A stretch of 64,000 nucleotides of DNA from a virus. The notes beneath the pieces are model-generated. The model was given only the letters and a program-made list of their open reading frames with translations. It made no database searches and was not told the origin of the DNA. Of this stretch, positions 1-64,000 are shown one piece after another (position 1 is the first letter of the stretch; every line of letters starts with the position of its first letter). The DNA lies in IMG/VR virus record IMGVR_UViG_3300020183_000012, positions 82,720 through 146,719 of that record; one strand, given 5' to 3'. The translations under genes were made by a program, and so were the position numbers.

Positions 1-14
1 TTTGAAGGATTGTC

Positions 15-311
15 ATGTCAAGAAAGAACAGATCATACATTTTGGTAGTTCGCTGCACCGTAGACGCGGTGGAATCTGTGCTTTCTGCGGAAAAAAGGTG
101 TCCTTTTATTAGCAATCAGGTGGATTCCCGATATGCTTCGTCGTGGGGAAGTCAATACGAAATTGTTTATTCATGCAAACTAAAAAAAGACGCCTTTGCA
201 ATCAAGAGATGGTGGCTTGAAAATGGGCAACTGGACAATCCTGAGTTTTCAATAAATCAGTCATGCTCCACATATTCTACAACCCGTCAAACGATTCTTT
301 TAGGGTACTGA
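15..311 (+). CDS. hypothetical protein
   Basis: ORF with GAAGGA upstream; no recognisable motif; overlaps next ORF by 49 nt. Confidence 0.4.
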   Translation: MSRKNRSYILVVRCTVDAVESVLSAEKRCPFISNQVDSRYASSWGSQYEIVYSCKLKKDAFAIKRWWLENGQLDNPEFSINQSCSTYSTTRQTILLGY

Positions 312-472
312 AATACGACTACGAAGTAAGGGACTTCATCAATCGCCCAATTTACTCAGGCGGTCAATGGAAATACATTCAACTAAGTCCCGATGACTGC
401 ATCGCAAAGTTGATGCAATTCGTCAGAGATGAAACACCGAGCGATGAGTACCGCTCTGACGAACTTATTTGA
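263..472 (+). CDS. hypothetical protein
   Basis: 69-aa ORF, same strand as rest of array. Confidence 0.55.
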   Translation: MLHIFYNPSNDSFRVLKYDYEVRDFINRPIYSGGQWKYIQLSPDDCIAKLMQFVRDETPSDEYRSDELI

Positions 473-480
473 CACAACAG

Positions 481-525
481 GGTCAGTTTAGGTTGGTTGA
501 GGCTTGTTTAGATAAGGTATGATTT
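481..525 (+). ncRNA. solo GNY-NN pentamer run (candidate guide RNA of the RAMP-associated system)
   Basis: ggtca gttta ggttg gttga ggctt gttta gataa ggtat gattt: 9/9 pentamers G at position 1 and pyrimidine at position 3. Confidence 0.6.
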
Positions 526-550
526 TTCATCGGGTGAATAAACTAATGGC

Positions 551-916
551 ATGAGTCACCCTTACCATCACGCTCTGTCAAGTGTCAAGCGTTTCGGAGG
601 CACTTGGAGCGATTACATTGAGATTCACGAATGGTTCGATCAGACGAAGGCTCTTATCCCTGATGTTCGTCATCGGGCAATCCTTCATTCGTCTTTCGGA
701 ATCTTCCTGTGCCAACAGGTTTTCGGTGAGGTTCTTGTGCGGGATTCTGACGGAAAGCCCGTGCCTGTCCGTACCATTGCGGAGCAACACATTATTGAGG
801 ACATGGGATTTATCCCTACTCCTCAAGATTGGTTTGCGGGTATGCAGCCCGAGAAGTGGATGGCAAGAGGAGCAAAGCCTCTTTCCGCTGAAACAGAACA
901 AGTTTTGGCTGACTAG
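551..916 (+). CDS. DUF6915-like phage protein
   Basis: HPYHHAxSSxxxFGG, IHxWFDxTK, RHRAxxHxxFGI and AEQHIxED motifs; leaderless start 6 nt after TAAACT. Confidence 0.8.
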   Translation: MSHPYHHALSSVKRFGGTWSDYIEIHEWFDQTKALIPDVRHRAILHSSFGIFLCQQVFGEVLVRDSDGKPVPVRTIAEQHIIEDMGFIPTPQDWFAGMQPEKWMARGAKPLSAETEQVLAD

Positions 917-926
917 ACAATCTTAA

Positions 927-1000
927 GTTCCCGTGGCTCAGTTGGATAGAGCAGCCGCCTTCTAAGCGGCAGGTCGCTGGTTCGAGTCCAGCCGGGAACG
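927..1000 (+). tRNA. tRNA-Arg(TCT), no encoded CCA
   Basis: acceptor GTTCCCG/CGGGAAC, anticodon arm GCCGC-CTTCTAA-GCGGC, T-loop TTCGAGT. Confidence 0.95.
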
Positions 1001-1008
1001 CTTCTACG

Positions 1009-1034
1009 ATACCCGGTTCATAGCCGGGTATTTT
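1009..1034 (+). terminator. intrinsic terminator-like hairpin
   Basis: ATACCCGG-TTCATAG-CCGGGTAT followed by TTT. Confidence 0.6.
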
Positions 1035-1225
1035 AACTAATCCGGGGAATCTGCATTATTTTGCTTGCCTATTTGGTCTATTGGGCTATAGTTCCACCTC
1101 TGAAGAGATGATTCAAGGTGCATAGACTACATAGGTGAAAGTTGCATCCCGAGAATAGACTAATGGGGTAATAGTGCCGCACCGAGTGGCACAACAAGTT
1201 GAGCATTCGCACAAGGATACAAATA

Positions 1226-1864
1226 ATGCCTGTTGCAAGTCCTATTGATACCGGAACACGCACCTTGACTTTCATCATCAAGGGAATCGCACCGTTGATG
1301 ATGCACAACGGTCTGTTGGCTTCGCCCTTCTATTCGTATACCAAGCGTCTGAAGGAGATCACCAAGAAGCGCGGCAAGACCGAAGAGGATCATATTGAGG
1401 TGGCTAAGATTGAGTGGGAAGGCGGTCTTTACATGAGTAGCCGCGATGCGGATACTGGTCTTTGGTCTGAGGACTCGCATCCCATCATTCCCGCTGAGTG
1501 TCTTTACGCGACCCTTCTCGCGGGAGCAAAGGCTTTCAAAGGCGGGATGTCTTTCAAGGCAGGAGTGTTCATTACTCAATCGGCTCGTCTGCGCTACAAG
1601 GGAGACAACAAGATCAAGACTCTTGCTGACCTTCGTGGCAAAGATATTTTCATCGACTCCCGCCTCGTTGATGTAAACGGCAGCAAGGTGACGCGAACCC
1701 GCCCGATCTTCCACGATTGGTCGTGCGAGTTCAATGTTGAGTATGATCCGTCCGTTGTTGATGAAGCAGACCTTATCCGTTGGGTTCAAACGGGCGGTAG
1801 GCTCAAGGGTCTTTGCGAACTGCGTCCAACGATGGGTCGGTTCACCATTGAGTCTTACAAGTGA
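1226..1864 (+). CDS. stand-alone Cas7/Csm3-like RAMP-fold protein (Vipr-like)
   Basis: N-terminal strand IKGIAPLMMH, PIIPAECLYATL (compare Cas7/Csm3 PxIPGSSLKG), WSCEFNVEYD, C-terminal G-loop GLCELRPTMGRFTI; ACAAGGA RBS before ATG 1226; followed by pentamer array. Confidence 0.7.
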   Translation: MPVASPIDTGTRTLTFIIKGIAPLMMHNGLLASPFYSYTKRLKEITKKRGKTEEDHIEVAKIEWEGGLYMSSRDADTGLWSEDSHPIIPAECLYATLLAGAKAFKGGMSFKAGVFITQSARLRYKGDNKIKTLADLRGKDIFIDSRLVDVNGSKVTRTRPIFHDWSCEFNVEYDPSVVDEADLIRWVQTGGRLKGLCELRPTMGRFTIESYK

Positions 1865-1870
1865 TGCTCT

Positions 1871-2204
1871 CCTCTCTCCGCAGAAATGCGTAGAGAGGCT
1901 TTCTTATGGTCTGCTTTGGCAGGATACGGTTCGTTGCGCTCAGGAGTGGTCTGCTTCTCGCCTTCTACCGGGGAAACCCGGTTTGGAGGCTTTCTTTAGG
2001 TCGGATGCCCTCAGATTGGGCTAGTTTAGGTAGGGTGTGATGCGATGTGTTCCGCTTCTCGCCTTCTACCGGGGAAACCCGGTTTGGAGGCTTTCTTTAG
2101 TCTTGTTGGGGCATGATACGGTCAGGTTCGGTAAGGTCAGAAGAGGTATGCTTCTCGCCTTCTACCGGGGAAACCCGGTTTGAAGGCTTTCGTGGGTACG
2201 GCAA
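1871..2204 (+). ncRNA. array of GNY-NN pentamer runs separated by a conserved GAAA-tetraloop hairpin repeat
   Basis: repeat GCTTCTCGCCTTCTACCGGGGAAACCCGGTTTG(G/A)AGGCTTTC at 1953, 2054, 2150; related hairpin at 1871-1898; variable runs 1908-1952, 1999-2053, 2100-2149 are exact multiples of 5 nt. Confidence 0.8.
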
Positions 2205-2273
2205 AGTTGCATCCGTTGAATAAAGTAGTCTTGCCCAAGTGGGCAATCTCAATCATCTAGGAGCAGAACAACA

Positions 2274-3284
2274 ATGGCACATGGAATTAAGAATCGTGAT
2301 CGCGTCCTCATCGTTGGTGACCGTGGTTGGCACGGGTTGGGTCAGCAGATGGATTCGATCAGCATGACCGATCTCAAGGAGCAGTTCCCATACTCCTACG
2401 AGAAGGTTCCGATGTTCACCGCCGATGGCGTGGAAGTTGAAGGCTTCAAGGCTGTCATCACTACCGATGACAAGCAGAGCAACGGTGTCGTGGGTGACAC
2501 CTACGAGATCATCAACCTTGACGAGATGTTTGGTCTTGCTAACGATCTTGTTGTTGCTCACGGGACGGGTCGTGTTGTCAGCGCAGGAAGCCTTCACAAC
2601 CGCGAGGACTTTTTCGTTGATCTCGGCATCGACCGCGAGTTCCGCAGCGGTGAGGATGTCAACAAGCCATTCATCGGTATCACCAACAACTTCTGTGGTA
2701 TGCGCCACTTCGTTGCGGGAGCGCACATGAACAGGATCGTCTGCGCCAATACTCTGAATCTCATGCTCCGCGAAGTCAAGGGTTCTCCTCGCGCCATCAA
2801 GATTCGTCACACTAAGGGTGCATGGAACCGACTCGCTGAGGCGAAGCGCATTCTCGGCATCACCCTTGCCGCGTTCGACAAGGCTGATGAGGAGATGCAC
2901 CAAATGATCTCCAAGAAGATGACCGATGCAGAGATCGCTTCGTACTATGATGCCATCATGCCGATGACCAACATCCCGCCTCGCCGTGCAGACGAGAACG
3001 AGGAGCAGTATGAAGCCCGTGTTGAAACCATCGAACGCGCAAACCGCAAGGCTTCCCGTGTCCGTGCAGAGTGGAGCATGACGCTTGACAACGAGCGCGG
3101 CGTTCTTGGTCAGGAGCCGAACCTTTGGCTTGCGATGAACTCCGTGACCAAGTGGGTTCAGCATGAGAATCAGGTGAAGAACGAATCGACCAATCCCCTG
3201 ATCCGTGGTTGGAGCAACCGTTTTGCAACGGGCTTCAAGATGACAAACGAAGCCCATGACGCAGCATTGTCTGTGCTTGGGTAA
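2274..3284 (+). CDS. DUF932/DUF945-family phage/plasmid protein
   Basis: WHGLG near N-terminus, RIVCANTL motif, KIRHT, LWxAxNxVT. Confidence 0.85.
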   Translation: MAHGIKNRDRVLIVGDRGWHGLGQQMDSISMTDLKEQFPYSYEKVPMFTADGVEVEGFKAVITTDDKQSNGVVGDTYEIINLDEMFGLANDLVVAHGTGRVVSAGSLHNREDFFVDLGIDREFRSGEDVNKPFIGITNNFCGMRHFVAGAHMNRIVCANTLNLMLREVKGSPRAIKIRHTKGAWNRLAEAKRILGITLAAFDKADEEMHQMISKKMTDAEIASYYDAIMPMTNIPPRRADENEEQYEARVETIERANRKASRVRAEWSMTLDNERGVLGQEPNLWLAMNSVTKWVQHENQVKNESTNPLIRGWSNRFATGFKMTNEAHDAALSVLG

Positions 3285-3294
3285 ACCGAACTAA

Positions 3295-3385
3295 GGTTAG
3301 GTATGGCGAGTCTAGGTATGCCCTGCCATTGTATGGTCTGTCAAGTTCAGTCCCCTTCACCGGAGAAATCCGGTGGAGGGGTTTT
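3295..3385 (+). ncRNA. solo GNY-NN pentamer run plus GAAA hairpin
   Basis: 12 pentamers ggtta...gtccc, then CCCCTTCACCGGA-GAAA-TCCGGTGGAGGGG-TTTT. Confidence 0.7.
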
Positions 3386-3403
3386 GCCGATAAACATAAT
3401 GAC

Positions 3404-3474
3404 TGCCTTGTGGTGAAACGGTATCACGGGAGACTTTGGATCTCCTTTTCTTGGTTCAAATCCAAGCAGGGCAA
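3404..3474 (+). tRNA. tRNA-Gln(TTG), no encoded CCA
   Basis: acceptor TGCCTTG/CAGGGCA, anticodon arm GGAGA-CTTTGGA-TCTCC, T-arm CTTGG-TTCAAAT-CCAAG. Confidence 0.9.
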
Positions 3475-3517
3475 ATCTTTCATCCTGGAAATAAACTAAT
3501 CGGACAAGGAGAACCGG

Positions 3518-3733
3518 ATGCAGAACCCCGTTACCATCACCGAAAACTGCCGAATCACCGGAGAGGCTTACTCAGTCACGGTGGATTCAGGCGACCTTGA
3601 GCGTTACAAGAACGGCGAGGGTCTGATTCAGAACATCTTCCACTACCTTAACGCAGGGGATCGTGAGTTCATCAAGACAGGCATCTCGCCCAAGGGTTGG
3701 GAAATCATGTTTGCAAACGAAGAAGAGGACTAA
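3518..3733 (+). CDS. hypothetical phage protein
   Basis: promoter/RBS repeat upstream; LIQ..F..L....REFIKTGI motif. Confidence 0.8.
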   Translation: MQNPVTITENCRITGEAYSVTVDSGDLERYKNGEGLIQNIFHYLNAGDREFIKTGISPKGWEIMFANEEED

Positions 3734-3735
3734 CA

Positions 3736-3993
3736 ATGTCATTTGAACTACGCGCACGGATTATGATTGGAAGAGGGTACAAGTTTGCCCTCGCTCAGAT
3801 TTCTGAGGACGGTGTTAATGAGTTCATCCCTGCATTTGCAAACCGTGGTGCTTTTCTTGTTCCCATATGGATCAAGTCTCAGGATGCCCACAATGTTGTC
3901 GCGGTTCTTGGTAGTGAACCAACAGACGATCAGAAGGAAGTGACCATCCCGCGTGGCTACATCCTCAGCATCGCAATGATGCCAAGTATGTAA
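3736..3993 (+). CDS. hypothetical protein
   Basis: GAGGA RBS before ATG 3736. Confidence 0.7.
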   Translation: MSFELRARIMIGRGYKFALAQISEDGVNEFIPAFANRGAFLVPIWIKSQDAHNVVAVLGSEPTDDQKEVTIPRGYILSIAMMPSM

Positions 3994-4057
3994 GTGCCAT
4001 CTCAATAATTGGCAATCTTTCATCGGGCAAATAAACTAATAGGACAAGGAGAACCGG

Positions 4058-4255
4058 ATGCAGAACCCCTTTGACAACGAACCTGAGTGTTCCTGTGACG
4101 GCTGTGACGGCAAGTTTCCCGAATCATTGATGCGTCCTGCCACCTACCGTTATGTGGACGAATCTTGGGAGACTTTCCACTTCTGCCCGTCATGCATCGC
4201 TAGAGATAGAAAACTGGATGAAGAAGCGCACCTCCGGTCACCGCACCTGTGGTGA
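4058..4255 (+). CDS. small Cys-rich (zinc-finger-like) protein
   Basis: CxxC...CxxC; repeat upstream. Confidence 0.75.
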   Translation: MQNPFDNEPECSCDGCDGKFPESLMRPATYRYVDESWETFHFCPSCIARDRKLDEEAHLRSPHLW

Positions 4256-4280
4256 TCGACAAATGAACTAACTGTGCAAA

Positions 4281-4484
4281 ATGAGCAAGAAAGACGATTC
4301 TTCAAGAAAATCAAAGAGCCTTGGGGAACTGATTGACCGTTGTCCAAGATGCGGTCGTACAATCACTTGGTTCAACGACATTCCGCTCAGGGGTTTCTGT
4401 TGGGGAACGCCCGATAACGAACACGAAGAGTATTCCGTGATTGTCTGTCAGAAGAAGATCGAAGATTTTTCATCGCGGAAATAA
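4281..4484 (+). CDS. hypothetical protein with CPRC motif
   Basis: degenerate repeat upstream; stop lies within next repeat. Confidence 0.6.
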   Translation: MSKKDDSSRKSKSLGELIDRCPRCGRTITWFNDIPLRGFCWGTPDNEHEEYSVIVCQKKIEDFSSRK

Positions 4485-4507
4485 AGTAGTTGCACAGGAA
4501 ACAAGCA

Positions 4508-4825
4508 ATGAGCGATGCATTTTCTAAAGAAATAAACTCTCATGTCTCCTCCATGAAGCAGGACATGAAAGATGTGGTTGACAAAGAACTTAAGTCTCTT
4601 GTCCTCTCCCTTGTTTCCGAGGGAATCGTCAATGCCAATTTTGACGACAAGGGCTATCTGAACGACATTTCGTTTACGGAAGGAGGCAAGGCTTTCATGG
4701 AAGTCTTGGCTTTCAATCTATCGCACCGAATCGAAAAGATTATTGAGAGCGATGGCATCAAGGAAAAGGAAAAGCAGGAACTTAAATCAGTCCTGAAGCA
4801 CATGAAAAACTTGCCGCTCCCGTGA
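4508..4825 (+). CDS. hypothetical protein
   Basis: repeat and CAGGA upstream of ATG 4508. Confidence 0.7.
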
Positions 4826-4846
4826 TGGAGCCGTATAGTTTGGAAA

Positions 4847-4920
4847 GCCCTCGTAGTTCAGTTGGATAGAGCGACGGTTTCCTAAACCGTAGGTCACAGG
4901 TTCGAACCCTGTCGGGGGCG
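4847..4920 (+). tRNA. tRNA-Arg(CCT), no encoded CCA
   Basis: acceptor GCCCTCG/CGGGGGC, anticodon arm ACGGT-TTCCTAA-ACCGT, T-loop TTCGAAC. Confidence 0.95.
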
Positions 4921-4954
4921 TTTCAAAGTTTCATCACAGGAATAAACTAGAAAT

Positions 4955-5266
4955 ATGAACACGAATTACGAAGATTTCCTCAGTCTCAGCGAAGTGACCG
5001 CTGCCGTTGCGCTTGCAGAAGGCGACAATACAACGGGAATGGAACTCATCCTGCTGAATGACGATGACGGCAATCTGACGGGAGCAGTTGCAGTCCATAC
5101 GGACGGTACGCTTGTCGGTCTTGATACTTCCGACATTATGACTGCCGTAGGATATCACAAGAACAAGGATGCTTTCACAAATGACGGCGAAGGAGCCGTC
5201 ACGGTGCGCCTTGAGGACGGATTCGTAACGGGGATTGATGTCGTTTTGAGAACCCACGAGTCTTGA
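4955..5266 (+). CDS. acidic hypothetical protein
   Basis: leaderless ATG 6 nt after TAAACT. Confidence 0.75.
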   Translation: MNTNYEDFLSLSEVTAAVALAEGDNTTGMELILLNDDDGNLTGAVAVHTDGTLVGLDTSDIMTAVGYHKNKDAFTNDGEGAVTVRLEDGFVTGIDVVLRTHES

Positions 5267-5370
5267 GTTCATCTCACGGGTCGCACTCTCGTTATAAGTG
5301 CAAACACTACGACCATCTGTAGCCTAAATGCTCAGGTGGTCATTTTACATCCGGCAAACAGGATAATAGT

Positions 5371-5565
5371 ATGAAGAAGCAAAGACAGAGCGAAATACGC
5401 AGGGCTTTGAGTCCAAACTCAGAATCCATCATGGCTTCATTTTGGTTTCTATGCGGATTCTTTGTGTTACTTTACATTTTCATAAAGACACCAATACTAA
5501 ATGTCATTTCACAGTATGTTCTTCATCCTATCAGGGATGCCCTGATGCCGGGGCCGCCGCCATGA
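5371..5565 (+). CDS. small membrane protein
   Basis: hydrophobic segment FWFLCGFFVLLYIFI. Confidence 0.55.
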   Translation: MKKQRQSEIRRALSPNSESIMASFWFLCGFFVLLYIFIKTPILNVISQYVLHPIRDALMPGPPP

Positions 5566-5621
5566 GAACGAGCACGAAAGTTTCATCCGTTGAATAAACT
5601 AATCGTACAAGGAGAGCATAA

Positions 5622-6332
5622 ATGCCAAACTGGACTGGAAATCTTCTCAAGGTCAAGGGTAAGAAGGCCGACCGCGATCTGTTTGCATCCGAACTCAAGG
5701 CTTTCATCCGCAGCAAGTTCAAGCCTCTAATCAACAAGTGGGCGGAGGAAAACCCAGACGAGTGCCGCAACAAGTACGAGAAGCGAATCGTTCCGGTGTT
5801 CGACTTCAACTTCGTGATCCCAATGCCCGAGGAACTGGAAGGCACTACTTCTCCCCGTCCGATGACGCGAGAGCAAATCATTCATTTGGCGAAGGAGAAT
5901 GAATGGCCGGAGGACACTCTGAAGTGGCGGCTTGAAAACGCTCTTACTGAAGATGATGCAAAGCGTCTTGATGAACTTAAGAGCCGCTATGGTTTCGATA
6001 ACTGGTACGAATGGTGCTGTGCCCATTGGGGGACTAAGTGGAATGCCTGTAACTCTGAAGGTAACAGCCCCCAAGAAACAGCGACCATGACTATCTACAG
6101 TTTCGATACCGCTTGGTCACCGCCTGTCCCTGTCATTCACGCACTTGCCGCTGCCTACCCCAAACTGACTTTCCGCCTTGACTTTACCCTTGAGGGTGAG
6201 TCAGGAAAGTGGAACATTATTGGCGATTCCAAGCAATACGCAGGGTGCATCAAGGCACTTGCGAAACGCCAAGTGGAGTTGGAACAGACGATCTGTGCAA
6301 TGTTCCGTGAAGGCACTATCGAAAGCAAATAA
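5622..6332 (+). CDS. DUF1281/YubB ferredoxin-like domain protein
   Basis: MPNW start, NWYEW....WGTKWNA, FDTAWSPP. Confidence 0.85.
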   Translation: MPNWTGNLLKVKGKKADRDLFASELKAFIRSKFKPLINKWAEENPDECRNKYEKRIVPVFDFNFVIPMPEELEGTTSPRPMTREQIIHLAKENEWPEDTLKWRLENALTEDDAKRLDELKSRYGFDNWYEWCCAHWGTKWNACNSEGNSPQETATMTIYSFDTAWSPPVPVIHALAAAYPKLTFRLDFTLEGESGKWNIIGDSKQYAGCIKALAKRQVELEQTICAMFREGTIESK

Positions 6333-6350
6333 TCTGCCGATAGAGGAGAT

Positions 6351-6797
6351 ATGGCTAACTTTCTCCGTTCCATCTTTGCTGCGCTAAAGGAGCCATTTCC
6401 GGCTGCGATATGCAACTGTATCCTTGATGCCTATGTCCATCCACGCGACATTCCTGTCGTGATCCAATACATGAAGGACTTTACTTATCAAGATATAAGT
6501 CTTTCTTTCGGAAACACGGACAGTCCAGATAGGACTCACATTGAGGTGAAATTCAGGGATTCGGAGTGGACTCCCAACGAGATCGTTGATTCTTTCTTTA
6601 TTTATCAGGACGATCTTCAAAGACTCATCCCCAATGGGGAATTCGTTTTCTCCATCCAAGATCACCATGTTGTTCCGTCATTTAGGAACATCATAAGGGA
6701 GAAGTACCGCACCTTCTTGTCGCGGTGGACTAGACACCGGATGAAGGTAAGCAAGCGTTGGAGGTCAGGAGATGTCGAAGTTACATCATGTAAATAA
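6351..6797 (+). CDS. hypothetical protein
   Basis: GAGGAG RBS; GCCGATAG box at 6336. Confidence 0.7.
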   Translation: MANFLRSIFAALKEPFPAAICNCILDAYVHPRDIPVVIQYMKDFTYQDISLSFGNTDSPDRTHIEVKFRDSEWTPNEIVDSFFIYQDDLQRLIPNGEFVFSIQDHHVVPSFRNIIREKYRTFLSRWTRHRMKVSKRWRSGDVEVTSCK

Positions 6798-6821
6798 ACT
6801 AATTGGACAAGGAGAACACCC

Positions 6822-7184
6822 ATGACATTCATTCCCGCCAACTTTGATGCCATGCTGACCGATCCCGGCAAAACCGTTGCGAAAGACCCATGCTTCCGTT
6901 CATGCCGAAACATGGGTTTTCAGATGACCTTCTCCAACGGATGGATGATCTCCGTACAGTTTGGAGCGTTCAACTACTGCTCCAACCGCGACTTGAACGC
7001 AGACTCAACCATGTTTCTTGATGGGCCGAAGGGGACTCTGGAGTGCGCCAACGCCGAGGTTGCCGTCTTCAACCCTGACGGCGATTTTGTTCGCCCCGAT
7101 GGTTTTGACTTTAGTGAAGATGTGAAGGGTTTTGTTAACCCTGACGAGGTTTCTCTTTTGGTTAGGTGGGTTTCTAGCCGATAA
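6822..7184 (+). CDS. hypothetical phage protein
   Basis: repeat upstream; GFQMTFSNGW.ISVQFG..NYC motif. Confidence 0.8.
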   Translation: MTFIPANFDAMLTDPGKTVAKDPCFRSCRNMGFQMTFSNGWMISVQFGAFNYCSNRDLNADSTMFLDGPKGTLECANAEVAVFNPDGDFVRPDGFDFSEDVKGFVNPDEVSLLVRWVSSR

Positions 7185-7209
7185 AGGGTTCCTACAGAAA
7201 GGAACTCCT

Positions 7210-7500
7210 ATGGGCAAGATCAAATCATTTACATTAAATATAGAACCGGAAATCGTCAGTCAGACCTACCCTGAACTTACCGAAGCACAGGTCGCCGCCG
7301 TCATGGAAGAACTGATTCAGTACGAAACTGACATCTTTGACTTCATATTCGAGAAAATTGAAGAGATTGTTGAGGATACAACCGATGGCGACGAAGAGGC
7401 GGATGATGATGACGAAGATGACGAAGATGACGACGACAATGACGAACCGTGGATGGATGAGGACGAAGACGAAGACGAAGACGAAGACGAAGACTTCTGA
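7210..7500 (+). CDS. highly acidic protein with D/E tail
   Basis: AAGGA RBS; C-terminal ~40 residues almost all D/E, including (GAAGAC)x5 at 7465-7494. Confidence 0.75.
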   Translation: MGKIKSFTLNIEPEIVSQTYPELTEAQVAAVMEELIQYETDIFDFIFEKIEEIVEDTTDGDEEADDDDEDDEDDDDNDEPWMDEDEDEDEDEDEDF

Positions 7501-7542
7501 AAGTTTCATCCGCTGAATAAACTAATCGGACAAGGAGAACCC

Positions 7543-7845
7543 ATGACGAAGAAGATGACCGTGCACGAATCGTTGGCTTGCAACAATTGCCTCATCGCAA
7601 TTACGATGCTCGACCTGTCGCTGAACGATGTCTACGGTGGTGGTGGTGCGAAGTCGATGATCCGCGAACTCGCCCCTGAGTTTTGCGGGAGCCACTACAA
7701 CTCCGAACACATCACCGACCGTTGGGATGATATCAAAGAGATTCTGATGAATCTTGACATTCCTGACGATCATCAGTCGAATCTCGCAGGGATGGCTGCG
7801 GAGGAGTCCATTCAGACTCTCCTGCTTGTCCGCGCTGTCGGTTAA
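7543..7845 (+). CDS. hypothetical protein
   Basis: repeat upstream. Confidence 0.75.
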   Translation: MTKKMTVHESLACNNCLIAITMLDLSLNDVYGGGGAKSMIRELAPEFCGSHYNSEHITDRWDDIKEILMNLDIPDDHQSNLAGMAAEESIQTLLLVRAVG

Positions 7846-7949
7846 GACTTTGGGTTCTCCTCCCCATTAGACGGGTAGGTTCTTCTTCGGAAGTTCCTAC
7901 CCGTCAACTTTACATCCGGGGAATAAACTAACTGTACAAGGAGAACCCG

Positions 7950-8405
7950 ATGAACTTCAGGTACAACGATGGAGGACGAGCCGCTGCCGGATACAAGGGA
8001 CACACCGGAGACTGCGTGACTCGTTCGATTGCGATTATCACCGGGCTTCCGTATCAGGAGGTCTACGATGTCCTGTCGAACGGATGCCGCACTCAGCGCA
8101 TCACCCGTGGAGGTCGCTACAAGTCATCTGCCAGTAACGGAGTGAACACCAAGCGCAAGTGGTTCCGCGATTACATGGAGGCACTTGGCTTCCAGTATGT
8201 CGCAACGATGGGAATTGGCAGCGGGTGCAAGACCCATTTGCGTTCGGATGAACTGCCGAAGGGCCGTCTTATTGTGCAGGTCAGCAAGCATTACACCGCC
8301 GTGATTGACGGAGTAATCAACGATACCTTTGACCCGTCCCGTGACGGCACTCGTTGCGTCTACGGTTACTGGATTCACAAACCCCTGTCCAAGATCACTG
8401 CCTGA
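7950..8405 (+). CDS. conserved phage protein, possible papain-like fold
   Basis: YNDGGR...GDCVTR...KHYTAVIDG..NDT pattern (Cys/His/Asp). Confidence 0.75.
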   Translation: MNFRYNDGGRAAAGYKGHTGDCVTRSIAIITGLPYQEVYDVLSNGCRTQRITRGGRYKSSASNGVNTKRKWFRDYMEALGFQYVATMGIGSGCKTHLRSDELPKGRLIVQVSKHYTAVIDGVINDTFDPSRDGTRCVYGYWIHKPLSKITA

Positions 8406-8431
8406 TACCTCTCACACTGGAGAACCTGACC

Positions 8432-8911
8432 ATGCAAATCAAGATCACAATCAACCTCGCATGCAACAACGCCGCATTCGCCCCGGACGATGCTAGAGGA
8501 TCGAGCGTTGCGGCATACGAGGAGGTCATGCGCATCATCAACGACGGCACGATGCCTTGGGTCATCGAAACGGCACTTGAGACGGCGACCGATACCGTCA
8601 CCTCGCACATCGGGCGCATCCTGAAGGATGTGAACGGCAACACAGTCGGGCGCATCGATGCGGAGGTGCAGTCGGCGCGGATGCACCACGCGGCGGAGAT
8701 CCCAGCACCGTGCAGGAACGACTCGACACCAACAACGAAGACCGCGATCAGTGGATGGACCGATTCCGATCTGACGATTGTGCTAGAAGCCGCCTATCAG
8801 GCTCTGTCCGACAGTCGCACTGGAGCGTCCATTGCAGAGCGCATGGACATCAGTGACGATGAACTCGATGCGACCATCTTGCGCCTCCGCGCAGTGCTGT
8901 GGACTGACTGA
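8432..8911 (+). CDS. hypothetical protein
   Basis: GGAGAACC RBS; NAAF...LKDVNGNTVG motif. Confidence 0.75.
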   Translation: MQIKITINLACNNAAFAPDDARGSSVAAYEEVMRIINDGTMPWVIETALETATDTVTSHIGRILKDVNGNTVGRIDAEVQSARMHHAAEIPAPCRNDSTPTTKTAISGWTDSDLTIVLEAAYQALSDSRTGASIAERMDISDDELDATILRLRAVLWTD

Positions 8912-8980
8912 CCGATGTACGCCGCCGCGTGAAAGAAAGTTTCATCCAATGAATAAACTAATCGGACAAGGAGAACACCC

Positions 8981-9316
8981 ATGACATTCATTCCCGCCAA
9001 CTTTGATGCCGACCAGTACGAACTGTATACCCCCGACAACGGAGACCGGAGTCAGTCAGAGGATGCGGCAGCGAAGATCAATAACATCATCAACTGTCAA
9101 CTTCAGAACAACATCACGAATTGTCGCACCGCTGCGGTTGGTGCTGCCACGAAGATGCTCCGTGAGGTTGAGCGTCAGATCATCGCACTTGGATATGAAA
9201 AGAAGTTTGGTGCGCTAGACACCGAGCCTCGCTACATCATCCGCCTTGCAATCGCCCGTAACATCCGCAAGTGGGCGGATATGGAAGAATACGAGTTCAA
9301 CACGGACTCATTCTGA
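8981..9316 (+). CDS. hypothetical protein sharing its first 10 aa with ORF 6822
   Basis: MTFIPANFDA identical; repeat upstream. Confidence 0.8.
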   Translation: MTFIPANFDADQYELYTPDNGDRSQSEDAAAKINNIINCQLQNNITNCRTAAVGAATKMLREVERQIIALGYEKKFGALDTEPRYIIRLAIARNIRKWADMEEYEFNTDSF

Positions 9317-9348
9317 AACTTTCATCGGGCAAATAAACTAACTAGGCA

Positions 9349-9570
9349 ATGTTTCATCCTTCCCAACAGCACCGCAGAGGGACTCCCGTGATTCAACTCC
9401 ATGAAACTGTAATGGGTCAAAGGCTGATTCTTCGTGACATTCCGACTTTGGTTGACCAACTGGCTCTCCTCAACCGTAACCTTGAGGCGTTGACAATTCA
9501 ACTTTCCTCACTCCGTGCAGAACAGAAGCCTAACACCGAGGCTGAAGTTTCATCGGAGAAAATGAAATAA
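9349..9570 (+). CDS. hypothetical protein
   Basis: repeat upstream; start could be GTG 9388. Confidence 0.6.
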   Translation: MFHPSQQHRRGTPVIQLHETVMGQRLILRDIPTLVDQLALLNRNLEALTIQLSSLRAEQKPNTEAEVSSEKMK

Positions 9571-9587
9571 TCAAACAAAGGAATCCA

Positions 9588-9854
9588 ATGCACGAAGAAC
9601 TCATGACACTTGACCAGTATATCGAAGCCCTCAACGCCATGAAAAAGACGCATGGTGGGGACAGCCTGATCTTCGTCTTTGATCGCTCGTTCAGCGATCT
9701 TGCTACTCAGGTTAAGAAGATGGGCAAGCGAGAGTTTGACCGTGAAATGTCGGACGATGATGTGGACAGCATCATCTTCTCCATCAACCCGAGTCCTGTT
9801 CACGATGCCATCAACGGCGCGATTGAGAGTGCCTTTGATTCGTATGTGAAGTAA
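9588..9854 (+). CDS. hypothetical protein
   Basis: variant repeat with AAGGA RBS. Confidence 0.75.
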   Translation: MHEELMTLDQYIEALNAMKKTHGGDSLIFVFDRSFSDLATQVKKMGKREFDREMSDDDVDSIIFSINPSPVHDAINGAIESAFDSYVK

Positions 9855-9884
9855 ACTTTCATCGCAGGAATAAACTAACTGCGG

Positions 9885-9946
9885 ACTCGTCTGAGCGAGT
9901 ATAAACAGGGTATTAGGCTCAGAGCGGCAGGGAAACCTGCTTTACC
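9885..9946 (+). ncRNA. pistol self-cleaving ribozyme
   Basis: P1 ACTCG/CGAGT, loop TCTGAG pairs with CTCAGA (pseudoknot), ATAAACAG linker, P2 GGTA/TACC, TTAGG, GCG, P3 GCAGG-GAAA-CCTGC. Confidence 0.88.
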
Positions 9947-10145
9947 GCCTCCCACGCCATGCAGAAAGTCCGGACTTTCAGCACCGCGTTCCAACTGTGG
10001 TGAATGCGCAGCCGCAGGGGAGAAAGAGCGTCGGCATCCTTCCCTCGCTCAAGGTGTTAAAAAGGGTGCGAACGGAACCCACCGCAGCCCCACTAGACCC
10101 AAAGAGGAGAAATTCTCGCGGGAAAGGTGGGGCTGTGCGTTGGCA
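9947..10145 (+). ncRNA. candidate structured RNA downstream of the ribozyme
   Basis: no plus-strand ORF in track; stems CACCGC/GTGGTG, GAGCG/CGCTC, GGGT/ACCC, CGCAGCCCCAC/GTGGGGCTGTG; palindrome GAAAGTCCGGACTTTC. Confidence 0.5.
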
Positions 10146-10189
10146 AACTTACATCAGTCGAATAAACTAATTTCAGCAAGGAGGCTAAA

Positions 10190-10372
10190 ATGCTTGTAAT
10201 CACCCGTAGAGAAGGCGAAGAGATCGTGATAGGTGAGCCACGCGCACCGCTTGGGATCATCCGTATTGTAGCCATCAAGGGAAGCCAAGTTAAAGTGGCA
10301 CTTGAGTTCCCGAAGGAAGTCCCGGTGAACCGCCGCGAGATTGCGGAAGAGATCATCAGCGAAGAGGAGTGA
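10190..10372 (+). CDS. csrA: carbon storage regulator CsrA homolog 1
   Basis: MLVITRREGEEIVIG...VKVALEFPKEVPVNRREI matches CsrA pattern. Confidence 0.9.
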   Translation: MLVITRREGEEIVIGEPRAPLGIIRIVAIKGSQVKVALEFPKEVPVNRREIAEEIISEEE

Positions 10373-10376
10373 TCGA

Positions 10377-10598
10377 ATGAAAACCTTTCATGTGTGTTGG
10401 AAACTGAAGACGAGCGTGGTCACCGTGGAGGTGATTACGATGACGGGACGCGAAGACAGCATGGTGGAAAAGACCGCCATGCACAATCTCAAGCGCGACG
10501 GGGTCTTCATTGACAAAACTCGTCTTGAAAAACCGACCATCACTCTTGTCTACAGCGGGGAGTCAACAGCCAAAACTTTCATCGGGCAAATAAACTAA
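10377..10598 (+). CDS. hypothetical protein
   Basis: GGAG RBS; stop lies within next repeat. Confidence 0.6.
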   Translation: MKTFHVCWKLKTSVVTVEVITMTGREDSMVEKTAMHNLKRDGVFIDKTRLEKPTITLVYSGESTAKTFIGQIN

Positions 10599-10614
10599 CC
10601 CGACAAGGACAGAT

Positions 10615-10836
10615 ATGCTTAGCATCACCCGTTCAGAAGGCCAAGAAGTTGTGGTCGGAAATCCTGCCGCACCGCTTGGAATTATTCGGATTGAAAAGAT
10701 CAAGAGCGGGAAGGTAAGGATAACCTTTGACTTCCCAAGAGAGATGCCTGTGCATCGCGCTGAGGTTGCAGCCGAAATCTTGCGTGATCGGGAGGCTCAA
10801 GACAAGGAGTTCATGAAGAGGACTTTCGGGGAGTGA
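10615..10836 (+). CDS. csrA: carbon storage regulator CsrA homolog 2
   Basis: MLSITRSEGQEVVVG...VRITFDFPREMPVHRAEV. Confidence 0.85.
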   Translation: MLSITRSEGQEVVVGNPAAPLGIIRIEKIKSGKVRITFDFPREMPVHRAEVAAEILRDREAQDKEFMKRTFGE

Positions 10837-10879
10837 AACTTTCATCGGGCAAATAAACTAACTGCACAAGGAGAACCCA

Positions 10880-11422
10880 ATGCGACTTGTGATTGACGCA
10901 GAAACAAACGCAATCGACTTCAATGCTTGGAACAAGGGAGACAGTTCTTCGCTCAAGAAGATTCATTGCCTTTGCGCGATTGACGCAGACACCGGAGAGG
11001 AATACTCTTACGAAAGCGACACGCTGAACATAGGTCTGATCCATGTTTACTCTGCTGATATGCTGATCGGACACAACCTTGCGTTTGATATCCGTGCAAT
11101 GGAGGTGTGGAGTGGAACACCGCTTCCCTCCCGGATCAAGAAGAACTGCACTTACAAGTCCGTTAAGAAGATGTTTCCCCACGGCTTCCGCGAACACCGC
11201 ATCACCAACCCTGATCGCAAGGGGTCGAACTCGCTTGAGGCTTGGGGATACCGCTTGGGAGTCCACAAGGAAAAGCCTCCGATTGATTGGAGCAAGCCGG
11301 ATCCGTTGATGCTTGGTTACTGCTTGCAAGACTGCCGTGTGACGCTTGCGCTGCATCGCCTCATCGAACGCCGCAAGAGATGGGGAATGCTTTCCCCGCT
11401 CATTGAAACTTTCATCGGGTAA
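10880..11422 (+). CDS. stand-alone DEDDy 3'-5' exonuclease (family A polymerase proofreading type)
   Basis: ExoI IDAET, ExoII GHNLAFD, SLEAWGYRLG, ExoIII YCLQD. Confidence 0.85.
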   Translation: MRLVIDAETNAIDFNAWNKGDSSSLKKIHCLCAIDADTGEEYSYESDTLNIGLIHVYSADMLIGHNLAFDIRAMEVWSGTPLPSRIKKNCTYKSVKKMFPHGFREHRITNPDRKGSNSLEAWGYRLGVHKEKPPIDWSKPDPLMLGYCLQDCRVTLALHRLIERRKRWGMLSPLIETFIG

Positions 11423-11449
11423 ATAAACTAACTGGACAAGGAGAGTCTC

Positions 11450-11725
11450 ATGTGCAAGTCAAAGACTGACATCAGCCCGAAGGTCGCAGAGAACCTCATC
11501 AGCGAGATCAACCGTCTGAAGGCGAAACTGGACATCGCACCGCGTGTCGCCGTGAAGGGAAACCCGGACTCGCAGATGGTTGAGGTTTCTCGTACCGGAT
11601 TCGAGGACGCGCTTGACTGGATGGCGTTTATCATCCACCGTGCCTCTGAAACACCGGAGCAGCGCGAAGCCCGTGAGCAACTGGACGAACAGAACAGCGT
11701 CTACAATCGCGGACTGGGAATCTGA
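11450..11725 (+). CDS. hypothetical protein
   Basis: repeat upstream. Confidence 0.75.
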   Translation: MCKSKTDISPKVAENLISEINRLKAKLDIAPRVAVKGNPDSQMVEVSRTGFEDALDWMAFIIHRASETPEQREAREQLDEQNSVYNRGLGI

Positions 11726-11830
11726 GCCATCCTGTGTGGCGGGGTGCGGCAGTCCGAGCGGGCTGTCCACCCCGTCACCTTACGAACTTGCATCGGGGAA
11801 ATAAACTAACTGGACAAGGAGAACCCAGCC

Positions 11831-12070
11831 ATGATCGTCCACTTCGTCAAGTCCAACCCCGAATACCCGAACATGATCGTCTTCGTCTACGAGGACACCA
11901 TCAGCCTCTGCAAGGGCAGCACTGGCAACGCCATCGTGACCGCTTGGGCTAAGGCTGACCGCTCCGTCCCGAACGAGGACGAGGTTCACGACATCATCAG
12001 CGACTTCATTGAGCGTTGGCAGGACGAATACAGCCCGAGCGAGTGGAGCAAGTTCGCACCCGCCACCTGA
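11831..12070 (+). CDS. hypothetical protein
   Basis: repeat upstream. Confidence 0.75.
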   Translation: MIVHFVKSNPEYPNMIVFVYEDTISLCKGSTGNAIVTAWAKADRSVPNEDEVHDIISDFIERWQDEYSPSEWSKFAPAT

Positions 12071-12083
12071 CGAGGATCAACCA

Positions 12084-12323
12084 ATGAACACGACTCCGCT
12101 CCGCGTCTCGTTCACCTGCCCCTGCTGCAACAGCGGGGGCTTCTTCAGTCCTGAGTTGAAGTCTTTCGACCAAATCGCGGGTTCCACCACCGATTGTGGG
12201 AACTGCGATGCCCTCCTCATCGTGACCCTGGACGGGACTGTCGCACCGTTCCATGAGTGGGTTAACACGGGAGATTACCGTTGGCCGAAGGACGGCAAGG
12301 GGACGAGTTTCATTACCGTCTGA
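12084..12323 (+). CDS. zinc-ribbon protein
   Basis: GAGGA RBS; CPCC...CGNC. Confidence 0.7.
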   Translation: MNTTPLRVSFTCPCCNSGGFFSPELKSFDQIAGSTTDCGNCDALLIVTLDGTVAPFHEWVNTGDYRWPKDGKGTSFITV

Positions 12324-12366
12324 AACTTTCATCGGGCAAATAAACTAATCCGACAAGGAGAACCGA

Positions 12367-12645
12367 ATGACTTACAAGAAGGAAGGCTACATCTCGGTCG
12401 ATAGCGGTCAGATCATGATCATCGACCCGTGCTACATCAAGAAGGACTTTGAGAGCGAAAGCACCGACAAGGCGGGTCTGAACTACGCAGGTGCTTGCGC
12501 TGTCACCCTGTCGGAGAACCTCTGCGGTGAGTTCGGTGGCCTTGCGTTTGCCTCCTCCACCTATTCAGGTGACGGGGAATACCCTGTCTATGTCAAGCGT
12601 GACCGCTACGGCAAGATTCTCTCCGTCAAGATCAAGTTTGCCTAA
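12367..12645 (+). CDS. DUF4241-like protein
   Basis: VDSGQIMIIDPCY and GDGEYPVY motifs. Confidence 0.75.
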   Translation: MTYKKEGYISVDSGQIMIIDPCYIKKDFESESTDKAGLNYAGACAVTLSENLCGEFGGLAFASSTYSGDGEYPVYVKRDRYGKILSVKIKFA

Positions 12646-12774
12646 TGGGTGCATCATGGGGCGTGGCAGGGATTCTCTGACGAGATCCTGTGGCGGGTAG
12701 CCAACGGGTGCGTTCCTGACCACGCCCCTCCAATCTTTCATCGGGCAAATAAACTAATCGGGCAAAGAGAACCC

Positions 12775-13044
12775 ATGAACACCCGAATCACCATCAAGGA
12801 CTTGGATCGCGCTGTGATCGAACTGAACTCGCTCCTCGGCTACACGATGGGGCAGGAAGGATCGTTCTGCTTGCAGGGATCCTACGGCGGATGGCAACTT
12901 CAGCGCAAGTGTGGCATCGGAAACGAGGCCGTCACGAACGGATACATTCCGAAGCGCAAACTGTTTGACCGCATCACCGACATTCGACGGGGCGTACAGA
13001 TCACCAAGAAGGTGCTGAATCTCAACGCCTACTACACGAACTAG
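12775..13044 (+). CDS. hypothetical phage protein
   Basis: ATG directly after repeat; RITIKDL...SYGGWQL motif. Confidence 0.8.
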   Translation: MNTRITIKDLDRAVIELNSLLGYTMGQEGSFCLQGSYGGWQLQRKCGIGNEAVTNGYIPKRKLFDRITDIRRGVQITKKVLNLNAYYTN

Positions 13045-13091
13045 CAACAATCTTTCATCGGGGAAATAAACTAATCCGACAAGGAGAACCC

Positions 13092-13409
13092 ATGTCGAAC
13101 CAAGCAATGTACCGCGAAGGCGCACCCTGCCCGTGGGGAAAGATTCTTGACACTCAGAAAGTGGCTGACGGAATCCACTTCCTCAGCACCGCAGGACACG
13201 GAGGCTACCTTCTGTCCCGTGAGCGTTTCAATCAGATGCCCGAGCACCTACGCAACCTTTCGTTCACCTCCGATCAATACTTTGAGGAAGATGTTTCGTG
13301 GTGTGCCGTTCCAATCGCCTTCCCTGAGGCGTTCAGCAAGGGAACCGTTGCAGCCGCCCAAGACTGCTACGACTCATGGCTTCACAACAATCTTTCATCG
13401 GGCAAATAA
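13092..13409 (+). CDS. DUF7007-like protein
   Basis: PWG...ADGI...STAGHGG..LS.ER...FEEDxxW. Confidence 0.75.
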   Translation: MSNQAMYREGAPCPWGKILDTQKVADGIHFLSTAGHGGYLLSRERFNQMPEHLRNLSFTSDQYFEEDVSWCAVPIAFPEAFSKGTVAAAQDCYDSWLHNNLSSGK

Positions 13410-13432
13410 ACTAATCCGACAAGGAGAACCCA

Positions 13433-13825
13433 ATGAACCGGAACCTCAAGTACCTGACCGTTGCCCTGACTGGTGGAGCAGTCTCGTTTGCCGTGGCAAT
13501 CGCATTGGACAGATCCATGCCCAAGGCATTGACCTTCATCGCTACTGGTGTGGCAGCATCGCTCGTCTCCCACATCGTGCTGTCGCTCATGGTCGCACGG
13601 AAGGTCAACCGTGTGAGCAAGACGAGCAAGAAGTTCGGTGACTTCCACCACGATCTCAACCACCTCAAGTATCCGGTTTACAACCGCAGCAAGGTGATTG
13701 AGAAGGAATCACCTGCCGCACCGAAGGGCAAGACCAAGCCGAAGCGGAAGAACCCGCCAAAGGGAAAGAAGCCAAACCCGCCCACCGATGCGGTGAATGA
13801 CGCTTCAAGCCTCAACACCGACTGA
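13433..13825 (+). CDS. membrane protein with basic tail
   Basis: two N-terminal hydrophobic segments, K/P-rich C-terminus. Confidence 0.7.
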   Translation: MNRNLKYLTVALTGGAVSFAVAIALDRSMPKALTFIATGVAASLVSHIVLSLMVARKVNRVSKTSKKFGDFHHDLNHLKYPVYNRSKVIEKESPAAPKGKTKPKRKNPPKGKKPNPPTDAVNDASSLNTD

Positions 13826-13871
13826 AACTTGCATCAGGGAAATAAACTAACTGCACAAGGAGAACCCACCA

Positions 13872-14255
13872 ATGAGCAGCACCAAGACGATGATCCTGAT
13901 CAAGGTCGATGGAACCGTGAGCGAAATCCCTAACACCGGATACGAAAGCATCGTGGCCGCAATCGGCGGCGGTTACATTGAGGCAGTCCCGATGGGCGAT
14001 GGTCACGCAGCCTACATCGACGAGGAGGGCAAGTTGAAGAACCTCCCCATCAATCCGGTCGCAACCTTCCTGTGGTACAAGCGTCTGCGACCAATGGGAG
14101 ACTTCCTGTGCGGAGACTGCGTGGTTGTCCGCAGCGTCAACGACGAGGGCGAACTGGACGGCGAGGACTACACTCCCTGCCCCGAAATCCGCAAGACCGC
14201 AGATCAGATCACCGCGATGGACGACCTTGCACGGTGTCACTTCGTCACCCCCTGA
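13872..14255 (+). CDS. DUF3846-family protein
   Basis: GGYIEAV...IDEEGKLKNLPINPVAT...GDCVV. Confidence 0.85.
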   Translation: MSSTKTMILIKVDGTVSEIPNTGYESIVAAIGGGYIEAVPMGDGHAAYIDEEGKLKNLPINPVATFLWYKRLRPMGDFLCGDCVVVRSVNDEGELDGEDYTPCPEIRKTADQITAMDDLARCHFVTP

Positions 14256-14363
14256 CACATTGGGTTCCGCGTGTGGGGCAGGGCAGGCAGCGTCTCGCCT
14301 CCCTGCCCCACCGCGTTTCTTGCATCCGGAGAATAAACTAATCGGGCAAGGAGAACCCACCAC

Positions 14364-14534
14364 ATGACCACCAAGCCACCCACCGGACACCGACCCGGAA
14401 AGTTCGTACACGACGCCTTCCGAGCAGGCATCCGACTCCGCGCCAAGACTTGGGGCAAGCGGAACACCGACCCCCGCACCGAACGCAGACGCGCCAAGAG
14501 CGAACTGCGGCGGGAAGTTGCATCAGGGAAATAA
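14364..14534 (+). CDS. small basic protein, 56 aa (not in ORF track)
   Basis: MTTKPPTGHRPGKFVHDAFRAGIRLRAKTWGKRNTDPRTERRRAKSELRREVASGK; full repeat with RBS upstream. Confidence 0.7.
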   Translation: MTTKPPTGHRPGKFVHDAFRAGIRLRAKTWGKRNTDPRTERRRAKSELRREVASGK

Positions 14535-14579
14535 ACTAATCAGGCAAGGGAATAGTTCCCCTGCAAGGAGAACCCAACC

Positions 14580-14978
14580 GTGAAGCAGATCAGCAGCGTC
14601 AGCAAGGATACCGCCACCGCACTCCGCGATGCCGTCAAGACCCACTTCGACATCACCCCCGGAAGCGCGATGAGCGGCGAGATCACCTTCGCCATCACCT
14701 TCGACATGAAGCGCGGCGAACCGTACACCAAGACCGTCCCCCAAGCCGCTTGCCCGTGGACGCTACTCTCTGTGGCACTCCACCTCGCAGGATTCGGTCG
14801 CGGTCGCATCACCGAGATCGTCAGTACCGTGCAGCAGATGACCGATGAGCAGCGCAAGGAGTACCGCGACTCCATGAGCGAATCCGTCAAGGAAGTCATG
14901 GAAGGGATCGGCGCAACCACCGTCCGCACCGTGCCAGGAACGCAGACCTTCAACACCTTCACCGTGCAGGTCACCTAA
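14580..14978 (+). CDS. hypothetical protein
   Basis: CAAGGAGAACCC before GTG. Confidence 0.75.
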   Translation: MKQISSVSKDTATALRDAVKTHFDITPGSAMSGEITFAITFDMKRGEPYTKTVPQAACPWTLLSVALHLAGFGRGRITEIVSTVQQMTDEQRKEYRDSMSESVKEVMEGIGATTVRTVPGTQTFNTFTVQVT

Positions 14979-15091
14979 ACGGGTGAACCCACGGTCAGGA
15001 TGAACCAAGCAGGGCGTGGTGAGCCGTACACCGCGCCCTGTACCATTGTTGCATCGGGGAAACAAACTAACTAGACAAGAGGAACCCACCC

Positions 15092-15487
15092 ATGCCCACC
15101 ACTACCTACACCGCCGAAACCGTCCGCACCAAACTGATGACCGATGACGCTTGGCTCATTCGTGGCTTGCTTGCCATCTTCGCCCTACAGACCGAGGACG
15201 AACGCGCCGCAGGCAGCACAACCCATCACAACGGCGTAGGCTTCAACGGAGTGGATGCTTCGTTCTGCACCTCCCTTGTCGAGCAGTTCAAGGGGCGTGG
15301 CTCCCTGTCCCCCAAGCAGATCGCATCCCTCCGCAAGATCATGCCCAAGTACGCCGCGCAGTTGGCAGCCGTCGCCAACGCGAAGGCAGCCGCAGCCGCA
15401 GCCACAGCAGACGCAGACGCAGCCCGTGCAGCCGCAGCCGAAGCCGCTCACGAAGCCCGTCTGCAAGCCGAGTACGGCGAACCCTAG
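15092..15487 (+). CDS. conserved phage protein with Ala-rich tail
   Basis: QTEDE...NGVGFNGVDA...LSPKQ motif; repeat upstream. Confidence 0.8.
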   Translation: MPTTTYTAETVRTKLMTDDAWLIRGLLAIFALQTEDERAAGSTTHHNGVGFNGVDASFCTSLVEQFKGRGSLSPKQIASLRKIMPKYAAQLAAVANAKAAAAAATADADAARAAAAEAAHEARLQAEYGEP

Positions 15488-15806
15488 TAAGTCGAACCGG
15501 GCAGAGCAGCACGCCGCTACACTAGACCCTGCACAGACGGACTCAGCCACAGACCAACCGGAATCCGTGGGGTAACAAGTTGCATCCCGCGAATAGACTA
15601 ACTGTGCAACCGAACCACGAAAAAACCACGGACAAACCAGCGTCAAACTGAGCCGACCGGAAAGTGCCTTGGCGGCTACCCCCTACCGTACCCCCCTATT
15701 ACTTGGGGTAAAATCCCTCTGAGGGGATACCTTAGTGGGAAAATGGTAGTTTTTTAATTTTGGGTGGAAGGGATACCTTAGTGGGAGGTGGTATAGGTAT
15801 AATATT

Positions 15807-16847
15807 ATGAACTGGTTGAAATTTGCAAGGGACGAGCGAGATAATTTTTCGGGAAAGAAACCCAGGGTGCTTTCGGGAAAGAAACCCAGGGTGCTTATGG
15901 TGTCTCTTCCGGACATGTGGGGCATTACGGACGAAGATCTGAAGCCTTTGCGTGAGATTGCCCAGGTGGATTGGGTTCAGACGAAGCACATTACGGAGCG
16001 TGAGCTTGGTAAGCGTTGCGAGGGCTACGACTATCTGATGTTGAACATGGATCCGATGCCTTTTCCGGACCCGAACAAGTTGGACAAGCTTACGGAGGTA
16101 TTTTATAAATTTCCGGGTGTTCGGGGTTTGAAGGGGATTAATGTTGACATGACTGACGCGGACTTCTTTAGTCCTGGTATTGCGAAGCGGCTTGGTATTG
16201 TGCTTCAGGATTCTCCTGACACTACGACAGAAAGTGTTGCTGAATCAGCACTTACGGAGATACTTTTGCATGCCAGGAACCGTCATCTTGCGTATGTTGA
16301 CGTGGTGAAGGATCGTGACGTGGAGTGCAGGAAGTCTCTTGACCTGAAGGGCAAGGTTGCAGGGGTGATAGGTAAGGGACACATAGGTTCACGCGTGGGT
16401 TCATTCCTTGAGGCTTTGGGGATGCGTGTTATGTACAACGATGTGGATCCGAAGCGTGGCGGCGGGGATTCTCTGGAGGACATATTCAGGGAGGCTTGCG
16501 TGGTGAGCATCCACGTACCGTGCCACCAGCCTCATACGAACAAGAGCAATGAGGGTCTTATAGGGGAGAAGCTTTTGGGTATGTGTAAGGACCTGATACT
16601 GGTGAATCTTGCAACGGACATTATTGTTGACATTGGGGCGTTGAAGGATGCTCTGGACGGGGGCAGGATTCGCGGTTACTCTGTGGAGAGTGGCAGGCAT
16701 GAGACCGAAAGTCTGCGTCGTTACGAGAACGTCCACATATCTCCGTGTTCATACGATTCAGATGAGTCGGTTGCGAACGTGAAGAGGGTGTGGATCCGCA
16801 ACATGATCTCTGCGGTACGGGGTTCTCCCGAGAACGTTTGGATTTAA
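15807..16847 (+). CDS. D-isomer-specific 2-hydroxyacid dehydrogenase family protein
   Basis: TTESVAE, L.GKVAGVIGKGHIG Rossmann motif, SIHVP, LVNLA; N-terminal MNWLKFA tag; 24-nt tandem duplication at 15847-15894. Confidence 0.85.
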   Translation: MNWLKFARDERDNFSGKKPRVLSGKKPRVLMVSLPDMWGITDEDLKPLREIAQVDWVQTKHITERELGKRCEGYDYLMLNMDPMPFPDPNKLDKLTEVFYKFPGVRGLKGINVDMTDADFFSPGIAKRLGIVLQDSPDTTTESVAESALTEILLHARNRHLAYVDVVKDRDVECRKSLDLKGKVAGVIGKGHIGSRVGSFLEALGMRVMYNDVDPKRGGGDSLEDIFREACVVSIHVPCHQPHTNKSNEGLIGEKLLGMCKDLILVNLATDIIVDIGALKDALDGGRIRGYSVESGRHETESLRRYENVHISPCSYDSDESVANVKRVWIRNMISAVRGSPENVWI

Positions 16848-16948
16848 TTTTCGGGCGTAGGGGATACCTTAGTGGGAGGTGGTATAGGTATAATATTATG
16901 AACTGGTTGAAAGAGGAACTTTACGAAGCGGTGGGGTAAAATGTAATC

Positions 16949-17887
16949 GTGAGAGACATCAATCGCAACATGGCGGCAAGAACGGTGGGCAACTGGTGGA
17001 AGCGTGCGGGCATCGTAGACAATCCATCCAAGGAGTTGAGCGATGTATTTGATCCGGGCTCCACCCGCATGAGCGATTATGTCGTTGAGATGATCAACAG
17101 GGGTCTTGCACAGATACAGGAATATCTTGATTCCACCCATCCCGGGGTCAAGATCACGCATCATGAAGTCATTGGAGCAGCAGTAACTTACCAATACACC
17201 CCCAAGAGCGACATAGACACCACCGTTTTCATCAACATGCCTAAAACAGATCGGAGGTTTTGGGTCATCAACGATTGGATTATAGAAAATCTTGACAAAA
17301 CTATGTATTTTAAGGAGAGGCCAATCCAGTTCAAGATCGCACCAGATTCGTTAGTGGGGACCCAGAGTGCCAATGCTGATGCCATTTACGACCCCACCGA
17401 AAGGCGCTTTGTGAAGAAGCCCTCTCTGATAGGTGCCTCAGGTAGTTATCGCAAATTAGTTGAGTTAGGAAGTTCTGAGGAACGCAAAGAGTACCGTCGC
17501 CTTGAGGAGGAGTTGCGAGGGATGGCAAGGTCCTGGGCAAAGGTGGGCAGACAGGCACTTGAATCAGGTAAGCCAAGCGAGTTAGGGAAGTGGCTTTGGC
17601 CCCAAGCTCGTGAGATAGCTTCAGCAATTAAGCGGATAAGAAGTTTGAGAGGCGAGGCCTACAGCCAGCCTGCAGCTCCTGGAAGAATAAGCCAAAACTG
17701 GGGTCGGGGTAACATACTATTCAAAATGATGGAGAGGGATGGATACATTGAGCTGTTTTCACTCATCAAAAAAACCTTGGGTGATCGGCAAGTTTTACAC
17801 CCTGAAAATCTTGCAGCATCTGTAGAAATGGCTGAAAAAATAATGAATCAGCGTGTTGGTTTCGATCCAACCACCGATCCAGCATAG
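16949..17887 (+). CDS. pol-beta superfamily nucleotidyltransferase-like protein
   Basis: IGAAVTYQYTPKSDIDTTV matches G[SA]...DxD; GNILFK motif. Confidence 0.7.
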   Translation: MRDINRNMAARTVGNWWKRAGIVDNPSKELSDVFDPGSTRMSDYVVEMINRGLAQIQEYLDSTHPGVKITHHEVIGAAVTYQYTPKSDIDTTVFINMPKTDRRFWVINDWIIENLDKTMYFKERPIQFKIAPDSLVGTQSANADAIYDPTERRFVKKPSLIGASGSYRKLVELGSSEERKEYRRLEEELRGMARSWAKVGRQALESGKPSELGKWLWPQAREIASAIKRIRSLRGEAYSQPAAPGRISQNWGRGNILFKMMERDGYIELFSLIKKTLGDRQVLHPENLAASVEMAEKIMNQRVGFDPTTDPA

Positions 17888-18045
17888 TCTTGACAGCAGG
17901 GTGTTTGGATTTAATTTTCGGGCGTAGGGGATACCTTAGTGGGAGGTTATGGCATTATTATTTTCGGGCGTGGGGGATACCTTAGTGGGAGTTTATGATA
18001 TTATTATTTATGTAAAGTCGATAGAAGCCTAAAGGAGCACGCACT

Positions 18046-18816
18046 ATGGAAAGTTATAAAATAGAACATTTCAGCGTAAGCAAGACCAACGACCACGTTG
18101 AGAACGACCCTACCGACTACGGGAGGCTGTGGAAGGAGCTAAACCGCCAGCAAGCGGAGAACGAGCTTAAGCACGGCAGTCTTTTCAATGGTCAGTGGTA
18201 CAAGCCATGGAGAATGGTGAGGATGATGAAGCTGTGCAAGCTTATGGGTGGCAAGGGGTGGTTTGGGGGCAAGAGGATTCTTGAGCTTGGTTGTGGTCAC
18301 GGTCATGTGAGCAAGATGCTGAAGGACTGGGGAGCGAACCCATTGGCAACGGACGGCAGGGAGTGGTGCGTGGAGGCAACGAACTACTACTGGCCAGACC
18401 TTGAGGTAAAGCTTGTGGACCAGACGAAGGACTACGATCTTGGGAAGTTTGACCTTGTGATACACTGGGGTATATCGCACCATCTTCCTCCTGATGCATG
18501 GGAGTACGATCTGATGTGTGCAGTGGGTCATGCCCCGGTAATGAGCTACGAGTGTGAGGTAGTGGACTCGAGTGATCCTAAGTGGGTGAAGATAAACTCG
18601 AATGACACGGGAGGCATGGACAAGAGCCTTACGGGTGTAGGTACGTTTTTGAGTGCTGCAGCCGTAGAGAGGTGCTTCGGTGATATAGGCTGTAGTTTCA
18701 AGCGATACGACGACAGGGATCTGGACTGCGGATCGTGTCACTATTCATGGAAAGAGATGGACTCTGGGGATTTCAATTACGGGCACATGCGTTTATGGAT
18801 GGTCCATGGGACGTAA
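18046..18816 (+). CDS. class I SAM-dependent methyltransferase
   Basis: KRILELGCGHG, FDLVIHWG. Confidence 0.85.
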   Translation: MESYKIEHFSVSKTNDHVENDPTDYGRLWKELNRQQAENELKHGSLFNGQWYKPWRMVRMMKLCKLMGGKGWFGGKRILELGCGHGHVSKMLKDWGANPLATDGREWCVEATNYYWPDLEVKLVDQTKDYDLGKFDLVIHWGISHHLPPDAWEYDLMCAVGHAPVMSYECEVVDSSDPKWVKINSNDTGGMDKSLTGVGTFLSAAAVERCFGDIGCSFKRYDDRDLDCGSCHYSWKEMDSGDFNYGHMRLWMVHGT

Positions 18817-19388
18817 GGTGTTTTGGTAATAAAATTTTGGGGCAAGGAGAAGCCTGGTATATTTTCCCTGTTCTGCCCGTAGGGCAGTTGTGGCGGATCC
18901 GTTCCCTCTAGTGATGAAAAGCCCCTTATGGGGATACCTTAGCGGCTGAGTGGGCATCCGATGGAGTCCGATGGCACAAACCCAATAGGTATTATTGAAG
19001 CCCGAAAAATATTTATACGGTAAGAGATACATCTCAGAAAGTGGTGTATTAGCGCATATGGGTAACATAGAGAATGGGTGTGGCGATAGAAGTTATAATA
19101 ATCAAGGGGGGATCCACCGAAACGGGTGGCTGAAAAGGCAATGGATGGGAGACACAAATGATTTAATGACAAAGCAGCTTATAAGTTATGGTATTGGAAT
19201 AGGATTAATTATATCTGGATTCTTTGGATCTTTCAGACGAATCAAGTAAAATTTATGGTTTAACTTGCCCCAAAAATATAAATTTATAAAATTCATGGGG
19301 GAGATCCCTAAAAGGGTCGGCTTAGGATATTGGGAATTAGCAATCAAAAAAAAGGTTATTATAATCTATAATATTAAATATTAGTATC

Positions 19389-19838
19389 ATGAATTGGTAT
19401 AAGAGCGCAGGAAAATGGACAAAAGGAGACGGAGACTGCTTTAAAGCGGCATTAAATCTTCTTTTAGTGAGGAATTTTCCTAAAGACAACGGAGATTTGC
19501 TGGTTCACGCATTGGTGCACGGTCGCGGAAGTGCATACGGGCATCGATTTCCTCATGCTTGGGTTGAGACAAAAGAGGGCATTGCAATGGACCACTCCAG
19601 TGGTAAGAGTATAGATATACCAAAAGAAATATATTACGCCCTTGGAAACATAAATCCAGACGAAAAGGGAAGCTACATGTCGTACACGCTTGCAGACGTA
19701 AGAAAGAAAATTACCGAGCACAAGCACTACGGACCATGGGATCTAGATACAGAACTGCAGAGAACTCCAGAAGACTGGAATGAACCAGAGGAAGAGACGG
19801 ATGATGATGAAGACTGGGATGACGATGAGGATGAATAA
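19389..19838 (+). CDS. hypothetical protein, possible transglutaminase/papain-like fold
   Basis: GDCF...HAWVE...D; MNWYKSA tag; acidic tail. Confidence 0.75.
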   Translation: MNWYKSAGKWTKGDGDCFKAALNLLLVRNFPKDNGDLLVHALVHGRGSAYGHRFPHAWVETKEGIAMDHSSGKSIDIPKEIYYALGNINPDEKGSYMSYTLADVRKKITEHKHYGPWDLDTELQRTPEDWNEPEEETDDDEDWDDDEDE

Positions 19839-20389
19839 TGAATTGGTATAAAAATGCATCTAATTACAGCGAAATGAAAGATTTTATGGAAGAATTTCAG
19901 TGGTACAGGGACCGTGGTGTCGCATCCGGACTCACGGACAAAGAAATAGAAAAAATATGGACAGAATCTCCAGTGGGATACACCGATCCAGTTGATCTAG
20001 ACAGAATAGGGAATACATATACTCCAGAAGTTACAGGAGAATCCGAAGAGGAAAGAATTAATAAATTTATAGAATGGGCAAAGAAAGAGAATAGAGAAGA
20101 CAGTGCGGAGAGCGAATGGGGAGAGAAAAGACTAAGAGATCCAGAAGGATATCTTCGCAATCTTTTAGTGGGTATAGGCAGAGGTGACTATCCTGCAGTA
20201 AACATCGTTGAAGCTGAGGGTCTGGGAAGCTTTATTGTTGGAGGTAGAACTCGCGCTGCGGCTGCCCGCGCACTAGACATGCCTCTGAGGACCAGAAAAA
20301 TAAAAATGCCCTGGAAGGAAAATGAGAGCACCAGAGAGGTAAAGGATTTATTTTATAAATTTGATGAACAGGAAAGTAAGGACGCTTAA
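19838..20389 (+). CDS. ParB/Srx-like domain protein
   Basis: P.V.IV...IVGGRTRAAAA; MNWYKNAS tag. Confidence 0.6.
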   Translation: MNWYKNASNYSEMKDFMEEFQWYRDRGVASGLTDKEIEKIWTESPVGYTDPVDLDRIGNTYTPEVTGESEEERINKFIEWAKKENREDSAESEWGEKRLRDPEGYLRNLLVGIGRGDYPAVNIVEAEGLGSFIVGGRTRAAAARALDMPLRTRKIKMPWKENESTREVKDLFYKFDEQESKDA

Positions 20390-20402
20390 GGGCAGAATCT
20401 CA

Positions 20403-21116
20403 TTAATTCTTTCGGAGTACCCAATAGGTCTGTTCAAAAACTTTTCCCCATCCTCTGAGGAGTGAGAATACTCCCAGTGGTATCTTGGTTCTCTCGACAA
20501 ACTCATTGACGCCTATCTCCACTCCCTGCCAGCTGTTGTAGTCGTCTCCGAATATAACGCCTCCTGGAGAGAGTAGATCCCAATAGAGATTCAGGTCACG
20601 GGTAAAGTCTTCGTAATCGTGACTTGCGTCTAGATAGATCATATTCGGATGTACTTTGAATGTCTTTAGGATGGTGGCTCCTGTCACTGATGTCTGTGGA
20701 AGTGGAATGACTCTTTCGGAATATCCCTTATGTACGCAGTTGCTCAGGAATTGCTGATAGATGGTGGGGTATCCGTGCACCAATTTCATATCCCTCTCCC
20801 TTAGCCATATTTTTGCATCATGTTCATTAAGAGATCTAGGAGGAAGATTCGTCCTCATCTCTTGGGATCCTAGCCAGGTGTCTACGCATATGATGTCTGT
20901 ATCTAGTCCTTCCTTGGTTGCAGCATCGAGCATTGTGAAGCAGGATTGTCCTTTCCAGGTTCCCACTTCTAGTATAAAGGGGGGTTTGTATTCCCTCACT
21001 AGATCTCCGAATATTCTTGCTGTACCGTTCCATCCGCTGTAATCAGGCTCCATCAATTGAAGTCCAGACCAGATGTCTCCTCTAAGTAGCTTTTCTTTTG
21101 TTTCTATATTAAGCAT
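20403..21116 (-). CDS. SAM-dependent methyltransferase (Methyltransf_24-like)
   Basis: LEVGTWKGQS, VDTW, YLDASHDY, GGVIFGDDY; likely start MLNIETK. Confidence 0.85.
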   Translation of the reverse strand: MLNIETKEKLLRGDIWSGLQLMEPDYSGWNGTARIFGDLVREYKPPFILEVGTWKGQSCFTMLDAATKEGLDTDIICVDTWLGSQEMRTNLPPRSLNEHDAKIWLRERDMKLVHGYPTIYQQFLSNCVHKGYSERVIPLPQTSVTGATILKTFKVHPNMIYLDASHDYEDFTRDLNLYWDLLSPGGVIFGDDYNSWQGVEIGVNEFVERTKIPLGVFSLLRGWGKVFEQTYWVLRKN

Positions 21117-22592
21117 AACTTGTATATCGACACATGACTGAATAACAAATGAAGGCACGAAACAAAAAGATCAATCCCTATGGTGGTAGATGCGTGCACG
21201 GATACGTGAAAGACTGGAGAAAAGGAATAAAATTAGAATTTCTTAAAAAGGGGGATACCTTAGCGGGAGTGTAAGAATATTATATTAATATTACATTTTA
21301 AGGAGACCACATGGCAGTACTGCGCTACTACAAACCCAACATCCACGATGTGTACCGCTACCCAACACAAGCCACACCAACAAGCGGGGGTATCGCACCC
21401 AATGGTTACAACTCAGAGTGTCAGTCATATGACCACATTGACTGGTCGGGCACCAGCGCCCTCCATCGAAACTTCTGCAACAACATTCCAAACAATAGTT
21501 TCAACAATATTTTCTTCACGATTCCATATGATCGAAACAGCGTGAACTTTTGGAATCAATGCACCTATGGCGCGGTGCTGATCTCGCCACGGCATGCGCT
21601 TATCTGCCAACACTTCCGTGGTGCTAGACCCGACCCGAATGACAACACAGGTGGTATTCGGTTCCTAGGAAAGAGCGGTGCTTTCTATGAAAACAAGGTC
21701 ACTCGCGTCTATCTCAACATCGGCCCTGATACGACTATGCTTGAGTTTGATAAGGAACTTCCCGATTCCGATGTCAAAATCTATAACAGGATCGCTGATC
21801 CGCTTTACATTCCCACAGGCACTTCGCTGTGGACGAAGGATAGCAACGGCAAAATCTACAAGACACTCTTTAAGAGCGCATACTTGGATACAACTACCAA
21901 CGATACGAGAGGGTACAACTTCAACGCATGCTTGGATGGCATCAACGATGGGGCGTTCAGGAACGGAGCACTCGCTATCTTTGCTGGCGACTCGGGTTCA
22001 CCTGTGATGGTGCGAGACGCATACGGAGACACAGTCTTTGTTGGATTGGAGTACGGTGGTCAATCGGTCAGCAAGGCTACCTTCGCAAACCTTGTTGCAG
22101 CACTCACTCCCTTTGGATATAAGGTGCAGCATGTCAAGTTGTCTGCCAAGATGGAAGACATCAATCAGGACGGTGTGGTTGATCAGGAAGACCTAAATCG
22201 AATCCTCGCCAGATGGGGTCAAACGAAACCTGTCTTTGAGGACATGGATGGAGACGGCAAGGTGGACGGGATCGACCTGTCACGGGTACTAGCGGCATGG
22301 GGGTCGTACACCATGCCAACATTCCCGCAAGCCGTGGTCAACCCAGGAACGGTCATTACGAATCCCCCAACTGGCAAGCCACGGGCATAAATTGCTTACC
22401 TAATTATTAGTAAACAAGAGGGCACTTCATAGCAAGCAGCAAAGGTGGTTTTCTCAATACAAGCAAGAGAGCGCAGAAGCATGCCGCTTTCGTAAAGGCT
22501 CTGAACCGCAAGCGCAACCAAGATGGAACCTCCAAGAAGAAAGGGGGCGGTCTTTTCTTTTGTTTCTATATTAAGCATAGCTTGTATATCGA
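21090..22592. repeat. 41-bp direct repeat (21090-21130 and 22552-22592)
   Basis: CTTTTCTTTTGTTTCTATATTAAGCATA(A/G)CTTGTATATCGA, one mismatch. Confidence 0.85.
21311..22390 (+). CDS. trypsin-like serine protease with two C-terminal dockerin/EF-hand-like repeats
   Basis: LISPRHALICQH, PDTTML, GDSGSP; DINQDGVVDQEDL..IL..WG and DMDGDGKVDGIDL..VL..WG. Confidence 0.8.
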   Translation: MAVLRYYKPNIHDVYRYPTQATPTSGGIAPNGYNSECQSYDHIDWSGTSALHRNFCNNIPNNSFNNIFFTIPYDRNSVNFWNQCTYGAVLISPRHALICQHFRGARPDPNDNTGGIRFLGKSGAFYENKVTRVYLNIGPDTTMLEFDKELPDSDVKIYNRIADPLYIPTGTSLWTKDSNGKIYKTLFKSAYLDTTTNDTRGYNFNACLDGINDGAFRNGALAIFAGDSGSPVMVRDAYGDTVFVGLEYGGQSVSKATFANLVAALTPFGYKVQHVKLSAKMEDINQDGVVDQEDLNRILARWGQTKPVFEDMDGDGKVDGIDLSRVLAAWGSYTMPTFPQAVVNPGTVITNPPTGKPRA

Positions 22593-22682
22593 TAGAGGAT
22601 AAAGCATCGATTAAATAATATAGCATAAAACATAGGATCTAATATGATTATGTTCTAATATAGAATAGAAAAAGGAGATTTC

Positions 22683-22847
22683 ATGCAATATAAATTATCA
22701 AAAGATCAGTGGTTGGAAATAGGGGAAAAAGCTGGATGGATAAAAGAAGCAAAAAAGAATAAAGGGCAGTGTTGGGAGGGGTACAAAATGGTTGGAATGA
22801 AAAATAAAAATGGTAAAAAAGTGCCAAACTGCGTGCCTAAAAATTAA
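22683..22847 (+). CDS. small protein, 54 aa (not in ORF track)
   Basis: AAGGAG RBS; MQYKLSKDQWLEIGEKAGWIKEAKKNKGQCWEGYKMVGMKNKNGKKVPNCVPKN. Confidence 0.75.
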   Translation: MQYKLSKDQWLEIGEKAGWIKEAKKNKGQCWEGYKMVGMKNKNGKKVPNCVPKN

Positions 22848-22873
22848 TCATATAATTTGTATCATGGTACTTT

Positions 22874-23785
22874 ATGAAAATAAAAAAAGAAAAGTTGAGA
22901 CAAGATAAAGTACTTTGGGCTCTACCTACATATCCAGCTAAATATAAATATATACCAAAAATAATAGAAGCAGTTGAAAAAGAGCCAACTGTTGATATTG
23001 TATTTGTTATAACAAGGCAATCAGAAAAGAAAGAGCTTAAAAAAATAACAAACGGCAAATACAAGATATTAATAGTTGGTGATGATGTAGGAGAAGAAAG
23101 ATTAAAACATATAGAAAAAGTAAATGCAATACGTAGTTATAAGCAATACTGGGCTTTAGATAAACTTAGAAAAAGTGGATATCGTTGGGTTGTAATGACT
23201 GAAGCAGAAGTAGAGCCAGTAGACCTTTCTCTCATGCTAGATGCTTGCATAGCGCTTGATAGAAATAAGGTCTTGGCCGGTTTTTCTGTTCACCTTACTG
23301 ATATATTCAGAAATATAAGTCATGCTTCATTCAACATAATATCAAATGGAGAAAGGGAAAAATTTGTACTTAAAAATAAATCTTCTTTAGAGAAGATGAG
23401 ACTAAATAACATTATGATGAATGTAAATATATGGTTTAGTGAAATGCTAATATATGACATGTCGGTCGTTCCTTCCTTTCTAAAGGCTTCTAATTGGAGT
23501 GACTGGAACTATATCAAAGATACACTTACTTGGTACACATTTTGTTATGTCTCGTATTATTATTATCTTATGATTAATAATGGATATCGAATATGGGAAT
23601 TTAAACCAAGACCAATAGGAGACGACAAAATGCCTGGAGGCCTAGAACACATAAACAGAGAAAACTGGGAAGCATTAAATAAAAAAATAAAGATATACTG
23701 GACTCCATGGTGGGTTTATAGAAAAGAAGATAGGGTATGCTTAAAATTTCATCTTGACTGCAATCCGTGGTTTATTAAAAAATGA
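22874..23785 (+). CDS. hypothetical protein, possibly glycosyltransferase-like
   Basis: long ORF within glyco-gene neighbourhood; no firm motif. Confidence 0.6.
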   Translation: MKIKKEKLRQDKVLWALPTYPAKYKYIPKIIEAVEKEPTVDIVFVITRQSEKKELKKITNGKYKILIVGDDVGEERLKHIEKVNAIRSYKQYWALDKLRKSGYRWVVMTEAEVEPVDLSLMLDACIALDRNKVLAGFSVHLTDIFRNISHASFNIISNGEREKFVLKNKSSLEKMRLNNIMMNVNIWFSEMLIYDMSVVPSFLKASNWSDWNYIKDTLTWYTFCYVSYYYYLMINNGYRIWEFKPRPIGDDKMPGGLEHINRENWEALNKKIKIYWTPWWVYRKEDRVCLKFHLDCNPWFIKK

Positions 23786-23847
23786 TCTTTTAATTGAAGG
23801 ATGATTCACTATAAAATAATTGAAAATAAAAATTCAGGAGTACACAA

Positions 23848-24108
23848 ATGGGATTAAAAGAACAATTGGGGTTTGAAAAAAATGGAGATACATGGATTTT
23901 GTCAAATTCTGGAATAGACAAAGCAAAAACTGCGTCCATAAAAAGAATAGAGCATTTTATATCAGAGGCAAACATTGCTTTTAATGAAGAAAATGGTCAA
24001 AATTTAATCTTTAATCGTACTTGGGGTTCAAAAATTATTGAAAGTGCTTTTGATTTTGGTTTTATAAATCAAAATGAAAAAAATGACTATAAAAACAGAC
24101 TAGGATAA
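23848..24108 (+). CDS. hypothetical protein
   Basis: CAGGAG RBS. Confidence 0.7.
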   Translation: MGLKEQLGFEKNGDTWILSNSGIDKAKTASIKRIEHFISEANIAFNEENGQNLIFNRTWGSKIIESAFDFGFINQNEKNDYKNRLG

Positions 24109-24139
24109 AAAATATATTATATATATAAGGAAAAATAGT

Positions 24140-24538
24140 ATGAAATTTAATCTAAAAAAATTTAATCTCAATAAAAATAGGCAAAAAATAAGTCATCATC
24201 TCAAGCAGGCATCAAGCTGGTCTGGAAAATTCAATTACGAATTTGATGATTTAGAAATAAAAAACCCACCATGTAAATGTAGTGGAGAGGCTGAAATTTC
24301 GTATCAAGCTAGTTATGACAGTGGAACATGGTATGATCCGCCAGAATCAGATATAAAAATAAAAGTAAATATAACAGCGGTTAAATGCATTGAGGAATCA
24401 GGAAGAGAAGAGCCCATGGATCCTTATATTATGGATAATATAAAAGAACAGCTTGAAAAAGATGAAAATATTAAGGAGATGGCCTTTAATCAAAAAGGCA
24501 TGGACGAAGACGAACCCGATTACGATATAGAATATTAA
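24140..24538 (+). CDS. hypothetical protein
   Basis: AAGGA RBS; MKFNLKK...LKQAS tag. Confidence 0.75.
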   Translation: MKFNLKKFNLNKNRQKISHHLKQASSWSGKFNYEFDDLEIKNPPCKCSGEAEISYQASYDSGTWYDPPESDIKIKVNITAVKCIEESGREEPMDPYIMDNIKEQLEKDENIKEMAFNQKGMDEDEPDYDIEY

Positions 24539-24546
24539 ATCACGCT

Positions 24547-25296
24547 ATGAAAAAAACCAAATATAAAACAATATTTGTAAGCGATTGGCATCTTGGAAGC
24601 GATGGCTCTAAGAGCAAAGACATTGCTAATTGGCTTGATAGTGTTGAAGCAGAAAAAATTTATCTAGTAGGTGACATAATAGACTGGTGGAGATTGAAAA
24701 AAAGATGGAAGTGGTCTGAAAATGATGCAAGACCAGTTGTAAAAATATTAAAAGCAGCAAGAAAAGGCACCAAGGTAATTTGGGTTGCAGGAAATCATGA
24801 CGAATTCATGAGAGAGGTTAGCAAATTTGCAGACACGATAGCAGGCATAGAGCTTGTCCCATTAGAAACTATTCATGAATGTGCAAACGGGAAAAAAATG
24901 ATGATTACTCATGGAGACATGATAGATGCGTCTGTGAGACTTACTCCATGGCTTGCAATAATTGGGAGTCACGCATATGACAATTTAGTGGTAATATCAA
25001 GGATGATTGACAGAATTAGAAAAATAATTGGTCTCAAGCCCTGGTCTGCAAGTAAATTTGTAAAAAGTAAAGTTAAAAAAGCGGTTGACTGGGTGACTGG
25101 CTGGGAAAATTCAATAACTATGATAGCAAAAAGAAGAGGGTACGATGGCGTAATATGTGGACATATTCACAACCCAGAAATAAGAATAATTGATGGAGTT
25201 CAGTATGTAAATTGTGGAGACTGGATAGAGCATGCTACATGGGCAGCAGAAGAAGAAAATGGAGATATAAAAATATTTTACTGGAATAAAGAATGA
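24547..25296 (+). CDS. LpxH/PlcP-like metallophosphoesterase
   Basis: SDWHLG, GDIIDWWRL, GNHDE, HGD, CGHIH, NCGDWIE. Confidence 0.9.
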   Translation: MKKTKYKTIFVSDWHLGSDGSKSKDIANWLDSVEAEKIYLVGDIIDWWRLKKRWKWSENDARPVVKILKAARKGTKVIWVAGNHDEFMREVSKFADTIAGIELVPLETIHECANGKKMMITHGDMIDASVRLTPWLAIIGSHAYDNLVVISRMIDRIRKIIGLKPWSASKFVKSKVKKAVDWVTGWENSITMIAKRRGYDGVICGHIHNPEIRIIDGVQYVNCGDWIEHATWAAEEENGDIKIFYWNKE

Positions 25297-26291
25297 AGAT
25301 AGCAATAGTTACTGATACTTCCTGTAGGCAAATGAATGGCGTATCAACAAGCGTAAAAATTCTTTTTGAAGAATTAAAAGAAAAAGGCAAAAGAGCAATA
25401 GTCATCGATGCTGAAAAAATAAACGGAATAGATCTTTCAAGGTGGAGTCCAGGATTGCATTTAGCGAATCCAATAAAAGCACAAAGATACTGCTATGAAT
25501 TGCTGGATAAGTTCAAGCCAGACCATGTTCATGTTGCCACTGAAGGACCAATGGGATGCTCAGGATTAAAATGGGCATCATATAATGGCGTAAGAAGCAG
25601 TGCTTGTTCTCATACTGATTGGGAAAAAATACTTTCAAAAATGGTACCTTTGATAGGCGGACTGATTGGAAGATGGTTTACATCTAGAACTACAAAAGCA
25701 GATATACGTTTTTTTAGAAATAGCAGTGCAGCTAAAGAATGGAAATTAAAAACCGGGATGGATGGGCACGTGCTAAAAGGCGGAGTTGACAGGTGCTTTA
25801 AATATAGAAATGGCATCAGGAAAAATTCAATATTGTGGGCTGGAAGAATATCAAAAGACAAAAATCTAGAAGACGTAAGAATGGTTGCAGAGCATGGATT
25901 TAGGGTGGTGATCGCAGGAGACGGTCCAATGGTTGGATCGGATATATTGGCACATAAAAATATAGAATATCTTGGCAGATTGAGCAAATGGGCTCTTAGC
26001 GACTCAATGAATAGATACAGAGGTTTTTTATTCACAAGCAAAACAGATACTTTGGGACTTGTTTGTTTGGAATCCGCATGCTGCGGCATGCCCACAGTTG
26101 CATATGAAAATGATGCAACATCAGATAGTGTAATTAATGGGAAGACTGGGTTAAAAGGTGAAAACTTAATAGAATTAATTGAAAAATTAGAACAAATAGA
26201 TTATGCAGATTGTGCAAATTTTGCAAGCAAAGAATGGGGAACTGGAGCTATGGCCAAGTCTTTTTTAAATAGCATTGACAAAAAAAGTTAA
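25293..26291 (+). CDS. GT4-family glycosyltransferase (Agt-like)
   Basis: IVTD...QMNGV, HVATEGPMG, GRISKDKN, TDTLGLVCLES. Confidence 0.9.
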   Translation: MKIAIVTDTSCRQMNGVSTSVKILFEELKEKGKRAIVIDAEKINGIDLSRWSPGLHLANPIKAQRYCYELLDKFKPDHVHVATEGPMGCSGLKWASYNGVRSSACSHTDWEKILSKMVPLIGGLIGRWFTSRTTKADIRFFRNSSAAKEWKLKTGMDGHVLKGGVDRCFKYRNGIRKNSILWAGRISKDKNLEDVRMVAEHGFRVVIAGDGPMVGSDILAHKNIEYLGRLSKWALSDSMNRYRGFLFTSKTDTLGLVCLESACCGMPTVAYENDATSDSVINGKTGLKGENLIELIEKLEQIDYADCANFASKEWGTGAMAKSFLNSIDKKS

Positions 26292-26330
26292 AAACAAAGG
26301 TTTGTATATAATTATTAATTAAAAAACGAT

Positions 26331-26555
26331 ATGCATTGGTACAAAAAATGTTCCCAAAAAGAAGATAAAAAGACCGTTTCTGATCTTGCAAAAGATCTAA
26401 TGAAAAGGTTGTTAGCATATGGAATGACCCCTGAAGAAATAGAAAGAGCAATAAAATCTGGATACCTTGAAAGAATTATTGGTAAAAAACCACCATTATC
26501 AAATACATCTGATTCAGGATGGGATGATCCATCATTTTGGAAAGACAACAATTAA
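26331..26555 (+). CDS. hypothetical protein
   Basis: MHWYKKCSQ tag. Confidence 0.7.
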   Translation: MHWYKKCSQKEDKKTVSDLAKDLMKRLLAYGMTPEEIERAIKSGYLERIIGKKPPLSNTSDSGWDDPSFWKDNN

Positions 26556-26556
26556 T

Positions 26557-27228
26557 ATGAACTGGAAAAAAAGAGCGCAATTTTCTGGACCAGCAATTGG
26601 TGACATTGATGACATTTTGGGAAACATACATCAGACTAAAATGTATGAAGAAGATGCCAAACAAGGTACAATTAGGGGACGTAGGCCTTCCGAAGATTCT
26701 GTACCAACAGTGCAAACAGAGCCTGAATATTTATTGACCCAAAAAAGAGAGAAAGATCTTGAGAATAAAGAAACAAAAATATCAAGATATTATTCTCCTC
26801 ACATTTCAGAACAAGTTAATCATTCTGTAAATAGCGCTATTGATTCGATATTAAAACTAAGCAAAGCATTTAAACTCGGCAAGGCCATTAATGAATTAAT
26901 GGAAAATAAAAATATTATAGATAAAATAACTTTGCATTCCTACAAGATGTTAAGAGCAAAGCTTGTTTCAGGTGTTCTTAGCAATATTAATAAAAAGAAT
27001 GAATGGGCAGATAGAGAAACAGCTATAATATCTAATATAAGAGTAAAAGAATTATTATCTGTTTACGAGAATGAAGAAAAAAATATACTAGGAGTTTTTA
27101 AAGAAGTAGTAGAAGAAATTTCTTTTAAGACAAAAAAAATTGCTGAATATTCAGCGATATTTGAAATGATAGTAAAAGAATTTTTAAACAGTTTGAAATA
27201 TAATAGTTTAGATTATTCTGAAAGTTAA
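26557..27228 (+). CDS. hypothetical protein
   Basis: MNWKKRAQ tag at ATG 26557. Confidence 0.75.
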   Translation: MNWKKRAQFSGPAIGDIDDILGNIHQTKMYEEDAKQGTIRGRRPSEDSVPTVQTEPEYLLTQKREKDLENKETKISRYYSPHISEQVNHSVNSAIDSILKLSKAFKLGKAINELMENKNIIDKITLHSYKMLRAKLVSGVLSNINKKNEWADRETAIISNIRVKELLSVYENEEKNILGVFKEVVEEISFKTKKIAEYSAIFEMIVKEFLNSLKYNSLDYSES

Positions 27229-27254
27229 AACCTTACAGACAATAAAAATTAAAA

Positions 27255-27992
27255 ATGAAAGTAGCTGTTTGCGTATCTGGAAAATTTGAAAGTGCACGCG
27301 ATTTAATAATCTCCAATAATAGTATATTGAAAGACAAATTTTGTGGTGCTGATTTTTATTATGCAACATGGGATTACTATAAAGATTCTTTTTTAAACAC
27401 TTTTCCAACATATGAATGTTTTTATTTTCAAGAGCCAGAAATAGAATATCATCCATATAAAGATATTAATCCAAAAAATTATATATCTGCACGTTTTAAG
27501 GAAGCTTTTAAATATATAAAAAAGAAAAAAGACGGAAAAGGGATGGAGTGGTCATCTCATCATACAAAACAAATAATAATTCATTCTTGGCTTGCCGATT
27601 TGATAAGTGGAAAATACGACATTGTAATAAGAACAAGATTTGATGCAAGAATATGGGAAGAGGCAAATTTTGAATCATATATTAGTGATTCTTATAAAAA
27701 TAACAGGACAATAGGTTTTGCAACGACAAGACATAGTATGTTTAATAAAATATATGAGTCTACCAAGGGAGAAAAAAAAAGCACATCTGATTGGTTGCTT
27801 GATCAACTGATCATTCATCCTGCAAATTTCATAAATAGAAAAACCGTAGAAGAGCTGGACAGAAATAAAATACTTCATCCAGCTGAAATGGGATGGTATC
27901 AAGTTTTAAGTATGCCATATGGTTCAAGGCACAGAAATATGCATGGATGGGTAAATCATGATCGAAACATACCAGAAATATTTATTAAGTAA
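27255..27992 (+). CDS. glycosyltransferase-like protein
   Basis: KVAVCVSG, YDIVIRTRFD. Confidence 0.65.
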   Translation: MKVAVCVSGKFESARDLIISNNSILKDKFCGADFYYATWDYYKDSFLNTFPTYECFYFQEPEIEYHPYKDINPKNYISARFKEAFKYIKKKKDGKGMEWSSHHTKQIIIHSWLADLISGKYDIVIRTRFDARIWEEANFESYISDSYKNNRTIGFATTRHSMFNKIYESTKGEKKSTSDWLLDQLIIHPANFINRKTVEELDRNKILHPAEMGWYQVLSMPYGSRHRNMHGWVNHDRNIPEIFIK

Positions 27993-28004
27993 AAGGATTG
28001 AGTA

Positions 28005-28670
28005 ATGAAAAAAATCATAATGCAGCATTATACTGGTGAAATAAGCGGCTTAGTAAAATTATCAATAGAAAATATAAGTAAATATGCAAAGAAGGTGGGA
28101 TCAGAATATAAGCTTATAACTGGAAATGTTTTTCATTCCAATCTGAGTCCCCCGTGTCAAAAAATGCACATGCTTAATGAAATTTTTGATTCATATGATG
28201 TTGTAGTAATGATGGATACAGATATGTTTAAAACAAAAAATGTTAATTTAAGTATATTCGAAGATACTGACGGAGTTGGGATATTCACAAAAGATCAAAA
28301 AAGAGTTTTTAAAATGTTCAAAAAAATCCATCCAAATTTAGCAAATATAGAATATCCATATTTTGGAGGATGCATATGGAGAATGGATTTAAATTTGAGA
28401 CAAACATTAAGAAAACACTTAGTTGAAGATGAAATATTAAAATTTAATTGTTCATTTGAAGATGAGGCAATATTCCATAGACTTGCAACTAGAGCAGGAA
28501 TAAAAGAATGTAAAATATTAGAAGAGATGTGGGGATACGGGAGTTATTATCCTAATCTTGAAGAACAGGCCATCATACACATAAGAACAAAAATAAATCC
28601 AAATAATAAATTTTTAAAACGAACAAAAATGGAAAATTATATTGAGATTAAAAATGGGGGGATAATATAA
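28005..28670 (+). CDS. GT-A fold glycosyltransferase-like protein
   Basis: YAKKVGSEY, MMDTDM (DxD). Confidence 0.7.
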   Translation: MKKIIMQHYTGEISGLVKLSIENISKYAKKVGSEYKLITGNVFHSNLSPPCQKMHMLNEIFDSYDVVVMMDTDMFKTKNVNLSIFEDTDGVGIFTKDQKRVFKMFKKIHPNLANIEYPYFGGCIWRMDLNLRQTLRKHLVEDEILKFNCSFEDEAIFHRLATRAGIKECKILEEMWGYGSYYPNLEEQAIIHIRTKINPNNKFLKRTKMENYIEIKNGGII

Positions 28671-29464
28671 TGAAATATTTAATATATCAATACTGGGATG
28701 GAGATATAAATGAAGGTGCTAAATTTTCATCAAAACTGATGAAAGCATATGCAAAACAAATAGAATCAGATTATGTTTTTGAACTTAATCCAAAATTCAG
28801 AACTGATCTTGGTAAATATTCTCCTCACTATGGCCAATTTAAAATTGTATATGACAGCTTATTTAATAAGTATGATAAGATTTTGTTTGCAGATACCGAT
28901 GTGTTTCCAGTGGAAAATTTAAATAAAAATATTTTTGATGAATTTACATCAGATGTTGGGATGTGCACTGAACCATATCAGCCAAAAGCAAGATTAAAAA
29001 TGAAAGGAAGTATAAATTCAAAAAATGACGAAAAGTGGGCAAAAGCAATAGAAAAAAAATGGAAAGCAAAAATGCCAAGGGGAGAAGATGGATTGTTGAA
29101 GGTTTACAATTCTGGTGTTGTTCTTTATTCCCAAAAGGGGATAGAGCAAATGAGAAAAAGATTTGTAGATTTTAAAAAATATGTAAATTATATAAAGTCA
29201 TGTGACTTGCCAGTTTTTTATACATGTGACCAGCCATATTTGCATGCTATGCTAAAAGTTTGCGAATTAAATTATCAAGAAATGGAAAATGGATGGAATA
29301 GTTATATACATTATATTTTAGATGAAAATCAAAACAAAAAAATAAATGACACTCGTAATAAAAATACAAAGTTTGTGCACATTCAACTTAGAGGAGCAGA
29401 CAATTTTAGCGAAGATGTTTTATGGAGAATAACAAATAGATCTATAGCGGAGTGGGGAATATGA
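28670..29464 (+). CDS. GT-A fold glycosyltransferase (GT34/GT8-like)
   Basis: FADTDV, YNSGVV, DQPYL, WN. Confidence 0.75.
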   Translation: MKYLIYQYWDGDINEGAKFSSKLMKAYAKQIESDYVFELNPKFRTDLGKYSPHYGQFKIVYDSLFNKYDKILFADTDVFPVENLNKNIFDEFTSDVGMCTEPYQPKARLKMKGSINSKNDEKWAKAIEKKWKAKMPRGEDGLLKVYNSGVVLYSQKGIEQMRKRFVDFKKYVNYIKSCDLPVFYTCDQPYLHAMLKVCELNYQEMENGWNSYIHYILDENQNKKINDTRNKNTKFVHIQLRGADNFSEDVLWRITNRSIAEWGI

Positions 29465-29558
29465 TTGACTCCAAATAAACAAGAGTGTATAGAATATCTA
29501 AATAAATTAAATTATATTCAGTTTGATAAAACTGATGTAGACTATTATTTTTTAAAGT

Positions 29559-30248
29559 CTAATTGATATTTTTACTAAGAGCAATTATACATCTTTGTAT
29601 TGTGTCTTTTTTTTCTTCTTCTGAAAATTCTACTCGTATTTTTTGTAAAAACATCATAGAGTCCTCACCCATTAGTTCAAGTATGACATGTTCGTAAAAG
29701 TTTCTATAGGAACCCGAGTATCCATCATGTATTTTTCTATGATCTATGCCAAGTTGTTTCTCAAGATCACATAAATCAGACCACCATTCATCTATATCTT
29801 TTTTTGACAAAGTTCTACCATCAACTGTTTTTATCAGACTGCATTGATTTCTTGTGTTTGGATATATCACTTTTAGTCTTTCATATCTGGGCTTAAACTC
29901 TTCTTCTGGTATTATCCCATATATTCTGCAGTTATATGGGCGTTTATCGTGTATGGTGCATTTGTTTTCTTTAGATAGAAATATGCATGGGTTGTCTTGT
30001 GAATTAAAAACATATGATGTCAGTGCTTTTTCAACAAGGTTTATAAAGGACTCTTTGCTCCAATTATTTGTTATAAAATTCCATATTAATTTAAATTCAA
30101 CATTAAGTAAATTAGGCTGCTGTTTGGAGCAGCACCATGATGAACAGCCACCCTCATTTTCTGGCTTTAATATCCAATCCATGCAGCCTGTAGTTTCAGG
30201 TATTTTGTTATACAGTAAAGACAGATCTTCAAATATTTTTTTACTCAT
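29559..30248 (-). CDS. YkgJ-family cysteine-cluster protein
   Basis: C...CxxxCC, CIFL....CTIHxxRPxxCRxYG. Confidence 0.85.
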   Translation of the reverse strand: MSKKIFEDLSLLYNKIPETTGCMDWILKPENEGGCSSWCCSKQQPNLLNVEFKLIWNFITNNWSKESFINLVEKALTSYVFNSQDNPCIFLSKENKCTIHDKRPYNCRIYGIIPEEEFKPRYERLKVIYPNTRNQCSLIKTVDGRTLSKKDIDEWWSDLCDLEKQLGIDHRKIHDGYSGSYRNFYEHVILELMGEDSMMFLQKIRVEFSEEEKKDTIQRCIIALSKNIN

Positions 30249-30322
30249 ATATAATTTTCGACATCATTGACAAATGATTATTTTATTAAAAAATATAATA
30301 TGTCAATAGGATGTAAATAAAA

Positions 30323-31918
30323 ATGAAAAATTGGTATAAACACATTAAAATATCTGAAACAAATACTGAAGAAGACAAACACATAACTCTTACTTCAAAT
30401 GAAGAAAATATTTTTAACATAATAAGATCTGCACGTAGCAAATACGCGAGTGATGTATCTCTTAGGGTTGCTGGAGGATGGGTTAGGGACAGGTTGCTAG
30501 GCAATATGTCTGATGACATAGATATAGCAGTTAGCGGAGGAAATGGCATAGTAATAGCAGAAGCAGTAAGAAAATTTGATCTTGATATGACTGGCGGAAA
30601 AAGAACAGATGATCCTTATTCTGTAAGTCTAGAAAAATCAAATAAAGGCTTAAAGGAAAAAAGTGCAGGCTTGCAGGTTGGTGGTATCAATATACTCGGT
30701 ATGAAAATTGAATTTGTTCCAATGAGAACAGAAGTGTATTCTGAAGAAAGTAGAATTCCCTTAATAAGAGCAACTGACAGCCCATCTGAAGACGCAAAAA
30801 GAAGAGATCTTACAATAAATTCTCTATACTACAATCTAGATACAAGAGAAGTAGAAGATTACACTGGGGGATTTGATGATCTTAAAAGCAAGGTACTGAA
30901 AACACCAATAAGCCCACTAGAGACATTAATAGAAGATCCGCTGAGAGCGCTTAGGGCGATAAGATTTGTATCTAAAATGCCTGGTTTTAAACTTGATGAT
31001 TCTTTGCTTTCTGCTCTATCAATGAAAGAATTACACGATGCATACAGAAAAAAAGTTTCACCAGAAAGAGCAAAAGTAGAGATAGAAAAAATAATAAAGG
31101 GAGAAAGACCGTCAGATTCTATTAGATTGCTTTTGCAAAGCGGACTTTATTTACCCGTTTTTTCAAGTGAAAGACTTGACTCATTTAAGCCAATAACCAT
31201 GGATCAAAACACCAAGCACCATAAATTAAACTTACTTAACCACACAATTTTAGTTGTTGAAAATCTTGATAGGATCATGAGAGAAAATGGATTCTCTGAT
31301 AGAGAAAGATATCTTGCAGTACTTGCTGCTCTTTTTCATGATTTTGGCAAAATGGATCCTTCAATAGAAAAACCAAGTAAAAAAGACCCATCTCAATCAA
31401 GCTATCATGGACATGAAAATGTTTCAGCAGAGATTGCCGAAGAAATACTTAAAAGACTTGGTTTTGGCGCGGACAGAAATATAGTAAAGTCAATAGTAGA
31501 GAGCCACATGATACCGCACTCTTTTATTGATTTGAGCAACAAGTCAATCGGAAATTTTATTAGAAGATTTGAAAGTTTGCCTATTGATGATGAAATAAAA
31601 GAGTCTCTTTGGAAACTTGTGTTTGTCCATTCAATTGCAGATACTATGGGCAAGGGAAAAATAGATGAAAAAGAACTTGAAGAAATAGAGCAAAAGAAAA
31701 AATCTATAAGTAAAATAGAAGAGTTCTTAAAAGAAAGAGAAAAAGTGGGCAAAAAACCTATTTTAAATGGCAATCAAATAATGAAATTGTTTCCAATGAA
31801 AGATCCTAAAAGTCGATACATAGCAGATATGCAAAAAACACTTTTAGAAGCACAGGACAATGGATCTGTAACTAACGAAGAGCAAGCAAAAGAATATTTA
31901 CTTGAATTGTTTAATTAA
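30323..31918 (+). CDS. cca: CCA-adding tRNA nucleotidyltransferase with HD domain
   Basis: AGGWVRDRLLG..DDIDIA, RTEVY..SRIP, DAKRRDLTINS, EDPLRALRAIRF, HDFGK. Confidence 0.9.
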   Translation: MKNWYKHIKISETNTEEDKHITLTSNEENIFNIIRSARSKYASDVSLRVAGGWVRDRLLGNMSDDIDIAVSGGNGIVIAEAVRKFDLDMTGGKRTDDPYSVSLEKSNKGLKEKSAGLQVGGINILGMKIEFVPMRTEVYSEESRIPLIRATDSPSEDAKRRDLTINSLYYNLDTREVEDYTGGFDDLKSKVLKTPISPLETLIEDPLRALRAIRFVSKMPGFKLDDSLLSALSMKELHDAYRKKVSPERAKVEIEKIIKGERPSDSIRLLLQSGLYLPVFSSERLDSFKPITMDQNTKHHKLNLLNHTILVVENLDRIMRENGFSDRERYLAVLAALFHDFGKMDPSIEKPSKKDPSQSSYHGHENVSAEIAEEILKRLGFGADRNIVKSIVESHMIPHSFIDLSNKSIGNFIRRFESLPIDDEIKESLWKLVFVHSIADTMGKGKIDEKELEEIEQKKKSISKIEEFLKEREKVGKKPILNGNQIMKLFPMKDPKSRYIADMQKTLLEAQDNGSVTNEEQAKEYLLELFN

Positions 31919-31928
31919 TGTAAAAAAT

Positions 31929-32612
31929 ATGAGATGTCCATCTGTTTTTATAGTTTCTCAAGGAGGGTGTGGATCCTCAGTTTTTTTTGATCAACTTGGA
32001 TATGGATCAAAATGTGAGCGTGTAACTGGCTGTGTATGTGTAAAAAAACATGTAAAGTCTTCATTCTTAAAAAAAATGAAGTTCCCAAAAAATACTAAAA
32101 TTTTATACATATATGGAAACCCATATGATCAAATCATATCATTGTCAAGAAGAAATTTGATACCGCTTTTAATATATGAATATGAAAATTCATGTAATGA
32201 AAAATACATAAACGCGTTTAGTAATTCTAGTTTTTTAAAATGGGTTAACTATGAATTAAAAAATGCTACAAAAAAAAATGACGAAGACCTTACGGCTGAA
32301 TATCTATCTAGATACACAGAAGACAATAATGTACTTTTGGACTTTAAGGAGCACTATATGTCTTGGAGAAAAGTACCAATTAAAAATGTTTCTGTGAGGC
32401 TTATAAAATATGATGAAATATTAAAATCTGGAAAAGAAAAAATATGCTCATGGCTTAAAAGAGATTTTCATTTTGAACCTAAAAAAAGAAATTCAAACTA
32501 TATAAATTTCAAAAACAACCATCCTGATTTGTTTAAAAAAATAGAAAATAAATATAAAAATTGGTTCAATATATATGAAAAATTACCATTAGTTGAAGAC
32601 ATAATATGGTAG
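31929..32612 (+). CDS. sulfotransferase-like hypothetical protein
   Basis: SQGGCGSS loop, ILYIYGNPYD..IS, IKYDE. Confidence 0.55.
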   Translation: MRCPSVFIVSQGGCGSSVFFDQLGYGSKCERVTGCVCVKKHVKSSFLKKMKFPKNTKILYIYGNPYDQIISLSRRNLIPLLIYEYENSCNEKYINAFSNSSFLKWVNYELKNATKKNDEDLTAEYLSRYTEDNNVLLDFKEHYMSWRKVPIKNVSVRLIKYDEILKSGKEKICSWLKRDFHFEPKKRNSNYINFKNNHPDLFKKIENKYKNWFNIYEKLPLVEDIIW

Positions 32613-32736
32613 ATGAATGAAAAACCGCAAACAGTATAAATTAAATTTATACCAAGTTGGGGGTAAATTAAGAAAAGGTCTGGTAACAATTGTACGGTAA
32701 TAGATATCGTATATTTATAAATTAAGGAAATTTAAA

Positions 32737-33255
32737 ATGAAAAATTGGTTTTTGAAGTCAGCAGAATCTGGAGATGAAAAATTAAAGTCTTTTGTTGAAA
32801 GCGTAGAGTTTAAGACAACAAAAAAGAAGCCACTTAATTATGTTTTTTATCAAATAATTAATGGAGACGTAAGTAAAATGCCAGCTTTGAGCTATGGAGT
32901 AAACGACAAAGATCAGAATCTTATAGTTACTCAATTTCCGGACGAAGGTGAGGAAGAAACACAAAATATGGCAAAGAATGGAGATATAATCGTATCCGGG
33001 CCTGCGCATGAAAAATATGTAGTAAAACAAGAAAAATTTAAAAAGAACTATTCTGGAGAGATTGGTGAAAGCGTTTCTCCTGAGCAGTCTACCAGGATGG
33101 CTGCAAAGTATACAGGACAAGAAGAAATAATGTTTACTGCTTCATGGGGAGAAAAAATGAGGCTTAAACCTGGAGACTACATAATAAAAGAAGATGAAAA
33201 CAAATACTATAGAGTTAGACGTAAAATGTTTGAGTTGACATACGAGCCAGTGTAA
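32737..33255 (+). CDS. PGDYG-like phage protein
   Basis: GDIIVSGP..EKY, ASWGE...KPGDYII, FELTY; MKNWFLKSAE tag. Confidence 0.7.
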   Translation: MKNWFLKSAESGDEKLKSFVESVEFKTTKKKPLNYVFYQIINGDVSKMPALSYGVNDKDQNLIVTQFPDEGEEETQNMAKNGDIIVSGPAHEKYVVKQEKFKKNYSGEIGESVSPEQSTRMAAKYTGQEEIMFTASWGEKMRLKPGDYIIKEDENKYYRVRRKMFELTYEPV

Positions 33256-33271
33256 ATGGTATAAATATGTT

Positions 33272-33904
33272 ATGAAAAAACCATTCAATCTACATAGATT
33301 TGCGTCAAATAAAATACCAGCGACAAAAGCCAGTATTCTTGTTGACAATTTGAGAAACACGTATGTCGCTAAAATAATTAAAAATAAAAAAATAGATAAA
33401 AATCTATATATAGATTTAAATAAAAAAAATTTATATGTAATAGCTGAACTTAATAGTATATTTAATCATTCTAGGTATAAAAATTTAAGCATGATGGTTT
33501 ATTTACTTCAATCATCGATGCCGATTCAAAATATTCCAGTTGGAATAATTATTGATTATTTGTTACACAATCCAATGGCACTATTAGAAGCAATAGGAAA
33601 TGCATATTCATACAAAAACTTTACACATCCAGATCGGTTTACAGCACCTTATACGAATAATATTAAAACAAAAAATAAAACCGACTTTAAAAATATATTA
33701 GAAATTTTACCATTAGATTGGATTAATTTAGTACTGTTAAAAGGCACAAACATAATAGAAGTTGTAAAAATTATGTGTGAAATAAATTTTGATTTTTCAA
33801 AAGTCAATAAAGAATCTATTAGGGCATTAAGATTGAACAAAAGAATTTTAAATAGTATCGATGATTGTCCTAATCTTAAAGGTTTTTTAGCCAGTAAAAA
33901 GTAA
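33272..33904 (+). CDS. hypothetical protein
   Basis: long ORF; PFNLHRFAS tag variant. Confidence 0.7.
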   Translation: MKKPFNLHRFASNKIPATKASILVDNLRNTYVAKIIKNKKIDKNLYIDLNKKNLYVIAELNSIFNHSRYKNLSMMVYLLQSSMPIQNIPVGIIIDYLLHNPMALLEAIGNAYSYKNFTHPDRFTAPYTNNIKTKNKTDFKNILEILPLDWINLVLLKGTNIIEVVKIMCEINFDFSKVNKESIRALRLNKRILNSIDDCPNLKGFLASKK

Positions 33905-33915
33905 TATTTTATATT

Positions 33916-34143
33916 ATGAATACATTATTAATAAAATTAAAGTCTTATGTATGTGCGTTTTTTTCTTTTATATCTTCTGAATTAAATATAATTGATAGCC
34001 AGGTAAAGCAAAAACAAGAACCTAAAAAGTCTACAAGAAAAACCGGATCTGAATCTGAAAGGCTTTCATATTCTCAAAAAAATAAAATAGAAAGTTACTT
34101 AAAAAATAATTCAAAGTCTAAATCAATAAAGAAGAATAAGTAG
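33916..34143 (+). CDS. hypothetical protein
   Basis: short ORF downstream of AGG-N18-GTAAT motif. Confidence 0.55.
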   Translation: MNTLLIKLKSYVCAFFSFISSELNIIDSQVKQKQEPKKSTRKTGSESERLSYSQKNKIESYLKNNSKSKSIKKNK

Positions 34144-34148
34144 CATAC

Positions 34149-34406
34149 TCATCTTCTTTTCTTTTTGCATTCAGATTGAGGAATAAGAAAAATTGGGAAT
34201 GTGGCAATAGACATAAATATTAACATTGCTATAAAGCTTGAAATCTGTTCGTCAACCATTATATACTCTTTCAGTATATGGCCAAATATTGAAGAAACAG
34301 GAAGAGATGGCAACATAAAAACAGCACAACACAACCACGGTATAAAGTTGGCGCAAACAGTTTTACCAGTTCTTTCCAGTATTATCTTAATTTTATTATA
34401 ATCCAT
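34149..34406 (-). CDS. small membrane protein
   Basis: AAAGGAG RBS; two hydrophobic segments. Confidence 0.7.
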   Translation of the reverse strand: MDYNKIKIILERTGKTVCANFIPWLCCAVFMLPSLPVSSIFGHILKEYIMVDEQISSFIAMLIFMSIATFPIFLIPQSECKKKRR

Positions 34407-34486
34407 TGTTTTCTCCTTTGTATATTTAATTATTATATTAATATAAAAATTACCCTCCTAAAAGTACGATATAAAATAATTGATTT

Positions 34487-35203
34487 ATGAAGTACTTGGT
34501 ATACACTGTATCTGATTTTACTGATTACGCAGAAGAGTGCATAGCATATCTTTATGAAAGCATAATAAACAATAATGATGCGTCGATTTTTGATTTTTGT
34601 ATAGTTTCAAATAATAAAAATTTAAAGTCTAATTTTGATATAATATTTGATGATAATAATAGTAGCTATATAGGGTGGTCAAAGTACACAAAAAAATTAC
34701 CAAACGGATATGATGGCTATCTATATTTAGATAGTGATATATTATTTAATGAAAAAATTAAAAACATGTTTGGGCAATATGATAATTCAGTTGTATGTGA
34801 AAGTCAACAGATGGCATCTCCATGGTTTATGTTTAGTTTATCAAGCGAAGAAGAAAAAAAAGAAATGTCAAAAATAAATGGATTTAATGCTGGGACTTTT
34901 GCTTTCAAAAAAAAAGATGTTTTGATAGAGATAAGTAACATATGTGATAGAATAAAAAATAAAAATTTTAATACGATACAGCAGGCCTGTACTGAGCAAA
35001 CATGTTTTAACTATTGGATTTTTAATTGTTTAAAGAAAAAAATACTTTTTAACAACTTGACAAGAATGGTTCAATTGCATGTTACTGAAAAGCAAGAAAA
35101 TAAAAGCGTTTTTCATTTTTGCGGATTTACGGGTAATATGAAAGACAAATATGAAAGAATGAAAAAATTTATAGAAAGGTATGAAAAAAATGGATCGAGA
35201 TAA
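34487..35203 (+). CDS. GT-A fold glycosyltransferase-like protein
   Basis: YLDSDI, FNAGTF, EQTCFN, HFCG. Confidence 0.75.
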   Translation: MKYLVYTVSDFTDYAEECIAYLYESIINNNDASIFDFCIVSNNKNLKSNFDIIFDDNNSSYIGWSKYTKKLPNGYDGYLYLDSDILFNEKIKNMFGQYDNSVVCESQQMASPWFMFSLSSEEEKKEMSKINGFNAGTFAFKKKDVLIEISNICDRIKNKNFNTIQQACTEQTCFNYWIFNCLKKKILFNNLTRMVQLHVTEKQENKSVFHFCGFTGNMKDKYERMKKFIERYEKNGSR

Positions 35204-35717
35204 AATGATATCGCTTTTACCTAAAAATCTAGTTTGGGTTGAACTTGGAGTTTTTGAGGGGGAATTTTCTAAAAAAATATTCGAACTAACACAGCCAAAA
35301 GAACTTCATCTTGTTGACATATTTCCAAAATCTATGGTGTCTGGAGATAAAGACGGGAAAAACAGAAAAACGCTAGACTTAAGAAATATTCCAAGTGAAC
35401 TTAAAGATTATTTTAGGGGCAAAAATGTTCATATACACAAATGCACAACAACGGAATTTTTAGAAAAAGCAATAGAAACTTCTATGCATATAGATGCAGT
35501 GTATATAGACGCTGATCATTCTTATGGAGCTGTTGCTTCTGATTTAAAAAGAAGCTTTCAGGCCTTAAAAAAAGGTGGATACATATGTGGGCACGACTAT
35601 AATCCTCAAAGATTTCCAGGAGTAGTAAAAGCAGTTAATGAATTTTGTGCAAAAAGAAATCTAAAGATAGAGACAAAGACAGAAGATCTGCTACCTTCTT
35701 ATCTTATAAAGTTATAA
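35181..35717 (+). CDS. SAM-dependent methyltransferase (Methyltransf_24-like)
   Basis: ELGVFEGEFS, YIDADHSY, GGYICGHDY. Confidence 0.9.
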   Translation: MKKMDRDKMISLLPKNLVWVELGVFEGEFSKKIFELTQPKELHLVDIFPKSMVSGDKDGKNRKTLDLRNIPSELKDYFRGKNVHIHKCTTTEFLEKAIETSMHIDAVYIDADHSYGAVASDLKRSFQALKKGGYICGHDYNPQRFPGVVKAVNEFCAKRNLKIETKTEDLLPSYLIKL

Positions 35718-35720
35718 AAA

Positions 35721-36401
35721 TTAACTTGAAATGTTTTTTCTTGTCTTTTGATTTATATAAGAATAAACCTCTAATATATCGTCATGGGCTGTAGTTATGT
35801 GCTCAAGCTCCCAGCCTTCTATTTTATCAGAATTTGATATTTTTTCTTTCATTTCTTCAAGCATTGGTATCATTTGATGTATTTTTTCCATCATCATACC
35901 TTGGTTCTGATTAAAGCAATCATCACATGATGAAGAAGCTTTTTTTGTTGCAGGATTAGACTTAATTATATTTATAGTGTCGGTATAGTTTTTATCGTAT
36001 CTCTGTTTTATAAATGCATTTAAATTATTAACTTGTTGAGGAGAGGCGATTCCAGATATTGCATTATTAAAAATTTCTATCATTTGACCGTTTATAAACT
36101 CAAGTTGCCCTCCAATGTTGTTTGGCAAATTGTTCATTGGAAGCGCTTCAAATATACCTTTATTAGCTTTTCCTAATGAGGTGATCATTGCAGCAATATC
36201 TTTAGCCCCAGCAATTCCAGAAGATGCAATCATATTTTTAAGTTGACTGGAATAGGCATTTAGTGTTTGCGAAACTTGCTGATTATTTGATTGATTTGCA
36301 CCTTGTGCATTTTGGGTATTTTGTTCGTACTGTGGTGCTGCGCCAGGAATTACTGCACCGAATCCTTGATTTTGCTGCGATGACTTAAACCAATTATGCA
36401 T
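35721..36401 (-). CDS. hypothetical, probable virion protein
   Basis: MHNWFKSSQ tag; W..EHITTA.DDI.EV motif. Confidence 0.75.
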   Translation of the reverse strand: MHNWFKSSQQNQGFGAVIPGAAPQYEQNTQNAQGANQSNNQQVSQTLNAYSSQLKNMIASSGIAGAKDIAAMITSLGKANKGIFEALPMNNLPNNIGGQLEFINGQMIEIFNNAISGIASPQQVNNLNAFIKQRYDKNYTDTINIIKSNPATKKASSSCDDCFNQNQGMMMEKIHQMIPMLEEMKEKISNSDKIEGWELEHITTAHDDILEVYSYINQKTRKNISS

Positions 36402-36442
36402 AATATATATGTATTATGTATAATATTTAAAAAACCTTTAAG

Positions 36443-36775
36443 CTATTCTTCTGGGTTTATTCTAAAATAAATGTCTTTTATTTTAGAATTAAGATATTCA
36501 TTTTGAAAATCTGCATCAATAGCATCTTCTATTGCAGAAAAAAGATCATCTAGTAAAGATGATGAATTTTTACTAAAATCAAATGTTTCGTTGACAAAAT
36601 TTTCCATTTGATCTGAATTTTGTATATTATTTGGATTTATATAAAATGGATAAATGTAGCTATTGGGACCGTTGAGACCATCTGGTATTTGCCAAATTTG
36701 ATCCCAATTTATGCCTTCTATTTTTTCTAAATTATGGCTATTCTCTTCTTTGTTTTCTTCGTTTTTGTCTTTCAT
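36443..36775 (-). CDS. acidic hypothetical protein
   Basis: ORF only. Confidence 0.6.
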   Translation of the reverse strand: MKDKNEENKEENSHNLEKIEGINWDQIWQIPDGLNGPNSYIYPFYINPNNIQNSDQMENFVNETFDFSKNSSSLLDDLFSAIEDAIDADFQNEYLNSKIKDIYFRINPEE

Positions 36776-36839
36776 ATATCTTATTTCGTCATAGGATAAT
36801 ATTTTTTTTAAGAGAATATACTCATATTAGGAGATTTAA

Positions 36840-38255
36840 ATGACACCAGAGTTATATGTACCAATTTCTTGTTTGCTAGACAAAAAAATATCCGATGAGA
36901 TAAACACTAAACTTGAGATTGTATATAAATTTGCACAAGACAACATGATATCTTTTAGTGAAGTTCCAGAATATATATCTGAAATTTTAAAAAATAAAAA
37001 ATATGCATCAGCTGGAATAAAATCAAGTCTTTCTAAATTACCTGATTTTATTTTCAAATTAGCTGATTTAAAAAACGATTCTTATTTCATAAAAACAGCT
37101 CAAGAAAAAGAACAAGAAGCTTCTAATGAATCTGATGGATCTGATTCCTGGACTAGAAGCTGGTGGGCAAGCGTTCTTGGTTTTATACCAGGAGTTGGCG
37201 GAGTAATAAGTTTAGTAAATATATATAAGTATAGTTATAAGGCATGCAAAAATGAAGGAGCTTTAAGTTGGAGCTGTGTAGAATTTGTCTTTGATATACT
37301 TGTTATATTACTTGATGCAGTGACAATAGCTGGAATTATGGGATCCGTTGGGACTGCCGGAGCATCAGGTGTTGGTGCAGCTGCAGCAATAGCAGCAGGA
37401 ACAGTTATAAAGGCCATGAGACCAGTATTAAAAGTTATTATGCTTGGTGAAAAAATAACTAGGCCAATAAGGTTAGCGCTAACTCAGTTTGGAAAAGGAT
37501 TTATTGCAATTTTAGAAGCAGTAGGAATAAAATCTTCAAAAGTTATTGCGTGGTTTGCTGCAAAAAAATCTACTCCAGGAGTTTTAGGTAGAATATTTAC
37601 AAAGCTAGAAAATATGTTTATATCATTTAAGGCAATAACAGTAAACATAATAAATAAATTGAAAAATGCAATAAAGGCAGAGAAAGATCTTTTAGATCCT
37701 TTTGCTTCTGCAACAGCAACAGGTCGGGGAAGGACGGCACGAAGGGCTGCCTATGCTGCAATAGTAAGCAGGGGCCAGTTGGGTTCAAGACAAATACTTC
37801 AGTGGTGTTCTTTCTTTAGACAAGGAAGTGGATGGATGTATACGTTTAATTTAAATGCATTAAGGTCTTTTGGAATATTAGGAAAAGCCGCAGAGTCACT
37901 TACAAATTGGTTTATGTCAGAAGGCGCTACCGACATAGAAAAAAGCGTTTCAGAAATGGAAAGCGAAGTTATGCAAAATCCTAATGCAATTGTTAGTGGT
38001 CAGCAAATGAAAGCAAGAATTAAATTAATAGTTGAAGAAAACTCTGAAAAACTAGTAGCAAGACTAAGAACTGAAGGCAAAAGCGAAGCAGAAATAGCCA
38101 AGATTAAGGAGGGATATGCAAGGTATATGGCCGAAATGCTTGAGGGTATCGCTGTTTCTGGAAGCGAGACTTCCGATGAATATACAGTACAAATGCCAGG
38201 TTATGGAAAAGATGCAACATTTGATAAAATGTCGATTCCAATCGGTCCTGGCTAA
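36840..38255 (+). CDS. hypothetical protein with hydrophobic Gly/Ala-rich region, probable virion/ejection protein
   Basis: AGGAG RBS; four KxA(Q/S/D) motifs in first 90 aa; GFIPGVGG and long G/A helix. Confidence 0.75.
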   Translation: MTPELYVPISCLLDKKISDEINTKLEIVYKFAQDNMISFSEVPEYISEILKNKKYASAGIKSSLSKLPDFIFKLADLKNDSYFIKTAQEKEQEASNESDGSDSWTRSWWASVLGFIPGVGGVISLVNIYKYSYKACKNEGALSWSCVEFVFDILVILLDAVTIAGIMGSVGTAGASGVGAAAAIAAGTVIKAMRPVLKVIMLGEKITRPIRLALTQFGKGFIAILEAVGIKSSKVIAWFAAKKSTPGVLGRIFTKLENMFISFKAITVNIINKLKNAIKAEKDLLDPFASATATGRGRTARRAAYAAIVSRGQLGSRQILQWCSFFRQGSGWMYTFNLNALRSFGILGKAAESLTNWFMSEGATDIEKSVSEMESEVMQNPNAIVSGQQMKARIKLIVEENSEKLVARLRTEGKSEAEIAKIKEGYARYMAEMLEGIAVSGSETSDEYTVQMPGYGKDATFDKMSIPIGPG

Positions 38256-38474
38256 TTAATTTGATTTTTCGCAGCCAAGTTGAGGATATTCAGTATAATC
38301 AGGAGGGACATCAAAATTTTCTTTTGATAATATCTCCATTCCTGGTTTTTGATTGTCTATAAAATCTTGAATTCTTTCCCATGCCCTGTATTGATTGTTG
38401 AAATTTCTCCAACAACCAGGGTTTCCGTATATTTTGTCAATTAAAATTTGTTGTAAATTTGGAAATTTAGACAT
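38256..38474 (-). CDS. hypothetical protein
   Basis: directly follows helicase. Confidence 0.6.
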   Translation of the reverse strand: MSKFPNLQQILIDKIYGNPGCWRNFNNQYRAWERIQDFIDNQKPGMEILSKENFDVPPDYTEYPQLGCEKSN

Positions 38475-38479
38475 TTTTA

Positions 38480-41461
38480 TTACCTTGATATTTTATACCA
38501 GTTTGTGTTTGTATTTAAGCTTGCTTTTTTCATTTCTTTGCCTATTTGCTCTACTTTCTGTTCCAGTTTTTCATCTATTTCTTCAAGTTTTGCCTGAAGT
38601 TCATTTTTTCTTTTGTCATTTTCAGTAACCTCAAATCGACCTTCAGATATTCTTTCTATTTGTTCTTCATCTAGCCTTTGTATCAACTCCATTATCATAA
38701 TTTTTTGCTTGACTATTTCATAAATATCTTCATCAGCTGTGCCTTTTGCTATCATATAATAAACGTTTACGTCTTCTTTACTATTAATTCTAAAAAATCT
38801 TCCTCTGGCCTGCTCGTCTTTTGCTGGACTCCAATCATAATCATTAAATATTACATCGGTTAGTATGTTTGGAAGATCTATTCCAGTTCCACCAGCTGCT
38901 ATATTTATGACAATTGCAAAATATTTACTATTTTCTGACTTAAAATCTTGAATTATAATGTCTCTATCTGCTTTTTCTTGGTTGCCTCTAATCTGAGCGA
39001 CATTTTTGTTCATGGGTGCTAGCAACTTTGTTAGACCATCAGTAATAATATCAGCAGATTCGTTAAACGACGTAAATATTGCAACCTTTTTGCCTTGATT
39101 TATGAAAAATTTTGCAAATTCGAGTGTTTTTGGTGCTTTTGCGGAAGCAAGTTCGACTCTAATTGCACTTTGTTCATTAAGGGTACTCCTTCCTCGGTAC
39201 GAACTCATGCGGGCGTTTATCTTAGCCATAAGCGTAGCCTTATCTAGATCAACATTTTTTTCTCCAACTGCAATATTTGGAAGATTTTCTTCCATCATTT
39301 TTTTAGTTCTTTGAATATATATTCTTTGAAGTATCAAAATTTGCCTTAATTTGTCTGCGTTGGCAAATTTTTCAGATGGATTTTTTGTTTTTGGATCAAA
39401 ATTGCCTTTAAAGCGACCGTGATCGAGTTTTCCAAGAGGATGATTTACAGCTCTAAGCTGATTATAGAGATCTACTGGCTTATTCGCTATAATTGTTGCA
39501 GACAAACCCCATACGTATGGTATGTGCTGCGTAATATCTTGACAATTAAAGGTTGTTTTGTTCTTTTTGTGGTCTCCAGCTGGGTCTCTTGAGGACGGAG
39601 AGCCATTTTTTATGGTGTGACATTCATCAAGGATACAAAGAGCTATCTTGCCATCCATTGCTTGTTTTTTTAGAAATTCGGTAACTTCTTTTGACCTACT
39701 GGAAACAGAAAGATCGTTATATGGAAGAACTTTCCACATGGCTGACTCATTATTAAAAGAGTTGGAAACTTGATTTTCAGGTAGCCCTGTAATGTCTATT
39801 ACATTTTTTGTGTATTGACTAACTACAGAGGGAAGAGTAAATACAAGACACTTTTTTCTAAATGAAGAACATACATTCGGATCGGTTAAATTTGCGTCAA
39901 ATGGTATGTTGTTCTCTCTCATGAGTCTTAATTGTGCGGCCATAATAGATTGAACAGTCTTGCCTGTTCCTGTTTCGTCGCCAAGAAGAGCGGAAGACCT
40001 GGAGTAAAGGAACTGGATACCGTGAACCTGCAGATCTTTAAGGGTAAACTGTTCTCCAGTTTTTATTTTGCTTATGTTTGATTCAAATTTTTCAAGTGCT
40101 GATCTAAATTGTTCCTTATTGTCAAAGCCATCTACGCTTCCCTCAAGTCTCTCTTGCTTTATTATGCCTTTTGAAACCAGAGAGGATACAATCCTCTTGA
40201 GTTCAGACGCATCAAACCCTCTACTCTCACAACATTGTATGAATCTTGCATAATCATTAAGGGAACCCCTGGTTGGTCTTTGGTATTTAAATCTTGTATC
40301 AGAGCTTTCACTCATATTGAGATACGTATGTATATCTGGATCAGTGTTGTTTATGTCACTAGTTGAATTCACAAAACAAAATCTAAGAGATTCATTGATA
40401 AATTTTCTTAATTCTTCTGGTTGAGATCTACTTAGATAGAAAATGCTTATAAGCCAGTTGTTATTTGTATCTGCAGATATGTCTTTGCAGGTTATTGACG
40501 TTCTTGAGTTTCCGTCTTCAAATATGGTACTTGCAGAAGATGCTTGATCAAAAGGATTGCGATCAAAACCAATTTTATCTGATTGATCTCCAAGCTGTTT
40601 TAATGTTTCTTTTGACGGAGAATACAAAATCCAGCATCTTTTGGCAGCATCAAAAGTTCTTCTGGATTTTACATTTCGTATAACATTAACCATTTCTGAA
40701 CTATACTCAAAGTAAATTTCATAATTATTGCCATCTCTTATTATTTTTACTTTTTTCTTGTCTGTATTCTTACTTTCAAATACACCTTCTCTTGTATCAG
40801 CTGCATCACTTGTTGTTTTTTGTGTTGAGACTGCAATATTTGCGTTTTCTGTATTGTAGTCAAGCGATTTTAGATAATTGAAGACTATGCCCTCAACAAG
40901 TGGATGTATTTCTATTATGTCTGGTTGGCTTCTTGGATAAAAAAGCTTCCAAACTTGAATTTTGTCACCTGAAAAGTAGGAAGAAAAATCTTGTCTTTGC
41001 TCAGGAGGCAAAGACATAATTTTTTCTGATATTTCTTTTATGATTTTTCTAATTTTGACTGGGTCTAGAGACGGAATTATGTATGTACTTCTTCCATATC
41101 CTCCAGTACCAATTTTTTTAATAGATTTTGTTTTAGAAAGTTCGTTTATATCTTTAAATTCTGGATTTGTTTCAGAAAACTGGTCATTAATTCTACTTTC
41201 TATTTGATCTAAATTTTCATTTTTTAGTTGAGTATTTTTATATCTTTTTAATATGTATAGTATGCCATATATTTCATCCCAAGTCAATGGATCACTTATT
41301 TGCATTCTATATACAGACCTAAGAAGCGGATTATCATAATCAAATTTATTAAATCCTGAATTGTCATATGTTGTTGGAGCTCCTTTTCCAAACATATTTT
41401 TTACAATTTCTATTATTTTAGAAACTTCTGCACTACTGTGTTTTGATTTATTGATAGACAT
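38480..41461 (-). CDS. SNF2/HARP-like SF2 helicase
   Basis: LGDETGTGKT, ILDECH, GLSAT, AGGTGIDL, WSPAKDEQARGRFFRI. Confidence 0.9.
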   Translation of the reverse strand: MSINKSKHSSAEVSKIIEIVKNMFGKGAPTTYDNSGFNKFDYDNPLLRSVYRMQISDPLTWDEIYGILYILKRYKNTQLKNENLDQIESRINDQFSETNPEFKDINELSKTKSIKKIGTGGYGRSTYIIPSLDPVKIRKIIKEISEKIMSLPPEQRQDFSSYFSGDKIQVWKLFYPRSQPDIIEIHPLVEGIVFNYLKSLDYNTENANIAVSTQKTTSDAADTREGVFESKNTDKKKVKIIRDGNNYEIYFEYSSEMVNVIRNVKSRRTFDAAKRCWILYSPSKETLKQLGDQSDKIGFDRNPFDQASSASTIFEDGNSRTSITCKDISADTNNNWLISIFYLSRSQPEELRKFINESLRFCFVNSTSDINNTDPDIHTYLNMSESSDTRFKYQRPTRGSLNDYARFIQCCESRGFDASELKRIVSSLVSKGIIKQERLEGSVDGFDNKEQFRSALEKFESNISKIKTGEQFTLKDLQVHGIQFLYSRSSALLGDETGTGKTVQSIMAAQLRLMRENNIPFDANLTDPNVCSSFRKKCLVFTLPSVVSQYTKNVIDITGLPENQVSNSFNNESAMWKVLPYNDLSVSSRSKEVTEFLKKQAMDGKIALCILDECHTIKNGSPSSRDPAGDHKKNKTTFNCQDITQHIPYVWGLSATIIANKPVDLYNQLRAVNHPLGKLDHGRFKGNFDPKTKNPSEKFANADKLRQILILQRIYIQRTKKMMEENLPNIAVGEKNVDLDKATLMAKINARMSSYRGRSTLNEQSAIRVELASAKAPKTLEFAKFFINQGKKVAIFTSFNESADIITDGLTKLLAPMNKNVAQIRGNQEKADRDIIIQDFKSENSKYFAIVINIAAGGTGIDLPNILTDVIFNDYDWSPAKDEQARGRFFRINSKEDVNVYYMIAKGTADEDIYEIVKQKIMIMELIQRLDEEQIERISEGRFEVTENDKRKNELQAKLEEIDEKLEQKVEQIGKEMKKASLNTNTNWYKISR

Positions 41462-41533
41462 TTTAAAAACAGTATTTATTGCTAGTATACAGGTTTATTT
41501 AAAAAAAACAAGAACTATCCTTTAGAGAAACTC

Positions 41534-41872
41534 ATGAACTTCAGCAATAACAAAGATTGTCACTTCTCATTTCATTACTCCATTAATACTATTGGAGATC
41601 CCAATCATTTAGATGAGTCTTTTATAGATATAAAAATATCTAAAATTGATTTTTCGCATAAAAATCACGTTTCTTTTTCAAGAAAAATAAGTATTGGGCC
41701 ATTTACTATGATAGAACAGGCCTATGAAGAGGGAACTATAGAAAATTTGATAAAATTAGCAATAGACAAATTTATGAATTCTGAAGAGTCTTTAAAAATG
41801 GTAAAATGCAACTTAGTTGAAATAATAAAAAATGGATTATATAAATATATTCATGACGAGGGTCTAATATGA
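41534..41872 (+). CDS. hypothetical protein
   Basis: ORF coupled (ATGA) to next gene. Confidence 0.65.
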   Translation: MNFSNNKDCHFSFHYSINTIGDPNHLDESFIDIKISKIDFSHKNHVSFSRKISIGPFTMIEQAYEEGTIENLIKLAIDKFMNSEESLKMVKCNLVEIIKNGLYKYIHDEGLI

Positions 41873-44319
41873 GCCACATAACTGTAACCTTATCGAATAC
41901 AACATATGATATAAATGAACAGTTTATAGAAAATGCAAAATCATGGTTTAATAGCAATGAAAAAAACATTCCAAATGTGTTTGGGAAAGTGACTATGGGT
42001 ATATTTGTTGGAAACATGCCACAGGGATCTTCGAAAGATCATGAATGTGATTTTGTAAGATCAAAAATAGAAGGACTTAAAAAACCATTTAACACTTTAG
42101 GGTGTGAATATTATGTAGATAAAGATAAAAATCAAAAATATGTACCAAGAAATCAAAATCCTTACTTTTTTGCTCCATTTGTAATAGAAGGAGGCAATAA
42201 TTTTTCTTTTGACCAATTAGATCAGGGCTTATACGGCGCTTTGGCTTACAGCGGTAATTTTAGAAGAATTTCATCTGGAGATGTGCAAAGTCACTTGCTA
42301 TATACTGTGCAAGTTCACGAAAATGTAGAAATGATTACCCCTAAAAGACCAAATAAAAGCACCATATTTAATTTTAGTGGCATGGCAAGCAGCCTGCCTT
42401 TTATACAACAAGCTAATAGAAAGGAAAGTATAGGGATGAAAAAAATATCAATATCTGAAGATCTTTATAAATCAAGGGGAGAAGAAATTGCAGGTGGACT
42501 TGACAGAATAGACAGAAATAAAAGAACAGGAAAAGAAAAAAGTACCTTTATTCCAGGTATTGCCATGCTATTTAGCAAGACAATCAGAGATCTTCCTCAA
42601 AAGGTAATAAACCCGATACTTGAAAGGTTCAATCAGAAGATGATGGAAGCTGGCATAACAACTATTGAAGCTCTTGATATGCCATTAATAGCGTTTCTTG
42701 GTAAAAATGATATATGGAACCTGGATGGAAGGGCAATTATTCCATTAGAAATAGAAAAAAAATCAAAAAAAGGTATTCAAGAAATTGAAATTACATATTT
42801 AGATCTTTCAACTATGCAAGTTGAAAAAAATGAAAGCCAAGAATTAAAAGACAGAGTTGAAAGAATTATAATAGAGCGTCAGGAAATGAAGCAGCTCAGA
42901 ATTAATGCTTTGATAAGAGATAGAAATGCTTTTATAGAAAAAATGCAAACTTCTTCTAGGCCATCGGCGGGTGGATTCCCTGCAATTATTTTCATGATGA
43001 ATAAACTTGACTCTTTGCTTAATTCTAGAGCATCTACATTAAAAATGCAGATAGCCTCAATGACAAAAAAATCAAGTAGTTTTGAGCAAAATCCATTGTT
43101 GTTAGAAATAGAGCAACAGTCAGAAGAGGAAATGACAAAACCTTTTGGCGAATCTGCTTTTTATACACATCCAGCTGACTATTTAAAATCAATATTAAGA
43201 GAAATGCACTACAAAGGCAAACTAGAACAAATAATGAAAATGCTTGAAAGCGGAGAACTTCAAAGGAAGTATAATCCAGAGAACGATCCAAGATTAAATG
43301 CTGTTTTTGATGCTCTTATGGAGTTTGGAAGACAATTAAGAGAAAGAAAAGAAGAAAAGAACAGAAAAGAAGATGAATCAAAACAGGAAAGAAAAGAAAG
43401 ATTTGATACTGGTGCTTTAGAACTTCCAGTATTAAGAGAAATACGAAAAATAGAAGAAATGAGTGTTGCAGACATGCCAATTGAGACTTCTGGCATATCT
43501 CCAGAGCTTTACAAATCAGAGGGCTCAAAAATGGTTGCTCCCTCAAGAGCTATGGAATATATAAGAATTAATCTTAGAGAGGTAGAGACAACAAAAGATA
43601 GACTTGCAGGCATAAGAATGATACTGGTGAGATTGAATGAAGACAAAAACATTAATGCTAGATATTTTAGAACGACAAATGGACAGAGAGATATACAAAA
43701 GATAAAATCCATGTTTGCTCAACTTCATGGATTTATAACAAGATATGTAAATTCTATGTATAAGGATGGAAAATTAGATAAAGCAAAGATAGGCTCTTCG
43801 GCAGATCCCATTGCAAACCTAAATATAGCGGAATATCTTTTGGTTTTGAATACAAAAGTAGGAGAATATATTAGGCAACTAAATGAAAACTCTGAAAATA
43901 GAACTGCCTCAAACTCTTATCCCATAAAATTTGCTCAAGATGCTGCAGCCGCCCCGCCACCACCAGCTGCGCCTCCTTTAGGAGGTATGCCAGGTATGCC
44001 AGGAGCAGGAGCAGGATCAAAAGCAGGAGACTTAAGAGGTCCTGATGAGTCGAAAATAAATGAAGAGATACATGATGATGCAAGTGAAATAGAAAAATTA
44101 AGAAAACATTTTGATAGTGCATATAAATCAGGTCACTCAATAGAAGATTCAGTGATATTGGCTATACAGGGTTCTGGATCAAGAAGAGCCCCTAGCCAAA
44201 TAGATGTTGCAATGGTGCCAGATGAGGATTATCCAGGTAGGGAGGCCCCTTTTGTCAGGGGAGTTTTTGGAATCGATCTTGGTCCAGTTCAGGATCAGCA
44301 GCCGCAAGTGCCACAGTAA
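41869..44319 (+). CDS. large hypothetical, probable virion protein
   Basis: 816 aa; RTAS...IKFAQD followed by P/G/M-rich linker. Confidence 0.8.
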   Translation: MSHITVTLSNTTYDINEQFIENAKSWFNSNEKNIPNVFGKVTMGIFVGNMPQGSSKDHECDFVRSKIEGLKKPFNTLGCEYYVDKDKNQKYVPRNQNPYFFAPFVIEGGNNFSFDQLDQGLYGALAYSGNFRRISSGDVQSHLLYTVQVHENVEMITPKRPNKSTIFNFSGMASSLPFIQQANRKESIGMKKISISEDLYKSRGEEIAGGLDRIDRNKRTGKEKSTFIPGIAMLFSKTIRDLPQKVINPILERFNQKMMEAGITTIEALDMPLIAFLGKNDIWNLDGRAIIPLEIEKKSKKGIQEIEITYLDLSTMQVEKNESQELKDRVERIIIERQEMKQLRINALIRDRNAFIEKMQTSSRPSAGGFPAIIFMMNKLDSLLNSRASTLKMQIASMTKKSSSFEQNPLLLEIEQQSEEEMTKPFGESAFYTHPADYLKSILREMHYKGKLEQIMKMLESGELQRKYNPENDPRLNAVFDALMEFGRQLRERKEEKNRKEDESKQERKERFDTGALELPVLREIRKIEEMSVADMPIETSGISPELYKSEGSKMVAPSRAMEYIRINLREVETTKDRLAGIRMILVRLNEDKNINARYFRTTNGQRDIQKIKSMFAQLHGFITRYVNSMYKDGKLDKAKIGSSADPIANLNIAEYLLVLNTKVGEYIRQLNENSENRTASNSYPIKFAQDAAAAPPPPAAPPLGGMPGMPGAGAGSKAGDLRGPDESKINEEIHDDASEIEKLRKHFDSAYKSGHSIEDSVILAIQGSGSRRAPSQIDVAMVPDEDYPGREAPFVRGVFGIDLGPVQDQQPQVPQ

Positions 44320-44323
44320 TAAA

Positions 44324-44962
44324 ATGCAAGAATATAGATTCCAATTTCAAAAAATACCCTATGGTTTTAATGAACTAGAAGGTCTTTTTTCAGAAAATGC
44401 AGTAAAACTACATCATTTAAAGCACGAATATGGATATTTTACAAAACTAAACAAACTTGTTGAAAAAAATGTTATATTTAAAAAAAGTTCACTTGAAGAA
44501 ATTGTTAGATATTTTAATCAGAATAAAAATGATGAAGAAAATGTCAGCATAAAAAATAATGCTTGTGGACTGTATAACCATCAAATATGGTGGAAAATGC
44601 TTACATCAAAAAAGAAGCATAAAAAGCCAAATTCAGATATTAAATCTATAATAGAAAAAAACTTTAACTCATTTGAAGAGTTTGAAGAAAAATTTAAGGA
44701 TTTGTCAAAAAATCTGTTTGGTTCTGGATGGGTTTGGATGGTATGTAAAAATGGAAAAATGTCTTTAGCTTCGTGTCAAAATCAAAATAATCCAATTTCT
44801 GAAGGACTGGGATATCCGTTATTGGGAATAGATGTATGGGAACATGCATTTTATGTAGATTATTTAAATAGAAAAAAAGAATATGTAAACAAATTTTTTG
44901 AATATATAAATTGGGACGAAATAACAAATAGATACTTTGAATCAGAAAAAAGTGCATTATGA
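44324..44962 (+). CDS. sod: Fe/Mn superoxide dismutase
   Basis: LHHLKH..Y, NHQIWW, FGSGWVW, NQ, DVWEHAFY. Confidence 0.92.
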   Translation: MQEYRFQFQKIPYGFNELEGLFSENAVKLHHLKHEYGYFTKLNKLVEKNVIFKKSSLEEIVRYFNQNKNDEENVSIKNNACGLYNHQIWWKMLTSKKKHKKPNSDIKSIIEKNFNSFEEFEEKFKDLSKNLFGSGWVWMVCKNGKMSLASCQNQNNPISEGLGYPLLGIDVWEHAFYVDYLNRKKEYVNKFFEYINWDEITNRYFESEKSAL

Positions 44963-45228
44963 ACTGGTATAAGAATCAACTAAATAAAATTGCAGATGAA
45001 TGTTTTTCGATAAGCATACCATCAAGTGCAAGAATAAAAAAAGATATAGATTCCATATTGGAAACTGAAATCACTATTAAAATTGCGTCAAAAATAAGAT
45101 CTATAATAAAAACAGCATCGAATGCTAAAAAGAATAAAGAAAAACACTTTTCTAAAATAGATGATATCGTTGACCCATCAATAAAAGATCAGGTCAAGGG
45201 CATAGCAAGGTCTTATCTTGGAATTTAA
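44959..45228 (+). CDS. hypothetical protein
   Basis: MNWYK tag and KIAD/KIAS/KTAS motifs. Confidence 0.75.
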   Translation: MNWYKNQLNKIADECFSISIPSSARIKKDIDSILETEITIKIASKIRSIIKTASNAKKNKEKHFSKIDDIVDPSIKDQVKGIARSYLGI

Positions 45229-46262
45229 AATACTTTTCTAAAAGTAACCCTGTTGGTGGCGCTTGAAAAATAACGAGAACTTGGGAATCCAAAGTATTCT
45301 TCATCATTTGATTCATATGTTCCATATGGAGGCGATTGTACTTGTCCACTTGGTATGTAAAAAGTAGGTTCTGGTATAATTATTTCAAACATAGAGGTTT
45401 CACCTGAAGAAATTTTCCATTTTGCTTCTATTCCAAATGCCTCATCTCTATCGCATTCTGGATTGGCAACCTTGTCACACTCTACAACTCCTACATTTAT
45501 AAGAGTATCAAAACCTCCAAAACCTTCTGGAATATTTTGTATAGGATAAGATCTTCTAAATTGAAATATGCTTTGACTGTCTATGTCTTCTGACGAACTG
45601 TTTTTAACAAAAATATAAAAAGTTTTTACTGAAACCCTGGAGTCAATTTTTTCAAAAGGTTTGACTCTTGCAGCAACAGTCCAGTTGGGATTAGGCGTGT
45701 CAAAATAAACTATATTTGTATTAATAATGTCGTCTGGTATTATTATGGCAGAATCATAATTGCTTTCATCCGTATTTCCCCAAAAAAAGCCTGTTTTTGG
45801 TGTTTTTAGCACTGGCGGATTTTTTGAGTTGTCAAAAAAACCATATCTGTAATAGTAGCCAGATGCAGTAAGATTCATAAATTTAGATATCAAATAAAGA
45901 TTTATAGTAGTCTGATTTATAGCATCTGTTTCTAAAAATTCTAAATAAAAAGATGAATAATTGTCAATGTCTAAATATAAATAATTTTCAAAATTTTCAA
46001 AACTTGGACTATTAAAATTTGGTATTTGTATCTCTTTAAAGTTGTAACCTCTATAAAATTTTTTATAAAAAACTGGAGAATCTAAGTCTCCTCTTGAAAA
46101 TTTTACATCAACTTTTGATCTTGATTTAGTTGATATTCCGGTTTCATTACCAATACCATCATAAATTCTTTCCTTTGGAAAAAGATCATTTAAGTCTCTC
46201 CCAAAATGGATTATATCTCCATATATACTATTTAATTTATTTGAAGATAGATCTTTGCTCAT
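45225..46262 (-). CDS. hypothetical, possible tail-associated protein
   Basis: N-terminus paralogous to ORF 46937 (LS......Y.D.IH.G...YDG.G.E..IS). Confidence 0.7.
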   Translation of the reverse strand: MSKDLSSNKLNSIYGDIIHFGRDLNDLFPKERIYDGIGNETGISTKSRSKVDVKFSRGDLDSPVFYKKFYRGYNFKEIQIPNFNSPSFENFENYLYLDIDNYSSFYLEFLETDAINQTTINLYLISKFMNLTASGYYYRYGFFDNSKNPPVLKTPKTGFFWGNTDESNYDSAIIIPDDIINTNIVYFDTPNPNWTVAARVKPFEKIDSRVSVKTFYIFVKNSSSEDIDSQSIFQFRRSYPIQNIPEGFGGFDTLINVGVVECDKVANPECDRDEAFGIEAKWKISSGETSMFEIIIPEPTFYIPSGQVQSPPYGTYESNDEEYFGFPSSRYFSSATNRVTFRKVF

Positions 46263-46265
46263 TTT

Positions 46266-46937
46266 TTAACCTGTAAGCATTCCTATATACTTTACATAGC
46301 AATGTTTTAGATCTTTTCCATCAATAAAAGCATCTATTTTGTATGTGTGAATAGAATTGCTTTCGGGCCACATTGCATTGTATTGAACGTCACTTGTGAT
46401 TTTTACTTGACTACTTGAAATAAATGATGTTAGTACTCTGGAAGTGGTAGGATTTATAATCATTAAATTTGTTTTATAGTGCATAAATTCATTTGCACCA
46501 AAATTTGATAAAAAAGATGGGTCATATGCAAAATTGATTTTTAACTCAAGATATTGAGTACCATCAAATCCAAAAGACCATCTATTTTCTGAATATGCAT
46601 CATAAGGATCTCCGTCTGGAACTATCTCAAATGGATCTGTAATAGATGGCAATATTATTAGATTTTCAGGTGAATTTATATTGAATGTAAAGTTTGATTT
46701 AGGATACGAAGCAATGTTAAATTTTTCATAAAACCCATTTATTACAGGAGTTTGTATAGAACCGCCATTGCAATTAATTGATAATTGATCTTGAGATACG
46801 CTTATTGGCAGTTCTTTACCAGAGCCGTCGTACAAGGGAGACAAGGTGTTTTTTACGCCTTGACCGGAATTTCCAATATGTATCAAATCTTTGTATGATT
46901 GAGATGGAGTTTGATTTGATAGGCTTTTAGAGCTCAT
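46266..46937 (-). CDS. hypothetical, possible tail-associated protein
   Basis: SLSNQTPSQSYKDLIHIG...YDGSG N-terminus. Confidence 0.7.
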   Translation of the reverse strand: MSSKSLSNQTPSQSYKDLIHIGNSGQGVKNTLSPLYDGSGKELPISVSQDQLSINCNGGSIQTPVINGFYEKFNIASYPKSNFTFNINSPENLIILPSITDPFEIVPDGDPYDAYSENRWSFGFDGTQYLELKINFAYDPSFLSNFGANEFMHYKTNLMIINPTTSRVLTSFISSSQVKITSDVQYNAMWPESNSIHTYKIDAFIDGKDLKHCYVKYIGMLTG

Positions 46938-47305
46938 TTTATTGTTATTGTTATCTTATTTTGATTTTTGTTTTTTTTGAAGTATACAACTTTTTCGTCA
47001 GCATCCCATATACAGTCAAATTTAGAAAGACTGAAATTATTTATGTCTTTATGATTTTTGTTTTTTAGGCCAAGAAGATCTATTTTTTCTTTTACTAACT
47101 TTAAAAAATCTTCTTTTTTATTTGAATATAAAACTTTAGATTCTTTTGATATCATCACAGATTCATACTGACCGCTTTCTTTTTTTAACTCTAAGCAGCC
47201 GGTGTCAATAGGATTTTTTTCGTTTTTGTGAATCGCGCTCACGTAGACTATGTTACCGGCTATATTCGGAAAATATCTTCCAAACAAATCTTTGTTTTTA
47301 CTCAT
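46934..47305 (-). CDS. hypothetical protein
   Basis: coupled to next ORF. Confidence 0.65.
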   Translation of the reverse strand: MSKNKDLFGRYFPNIAGNIVYVSAIHKNEKNPIDTGCLELKKESGQYESVMISKESKVLYSNKKEDFLKLVKEKIDLLGLKNKNHKDINNFSLSKFDCIWDADEKVVYFKKNKNQNKITITIK

Positions 47306-47352
47306 AACATTACTTTCTTTTAAAACCGAAAAAAACCTACTTGGAGAAAAAT

Positions 47353-48069
47353 ATGGACAATTTTGAAAAAATAAATGTACTTGATAGGGGTTTCGTTCGA
47401 CTCATTGAAGTGATGGGTTCTGATCTAACAGTAGTAAATGCTGCTAGAGTTTCGTTTCACAAGGAATCTTCTTGGGACGAAGAACAGCACCAGACAGGAT
47501 CAATAACTGGCAAGACACTCCCAGATAAGGATAAGAAGCTTATTTCGTATCTGGCAAAGCATAAGCATTGGACTCCTTTTGCCCATCCCCAGATCATGCT
47601 TCACATCAAGGCCCCTATTTCGATTCGTACCCAGCTTTTTAAGCACAAGGTCGGATTCGTTGAGAACGAAATTTCTCGTCGGTATGTTACAGAAGAACCA
47701 GAAATTTATATTCCAATGTGGCGCTCTAAGCCAACAACTGGGGCTAAGCAGGGGTCAGAAGACTTCCTTACCAATACAACCACGCTAGAGGCTGCTGAGA
47801 TCATGTACTTTGGGATGGCTAGCGATGCCCTAAAGACCTACAACTGGCTCATAGAGGCTGGTATAGCCCCAGAGCAGGCTCGTTTTGCATTACCTCAGGG
47901 TACATACACCGAATGGTACTGGACGGGTTCTTTAGCCGCTTATGCTCGTGTTTTTAAGCAAAGAATCGACCCCCATGCTCAATGGGAAGTTCGGGAATAT
48001 GCAGATGCGATAGGTAAGATAATAGCTCCGCATTTTTCAGTTTCATGGGCAGAACTAACAAGGTTTTAG
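47353..48069 (+). CDS. thyX: flavin-dependent thymidylate synthase
   Basis: MGSDLTVVNAARVSF, HWTPF, NEISRRYV, EQARFALPQ, HAQWEVR. Confidence 0.95.
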   Translation: MDNFEKINVLDRGFVRLIEVMGSDLTVVNAARVSFHKESSWDEEQHQTGSITGKTLPDKDKKLISYLAKHKHWTPFAHPQIMLHIKAPISIRTQLFKHKVGFVENEISRRYVTEEPEIYIPMWRSKPTTGAKQGSEDFLTNTTTLEAAEIMYFGMASDALKTYNWLIEAGIAPEQARFALPQGTYTEWYWTGSLAAYARVFKQRIDPHAQWEVREYADAIGKIIAPHFSVSWAELTRF

Positions 48070-48094
48070 CTGTTGTCTATCTTAATTAAGACAT

Positions 48095-48319
48095 GTGAGT
48101 GATTATTTAAAGTATGATATAACATATTTTGGAGACCTGGATGAAAAGGGATTCAAAATATCTTATATGTTATTAAATCATAAAATATTTCATGAGTTTG
48201 TATTGTATCCGGATGACGATATAGTAGTTATCAAAGATGTTAAAGAAATCAAAGGATATGAAACAATATTTGATTGGATAACTTCATTTAGATATGTAAT
48301 AGATTTAAATAGGAGATAA
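48095..48319 (+). CDS. hypothetical protein
   Basis: GTG-start ORF between co-oriented genes. Confidence 0.55.
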   Translation: MSDYLKYDITYFGDLDEKGFKISYMLLNHKIFHEFVLYPDDDIVVIKDVKEIKGYETIFDWITSFRYVIDLNRR

Positions 48320-48320
48320 A

Positions 48321-48629
48321 ATGTTTTGGATATCACTGGTGAGCGCATTTGGACTGGCTCTACTTTTTACTGAAAAAAGAGAAGAGTTTCCAGTATCATT
48401 TTTTCATAATATTTTTTTGAAAGTATTAGGAATATTTAGATATGAAAAACTTAAAAAAGTTGCTTTTTGCGTAGTATGTTTTTCTTTCTGGGCCGCTTTG
48501 CTCACTGATTGTTTTATATATTTTTTGATTGATAAGTCGTATTTCATGTGGCCATTGAGTGGATTTGCAACTTCTGGACTTTCCTGGTTTATTATAGATC
48601 TTTTAAATACATTGGACTCATCAGAATAA
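48321..48629 (+). CDS. membrane protein with CxxCxxFW motif
   Basis: AGGAG RBS; hydrophobic; CVVCFSFW. Confidence 0.7.
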   Translation: MFWISLVSAFGLALLFTEKREEFPVSFFHNIFLKVLGIFRYEKLKKVAFCVVCFSFWAALLTDCFIYFLIDKSYFMWPLSGFATSGLSWFIIDLLNTLDSSE

Positions 48630-48677
48630 ATTATTCTGTGAATGAGCGCCTGTATACTATAATACACGAGGAATATT

Positions 48678-49484
48678 ATGAACAAAGCAAAAACAGAACC
48701 AACAACAAAAGACAAATGGCAAAAGTTTCAAACACTAAGAGACCGTAATAATTTTAAGGACCCTGAGTTTATAAAGCTCAGAAATGAAATAGCAACCGAA
48801 AATTTTCATCTTGTAATTAAGCTTTCTGACTTAATGCACAGAAAGCATCCAGAAGTTGACAAGGAAGATCTTAGAAGCTTTGGAAGTCTTGGTTTGCTTG
48901 ATGCGATAATGAAGTTTGATTCCGGTAAAGATATAAAGTTTGAGACATTTGCAACATACAGACTTTTTGGAAGCATGTATGATGAAATGAGGAAGGCAGA
49001 CTGGCTGCCTCGCTTAACAAGGCAAAGGATGACGAAGCTTGAAAAGCTAAGAGAGAAGTTTGTTTCTGCTAATGGAATAAAGCCAACAAGAGACGAAATA
49101 ATTTCTTTAGCGGAGCCAAAAGACAAGGCAGATATAGAGAAGTTTTTAAGCGAAAATGGAGAAGTTTGGATATATTCCATGAATGGAAATGTATCTAATA
49201 ATGATGATAATGAAGTGAATTTCTACCATGTTGACAAAAAAGGAAACCCGGAAGCAGATACAGTAAAAATAGATTTCTTCAATAACTTTATTAGAAAAAA
49301 CTTTAATGAAGATGAGTCTAAGATAATATGGCTTGTCTATTATGAAAATAGAACTCTAAAAGATACTGCAAATATACTTGGAATTGCAGAAAGTAGAATA
49401 TGTCCAATTCATAGTAATATATTAAAGAAGCTGCGTAAGCACTTTCAGGAGAGGCCATCTGATTTAGAAATATTCAAAATATAA
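48678..49484 (+). CDS. fliA: FliA/WhiG-family RNA polymerase sigma factor
   Basis: DL.S.G..GLLDAI.KFD....KFETFA..R..GSM.DE.R..DWLPR; region 4 TLKD.A.ILGIAESRIC.IH. Confidence 0.88.
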   Translation: MNKAKTEPTTKDKWQKFQTLRDRNNFKDPEFIKLRNEIATENFHLVIKLSDLMHRKHPEVDKEDLRSFGSLGLLDAIMKFDSGKDIKFETFATYRLFGSMYDEMRKADWLPRLTRQRMTKLEKLREKFVSANGIKPTRDEIISLAEPKDKADIEKFLSENGEVWIYSMNGNVSNNDDNEVNFYHVDKKGNPEADTVKIDFFNNFIRKNFNEDESKIIWLVYYENRTLKDTANILGIAESRICPIHSNILKKLRKHFQERPSDLEIFKI

Positions 49485-49490
49485 ACTAAA

Positions 49491-50051
49491 ATGCAGATAG
49501 AAAAACACATAGTATTAATTCTCAATTGTAATTGGCATCCTGTGGGATTTTGCAATGTATTTCACGCTGTAACAAAAGTTTGTGCGGAAAGAGCAAAATT
49601 TCTTGATACTGCTAATTTTCAACTAATGGGGGTAGACGAATGGTTTGAATATGACAGGTATTCAAAAACCATAAGTACAACAAGAGGTGCTTTCCCAGTT
49701 CCAGAAATAATAGTTTCTTGTTATTACGGAAAAATTCCAACATTTAGACCGTATCCAACAAAGAAAAATATTCTCAAAAGAGATAATTATGTGTGTCAGT
49801 ACACGGGTAAAAAGCTTTCCTCAAAAGAGGCTACAATAGATCACGTGTTCCCAAAAAGCAGAGGCGGGCTACTAAGCTGGGAAAATTGTGTTGCAGCCAG
49901 CTTTGAAATAAATAATCTAAAAAGAAATAGAACTCCAGAAGAATTTGGTATTAATTTACCTATGAGGCCATGTATGCCAAAATGGAACATATTTAATACT
50001 CTTCCATCAAATTTCTCAATACCAGATAGCTGGAAGAATTTTATAAAATAA
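49491..50051 (+). CDS. HNH endonuclease
   Basis: LILN..W.P, RD.Y.CQYTG, TIDHV.PKSRGG...WENCV, NNLK. Confidence 0.9.
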   Translation: MQIEKHIVLILNCNWHPVGFCNVFHAVTKVCAERAKFLDTANFQLMGVDEWFEYDRYSKTISTTRGAFPVPEIIVSCYYGKIPTFRPYPTKKNILKRDNYVCQYTGKKLSSKEATIDHVFPKSRGGLLSWENCVAASFEINNLKRNRTPEEFGINLPMRPCMPKWNIFNTLPSNFSIPDSWKNFIK

Positions 50052-50056
50052 TAAAT

Positions 50057-50737
50057 ATGAAATCTGGAATAGGATCTAGAAAAACTGGATCAAAAAAATG
50101 TTCATTTTTTAATAGAATTTTTCCAGGAGTTCCATGCTTTGTGGTTGGAAGCTCTCCTTTTATAAATGATTTAAATCTAAATGCTATTGAAAATAATCTG
50201 TCTATATCCATAAACAGATCAATGTTCAAGTTCAATTCAATAATAGGAATGTGGCAAGATGTAAGTTTTTGGAAAACTGAAAAATCAACAATACAAACAA
50301 CAAAATGCTGGAAGGTTTGCACTTCATACTCTGATCCAAATAATTGTTTTTATCATTTTTCTATTAAGGGTGGAAATTTCAAAAAAACAGAAGACTGTAG
50401 TGAACTTTTTGGAAGTGGAAGTTCGGGTCCTCTAGCTGTTCAGTTTGCTGTCGCGATGGGATGCTACCCTATTATTTGTATAGGAATGGATTGTGAAATA
50501 AAAGATGGTAAAACCGATTTCTATGGTATAAATAAATTTTGGGGACCCAATACAATAGAAAACTGCAAAAAGGGAATAGAATGGATTAAAAAAGAATTCC
50601 CAGATGATATGGTTATCCTGTGCGATTCTGTAAAAAAATATAACGAATATGCTGACAAGTTTTGTGATATTTCAAAAAAAGATATATTGAATTCTACTAT
50701 ACTTGATAGCTTAAAAAACTCAAAACAAAGTCGATAA
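50057..50737 (+). CDS. DUF115/MptE-like protein
   Basis: CFVVGSSP, ISINR, A.QFA..MG...I..IGMD. Confidence 0.65.
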   Translation: MKSGIGSRKTGSKKCSFFNRIFPGVPCFVVGSSPFINDLNLNAIENNLSISINRSMFKFNSIIGMWQDVSFWKTEKSTIQTTKCWKVCTSYSDPNNCFYHFSIKGGNFKKTEDCSELFGSGSSGPLAVQFAVAMGCYPIICIGMDCEIKDGKTDFYGINKFWGPNTIENCKKGIEWIKKEFPDDMVILCDSVKKYNEYADKFCDISKKDILNSTILDSLKNSKQSR

Positions 50738-50817
50738 TTCCACTATAAAAAGAAGGTAATTTAAACAAAGGTTTGCGCCTTTCAAAATAGTAATCCGTTA
50801 GACTAAAAGGAGACAAT

Positions 50818-53346
50818 ATGTCTATTTGCCTAGAAACAGAAAGAGAAAAAATTATGAATAACAACAAAACTTTTACATATCAAGAAGCTCTTGATGAAAG
50901 TATCAAATACTTTAATGGAGATGAATTGGCAGCAAAGGTATTTATTGATAAATATGCACTAAGAAATGAGAATATGGATCTGGTTGAATCAACACCAGAT
51001 GATATGCACAGAAGAATTGCAAGAGAATTTGCAAGAATAGAAAATAAAAAATTTAAGTCTCCGTTATCGGAAAATGAAATATATGATTTGCTAAAAGGTT
51101 TTGACAGAATAGTTCCACAAGGTTCTCCAATGTATGGAATTGGGAATAGGTATCAATTCATATCATTAAGCAATTGTTATGTTGTTGAATCTCCTCTAGA
51201 TGCATATGGCTCTATCATGGAAGCTGATGAAAATTTAGTTCAGATAAGTAAAAGAAGAGGTGGTGTCGGTATAGACATATCACATTTGAGACCATCAGGA
51301 GCACCAACAAAAAATGCTGCAAGAACAAGTACTGGTGTTGTATCATTTGCTGAAAGGTACTCAAATTCAATAAGAGAAGTTGGTCAGGCTGGTAGAAGGG
51401 GAGCTCTTATGGTAACGCTAAATGTTCATCATCCAGATATATTAGAGTTCTCTAAAGTAAAGAGAGATTTAACAAAAGTTACTGGTGCAAATATTTCCAT
51501 TAGATTGACGGATGAATTTTTAAGCGCTGTTGATAAAGACGAAAAATACGAGCAAAGATGGCCAATTGAGTCTTCTTCTCCAATAATATCAAGAAAAGTA
51601 AATGCAAGATCAATATGGAATATTATTGTTGAAAATGCTCATCATATGGCAGAGCCTGGTCTTCTATTCTGGGATAACATAATAAAAGAAAGTCCAGCAG
51701 ACTGCTATTCTGATTGTGGGTACAAAACAATTAGCACCAATCCATGTTCTGAAATACCGCTATCTGCATTTGATAGTTGCAGGTTGATGCTTCTTAATGC
51801 ATTTGGATATGTAGAAAATCCATTTACAAAGAAAGCTAAATTTAATTTTGAAAAGTTCAATAAGGACGCAGAGTTGTGTCAAAGGTTGATGGATGACTTG
51901 GTAGACCTCGAGATAGAATGTATTGAAAGAATCATAGAAAAGATATCATCTGATCCAGAACCAAAAGAAACAAAGCAAAGAGAAGTTTCTCTTTGGAAAA
52001 AAATAAAAGAAGTTGCATTAAATGGTCGCAGAACTGGTACTGGAGCAACGGCAATAGGAGATGCTCTCGCTGCACTTGGTCTTCAGTATGCCAGCGAAGA
52101 TGGTATAGCGATGACTGAGGATATATACAAAAATCTTAAGCTTTCTGCATATAGAAGCAGCGTAAAAATGGCAAAAGAGATAGGTGCATTTCCTGTGTGG
52201 GATTGGAAAAAGGAAAAAGATAATCCATTTTTAGGTAGAATAAAAAATGAAGATCCATCTCTTTATGAAGATATGAAAAAGTATGGAAGAAGAAATATAG
52301 CACTTCTAACAACTGCTCCAGCTGGTTCTGTTTCAATATTAACTCAAACATCTAGTGGAATTGAGCCTCAATTTATGATTGATCCATATATCAGAAGAAA
52401 GAAAGGAAATCCAGGAGATGTTGGATTTAGATCTGATTTTGTTGATCAAAATGGAGATCACTGGATGGAATTTAAGATATATCCACCAAAAGTAAAAATG
52501 TGGATGGAAATAACTGGTGAAAAAGATCTTAGAAAGAGTCCATGGAGTGGCTCTACTGCTCCAGAGCTAGACTGGAGAAAGAGAGTGCATTTGCAATCTG
52601 TGGCTCAAAAGCACCTTGATCACGCAATTTCTAGTACCTTAAACCTTCCAAGTGACGTTTCTATTTCATCTGTTGATGAAATATATAGGACTGCATGGAA
52701 AAGCGGGTGCAAAGGTATAACCATATACAGAGATGGTTGTAGAACAGGAGTTCTTGTTTCTGAATCAAAGAAAAATCCAGAAGATGAAATTTTAATAACA
52801 AAAGCACCCAAAAGACCTGAAACATTATCATGCGATGTTCATCATTGCGTGGTTAAGGGTAAACAATATTTTGTAATAGTTGGAAAAATGAAAGAAAAGC
52901 CTTACGAAGTATTTGCAAGTATGAATCATATTTCTGATGAAAACGATGATCTATTAATATCTAAAAGTTTTGTATCTGGGACTCTTACTAAGGAATCTAG
53001 AGGTCACTACAGAGCTGATTTGAGTGATTCTAGCGATAATTCTATGAAGATTAAAAAGATAGGAGATAAACTAACTGAAGAGGAAGCAGCTTTAACTAGA
53101 ATAATATCAACAGCCTTAAGGCATGGTGCTAATGTTCAGTTTATTGTTCATCAGCTTGAAAAGGTTGAAGGTTCAATGCATGGTTTCTCAAAAAGTATAG
53201 CAAGAGCTTTAAAGAAATATATTCCAGATGGAGCTGAAGTTAGTGGAGAAACTTGCTCTAGTTGCGAAACTAAAGATAAATGTGCCCTTGTAAGACAGGA
53301 AGGATGCATAATGTGCAAGTCTTGCGGATGGTCAAAATGTGGATAA
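50818..53346 (+). CDS. nrdJ: class II (adenosylcobalamin-dependent) ribonucleotide reductase
   Basis: PQGSP, LSNC, GRRGALM, TNPCSE, TAPAGS, SSGIEP, C-terminal TSCPD-like domain and Zn ribbon; no nrdB adjacent. Confidence 0.92.
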   Translation: MSICLETEREKIMNNNKTFTYQEALDESIKYFNGDELAAKVFIDKYALRNENMDLVESTPDDMHRRIAREFARIENKKFKSPLSENEIYDLLKGFDRIVPQGSPMYGIGNRYQFISLSNCYVVESPLDAYGSIMEADENLVQISKRRGGVGIDISHLRPSGAPTKNAARTSTGVVSFAERYSNSIREVGQAGRRGALMVTLNVHHPDILEFSKVKRDLTKVTGANISIRLTDEFLSAVDKDEKYEQRWPIESSSPIISRKVNARSIWNIIVENAHHMAEPGLLFWDNIIKESPADCYSDCGYKTISTNPCSEIPLSAFDSCRLMLLNAFGYVENPFTKKAKFNFEKFNKDAELCQRLMDDLVDLEIECIERIIEKISSDPEPKETKQREVSLWKKIKEVALNGRRTGTGATAIGDALAALGLQYASEDGIAMTEDIYKNLKLSAYRSSVKMAKEIGAFPVWDWKKEKDNPFLGRIKNEDPSLYEDMKKYGRRNIALLTTAPAGSVSILTQTSSGIEPQFMIDPYIRRKKGNPGDVGFRSDFVDQNGDHWMEFKIYPPKVKMWMEITGEKDLRKSPWSGSTAPELDWRKRVHLQSVAQKHLDHAISSTLNLPSDVSISSVDEIYRTAWKSGCKGITIYRDGCRTGVLVSESKKNPEDEILITKAPKRPETLSCDVHHCVVKGKQYFVIVGKMKEKPYEVFASMNHISDENDDLLISKSFVSGTLTKESRGHYRADLSDSSDNSMKIKKIGDKLTEEEAALTRIISTALRHGANVQFIVHQLEKVEGSMHGFSKSIARALKKYIPDGAEVSGETCSSCETKDKCALVRQEGCIMCKSCGWSKCG

Positions 53347-53355
53347 GGAGAAAAG

Positions 53356-53820
53356 ATGCATATGATAAAGTATAAAAGAAGTCACGAAGATGCAAGATTG
53401 CCATCCAAGGCAAATGAAAATGATGCAGGTTTTGATTTATGGTCTGTAGACGATGGGAATATATCTTACGACAAAGATGGTTTTATAAAATATATTGAAT
53501 ATGGGACAGGCATACACATAGAGCCCATGCCATATACTTTTACTATGATATATCCAAGAAGTAGCATAAGAAATAAGGATATATTGTTGGCCAACAGCGT
53601 TGGAATAATTGATAATGGATATAGAGGTGAGTTAAAAATTGTTTTTAGGCCAACAAAACAGGTAAAGGATAGAAACGAAATTTCTTTGTATTGTAAGGGA
53701 GAGAGGATAGCCCAAATAATCCCGTTTAGATACTCTAACGAATTTTATTTTGTAGAGACCAGAGAGCTTAATGAGACAAGCAGAGGCGAGGGAGGATTTG
53801 GGTCAACTGGATCGACCTGA
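53356..53820 (+). CDS. dut: dUTPase
   Basis: AGFDL, PRSS, GIIDNGYRGE, RIAQ, RGEGGFGSTG. Confidence 0.95.
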   Translation: MHMIKYKRSHEDARLPSKANENDAGFDLWSVDDGNISYDKDGFIKYIEYGTGIHIEPMPYTFTMIYPRSSIRNKDILLANSVGIIDNGYRGELKIVFRPTKQVKDRNEISLYCKGERIAQIIPFRYSNEFYFVETRELNETSRGEGGFGSTGST

Positions 53821-55637
53821 TGCCAATAACGCCAGATAAAACTCTAGTAATATATAATTCCGGAGAACCAGCAAGTCTTGATTTCATGACTCAGTACATA
53901 AAGATCAGGAGAGTACCTCCTGCCAATCTTTATGGCATTGACACTCCAACGTCAGACAGATACCAAACATATGAAGATTTTAAACAAAATCTTCTAGATG
54001 TAATAAATAATCTTATAGATATAAATAATTATACATGTGTGCTTCTTGGGTATAGGGTACCATCTGGATTTATACACAACCAAAGAGTATATTCTTGCTC
54101 TTCTGTAATTTCTGGAAGAAAAATACCATTTGATGGAACTCCAAAAAGAAATACATCATATACCACAAGCAATTTTTTAAAGTTTGACTTAAATCTCAGT
54201 AAAATACCTGTATGTTTTTCTTTAGATGTAAAGAATGTAATACAGATGAAAATATTAATTAATAAAATCAAATCAAACAAAGACGGAGTTATCATAAATG
54301 GCAGTTTTTATTTAGATAAATATCACACGCTTTCTTCATATCCAAATGATGAAATTTATTTTGATATAGTTGATGCATTTGACAATACAGCTAAAAACAA
54401 ATTTAATATTGATGTAAGAAAAACAGCAAAAAACAGAAACTCAAATATTGAACCATCTTTTTCTTTGCTTGTAAATGATTCAATATTTTGGGGATGGGGA
54501 GATTTGATTGCAAATGAAAGTTATTTTTCTCCAACTTCCACAAATAGAGTAGTGTTCATGTCATATGATAACAGGTCAATGACATCATTAAGAATAGAAT
54601 CTTCAGACAATGCGTGTTTGGCTGCAATAAACAGAGGATATGCATGTGTCGCAGGGAATATAGGAGATTCTGCATTTTTAGAAAGTGAATTGAAAATAAA
54701 TGATCCTTACGATCCATATTCTACAGGTGCTTTAGAAAATCACATGGTACCGAATCCATATTCTTTTATGGATGCCTTATATTCAGGTAGAACTGTAGGA
54801 GAGGCATTTCTATATAGCAAACCATACTTGCATGATTCTTTTGTGATGATAGGGGATCCATTACTAAAAGCATATATAGAAAATTCGATTGATCAAGAAA
54901 AAGCAAGTGCAAAAGAATTATGGTTAGATACTGAATCAAATCTTTCAAAATCTGCAGCTTATATTATATCTGAAGGAAAATATTCTTCTCTTCTTCATGA
55001 AAGAAATTTGAGATCAAATGATCTTGATATGAAAATTGATTTAAGTAAAAGTTCTTATAATTTAAATAGTAAATATTTTATTGAAAATAGAAAAAATACT
55101 TTTTCAGGAACATTTGACGCGTTCCAGGGATTTAGCCAGCAAATAAATATGCAGATTAATGCTATAGATGACATAACATTTAGAGATTTTTTGAAAGCAA
55201 ATAACCTTTATGTTTCAAGATCTATAGTAAAAATGATGACCAACGGAGAGGCAATGATTATTGGAAATGAAATACAAAATCTAAAAGTTGACAAGAATAT
55301 ATACCTTGATATATTTGTTCAAGAAATGGATGGAGACGCGGGATATATACATTTTGAAATTGATGGATCTTTAGATGAAGATTTTGATCAAATAGTATTC
55401 AATTTTAAATCATATGAAGACACTTCTTTTTGGAAATATGAAAAAACATCTGGGTCTATGGAAAATTTTGAGCAAAGAGGAATATTTTCTGGTCTTGTAG
55501 GAAGAAGAGTTTCAGTATCAAGACCATCAACTTATCGATACAGTCTATCCGGAGAGGAATTGTATATAAGATATAGACAAATATTAAATTCAAATTACAT
55601 GTCAGAATATTTTTATGAGGTTATTATAATACCATGA
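53820..55637 (+). CDS. TIGR03790-like domain protein
   Basis: LVIYNS....S......Y...R.VP..N start; G.TVGEAF...P......MIGDPL. Confidence 0.6.
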   Translation: MPITPDKTLVIYNSGEPASLDFMTQYIKIRRVPPANLYGIDTPTSDRYQTYEDFKQNLLDVINNLIDINNYTCVLLGYRVPSGFIHNQRVYSCSSVISGRKIPFDGTPKRNTSYTTSNFLKFDLNLSKIPVCFSLDVKNVIQMKILINKIKSNKDGVIINGSFYLDKYHTLSSYPNDEIYFDIVDAFDNTAKNKFNIDVRKTAKNRNSNIEPSFSLLVNDSIFWGWGDLIANESYFSPTSTNRVVFMSYDNRSMTSLRIESSDNACLAAINRGYACVAGNIGDSAFLESELKINDPYDPYSTGALENHMVPNPYSFMDALYSGRTVGEAFLYSKPYLHDSFVMIGDPLLKAYIENSIDQEKASAKELWLDTESNLSKSAAYIISEGKYSSLLHERNLRSNDLDMKIDLSKSSYNLNSKYFIENRKNTFSGTFDAFQGFSQQINMQINAIDDITFRDFLKANNLYVSRSIVKMMTNGEAMIIGNEIQNLKVDKNIYLDIFVQEMDGDAGYIHFEIDGSLDEDFDQIVFNFKSYEDTSFWKYEKTSGSMENFEQRGIFSGLVGRRVSVSRPSTYRYSLSGEELYIRYRQILNSNYMSEYFYEVIIIP

Positions 55638-56128
55638 TATATTCAGGAGAATTTAGATTGCATTTAGTGCTTCTTTCAAAAATATTGAAGTATGATTATA
55701 AATCTATGGTATTATTTAATAAAACAATAATTGACATAAATAATTCTGCTATAAACTTTGACAGTAGTAAGGTTGTTATGTATAAAAAAAGTGCATCTTC
55801 ATCTGTAAGACAATTGACAAGGGATACAAATGCAGGAGATGTTATTAAATTAAATTATTTACGAGAGATTTATGGACTAGCTCAAGACCAATACGGAATT
55901 AGTATTGATAAATTTTTAGAAGAAAATTACATCGAAATACCTTTAACCCTTAAGGCAGTATCTGAGTTTATAGGTGTTGTAACAACAAGATATGGTGATA
56001 AATGGTGTAGATTCATTGATATTGACATTCCAATATCTGAACTAGAAAATTCAAAATATTCTAATAAAAAAATGACTTGGAGTTTTTTGGGAGGATTTAA
56101 CAGTCCGTGGTCAGCAGATCTTAATTGA
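55634..56128 (+). CDS. hypothetical protein
   Basis: ATGA-coupled ORF. Confidence 0.7.
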   Translation: MIYSGEFRLHLVLLSKILKYDYKSMVLFNKTIIDINNSAINFDSSKVVMYKKSASSSVRQLTRDTNAGDVIKLNYLREIYGLAQDQYGISIDKFLEENYIEIPLTLKAVSEFIGVVTTRYGDKWCRFIDIDIPISELENSKYSNKKMTWSFLGGFNSPWSADLN

Positions 56129-56506
56129 AACCAATTGATCTTTTAAATCATACCACAAGTCTGGATCGCCTCTAAATTCTTTTATTCCAGATGATATTTT
56201 TGATACAGTTTTTACTAAATCTTTTAAGGCAACAGCATCTTTAATGGTGTCTTTGTCTTCAAGATCTGATATAGCTCTTCTTATTAAGCTTTTCATGAAA
56301 ATATCATCTTTATATACTTCTGAAATATAGGAATCTATTACTTTTAGTCTTTCGGAAACCTTAGATGACTTTATTATATAGCTAAGTAGCTTTTCTTGAA
56401 TATCTTCATTTCTTTGAAGTATAAAATTGCTCAAAGCTATAGCTGATTCTGAATTTTTCACAGATTGAATTAGCATACTTTGTGTATCTTTATTATTTTC
56501 AATCAT
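56111..56506 (-). CDS. hypothetical protein
   Basis: ATG 56506 overlaps stop of upstream gene. Confidence 0.7.
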   Translation of the reverse strand: MIENNKDTQSMLIQSVKNSESAIALSNFILQRNEDIQEKLLSYIIKSSKVSERLKVIDSYISEVYKDDIFMKSLIRRAISDLEDKDTIKDAVALKDLVKTVSKISSGIKEFRGDPDLWYDLKDQLVSIKIC

Positions 56507-57225
56507 GGCACCAATCCATATAGATTTTGTATTGGCTGTATTCCTGGCATTAGTGGACCGTGTATATTTGCACATTTTGATTGAATATTTTCAATCCAAT
56601 TTTTAGAAATAACTTGTGAAGATGGTATGGACATATATTTATATATTTTATTTTCTGCTTGTAATTGTGTTATTGAAGATCTGCAATGTGTCATTATAAT
56701 TTTTGGACCGTCTTGTAGAATTTTATCGACAGTCCAGTAGGTCCCTGGATCCCTTACTGCAACAAAATGTCTATTAAACATATCTGCTGCGTCCCGATCT
56801 GATATAACCACATTTGATCCACTTGTTCCTGATGTAAATTTTTTATAATATTCTATGAAAAACTTTTTATATGGGTCTGGAAGAGACTCTAAATATATAG
56901 GTTTACTTTTACTCATACTAATTATTGCCTTGATATCAAGAATTACTCTGTTATTAACAGATTTCATTGAACTAACGAGCTGATTGACATGAGAGTTGTC
57001 ATCTTCAAGCCTTGTCATCTGATCTTTACCTACAGAAACACCCTGAGTAACTGCTGCTGTTCCTCTTTGAGCAATAGAGGAAACCAAGCCAAGAAGTTTT
57101 GTTGTTGCCTCTAGTGTTGGATTTTCTTTTACTATATATCCAACAGCCCCGCCTGCTAATGAGGAAATTTTGTCTTTATATGAGTTTACACTTGAATTAA
57201 ACCAAGCCAGATCAAAGCAATCCAT
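56503..57225 (-). CDS. hypothetical protein
   Basis: 240-aa ORF in operon. Confidence 0.7.
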   Translation of the reverse strand: MDCFDLAWFNSSVNSYKDKISSLAGGAVGYIVKENPTLEATTKLLGLVSSIAQRGTAAVTQGVSVGKDQMTRLEDDNSHVNQLVSSMKSVNNRVILDIKAIISMSKSKPIYLESLPDPYKKFFIEYYKKFTSGTSGSNVVISDRDAADMFNRHFVAVRDPGTYWTVDKILQDGPKIIMTHCRSSITQLQAENKIYKYMSIPSSQVISKNWIENIQSKCANIHGPLMPGIQPIQNLYGLVP

Positions 57226-57226
57226 T

Positions 57227-57766
57227 TTATCTATCTACCTTTATTATTTGATAGCACGAATTTTTCAGATTCTTAAATATTGAATCAAAAGATGAGTCGT
57301 GTGATTTTAAAATATTAAAAAAATCACTTTCTATGTTTTTAATTATATCTTTACATATATTTACTTCATTCCATCTGGAGTTTAATTGATTTATTTCAAC
57401 TTCTATATCATATGGATGACATTTTGTTGTTTGTATTTTTCTCATTTTTGGTAAATGAGAGGGAACATTTCTTGAGGATCTATTTTTATTGCATTCGTTA
57501 ATCAGAAGCGAAAACTTACCACACAAAAATCTAAGTTCTTGTTCCGTGTATGAAAGTGCAGATTTTTTTAAATCAAATATTATCATATTTTGTTGCATAG
57601 AAAAATGCTTGTCTTTAATATTCATAAACATATCTGCATGAGTAATGAATCTTTCATGGATACAGAGTAAATTTTCTATAAATTCATCAGTGCATACCTC
57701 TTTTAAGGAGTATGAACCAGTTACTTTGTTTACAAAATCTTTCAAGCTAAAAGCGCGTTTAAGCAT
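57227..57766 (-). CDS. hypothetical protein
   Basis: 179-aa ORF heading operon. Confidence 0.7.
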   Translation of the reverse strand: MLKRAFSLKDFVNKVTGSYSLKEVCTDEFIENLLCIHERFITHADMFMNIKDKHFSMQQNMIIFDLKKSALSYTEQELRFLCGKFSLLINECNKNRSSRNVPSHLPKMRKIQTTKCHPYDIEVEINQLNSRWNEVNICKDIIKNIESDFFNILKSHDSSFDSIFKNLKNSCYQIIKVDR

Positions 57767-57879
57767 ACCTATATATAAAATTTAAAATTAAAAGATCCTC
57801 TTATATGTCGCTTTATAAAAGGTTTTAAATTTAATAATTTGTATTATTCTGTATAAGTTATATTTAAGGAATTTATAAA

Positions 57880-58770
57880 ATGATTAAAAAATCTCAATCA
57901 AACCAAGACTTAATTTCAAAAGTACAGACATTAATAGAAAAATCTGCACTGCCACAAAATGAAAAAATAGAAGTAATAAGATTAATTGGACAATATATAT
58001 CTGGACAAATAAACCAGGGTGTATTTATGTCAAATAGATCGATAGCCACATTGAGAGCAGATCCATCAATGAATGTATTAATGACAGAAATACATAATGA
58101 AAGGCAAAAAAATCTTCAAGAGCAAAGAGATAATCAGCAAAGAGAATCAACAACACAGTCTCAGGCGTACTCTTTAGAAAGAGTAAATCAACAAAGAAGA
58201 GAAAATGGCTTACCTGAATTTAAAACATACGAAGAGGCTATGTCTCATAGAGAAAATGAAAATAAAAAACACAAAGATGCAGTAAAAAATCTTTATAGAT
58301 TTATAGCAAATGGAGACGGAGACGCAATATTGGAATCTGGAGCAACATATGTTCAGGTGAAAGAGGCAATAGACAACATCATTAATAGATCTCCAAGTCC
58401 AAAGGGATTTGATGATTCAGATCATCATTTAGAAGGCGTCTCGGAATATTTAAGAAGCATGTATGGAATACTTGATTCGAATGAAAAAGTACATTCTTTT
58501 TTTATTAATGCAATAATGGCTTATCATTCAAGAAAGGCAAACATAAAAAGCAGAAACGAACAAGAGCGTCAATCAAAAATTGATGAAGCCCATGCAAAAA
58601 GAAGAGAAAACATGGCAAGACAAACAGAGCTATCTTCTGATAGAACAAGTTTAAATGAATCTAGAAATAGAGAAAGAGATTCCAGGATGTCAAGAGTTGA
58701 CCAAGCTGCAGCAAGAAATAGAGGAAGAACAAATTCTAATTTCTCTAGAAATAATCAATTCTTTAACTAA
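57880..58770 (+). CDS. hypothetical coiled-coil protein
   Basis: AAGGA RBS; MIKKSQ start. Confidence 0.75.
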   Translation: MIKKSQSNQDLISKVQTLIEKSALPQNEKIEVIRLIGQYISGQINQGVFMSNRSIATLRADPSMNVLMTEIHNERQKNLQEQRDNQQRESTTQSQAYSLERVNQQRRENGLPEFKTYEEAMSHRENENKKHKDAVKNLYRFIANGDGDAILESGATYVQVKEAIDNIINRSPSPKGFDDSDHHLEGVSEYLRSMYGILDSNEKVHSFFINAIMAYHSRKANIKSRNEQERQSKIDEAHAKRRENMARQTELSSDRTSLNESRNRERDSRMSRVDQAAARNRGRTNSNFSRNNQFFN

Positions 58771-58777
58771 TAGTATT

Positions 58778-58826
58778 AAAACAAATAAAAAAAGACGGTT
58801 TTTAGGCCGTCTTTTTTATTTGTTTT
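58778..58826. terminator. bidirectional intrinsic terminator
   Basis: AAAACAAATAAAAAAAGACGG-loop-CCGTCTTTTTTATTTGTTTT between convergent genes. Confidence 0.85.
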
Positions 58827-58965
58827 TACTATTTTATCAGAAGCCTCTTTGTTTTTGCCTTTCAGCTAGTTGTGCTGGAGTAAGAGAGGCATCTGTACCT
58901 GGAGCTGGTGTTGGCCTTATTCTAGAATAAGGATTTCCCCTTGCTGGGTAAACTGTTTCTGCTCC

Positions 58966-59952
58966 CTATGGCGCATCAGGACCTGGACCAGGTCCTTCTT
59001 CTGCTGTGGCAGGAGCGGCTGCAGGAGCGGCTGCAGGAGCGGCTGCTGCTGGGGCAGGAGAGGCTGAAACGGATTTAGGTGCTTGTAGTTTTCCCATAAG
59101 CGCCTGTCCTTCTTGTGTCATAAGATCCATTTCAAACCATCCGTACCCATCCTTAATTACGGGGGTGTAAATGTAAAAACCAACTTTGCCCTCATTCTCA
59201 TCAGAACCACCATCATTTGCAAGATTTGTAAGGGCAGTTGGTCCATAAACAATATATGCTGGAGCTAAGGCTGGTGTTGGACCATATGTCTCCTGCTCTC
59301 CCTCATCGTTTTCAAAGACCTCTTGCTTAAGTCTAAAATTTGCAGAAGAAACCCTATATGATTCTTTCATTTTTGATTCAGCAGAAGTTGCTACTACTGT
59401 TCTTCCGCTATAAGCGTATGGTAATATAAACTGCATTTCTTCTTCATTTGCTGGTTCAGTTACTGCAGCTCCACCTCTTCTTGGCGACATCTGTGGAACA
59501 TTGGAACCAATAAGAAGAGCTACCATATAATCTGCTTTTGCTGTAACCTCAAATATGCCTCCATTTGGTATGGATTTGACTACTCCTACCTGGCTAGACT
59601 CTTGTTGCACTTGCTGTGCTGCTGGGGCTGTACCACCTTGTGCTGCTGGGGAAGACGCAGCTCCACCACCAGTAGCTCCGCCACCAGAAGCTCCGCCACC
59701 AGAAGCTCCGCCACCAGCAGCTCCGCCACCAGCAGCTCCGCCACCAGCAGCTCCGCCACCAGCAGCTCCACCACCAGTAGCTCCACCACCAGTAGATGCA
59801 CTTTGTGCTGCAGAATTTGCAGCAGCAGCAGGTGCCTGTGGGGAAGAAGGAGGAGTTTGAGCTGTTTTAAAATCAGAAAAACCTCCTATAAGGTTTTTAA
59901 TTGCATCAGATTCATTTTGTAACTGAGCTTGTTTTTTAAGATTAAATTTCAT
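58966..59952 (-). CDS. Gly/Ala/Pro-rich probable virion protein
   Basis: MKFNLKKQAQ tag; nine (T/A/S)GGGA units; frame stays open past the TAG to TGA at 58837. Confidence 0.8.
   Translation of the reverse strand: MKFNLKKQAQLQNESDAIKNLIGGFSDFKTAQTPPSSPQAPAAAANSAAQSASTGGGATGGGAAGGGAAGGGAAGGGAAGGGASGGGASGGGATGGGAASSPAAQGGTAPAAQQVQQESSQVGVVKSIPNGGIFEVTAKADYMVALLIGSNVPQMSPRRGGAAVTEPANEEEMQFILPYAYSGRTVVATSAESKMKESYRVSSANFRLKQEVFENDEGEQETYGPTPALAPAYIVYGPTALTNLANDGGSDENEGKVGFYIYTPVIKDGYGWFEMDLMTQEGQALMGKLQAPKSVSASPAPAAAAPAAAPAAAPATAEEGPGPGPDAP
59659..59793 (-). repeat. 15-nt coding minisatellite, nine units
   Basis: AGCTCC(A/G)CCACCAG(T/A/C) tandem units on the plus strand. Confidence 0.9.
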
Positions 59953-59972
59953 ATTAATTCCCTATTTATTAA

Positions 59973-60413
59973 TTAAAAAGATGGAGTCCTTTGTGATCTT
60001 CCACTAGATTGACGAGCTGCACCCGGTTTAGACGGTCCTTTTTTGCCTCCGCTTGGATCAAAAGTTCCCATGTCAAATTGTCCAGGAGCTTTTTCTCTTT
60101 CCATTGCTCTTAAATTATTTAAATTAATCTCTCTTACTTCTTCAAGATCTTCAATCAGGGCTTGCATGTTTGGCGCATAATCAGCGTCAAGATACTGAAA
60201 GGCTTGAATTGAATTCTTTAAATACTGAACCCATTGTCCGTTTGTGCTAGACCCATCTCCGTATACAAGAGTAAATATCTGTTTTGCTCTGTCAAGATTC
60301 AAACTTCTAAGTGCAGTATCATTAGTAGAAAACCATCCAGCATCTTCGTACTGTGGTGCTTCTTGAGCTGTTTTAACTTTCCATTGACCGTTTTCAATCT
60401 CATATTTATCCAT
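59973..60413 (-). CDS. hypothetical protein
   Basis: AAGGAG RBS; WKVKTAQE motif. Confidence 0.75.
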   Translation of the reverse strand: MDKYEIENGQWKVKTAQEAPQYEDAGWFSTNDTALRSLNLDRAKQIFTLVYGDGSSTNGQWVQYLKNSIQAFQYLDADYAPNMQALIEDLEEVREINLNNLRAMEREKAPGQFDMGTFDPSGGKKGPSKPGAARQSSGRSQRTPSF

Positions 60414-60427
60414 TTTTTCTCCTTTTT

Positions 60428-60778
60428 TTATGGTAATTTTGTTCCCTTACGCCAAGCTCTACAGCTCCAGTATCCCGCAGAAGTCTTGTCCTTTTTGGAG
60501 TCGCAATTGTGACGAGCCAAAAAACTTTTTTGTCTATTTGGCTTGTTTCTCTTGATGGATAGCGTTTTTTCGCCTTTTGCTCTGGCACTCGATCCACCGT
60601 GTCCGAAATTTACCTTTTTAACTTTTTTTGTTTTGGGATTAATGACGTATACTTTGAATTTCTTAACGTCACCCTTCATTATTTTACCAATTGGTACTTT
60701 TTTGCCTTGGTATTCGGCAGCTTCTTTAAATAAAGAAGGTTTTTTATGATTATAAGAAGTTGATACTAAATAAACCAT
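60428..60778 (-). CDS. basic conserved phage protein
   Basis: AEYQGKKV..GK.MKGDVKKFKVYV...KVNFG...SF.ARH.C......AGYWSC..W, a pattern I recall from T4-like aquatic phages. Confidence 0.8.
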   Translation of the reverse strand: MVYLVSTSYNHKKPSLFKEAAEYQGKKVPIGKIMKGDVKKFKVYVINPKTKKVKKVNFGHGGSSARAKGEKTLSIKRNKPNRQKSFLARHNCDSKKDKTSAGYWSCRAWRKGTKLP

Positions 60779-60827
60779 GTAAATTCTCCTGTAACTTACT
60801 TTTTACATGATTTTAATATTTTACCTT

Positions 60828-61487
60828 CTACATTTTTGAATAATCAATCATTAAATATATTGAAAATTCAAAAAAATGTTTTCTTTTTTCACAAGATTTG
60901 ACATATTTAAACCTTGGATCTTCCTTTTTCTTAAATTCTTCAATAATTTCATTAGGATCACGATTGGTCTCTAAATGTATTTTGAATAATTCTTCAGTCA
61001 CTGGGTCTGTTTGTACACCAGGTGGTGTCATTTTTGAAACAACTAGCAAATAGTCTATTTCTGGCTTGTCTGAAATATCTATTTCTACACATTTCATTGG
61101 TAGCTTATTGTCATATTTAATTCCAAATACATTGTTTACAATAATTGAAACGAGTTCTTTATTAAAACTTTCACATATTGTTTGACCTATTTGGTTTCTG
61201 AATCTATCAAAATTTGTAATTGTGTCTGGAGAAACGTATGTATCATCTGAACTAAGAAAGTTTATTATTTTTCTAAGGTTAGGAGAATTTGTTACATCAA
61301 ACTTTATACATGTGTTCCAGTTTTTAGAACAAACCATTTTTCCCTCTTTGATTGAGAAATCAACAGTGTAGTTTTCAGTATTGTACTCAAGTCTTGATAT
61401 TTCATCAATAATCTCTGTTCCAATTAATATTTTATCTAAAGTCGAAAAAAAGTCTAAACTACTGTCTGTCTGGGATGTGTTTTTCAT
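60828..61487 (-). CDS. hypothetical protein
   Basis: 219-aa ORF. Confidence 0.65.
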   Translation of the reverse strand: MKNTSQTDSSLDFFSTLDKILIGTEIIDEISRLEYNTENYTVDFSIKEGKMVCSKNWNTCIKFDVTNSPNLRKIINFLSSDDTYVSPDTITNFDRFRNQIGQTICESFNKELVSIIVNNVFGIKYDNKLPMKCVEIDISDKPEIDYLLVVSKMTPPGVQTDPVTEELFKIHLETNRDPNEIIEEFKKKEDPRFKYVKSCEKRKHFFEFSIYLMIDYSKM

Positions 61488-62355
61488 GATTTACCTCAAA
61501 AGTATTTATTTAGAAAATTTCTGTGGGTACAAAAAGTTCTCTCTTGACTTTTTCGACCAAAGCGAGAAGTTCAGACCATTTACTGTATTTTTTGGTCCTA
61601 ACGGATTTGGTAAGTCTACTTTTTTACAAGCAGTTAGAATACTATCACATCCAAGTCAGTTTTTTGGTAGAAACAGTGACTTGTTTTTCAGAAAACTTAC
61701 ATTTGATACAAATTATGATCCAACATATTTTAAATACAATAAAACAAAAAATAAACTTAAAATGATTGGTACTTTTTTTTCTACTGATGAAAACAAGTAT
61801 TATAAAACAGAAGTTAATGATTCAGTTGTTTCAACTGATTTGCCTCATTATAATTCAGACCAGGATGGATGGTGTATCTTTACAGATGCAGATCATCCAA
61901 TAAATATGGGTAAGTTTCAGATTAATTCTGAATGTTCTGACAAATTTATAGAATTGGCTAATGCAACATACAACTTGCCTTGCAAATTAGATAAATTTAT
62001 TTCAACTTTTGATATGGAAACTGAAGTTTCTTTTTTTCTTGATTTTACAATACAAAAGAATGATGTTACTGTTCATTACAAAAGAATGAGTGATGGAGAG
62101 AAGAAAATAGCTACATTACTTCGTTCTCTTTGTGATAAGATCACTTTTACTAATCCCAAAATTTGTTTAATTGATAATATCGAAATGCATATTTATTTCA
62201 AGAGACACCCAGTTCTTGTTGATAAACTTGTTTCAGTTTTTCCAAATGTTCAGTTTATAACCACTTCTCATAGTCAAACTCTTATATCTCATGTTAGTTC
62301 AAATTATGGGAATGGTTCTCTTGTTGATCTTGAAATAGAAAAAGATAAGATTTGA
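61486..62355 (+). CDS. ABC/SMC-type ATPase (AAA_21-like)
   Basis: LKSIYLENF, GPNGFGKST, MSDGEK, LIDNIEMH, ITTSHS. Confidence 0.85.
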   Translation: MIYLKSIYLENFCGYKKFSLDFFDQSEKFRPFTVFFGPNGFGKSTFLQAVRILSHPSQFFGRNSDLFFRKLTFDTNYDPTYFKYNKTKNKLKMIGTFFSTDENKYYKTEVNDSVVSTDLPHYNSDQDGWCIFTDADHPINMGKFQINSECSDKFIELANATYNLPCKLDKFISTFDMETEVSFFLDFTIQKNDVTVHYKRMSDGEKKIATLLRSLCDKITFTNPKICLIDNIEMHIYFKRHPVLVDKLVSVFPNVQFITTSHSQTLISHVSSNYGNGSLVDLEIEKDKI

Positions 62356-62369
62356 TTTTCTCTTTTTAT

Positions 62370-62835
62370 TTAGCTCACTTCGTTCGCATGTTGATGTCCC
62401 TTTCGGGCCATCAAGCATATTTGAAAATTATTTAATCATTTTTTTCTTAACCATCATTATCTGAAGGCGTAATATCGTCCCAGGAAAACGAACCGCCACT
62501 TTACTATAAGACTAGGACTTTTTCAAGTAAAGGACAAGCGCCCATCTATTCCTAGAATTGCTCATATTTTATATTTTTGTTTTTAGATTTTATAAATTAA
62601 TTTCTTCGGGGGTTTTCGTTTTAATAAATTTTGAGTCATTTGCCCGAGCAGGCATGGATCTCTTTTGGCTAGAGATTCTCTCCATTCTGATGATCAGATC
62701 AGTTCCGGTTCTACCTTGACGACCTTTTCTCCACGTTCAGAAACGTGCTACTAGGCATTTGAGACTTTCGTCCACGGGCCGTGCCAAGCGCCCAAGAAAA
62801 CTTAGATGTTGAGTCTTTGCCTTGACTCGTAATAC
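62370..62835 (-). ncRNA. candidate large structured non-coding element
   Basis: no ORF of 60 aa or more over ~560 bp; locally GC-richer blocks with several hairpins including GNRA loops on the minus strand. Confidence 0.4.
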
Positions 62836-62914
62836 CTCTTTCGACATAATCTTTAAAATAATAAACTAACATAGTTTTACAGGTTTATAAAACAAAATAT
62901 AGAATAATTTAATT

Positions 62915-63127
62915 ATGCCATTAATAGGATTTTCTGCTGGTAAGCCTGATCCATCAGCAATAAGATTTTTTCAACAAGATACTGCACCCACCAATGCAAA
63001 ATTGGGCGATAGGTGGTTGAATACAAATAATATGAACGAGTTTATATATTTAAAGGTTTCAGAAAACCCAGATGCGTATCAGTGGTTTGATCTTTCTGGA
63101 GATTATCCTGGTGATAGTATATCTTGA
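62915..63127 (+). CDS. small tail-fibre-associated repeat protein
   Basis: TAP.....GDRW.NT....EFIY.......QW motif. Confidence 0.7.
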   Translation: MPLIGFSAGKPDPSAIRFFQQDTAPTNAKLGDRWLNTNNMNEFIYLKVSENPDAYQWFDLSGDYPGDSIS

Positions 63128-63135
63128 GTAAATTT

Positions 63136-63906
63136 ATGGCAATACCAATTACATCATTTCCAAGGTCTCCATCAAATAATCAAGAGGTATCAATTGATGG
63201 TCGTAAGTGGGTTTACAAACTAAGCATACCTGGATGGGTTTGTTCTCAAATTGGTTCAGGAGGTGTTGTATTTATTGCATCAGAAACCGCACCTTCTGTA
63301 AATTCATATAAAGCTGGCGATAGATGGTTTAATACATCCACAGGAATTGAATATGTTCTCATCAATGATGGAGATGATAAATATTGGGTAAATGTCTATA
63401 CAACTCCTCACAGTCATTCCATTTCTAATATAAATGGTTTGCAAACAATATTAAATTTAAAGACTCAATTTTACTATAGGACTTCTCCTCCATCAAATCC
63501 AAATATTGGTGATCGCTGGATGGATTCTGTAACAGGAGATGAATACATATATGTTTATGATGGCAGTAGCTATCAGTGGATGCAGCCAACTATAAATCCT
63601 TACTTTGGATCAATAAAAGGAAATACTGTTTCCGTTACCACATCTTCTTACTCTATGATATCAACCGATTATTATGTTGGCGTTAATTACGCCGGTATAG
63701 TTACAATAACTTTACCAGAGAGTCCAGATGAAGGTAAAATGGTTGTAATTAAGGATGAATCTGGAAACGCAAGTGGCCCATCTATGTATATAGAAATACT
63801 TCCATATGATATATCAGATACAATAGACAATGTCAGCTCTGCTATAATAGATATAGACAATGGAGTAGTTGACCTTATATATAGAAATGGATGGAGAATA
63901 ATATGA
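63136..63906 (+). CDS. probable tail fibre/virion structural protein
   Basis: FP.SP...Q, two P....GDRW..T.TG.EY repeats, DYYVGVN....TITLP...G....IKDESG. Confidence 0.75.
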   Translation: MAIPITSFPRSPSNNQEVSIDGRKWVYKLSIPGWVCSQIGSGGVVFIASETAPSVNSYKAGDRWFNTSTGIEYVLINDGDDKYWVNVYTTPHSHSISNINGLQTILNLKTQFYYRTSPPSNPNIGDRWMDSVTGDEYIYVYDGSSYQWMQPTINPYFGSIKGNTVSVTTSSYSMISTDYYVGVNYAGIVTITLPESPDEGKMVVIKDESGNASGPSMYIEILPYDISDTIDNVSSAIIDIDNGVVDLIYRNGWRII

Positions 63907-64000
63907 GTTATCTTTTTAGTAATAGTGTAAAATATGACACAAGCACAACAGGAGGAGGCGTTGCTACTCCCGTTTTAGATGATTCAACGATATCACTTAT
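63903..64000 (+). CDS. partial ORF running off window
   Basis: ATGA-coupled MSYLFSNSVKYD..., open to window end. Confidence 0.55.
   Translation, partial: MSYLFSNSVKYDTSTTGGGVATPVLDDSTISL

Follow-up and report, generated by a model that had tools for sequence, protein, structure and literature searches.

A VIPR locus with a relaxed G-N-Y guide scaffold in the genome of an uncultured 147-kb phage

The locus described here is very probably a VIPR system of an uncultured 147-kb phage, made up of a Cas7-like Vipr protein and five guide RNAs (vrRNAs) by which the transcription of a rival element would be silenced. It lies near the beginning of the window, that is, the whole stretch of 64,000 nucleotides that was analyzed, which corresponds to the final 64 kb of a virus record consisting of one contig of 146,719 bp. 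VIPR (Viral Interference Programmable Repeat) is a CRISPR-related type of RNA-guided DNA silencing that was described in preprints dating from April to October 2026 (bioRxiv 10.64898/2026.04.26.720920, 10.64898/2026.04.26.720927, 10.64898/2026.10.15.759431), with the family defined from the X1U2U4 and SUSP1 Vipr proteins. According to these preprints, a vrRNA is ~100 nt long and holds at least 4, typically 9 to 16, tandem pentamers, each with conserved scaffold positions and a hypervariable dinucleotide (NN). A 1-nt-skip rule was established there for SUSP1, by which the concatenated NN pair with double-stranded DNA in the form NN-x-NN-x. VIPR having already been published, the present locus is a genuine, well-preserved further example and not a new class of system. 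It is distinctive in its relaxed G-N-Y scaffold, its lack of vap1, and its plain hairpin tails. With VIPR only months old, each well-resolved natural locus helps to map the diversity of the family.

In the proposed mechanism, Vipr would polymerize along vrRNAs of ~90 to 100 nt with one protomer per pentamer. Each pair of protomers would hold G1 and Y3, such that G1, N2, and Y3 would be hidden and NN presented, and the concatenated NN would then pair with double-stranded DNA as NN-x-NN-x. Transcription of the bound gene would be blocked, most likely in a competing mobile element, and a conserved hairpin tail with a GNRA loop would cap four of the five guides. The evidence gathered in this analysis consists of homology, fold, functional residues, repeat statistics, conservation of the tail RNA, array turnover, and a constraint on NN that exceeds the one on positions 2 and 3; filament assembly, the skip rule, DNA binding, and silencing come from the preprints only and would apply here by analogy. 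A non-CRISPR RNA-guided system of VIPR type had been proposed in an earlier sequence-only reading of the same DNA, partly by comparison with reported phage systems of this kind. The comparison was borne out by the three 2026 preprints, and the proposal itself was supported by the homology to SUSP1 Vipr, by the Csm3/Cas7 fold, and by the presence of arrays at the loci of homologs.

The vipr product was compared with known proteins by sequence and by predicted structure. With phmmer, it matched PDB chain 36pp_D (“SUSP1 Vipr protein”) along its entire length (E value of 3.5e-16), query residues 14 to 209 aligning with residues 4 to 188 of the chain; that protein had been solved in complex with a pentamer guide RNA. 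A further match was to phrog_4652 (E value of 3.5e-43; annotated in PHROGs as of unknown function), and the Pfam search of Vipr assigned no family. By tblastn, homologs were present in 131 phage records, Felixounavirus included, and the family comprised 2169 representative clusters at an E value of ≤1e-3. Identity amounted to 27% with the SUSP1-type protein of phage wV8 and to 38% with the homolog of Pseudomonas phage Medea1. The AF2 model, calculated from 14 homologs, had a pLDDT of 92 and a pTM of 0.85. When this model was searched against the PDB with Foldseek, 66 matches were obtained at an E value of ≤1e-3, the top ones all being Csm3/Cas7 proteins (E value of ~1e-5, TM score of ~0.5), and the G-loop motif G-x-x-E-L-R-P...G-R-F aligned with its SUSP1 counterpart. 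As modeled, Vipr is a minimal RAMP fold with an RRM core, a G-loop, and a thumb. The Cas7/RAMP-like protein suspected from the letters alone thus turned out to be a homolog of the solved SUSP1 Vipr, and the structure prediction and Foldseek search that had been suggested as a check both agreed with the suspicion.

The cryo-EM preprint on SUSP1 names six residues that read the scaffold or the target, namely, H17, K33, R138, D177, W178, and R179, with W178 stacking on G2. Five of the six were found by alignment to be kept or conservatively replaced in the window protein (H17 as H27, K33 as K43, R138 as R159, D177 as E198, and R179 as R200), the exception being W178, which is replaced by L199. 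The Vipr proteins of the window clade additionally carry a 10-residue insertion after helix 2.

Five runs of G-N-Y-N-N pentamers accompany the gene, one upstream of it, three in an array directly downstream, and one behind the next gene (Table 1). Across their 50 pentamers, G was found at position 1 in 48 and a pyrimidine at position 3 in 48, leaving two units with a broken G1 and two with a broken Y3. In contrast to these two positions, position 2 was G in 25/50, so that only half of the units comply with a strict GGY consensus, and all 16 dinucleotides were used at positions 4 and 5. The sequence-only reading had given 49, 49, and 25 of 51 for G1, Y3, and G2, respectively, and the gap is explained by the choice of boundaries. 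Perfect G-N-Y runs of at least 7 units occurred five times on the plus strand and not at all on the minus strand of the first 22 kb of the window; 200 dinucleotide-preserving shuffles gave 0 runs of this length, the longest reaching 6 units, and no further G-N-Y runs were found in the whole 146.7-kb genome. The two runs outside the array that had been picked out by eye proved to be real, the second of them with a GAAA hairpin tail of its own. Periods of 101 and 96 nt between the array units were likewise reproduced from the starts of the three tails, and these fit the published vrRNA size of ~100 nt. The guide regions themselves showed no notable predicted RNA structure, which is the expectation for a protein-bound single strand.

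Table 1. Features of the VIPR locus and its surroundings (window coordinates; E, E value)
Feature	Position	Strand	Description
vrRNA-A guide	481..525	+	9 G-N-Y-N-N units; no hairpin tail
Promoter-like 23-nt repeat, DUF6915 gene	525..547	+	Abuts last vrRNA-A unit
DUF6915 gene	551..916	+	Pfam PF21866, E 1.2e-44; upstream neighbor, syntenic in close relatives
tRNA-Arg(TCT)	927..1001	+	
Promoter-like repeat, vipr	1142..1164	+	
vipr	1226..1864	+	212 aa, minimal RAMP/Cas7-like (predicted); AAGGA ribosome site 9 nt upstream of ATG
H0, GAAA-capped hairpin	1871..1898	+	Just past vipr stop; -17.2 kcal/mol, z -3.2
vrRNA-B	1908..1998	+	9 units, 1908-1952; 46-nt tail, 1953-1998, with hairpin 1961-1989
vrRNA-C	1999..2099	+	11 units, 1999-2053 (unit 3 departs from G1); tail, 2054-2099, with hairpin 2062-2090
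vrRNA-D	2100..2195	+	10 units, 2100-2149; tail, 2150-2195, with hairpin 2158-2186, U.G changed to U-A
Promoter-like repeat, DUF932 gene	2207..2229	+	
DUF932 gene	2274..3284	+	Pfam PF06067, E 1.7e-29; between array and vrRNA-E
vrRNA-E	3295..3392	+	11 units, 3295-3349; 13-bp GAAA hairpin tail, 3352-3381, then T-run
tRNA-Gln(TTG)	3404..3474	+	~12 nt past vrRNA-E tail
Promoter-like repeat	3478	+	

A constant structured 3' tail is present in four of the five guides, vrRNA-A being the one without it. The four GAAA-capped hairpins that had been seen after the ORF were confirmed as H0 and the hairpins of three near-identical 46-nt tails, and so was the replacement of a U.G by a U-A pair in the third tail copy. 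For the vrRNA-E hairpin, the folding z score was -4.0. H0, judged from its sequence, is a copy of the tail hairpin that has diverged and marks the 5' boundary of the array; it is identical in the relatives L018 to L021, and in L018 and L019 a T-run comes after it. Fifteen tails from the window and its relatives, 14 of them distinct, were aligned on a model of an interrupted hairpin of 11 pairs. In the 14 distinct tails, 154/154 cells were paired, compared with 23 to 59% in slid controls, and compensatory changes were observed at 5/11 pairs, with G.U intermediates present in the alignment. Because pairing was kept through these intermediates, the constraint acts on the RNA. The GAAA loop could pair with the TTTC beside it to give a pseudoknot, but tails with a GUAG loop showed no matching change, and the idea, which covariation did not support, was dropped. 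The hairpin alone explains the conservation of the tail. An Rfam scan of window positions 1 to 6000 returned tRNAs only; the tails matched no family, and between the guides there was no ribozyme.

These data also bear on whether the pentamer runs might act as DNA, for instance as iterons or as sites for a replication or partition protein, with ordinary terminators for hairpins and no guide RNA at all. Tandem short repeats beside hairpins are known at origins, and a T-run does follow the vrRNA-E hairpin, but the repeats here are strictly strand specific and co-oriented with the genes, and tail pairing survives through G.U intermediates, which are relevant in RNA only. Moreover, iterons do not vary as positions 4 and 5 do, with all 16 dinucleotides in use, and the adjacent Vipr is homologous to a protein that was solved with exactly such an RNA. 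A role purely as DNA is therefore scarcely conceivable for these runs, and the vrRNA reading is retained in what follows.

Arrays of the same kind were found at 20 or more other loci, as had been anticipated in the suggestion to look for pentamers beside homologs. In the phages Medea1, LESphi2, phiHSIC, wV8, and MakoManhole, GGY-NN runs stood beside vipr in all five. A search for related loci in viral contigs with Vipr alone gave no match. The metagenomic relatives whose Vipr proteins are 84 to 96% identical to that of the window have kept the order DUF6915, vipr, array, DUF932, guide, and the number of guides after vipr differs among them, with none in L006, two in L018, up to two in L020, and about nine in L019, compared with three in the window. 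The relatives stem from JGI metagenomes 3300021091, 3300020578, 3300020603, 3300020084, 3300042453, and 3300044294. The long array of L019 (Vipr 95% identical; positions 3186-4160) includes two near-duplicate tandem units, at 3333-3449 and 3450-3562, and on this sequence evidence it is suggested that arrays grow when units are duplicated and their NN then diverge. Phages that are nearly identical, come from several metagenomes, and carry from 0 to ~9 guides thus offer material on how guides originate without Cas1/Cas2.

Comparison of individual guides between relatives indicated which positions are held constant. Orthologs of vrRNA-A (L006 and L018 to L021) kept NN while positions 2 and 3 changed; vrRNA-D has orthologs in L009 and L018 to L020; and the vrRNA-E orthologs (L018 and L020) had 8 differing sites, 0 of them in NN. 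In a hand count over the close orthologs of guides A, D, and E, variable columns numbered 17/60 at positions 2 and 3, 4/60 in NN, and 1/30 at G1. Between different guides, NN is hypervariable. Conservation of NN within orthologs together with hypervariability across guides is the signature expected if NN specifies the target and position 2 is free.

The freedom of position 2, which had been described earlier as a code relaxed to GNY, was upheld by the count of G2 in 25/50 units and gained a structural rationale in L199, which occupies the position of SUSP1 W178. A free position 2 matches the replacement of the G2-stacking Trp by Leu, the link being correlative. In 8 loci with W, Y, or F at the W178 position of Vipr, the G2 fraction ranged from 0.69 to 1.00, and in 5 lineages with L, M, or E, from 0.06 to 0.60, with no overlap between the groups. 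By lineage, the non-aromatic values were ~0.45 for the window clade (L), 0.60 for L034 (L), 0.06 for L027 (E), 0.40 for L047 (M), and 0.36 for L048 (L). Among 126 Vipr representatives, defined as those with a recognizable G-loop among the 150 nearest, the position was W, Y, F, or H in 96 and another residue in 30. Since the non-aromatic lineages are most closely related to one another, a single ancestral change may be common to them all. The association of scaffold base G2 with a pocket residue (Trp, Tyr, or Phe versus Leu, Met, or Glu) bears on how far vrRNAs can be reprogrammed.

A relaxed position 2 and irregular units could also be products of erosion, in which case the locus would be a decaying, non-functional VIPR remnant. 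Such a history is highly improbable. It would accommodate G2 in only 25/50 units, the two breaks each in G1 and Y3, the absence of vap1, and a target search without a find (see below). It does not agree with an intact ORF in which five of the six residues named for SUSP1 are kept or conservatively replaced, with G1 and Y3 preserved at 96%, or with the compensatory changes in the tail hairpin; nor does it agree with orthologous guides that hold NN while positions 2 and 3 drift, with array content that turns over among near-identical relatives, or with the recurrence of the same relaxed G-N-Y scaffold in lineages whose Vipr is 37 to 52% identical.

With the locus taken as a preserved VIPR system, the window clade may, together with lineages at 37 to 52% identity, for example, the Viprs P0014 and P0017 and those of L027 and L034, form a distinct Vipr subfamily in which loss of the aromatic residue freed position 2 and G-N-Y came to be read. 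This grouping is put forward tentatively, as a real possibility that falls somewhat short of being the favored one. The loci of the putative subfamily have no detectable vap1, and their array comes directly after vipr wherever downstream sequence exists; in the window and in L047 and L048, the distance from the vipr stop to the first run is 17 to 44 nt. GNRA-capped hairpins mark the limits of the guides in the window clade and in L048; those of L048, which flank its guide, are of GNRA type. Under the subfamily reading, DUF932 may be a so far unlisted accessory, and if the reading is true, the freer scaffold leaves 3/5 guide bases unconstrained. As a separate observation, runs flank the distant L027 Vipr (37% identity; Glu in place of the Trp) at 424-538 on the minus strand and at 1445-1535. 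G is hardly ever found at position 2 of these runs, one of which is 23 units long and is located on the opposite strand from vipr.

The gene vap1 (phrog_5926) was searched for with an HMM built from four vap1 proteins. At E values of up to 10, no match was found in the 146.7-kb genome or in L006 to L028, and the same HMM did find vap1 beside vipr in 11 other Vipr homolog loci. The gene was not detectable in the five non-aromatic lineages, with L047 and L048 judged by their gene lists. A system that looks to be working without vap1 supports Vipr and vrRNA alone as the core. No CRISPR array of direct repeats and spacers was seen at the locus, and the remark that cas1, cas2, cas3, and a nuclease were missing from the neighborhood held good, there being no cas gene among the Pfam matches of the neighbors and no nuclease nearby.

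The gene that follows the array encodes a DUF932 protein, which from its sequence is a possible accessory. In all relatives whose sequence continues downstream, including those with Vipr identity as low as 62%, it comes after vipr and its array. It was also found in Gordonia phage MakoManhole (L005:1694-4255), where the order is vrRNA, vipr, vap1, vrRNA array, DUF932; A second phage lineage, unrelated to the first, thus has DUF932 after its VIPR array. These positions, the placement of the fifth guide directly behind the DUF932 gene, and the description in a 2026 preprint of VIPR types whose accessory genes encode a nuclease or helicase could point to a VIPR-family locus that destroys its target through an unrecognized partner, for example, the DUF932 protein. 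Destruction by such a partner is nevertheless quite unlikely. The DUF932 protein has no known nuclease motif and matches no other Pfam family even at E values of up to 1, its gene has a promoter-like repeat of its own, and the synteny seen among close relatives cannot count as independent evidence. In addition, DUF932 is common in actinophages (357 phage records) and is absent from beside 11 other Vipr homologs. Silencing by binding is therefore still the preferred reading of the locus.

With type II VIPR, as known from Escherichia phage SUSP1 and a Pseudomonas fulva prophage, the locus shares a homologous Vipr of minimal RAMP fold, guides of 9 to 11 pentamers with a constant 3' tail of ~45 nt, and the arrangement of one guide upstream and an array of three downstream. 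It is likewise encoded by a phage, with no nuclease beside it and no targeting of the phage's own genome. It differs from type II VIPR in its free scaffold position 2 (G2 in 50%, versus 100% in wV8, with Leu in place of Trp), in the lack of vap1 from the window genome and its clade, and in an array that begins directly after vipr. In contrast to the pseudoknotted tail of the SUSP1 clade, the tail in the window is a GNRA-capped hairpin of 11 to 13 bp with no covariation support for a pseudoknot. The preprint text gives NNNGG, YNNNG, and NNNNG as variant repeats; in the same notation, the pattern of the window would be written YNNGN. The backbone proteins of class 1 CRISPR systems (Csm3/Cmr4/Cas7) share with the modeled Vipr the RRM core, the G-loop, and the thumb and, by analogy, would share fixed-step polymerization on guide RNA. 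Unlike class 1 CRISPR, the locus has no CRISPR array, cas1, cas2, cas3, cas10, second RAMP, or Cas6. The VIPR step is 5 nt rather than 6, only 2/5 of the guide bases pair, and a VIPR guide is a tandem repeat rather than a unique spacer.

For the search for targets, the published 1-nt skip (NN-x-NN-x) was assumed from SUSP1, and exact matches were required, whereas the preprints accept ≥80%. Since only exact matches were considered, a null result in this search is weak evidence. Within the phage's own genome, no match stood above shuffled-guide controls at skips of 0, 1, and 2, and the absence of self-targeting has also been reported for other VIPRs (2026 preprint). No match in the loci of the relatives stood out over other skip lengths. 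When viral contigs were scanned for guides C, D, and E, the D consensus, and a relaxed C as exact 1-nt-skip patterns, which are 20 to 22 bases long, 0 matches were obtained, and 185,579 species genomes likewise gave 0 matches for the D consensus and guide E. The 18-base patterns of guides A and B had a few matches, at about the estimated chance level. The gapped-pattern search recommended in the sequence-only reading was thus carried through with exact patterns, and a natural target was not found. The two distinct matches of guide A were set aside as chance, their NN falling in the wrong codon phase. For guide B, an exact match of 18/18 was found in psbA, encoding photosystem II D1, on an IMG/VR contig (L033:13313-13338), with NN on codon positions 1 and 2 of a conserved C-terminal motif. 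As judged from sequence, it is unlikely that this match is a real target. It is probably due to chance, because an 18-base pattern is estimated to find one to three chance matches in such a collection, because no other guide converges on the same contig, and because the psbA in question, whose closest relatives are psbA genes of marine Synechococcus myoviruses, resembles those genes.

With regard to its setting, the VIPR locus sits within a block of ~50 kb with a GC content of ~50% inside a phage genome of ~31% (window 1-22000 versus 22000-64000; genome 50-104 kb versus the rest). A chimeric assembly was considered as the source of the jump in GC content and was rejected, since the right-hand junction and its gene order are common to four independent JGI contigs. 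A 23-nt promoter-like repeat occurs in the same block in 28 copies, every one of them on the plus strand and none outside the block (window 525-15602; genome 50309-98321), mostly 10 to 30 nt upstream of a strong ribosome site. The spacing of the two boxes of this repeat is too short for a sigma-70 promoter, and the repeat suggests a phage-specific polymerase or sigma factor. From the positions of its copies, it follows that each guide or array closes a promoter-led gene cassette at its 3' end; vipr, H0, and guides B to D are predicted to be one unit. The DUF6915 gene appears from sequence to be a conserved upstream neighbor with no shown link to VIPR. Because tRNA-Gln begins so soon after the vrRNA-E tail, its processing might, by our own inference, help to trim the vrRNA-E precursor. 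Around the VIPR locus, three tRNA genes, the two listed in Table 1 and Arg(CCT) at 4847-4920, are interleaved with small early-gene cassettes.

Follow-up and report, generated by a model that had tools for sequence, protein, structure and literature searches.

Gene and RNA features of the locus

The window, that is, the whole stretch of 64,000 nucleotides of viral DNA analysed here, carries at positions 3295-3385 of its + strand a run of five-base units closed by a GAAA hairpin, placed between a DUF932 gene and a tRNA-Gln gene. Its surroundings are described below in the terms of VIPR, a CRISPR-related, phage-borne RNA-guided DNA-silencing system reported in 2026 preprints (bioRxiv 10.64898/2026.04.26.720920, 10.64898/2026.04.26.720927, 10.64898/2026.10.15.759431). 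The parts of VIPR are a small ancestral RAMP (Vipr) and guide RNAs (vrRNAs); each vrRNA has 9-16 repeats, every one made up of a GGY triplet plus a hypervariable dinucleotide (NN), and then a structured 3' tail (bioRxiv 10.64898/2026.04.26.720920,.720927). The features of the locus are as follows.

481..525, + strand: additional vrRNA-like run of 9 pentamers, NN 83% A+T, without a recognisable tail
1226..1864, + strand: vipr gene, coding for a 212-aa Csm3/Cas7-like RAMP that is expected to polymerise on the guide
1865..1909, + strand: leader hairpin, a tail-like GAAA hairpin directly 3' of the vipr stop codon
1908..2196, + strand: array of three putative vrRNAs, each of 10-12 pentamers followed by a near-identical hairpin tail (repeat family D4)
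1955-1999, 2056-2100 and 2152-2196, + strand: array tails, modelled at ~45 nt each
2196..2228, + strand: copy of a promoter-like motif (repeat family D3), a putative promoter and likely start of a DUF932-vrRNA-tRNA transcript
2274..3284, + strand: DUF932 gene (PF06067, 1.7e-29), with the putative solo vrRNA in its 3' untranslated end
3295..3349, + strand: putative solo vrRNA guide region, 11 G-N-Y-N-N pentamers, assigned from phasing against shuffles and from orthologue comparison
3352..3381, + strand: putative solo vrRNA 3' tail, a 13-bp stem with a GAAA (GNRA) tetraloop
3382..3385, + strand: short U-tract after the solo tail (TTTT); termination possible, probably leaky
3404..3474, + strand: tRNA-Gln(UUG), just downstream of the solo unit

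The vipr gene lies 1.4 kb upstream of the solo unit and on the same strand as both the array and the solo unit. Three phased runs form the array right after the 212-aa gene, and the solo run begins only 10 bases past the DUF932 stop codon, again on the + strand. On its other side, tRNA-Gln starts 19 nt past the T-run and 22 nt past the stem. A fifth run (471-530, 9-11 pentamers) is located directly 3' of a 69-aa gene and passes without a gap into a copy of the promoter-like motif; neither of the two covariance models described below recognises a tail for it, and the L003 relative keeps a nearly identical NN string at this run with a changed scaffold. The first-pass annotation had proposed that guides are spread through early-gene 3' ends, and this layout agrees with it, the units following three early genes (the 69-aa gene, the RAMP gene and the DUF932 gene).

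The promoter-like motif recurs, with 13 copies within the window's first 10 kb, one of them after tRNA-Gln, and strong Shine-Dalgarno sites are observed in the same region. No full copy lies between the DUF932 gene and the solo unit, nor between the solo unit and tRNA-Gln. The likely precursor begins at the motif at 2196-2228 and covers DUF932, the vrRNA and the tRNA. The segment between the hairpin and tRNA-Gln (3386-3403) resembles the 3' half of the motif (ATAAAC...TAATGAC) and is conserved in the relatives L121 and L007; it could act as a weak tRNA promoter.

Regarding the neighbouring genes, DUF932 gives no PDB match by sequence search and is absent from the 80 other Vipr loci. No vap1 homologue is detected in the genome (tblastn with four vap1-like neighbours as queries, E<=0.01); a vap neighbour is not strictly required, since the preprint calls it 'typically' present. 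Pfam and PHROGs searches find no Cas family among the ten ORFs of the first 4.8 kb, and a CRISPR array was rejected on this ground together with the 5-nt periodicity of the would-be 'spacers'. Elsewhere in the window, a copy of the promoter-like motif is immediately followed by a Pistol ribozyme at 9885-9946 (Rfam RF02679, 55.6 bits). The contig, of which the window is positions 82720-146719, is sharply bimodal in composition, with about 50% G+C at roughly 50-105 kb and about 31% in the rest, which makes up some two thirds of it; this may reflect a mosaic phage or an assembly chimera. Both the VIPR locus and the copies of the promoter-like motif sit in the GC-rich part (window positions 1-21000 compared with 22000-64000).

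Periodicity and hairpin tail of the solo unit

Positions 3295-3354 can be read as 12 in-phase pentamers, with a pyrimidine at position 3 in 12/12 and G at position 1 in 11/12, the sole exception being pentamer 8, which starts with T. As the twelfth pentamer is already part of the hairpin stem, the guide proper comprises 11 pentamers (3295-3349), and either length, 11 or 12, falls inside the published vrRNA range of 9-16. The informative dinucleotides are TA AT GA TA AT CT AT AT CT AA CA, i.e., 82% A+T over the 11 guide dinucleotides. The first-pass annotation had described the same pentamer phasing, GAAA hairpin and NN string, and had called the string AT-rich; every detail was reproduced on re-reading the letters, and the end coordinate 3385 is correct for the hairpin plus U-tract.

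The phasing is readily distinguished from background. Runs with at least 9 of 10 phased G form 8 merged runs in the window, compared with 0.4 in shuffles, and five of the eight are found at 471-3354, all on the + strand and within 3 kb. At the stricter level of at least 11/12 G and at least 11/12 Y, the whole 146,719-base genome contains 5 qualifying runs, all of them on the + strand, and a stretch of 12 pentamers with at least 11 G and at least 11 Y is found in 0 of 200 block shuffles. A chance origin of the phased run is excluded. When the five runs are pooled, position 1 is G in 52/54 pentamers and position 3 is a pyrimidine in 52/54, positions 4-5 being near uniform; position 2 is G in only 25/54 (46%), so that the scaffold is G-N-Y and not GGY. 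The preprint allows a 'related consensus' to GGY (bioRxiv 10.64898/2026.04.26.720920,.720927). A role at the DNA level, such as curvature or iterons, was also considered and rejected: all runs are on the coding strand, 3' untranslated and linked to a RAMP across very different phages.

The hairpin at 3352-3381 consists of a 13-bp stem without mismatch, closed by a GAAA loop, and TTTT occupies 3382-3385. All five short words that the first-pass annotation listed as common to the solo unit and the array repeat are present (repeat copies ending at 1999, 2100 and 2196). Ten tails and leader hairpins from the window, L007 and L009 align to a 12-bp GNRA hairpin, with compensatory changes in 12/12 modelled pairs, in line with the first-pass remark that other paired bases co-vary. 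The tail fold is stable (-45 kcal/mol, z -3.98), and the solo site has no Rfam match at gathering thresholds.

A first covariance model, which included solo tails, matches the five copies of the window and no other site in the genome, the remaining 143 kb being free of further tails by this model. Because this model is circular as a test of the solo unit, a second one (R2) was built from array and leader tails only. R2 recovers the window solo hairpin with 26.2 bits (E 1.2e-4), and the solo hairpins of the window, L003, L007, L121 and L128 all score 26-28 bits (E about 1e-4 over 196 kb); its only other match on the phage's own genome has an E of 0.19. The genome scan with a covariance model, as the first-pass annotation had suggested, thus retrieves the solo tail at 26 bits even when the model is trained without any solo sequence.

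As regards termination, the GC-rich stem is followed by only 4 T, and a consensus terminator scan did not call it. No full promoter motif separates the hairpin from the tRNA-Gln gene that follows it, and transcription read-through is therefore needed. The hairpin probably terminates only partially and mainly caps the RNA.

The Vipr homologue and the conservation of the guide letters

The 212-aa protein has no Pfam family and belongs to PHROG 4652 (phrog_4652), of unknown function. Its AlphaFold model (AF2, from 12 homologues) reaches a pLDDT of 92, and the best PDB structure matches are all Csm3, a Cas7-type protein that forms the backbone of type III CRISPR complexes (Foldseek, E 4e-6, TM about 0.5). 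Homologues are present in 131 phage records, mostly Felixounavirus or Felix O1-type coliphages (tblastn). The protein shares 27% identity with wV8 gp95 (BLASTP, E 2e-24). In wV8, a small partner gene comes next after gp95, and the flanking GGY-NN runs end in annotated direct repeats; this locus has the published layout of GGY-NN runs with repeated tails, and the gp95 alignment reproduces the published residue numbers C173/D177/W178/R179.

The companion structure preprint reports one Vipr protomer per repeat (bioRxiv 10.64898/2026.04.26.720920,.720927); H17 and D177 recognise G1, R138 holds G2, which stacks on W178, and R179 forms part of the pocket that accommodates the pyrimidine. By pairwise alignment via gp95, H17, R138 and R179 correspond to conserved H27, R159 and R200 of the window protein, D177 is replaced by Glu198 and W178 by Leu199.

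An IMG/VR profile search yields 238 Vipr relatives, and period-5 G runs are located directly beside the gene, on the gene's strand, in 80/80 fetched IMG/VR loci. The more distant L010, L012 and L013, which are GC-rich, share 38-40% identity and lie in head-morphogenesis modules, also have period-5 runs. In one of these GC-rich relatives (L013:3930-4160 and 5364-5470), the guide runs are closed not by a hairpin but by a tRNA-like module, which has a GGTTCGAG T-loop. Direct IMG/VR searches with single proteins found no close relatives, which were obtained by exact-protein look-ups and one metagenome pattern scan. Three metagenomic contigs of relatives (L009, L014 and L015) end about 100 nt past vipr, within the first guide; this suggests that the repeated tails interrupt assembly and that contig collections contain fewer arrays than the phages themselves do.

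The substitution at the W178 position was compared with the scaffold, using window residues 198-200 and loci L016-L095. Where this position is aromatic (65 loci), position 2 is G in an average of 77-83% of pentamers; in the Glu-Leu-Arg loci (n=6) the average is 51%, and within this set the independent GC-rich lineage L022 shows 52%. In L039, which has Arg at this position, position 2 is U in 82%. In the singletons with Lys, Gln, Met or His, position 2 has remained G, which makes the link between residue and scaffold no more than suggestive: the G-loop residue at the W178 position may track scaffold position 2.

The solo unit is also found in relatives, after their DUF932 gene as in the window. 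Among the five close orthologues (window, L124, L128, L121 and L003), the numbers of variable columns at pentamer positions 1-5 are 1, 5, 5, 0 and 1, respectively, i.e., 11/33 scaffold columns vary versus 1/22 NN columns (Fisher p 0.018). The comparison of the window with the more distant L007 over nine shared pentamers gives the same picture, with 11/27 scaffold positions changed versus 1/18 NN positions (p 0.014). Scaffold positions 2 and 3 drift within G-N-Y, all six lineages retain the G/Y phase, and no class of positions is more conserved than NN; from one guide of the window locus to another, NN differs freely. In the L003 orthologue one unit has 6 nt, which breaks the register at that point. 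These comparisons give indirect support to the view that the NN letters carry specificity, and the conservation of NN fits a working guide with a conserved target. The guide-like reading offered by the first-pass annotation is borne out to this extent: the gapped NN code matches the experiments of the VIPR preprints, and the orthologues show selection on the NN letters.

The array is less stable than the solo unit. Its size ranges from 0 to 3 units among close relatives, L003-type phages retain the solo unit with no array after vipr, and the solo guide is more conserved than the array guides. In L007 (7951-8199), the first nine NN are kept and the run goes on for about 50 pentamers, which include internal repeats, until it reaches the tail; of the tRNA-Gln after the L007 solo unit only a 5' fragment is left.

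These data bear on the reading in which the hairpin is only a DUF932 terminator and the periodic run a decaying, non-functional relic of an array. A GC-rich 13-bp stem followed by T's at a gene end, together with the gain and loss of array units between close relatives, would be in line with it. A relic, however, would lose its G/Y phase and change NN as fast as the scaffold, and the opposite pattern is seen in the orthologues; moreover, the T-tract has only four residues, the hairpin fits the tail covariance model, and the tRNA gene 19 nt downstream, with no full promoter motif of its own, needs read-through. Such a relic is therefore improbable. A hairpin acting purely as terminator beside a run that is neither bound nor conserved in its periodicity is also the outcome that the first-pass annotation had named as fatal to its proposal, and in all six lineages the periodicity is kept.

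Target search and proposed function

According to the preprints, NN pairs with double-stranded DNA in such a way that every third target base is skipped, this base often being a codon wobble position (bioRxiv 10.64898/2026.04.26.720920,.720927). The NN string of the solo guide was searched against the genome of the phage itself, allowing 0 to 3 skipped bases, and compared with permuted-guide controls. The best match is 16/22 with a 1-nt skip (null maxima 17-19) and 16-17/22 with the other skips, none above the controls. A self-directed regulatory guide, one that silences a gene or promoter within the AT-rich arms of the same phage, would accord with an NN content of 82% A+T and with a genome of which about two thirds has roughly 31% G+C. 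This is nevertheless a most improbable reading, as all self matches are at or below the permuted maxima, and the natural targets reported for VIPR are rival phages and satellites, with no self-targeting at >=80% (bioRxiv 10.64898/2026.04.26.720920,.720927). The first-pass annotation had suggested that the guide may target an AT-rich promoter or genome and had proposed a gapped search that included the phage's own AT-rich region; that search finds no self match above permuted guides, and the part of the proposal that stands is a plausible AT-rich external target, of which no example was found. The 82% A+T code would point to an AT-rich target outside this phage.

Larger collections were scanned for exact patterns only, so that a target with few mismatches would be missed. 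In IMG/VR, NN 1-9 gives 22 matches and NN 3-11 gives 17; in 185,579 genomes, the full 11-NN pattern gives 0 matches and NN 1-9 gives 84. The numbers of flanking-NN matches of 80 core hits follow binomial chance (0:22, 1:27, 2:24, 3:6, 4:1), and the core matches are scattered over unrelated taxa with no convergence on one gene. Under this exact-pattern rule for the large collections, no target beyond chance is found in the own genome, IMG/VR or the 185,579 genomes. For the array guides, vr_2 and vr_3 have no IMG/VR match, and vr_1 (1908-1952) has a single match there, perfect over 9 consecutive NN with a 1-nt skip, in a cyanophage psbA gene (photosystem II D1; L224:13313-13338), where the skipped bases fall at codon wobble positions and 18/20 match overall. 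As about 2 random IMG/VR matches are expected, the vr_1-psbA match is only a lead and may be due to chance.

Solo vrRNAs are reported in satellites and in vipr-less phages, where they are aimed at rivals' VIPR machinery or act as decoys (bioRxiv 10.64898/2026.10.15.759431). The unit at 3295-3385 could be taken for one of these rather than for an ordinary guide of its own system, given that precedent, its position apart from the array and its higher conservation relative to the array guides. Against this, the phage has its own vipr, the solo tail is homologous to the tails of its own array, and in the VIPR loci of the fetched relatives the solo guide matches no better than controls; a role of this type is very unlikely.

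Collectively, the RAMP gene with its RNA-contact residues, the 11 pentamers, the array-homologous tail and an NN string that stays constant while the scaffold drifts make it highly probable, as far as sequence can tell, that 3295-3385 encodes a solitary VIPR guide RNA (vrRNA). Such a unit is of a kind already described, namely the VIPR vrRNA of the 2026 preprints. Its RNA would be made as the 3' end of the DUF932 transcript that starts at the motif 2196-2228. The hairpin would cap the 3' end and may partly terminate transcription, and RNase P cleavage (5' processing) of the downstream tRNA-Gln may trim the precursor and help to release the vrRNA. Following the preprints, one Vipr protomer would bind each pentamer, flip out and sequester the scaffold triplet and present the two N bases; the resulting filament would read double-stranded DNA with every third base skipped and form an R-loop triplex, by which transcription of a rival mobile element would be repressed.

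A more far-reaching reading is that the clade represents a distinct VIPR variant, in which the Trp-to-Leu change leaves base 2 unread and gives the G-N-Y scaffold, the AT-rich solo unit, retained even in the absence of the array, is the core guide of the clade and is directed at a conserved AT-rich target in a host or rival, and DUF932 is a new accessory partner; taken as a whole, this is a tentative and rather doubtful proposal. The published picture of how VIPR works is unchanged by this locus, and a target would give the biology. The locus adds a VIPR example from an uncultured large phage (contig at least 147 kb). The orthologue data point to selection on NN while the scaffold drifts, evidence that is independent of the methods of the preprints, and the solo unit provides a case of one guide being conserved while the neighbouring array turns over. 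There is, in addition, a hint that the G-loop residue co-varies with the scaffold base that it contacts (two lineages combine Leu with a relaxed base, and one locus combines Arg with U).

Comparison with known systems

The Type II VIPR of Escherichia phage SUSP1 and of a Pseudomonas fulva prophage resembles the window locus in its small phage-borne Csm3-like RAMP, with the equivalents of H17, R138 and R179 kept, and in its 9-16 five-base repeats, each composed of a fixed triplet and two free bases, with a structured 3' tail. In both cases, vrRNAs are arrayed as well as single and lie in intergenic DNA around the gene. The window differs in its G-N-Y scaffold (G2 46%) and in the replacement of W178 by Leu and of D177 by Glu. 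Its tail is a plain 12-13-bp GNRA hairpin, whereas the published SUSP1 tail is a pseudoknot. Furthermore, vap1 is missing, a DUF932 gene stands between array and solo unit, and protein identity is only 27%.

The orphan vrRNAs of F5 satellites and of VIPR-null SUSP1-like phages share with the solo unit the occurrence of a single vrRNA apart from any array. In contrast to the window, which has vipr and an array 1.4 kb upstream, these elements have no vipr and borrow the protein of a rival.

The crRNA-Csm3 complexes of Type III CRISPR (PDB 6IFL, 9G9B) are the best structural matches and share a backbone filament with one protomer per fixed step. VIPR is distinguished from them by a step of 5 nt instead of 6, by sequence-specific scaffold letters and by discontinuous reading of the guide, and the window locus has neither cas genes nor spacer acquisition. 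VIPR has been proposed to predate CRISPR.

TRAP, finally, is a ring protein that reads GAG/UAG triplets, is unrelated to RAMPs and uses no guide information. Its sites in the Bacillus trp leader RNA resemble the solo run in having about 11 triplets that recur roughly every 5 nt and to which a protein oligomer binds. A TRAP-like binding site was dropped as a candidate for 3295-3385: no TRAP homologue is present, the neighbouring gene encodes a Csm3-like RAMP, and the description in the VIPR preprint matches.

Follow-up and report, generated by a model that had tools for sequence, protein, structure and literature searches.

Pistol ribozymes (RF02679; Weinberg 2015; Harris 2015, PMC4604425) are a phage-associated class of self-cleaving RNAs whose biological role in bacteria and phages is still open (PMC6765202). 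Their chemistry is well understood: self-cleavage depends on Mg2+ and leaves 2',3'-cyclic phosphate and 5'-OH ends. Phage copies lie mostly before open reading frames (ORFs), a setting in which the consequences of cleavage are difficult to tell apart from those of translation. Ribozyme-punctuated operons of phages and prophages carry hammerhead, pistol or twister ribozymes between small genes (PMC6765202), and theta (minimal HDV-like) ribozymes beside phage tRNAs have been proposed to set the end of a non-coding RNA (PMC10879173). Exact RNA ends are also obtained with engineered 5' ribozyme cassettes, and the pistol is among these tools (PMC9521606).

We analyzed a 64-kb window (the whole stretch of DNA under study) of a 146.7-kb viral record from IMG/VR. 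The window contains a pistol ribozyme that shares P1, the pseudoknot, P2, P3, the junction and the core with the described class. It differs from the class in having U at position -1 (A in two relatives) in place of the usual G, a short P3 of 5 bp with a GAAA loop, and a location immediately behind a promoter-like box, with a structured non-coding RNA and not an ORF following it. The phage host probably belongs to Planctomycetota, while in the literature the emphasis is on Firmicutes.

As in the ribozyme-punctuated operons, a self-cleaving ribozyme stands in a block of small genes and presumably cuts the primary transcript, and in one relative (L150) it likewise follows directly after a stop codon. 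However, there is a single pistol in 146 kb and no array, the other genes of the block are separated by promoter-like boxes and not by ribozymes, and the downstream product is a non-coding RNA. The theta ribozymes resemble this locus in that a small ribozyme is proposed to set a non-coding RNA end, but they belong to another family, and the RNA after the present pistol is not a tRNA. A ribozyme of the HDV-like type cleaves at its 5' boundary and would thus set the 3' end of an RNA lying upstream; a pistol, by contrast, cleaves close to its 3' boundary and fixes the 5' end of what lies downstream. The logic of the engineered cassettes is the same as that proposed here, namely a promoter, a cis-cleaving ribozyme and an RNA with a homogeneous 5'-OH, with 5 ribozyme-derived bases left; judged from its sequence, the present locus would provide such an arrangement in nature, maintained within a phage clade.

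The pistol ribozyme and its junction

The earlier note on this DNA had described a complete pistol fold and proposed a search with the Infernal/Rfam pistol model. The Rfam cmscan search gave a match to RF02679 (Pistol) at window positions 9885-9946 on the + strand with 55.6 bits against a gathering score of 34.5. The E-value was 2e-07 for the 64-kb window and 1.4e-09 in a local search, and the match spanned model positions 1-68, which is the full length. The elements of the ribozyme are as follows.

9885-9946, + strand: Pistol self-cleaving ribozyme, Rfam RF02679
9885-9889 / 9896-9900, + strand: P1, read from the sequence
9890-9895 (UCUGAG) / 9918-9923 (CUCAGA), + strand: pseudoknot, 6 bp
+ strand: linker AUAAA, read from the sequence
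9909-9912 (GGUA) / 9943-9946 (UACC), + strand: P2
9924-9926, + strand: conserved GCG
9927-9931 (GCAGG) / 9936-9940 (CCUGC), + strand: P3, with GAAA loop
U9941-U9942: 2-nt P3-P2 junction, between the end of P3 (9940) and the start of P2 (9943)
9941..9942, + strand: predicted scissile bond U(-1)/U(+1), from the Rfam alignment and the published site (PMC4604425)

P1, P2, P3 and the pseudoknot, which joins the P1 loop to the P2-P3 junction, are all fully paired. Every capital-letter position of the Rfam consensus is matched, with the -1 junction base (U for G) as the sole exception. The RF02679 match and direct reading thus bear out each helix, the pseudoknot and the GCG where the earlier note had placed them, and G9924 had been correctly picked out as the catalytic residue. 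The cut predicted between 9941 and 9942, at a U-U junction, also agrees with the Rfam alignment and the 2-nt junction.

By alignment with the env25 pistol, we take G9924, C9925, G9926 and G9917 to be the equivalents of G40, C41, G42 and G33, and G9916 and U9913 those of purine 32 and U29; as the counterpart of G40, G9924 would presumably be the general base. All of these core positions are invariant among the relatives of the locus. The conserved AAA of the linker is present as well. Ten pistol residues are more than 97% conserved and U29 pairs with U(+1) (PMC6795133), the roles of the core residues have been described (PMC6795133 and PMC7027511), and the structure of the env25 pistol is 5K7C (PMC6154101, PMC6795133, PMC7027511). 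Besides this one pistol, the Rfam scan detected no ribozyme of any family, either in the window or in the whole 146.7-kb record. As a side observation, GCGG at 9881-9884 can pair with CCGC at 9945-9948, overlapping the 3' strand of P2 and competing with P2 in the minimum free energy fold. This pairing shows a double change to GUGG/CCAC in L148 and may be due to chance, because it is broken in L146 and L144.

The P3-P2 junction carries the scissile bond, and its 2-nt length is strictly conserved (Harris 2015, PMC4604425), whereas the GU identity at the cleavage site is merely modestly conserved (PMC4604425, PMC6154101). Because the identity is reported to vary (PMC4604425), we did not treat a non-G base at -1 as defining for membership in the class. 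For comparison, viral pistols were collected from IMG/VR with a conserved-position pattern, yielding 50 records, all above the Rfam cut-off, with 45 unique sequences, and the junction bases were read from the ends of the Rfam matches. (Two further loci, found with an over-strict pistol pattern, were not pistols by Rfam and were discarded.) Position -1 was G in 37 sequences, A in 6 and C in 2; none of the 45 had U there, and position +1 was U in 42 of them. The +1 base of the present pistol is the canonical U and is invariant among its relatives, in which the -1 base is U or A (A in L144 and L150). A U at -1 is rare, yet position -1, as far as these sequences go, tolerates bases other than G. 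In pistols with G(-1), its N2 contacts O6 of G42 (PMC6795133, PMC7027511). With U(-1) this contact is lost and the cleavage rate could therefore be reduced; the same contact is also missing in the natural A(-1) variants.

The promoter-like box and the related loci

Upstream of the ribozyme we noted the following two features.

9588..9854, + strand: 88-aa phage protein, function unassigned, no Pfam match; syntenic anchor upstream of the pistol
9856-9878, + strand: promoter-like box CTTTCATCGCAGGAATAAACTAA, of the form CTTTCATC-N4-GAATAAACTAA, with the -10-like TAAACT at 9871-9876

The record of 146.7 kb contains 29 copies of the box pattern CTTTCATC-N4-RAATAAACTAA, all of them on the + strand, and 25 of these copies lie in the window at 536-15601. 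When one mismatch was allowed, the 11-nt box core matched 28 times in the window, where 3.0 matches were expected. After most copies comes a fixed leader, GGACAAGGAGAACCC, with an ATG behind it (for example at 7515-7545). The box at 9856-9878 does not have the usual GGACAAGGAGAACCC leader and the pistol starts 7 nt after it, in line with the earlier description of a promoter repeat without its usual RBS directly before the pistol. At three leaderless-type boxes (536-551, 4940-4957 and 9331-9351) an ATG is found 5-8 nt past the box end, an arrangement that suggests leaderless mRNAs at 536, 4940 and 9331. By the same spacing, transcription before the pistol would likely start at about 9883-9886, essentially at the first base of the ribozyme. 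The box-ATG arrangement at 9331 is kept in L150 and L157, and a box at 1153 also stands without the usual leader.

We infer from its sequence that the box is a promoter. A scan for sigma-70 promoters read TAAACT of a sister box as the -10 hexamer, and this sigma-70-like scan gave a -35 element (TTGGCA-17-TAAACT, 10140-10168) only for the box at 10160; the other copies share none. The conserved TTTCAT of the box lies only 8 nt upstream of TAAACT, whereas the sigma-70 spacer is 16-18 nt. A T7-like RNA polymerase, a beta-prime subunit and RtcB were searched for without success, which is uninformative in a record that is 36% complete. A search of IMG/VR with the box pattern returned single matches only, at chance level.

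Related loci were found through both the upstream protein and the downstream RNA. The 88-aa protein has nine homologs with 68-100% identity on syntenic contigs, each with a pistol and the RNA downstream, and the same pistol stands at the same place in eight distinct related loci from metagenomes, with one pistol per locus. The related contigs come from freshwater samples. When JGI metagenomes were searched with two invariant blocks of the RNA, four loci were obtained, all of the same clade and with a pistol directly upstream, and one of them (L157) was a new version. Because the nine versions all come from one phage clade, the link between pistol and RNA counts as a single evolutionary observation. 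BLASTN of 9600-10500 against GenBank phages gave no match, an exact 38-mer of the pistol was absent from IMG/VR, and retrieval from IMG/VR by CsrA gave three contigs, none with a pistol. In L148 and L149 a called 86-aa gene (3292-3552) overlies the pistol and the structured RNA and is probably a spurious call.

The pistols of the relatives scored 51-55.6 bits with RF02679. Across the relatives 98.8% of the pistol cells were paired. Variation was counted over four distinct pistol sequences, in which nearly every position outside ten columns is unchanged. Six of the ten variable columns make up three compensatory pairs, one each in the pseudoknot (C-G to U-A), P3 (G-C to A-U) and P2 (A-U to U-A); the other four are a wobble that is kept, the variable linker, the -1 base and a broken terminal pair of the pseudoknot. 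As read from these sequences, this is the pattern expected of a ribozyme under selection.

The most divergent relative was informative about the box. L150 no longer has an intact box ahead of the pistol: its decayed remains lie in the end of an extended upstream ORF (CTTTCAC...AGGTCTAA), and the pistol starts about 15 nt past the stop codon. Pistol, RNA and the box after them are nevertheless retained. The earlier claim that a dedicated transcript begins with the pistol therefore applies in part. A start at about 9883-9886 may be assumed in the window, but the decay of the box in L150 means that the 5'-end position in a dedicated transcript is not the conserved feature. Since L150 keeps the pistol and the RNA without the box, the conserved unit is the pistol with the RNA, not the promoter with the pistol.

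The RNA downstream of the predicted cut

The region that follows the predicted cut folds into a series of helices.

9942..~10147, + strand: conserved structured non-coding RNA of ~196-206 nt, no Rfam family; 3' end approximate
9943-9946/10053-10056, + strand: helix H1 (tentative), UACC with GGUG, reusing the 3' strand of pistol P2
9949-9953/10018-10022, + strand: H2
9954-9962/9981-9989, + strand: H3
9965-9969/9974-9978, + strand: H4
9995-10001/10011-10017, + strand: H5
10026-10034/10043-10050, + strand: H6
10064-10069/10075-10080, + strand: H7, whose loop has an invariant ACGGA
10083-10094/10126-10137, + strand: H8, a conserved 12-bp GC-rich stem

The 251 nt after the cut site gave a fold z-score of -4.97 against shuffled sequences. 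Nine distinct versions of the RNA were aligned from position +1 to the 3' tail, with a consensus of 59 pairs. In this alignment 95.8% of the cells were paired, compared with 42-50% when the partners were slid. Changes on both sides were found in 18 of the 59 pairs, against 5.8 ± 1.8 in shuffles (0 of 500 reached 18) and 2-5 in the slid controls. Helix H1 is treated as tentative because it shows no covariation. None of the reading frames stays open throughout the versions, indels of 1-2 nt are common, and the variable columns are spread over the three codon positions as 30/34/31; the downstream RNA is non-coding. An ORF at 9997-10170 (57 aa) was considered as a gene and rejected.

The RNA matched no Rfam family even at E <= 10. 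Across ~1 Mb of viral loci with pistols, the covariance model of its core (R1) recovered the window copy and no other; it gave a single copy in the record and none in five Phycisphaerae genomes. No homolog was found near other phage pistols by BLAST or motif search, and the invariant blocks were absent from IMG/VR. Each copy that was found through the RNA's own invariant blocks has a pistol directly upstream. These results make the downstream RNA a well-supported new structured RNA family without an Rfam match. After H8 its 3' tail is G/U-rich in the relatives (UUGUGAGUUU) and U-poorer in the window.

Role of the ribozyme

We consider it likely, with a probability of about 60%, that the phage uses an active-type pistol, built into the transcript, to mature the 5' end of a non-coding RNA. 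Transcription would start at about 9883-9886, a few bases past the promoter-like box, and the ribozyme would be transcribed first and fold into P1, the pseudoknot, P3 and P2. When the UACC strand of P2 (9943-9946) emerges, the RNA would be cut between U9941 and U9942. A ribozyme piece of ~57-60 nt would leave with the original 5' end and a 2',3'-cyclic phosphate, and the ~200-nt downstream RNA would, by the chemistry of the family, receive a defined 5'-OH-UUACC end. The freed UACC may then pair, tentatively, with GGUG at 10053-10056 and close the multi-helix junction of the RNA. As the RNA would cut itself, its mature 5' end would be the same whether the unit has its own promoter or is transcribed by read-through, as in L150. 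The retention of pistol and RNA without the box in L150 suggests that the conserved job of the pistol is most likely to cut out the 5' end of the RNA, and not only to remove the triphosphate. Loss of the triphosphate end and stabilization of the downstream RNA, both proposed in the earlier note, would be possible effects of the cut.

The neighboring genes bear on the alternatives, and downstream of the RNA we found the following.

10148..10170, + strand: further promoter-like box, CTTACATC-N4-GAATAAACTAA, with the csrA Shine-Dalgarno sequence AAGGAGG after it
10190..10372, + strand: phage CsrA paralog 1, 60 aa, Pfam PF02599, E = 1.4e-13
10615..10836, + strand: phage CsrA paralog 2, 73 aa, Pfam PF02599, E = 3.9e-10, with its own box at 10588

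An unlikely reading is processing of the csrA mRNA leader by the pistol, in which the 200-nt stretch would be a long 5' UTR, possibly regulatory and with a terminator-like hairpin, and the 5'-OH end would change the stability or translation of the csrA message. A CsrA homolog is indeed the next gene in 7 of the 9 distinct versions, counting the unannotated 75-aa gene of L146. The scan called no canonical intrinsic terminator after the RNA, so the cleaved RNA could continue into csrA. Many of the 31 high-scoring viral pistols with enough flank have an ORF with a Shine-Dalgarno sequence within 30-40 nt downstream, which fits the processing of mRNA leaders; the sequence blocks of the present RNA are absent beside all 31. 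However, each of the two CsrA-family genes has its own box and Shine-Dalgarno sequence (10148-10189 for the first), and in every version a full box and a Shine-Dalgarno sequence stand between the RNA and csrA. An unrelated gene comes next in L157, where two csrA genes lie 1.2-1.8 kb downstream, and a different gene follows the RNA in L150. Furthermore, the structure and the sequence blocks of the RNA are conserved far beyond the needs of a spacer, and its long GC-rich terminal hairpin with the G/U-rich tail of the relatives could terminate transcription. The proposal in the earlier note that the pistol product possibly includes the csrA message was therefore not upheld: the RNA is conserved, structured and non-coding, csrA has its own start signals, and csrA is not the next gene in two of the nine versions.

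It is very unlikely, although the RNA adjoins csrA genes in all versions, that the released RNA is, like CsrB or RsmZ, a decoy or partner of the two phage CsrA proteins, with the ribozyme supplying a stable and exact 5' end. RNAs of the CsrB/RsmZ type have numerous, enriched GGA motifs, most of them in hairpin loops. ACGGA in the H7 loop is invariant (9/9) and GGA is present in the H4 loop in 8/9 versions. GGA motifs, however, are not enriched (5 observed against 4.5 expected, with 5 reached in 233 of 500 shuffles), and this role thus has no quantitative support. Two of the four conserved GGA sites are base-paired and only that of H7 is invariant, the CsrB, CsrC and Rsm models of Rfam gave no match even at E <= 10, and the adjacency to csrA is not independent evidence, because all versions come from one clade.

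That the pistol is a passenger or a decaying element without a role in the phage, crippled by its rare U(-1), is hardly credible: U(-1) is found in 0 of 45 other viral pistols and the function of phage pistols is generally unresolved (PMC6765202), but this one is kept at the same site while the neighboring protein diverges to 68% identity, its ten variable columns fall as selection on the fold would predict, and the A(-1) of the relatives matches the state of 6 of the 45.

Returning to the maturation of a non-coding RNA, a stronger form, which we regard as quite unlikely, is that the pistol and the 200-nt RNA constitute a new phage non-coding RNA gene that needs a ribozyme-made, triphosphate-free, exact 5' end. 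A regulatory partner or decoy for phage CsrA would be one possibility for such a gene. The GGACAAGGAGAACCC leader contains ACAAGGA, which we take to resemble the CsrA-binding core ACARGGA. Because the phage encodes two CsrA paralogs and has ACAAGGA in its leaders, its CsrA proteins might act on the ACAAGGA-containing leaders of ~20 early genes and might shut off translation of the phage's own early genes.

The closest bacterial CsrA homologs (60-73% identity) are nearly all from freshwater MAGs of Planctomycetota, class Phycisphaerae, and Planctomycetota as the host lineage is a guess from this one small gene. No pistol was found in 151 sampled Phycisphaerales genomes. The phage is probably very large, as the 146.7-kb record is estimated to be 36% complete. 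Among its box-driven small genes are tRNA genes for Arg-TCT, Gln-TTG and Arg-CCT (927-1001, 3404-3474 and 4847-4920), and a gene for a CCA-adding enzyme lies further on (30323-31918); the phage invests in its own small-RNA supply. A 180-aa protein encoded after the second csrA (10880-11422) is distantly related (30% identity, E = 1e-8) to a protein of L118 (3461-3907), an unrelated viral locus that also carries a pistol.

The product at this locus is a discrete conserved non-coding RNA whose 5' end would be set by the ribozyme with or without a promoter, and the locus is therefore a clean test case for the natural role of the pistol. The prediction is an RNA of ~200 nt with a 5'-OH at 9942 that is absent in a G9924 mutant. 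The locus adds a natural pistol with U or A at -1, and likely extends pistols to phages of Planctomycetota. If the reading as an RNA gene connected with CsrA is true, a biological role would be defined for a pistol ribozyme for the first time.
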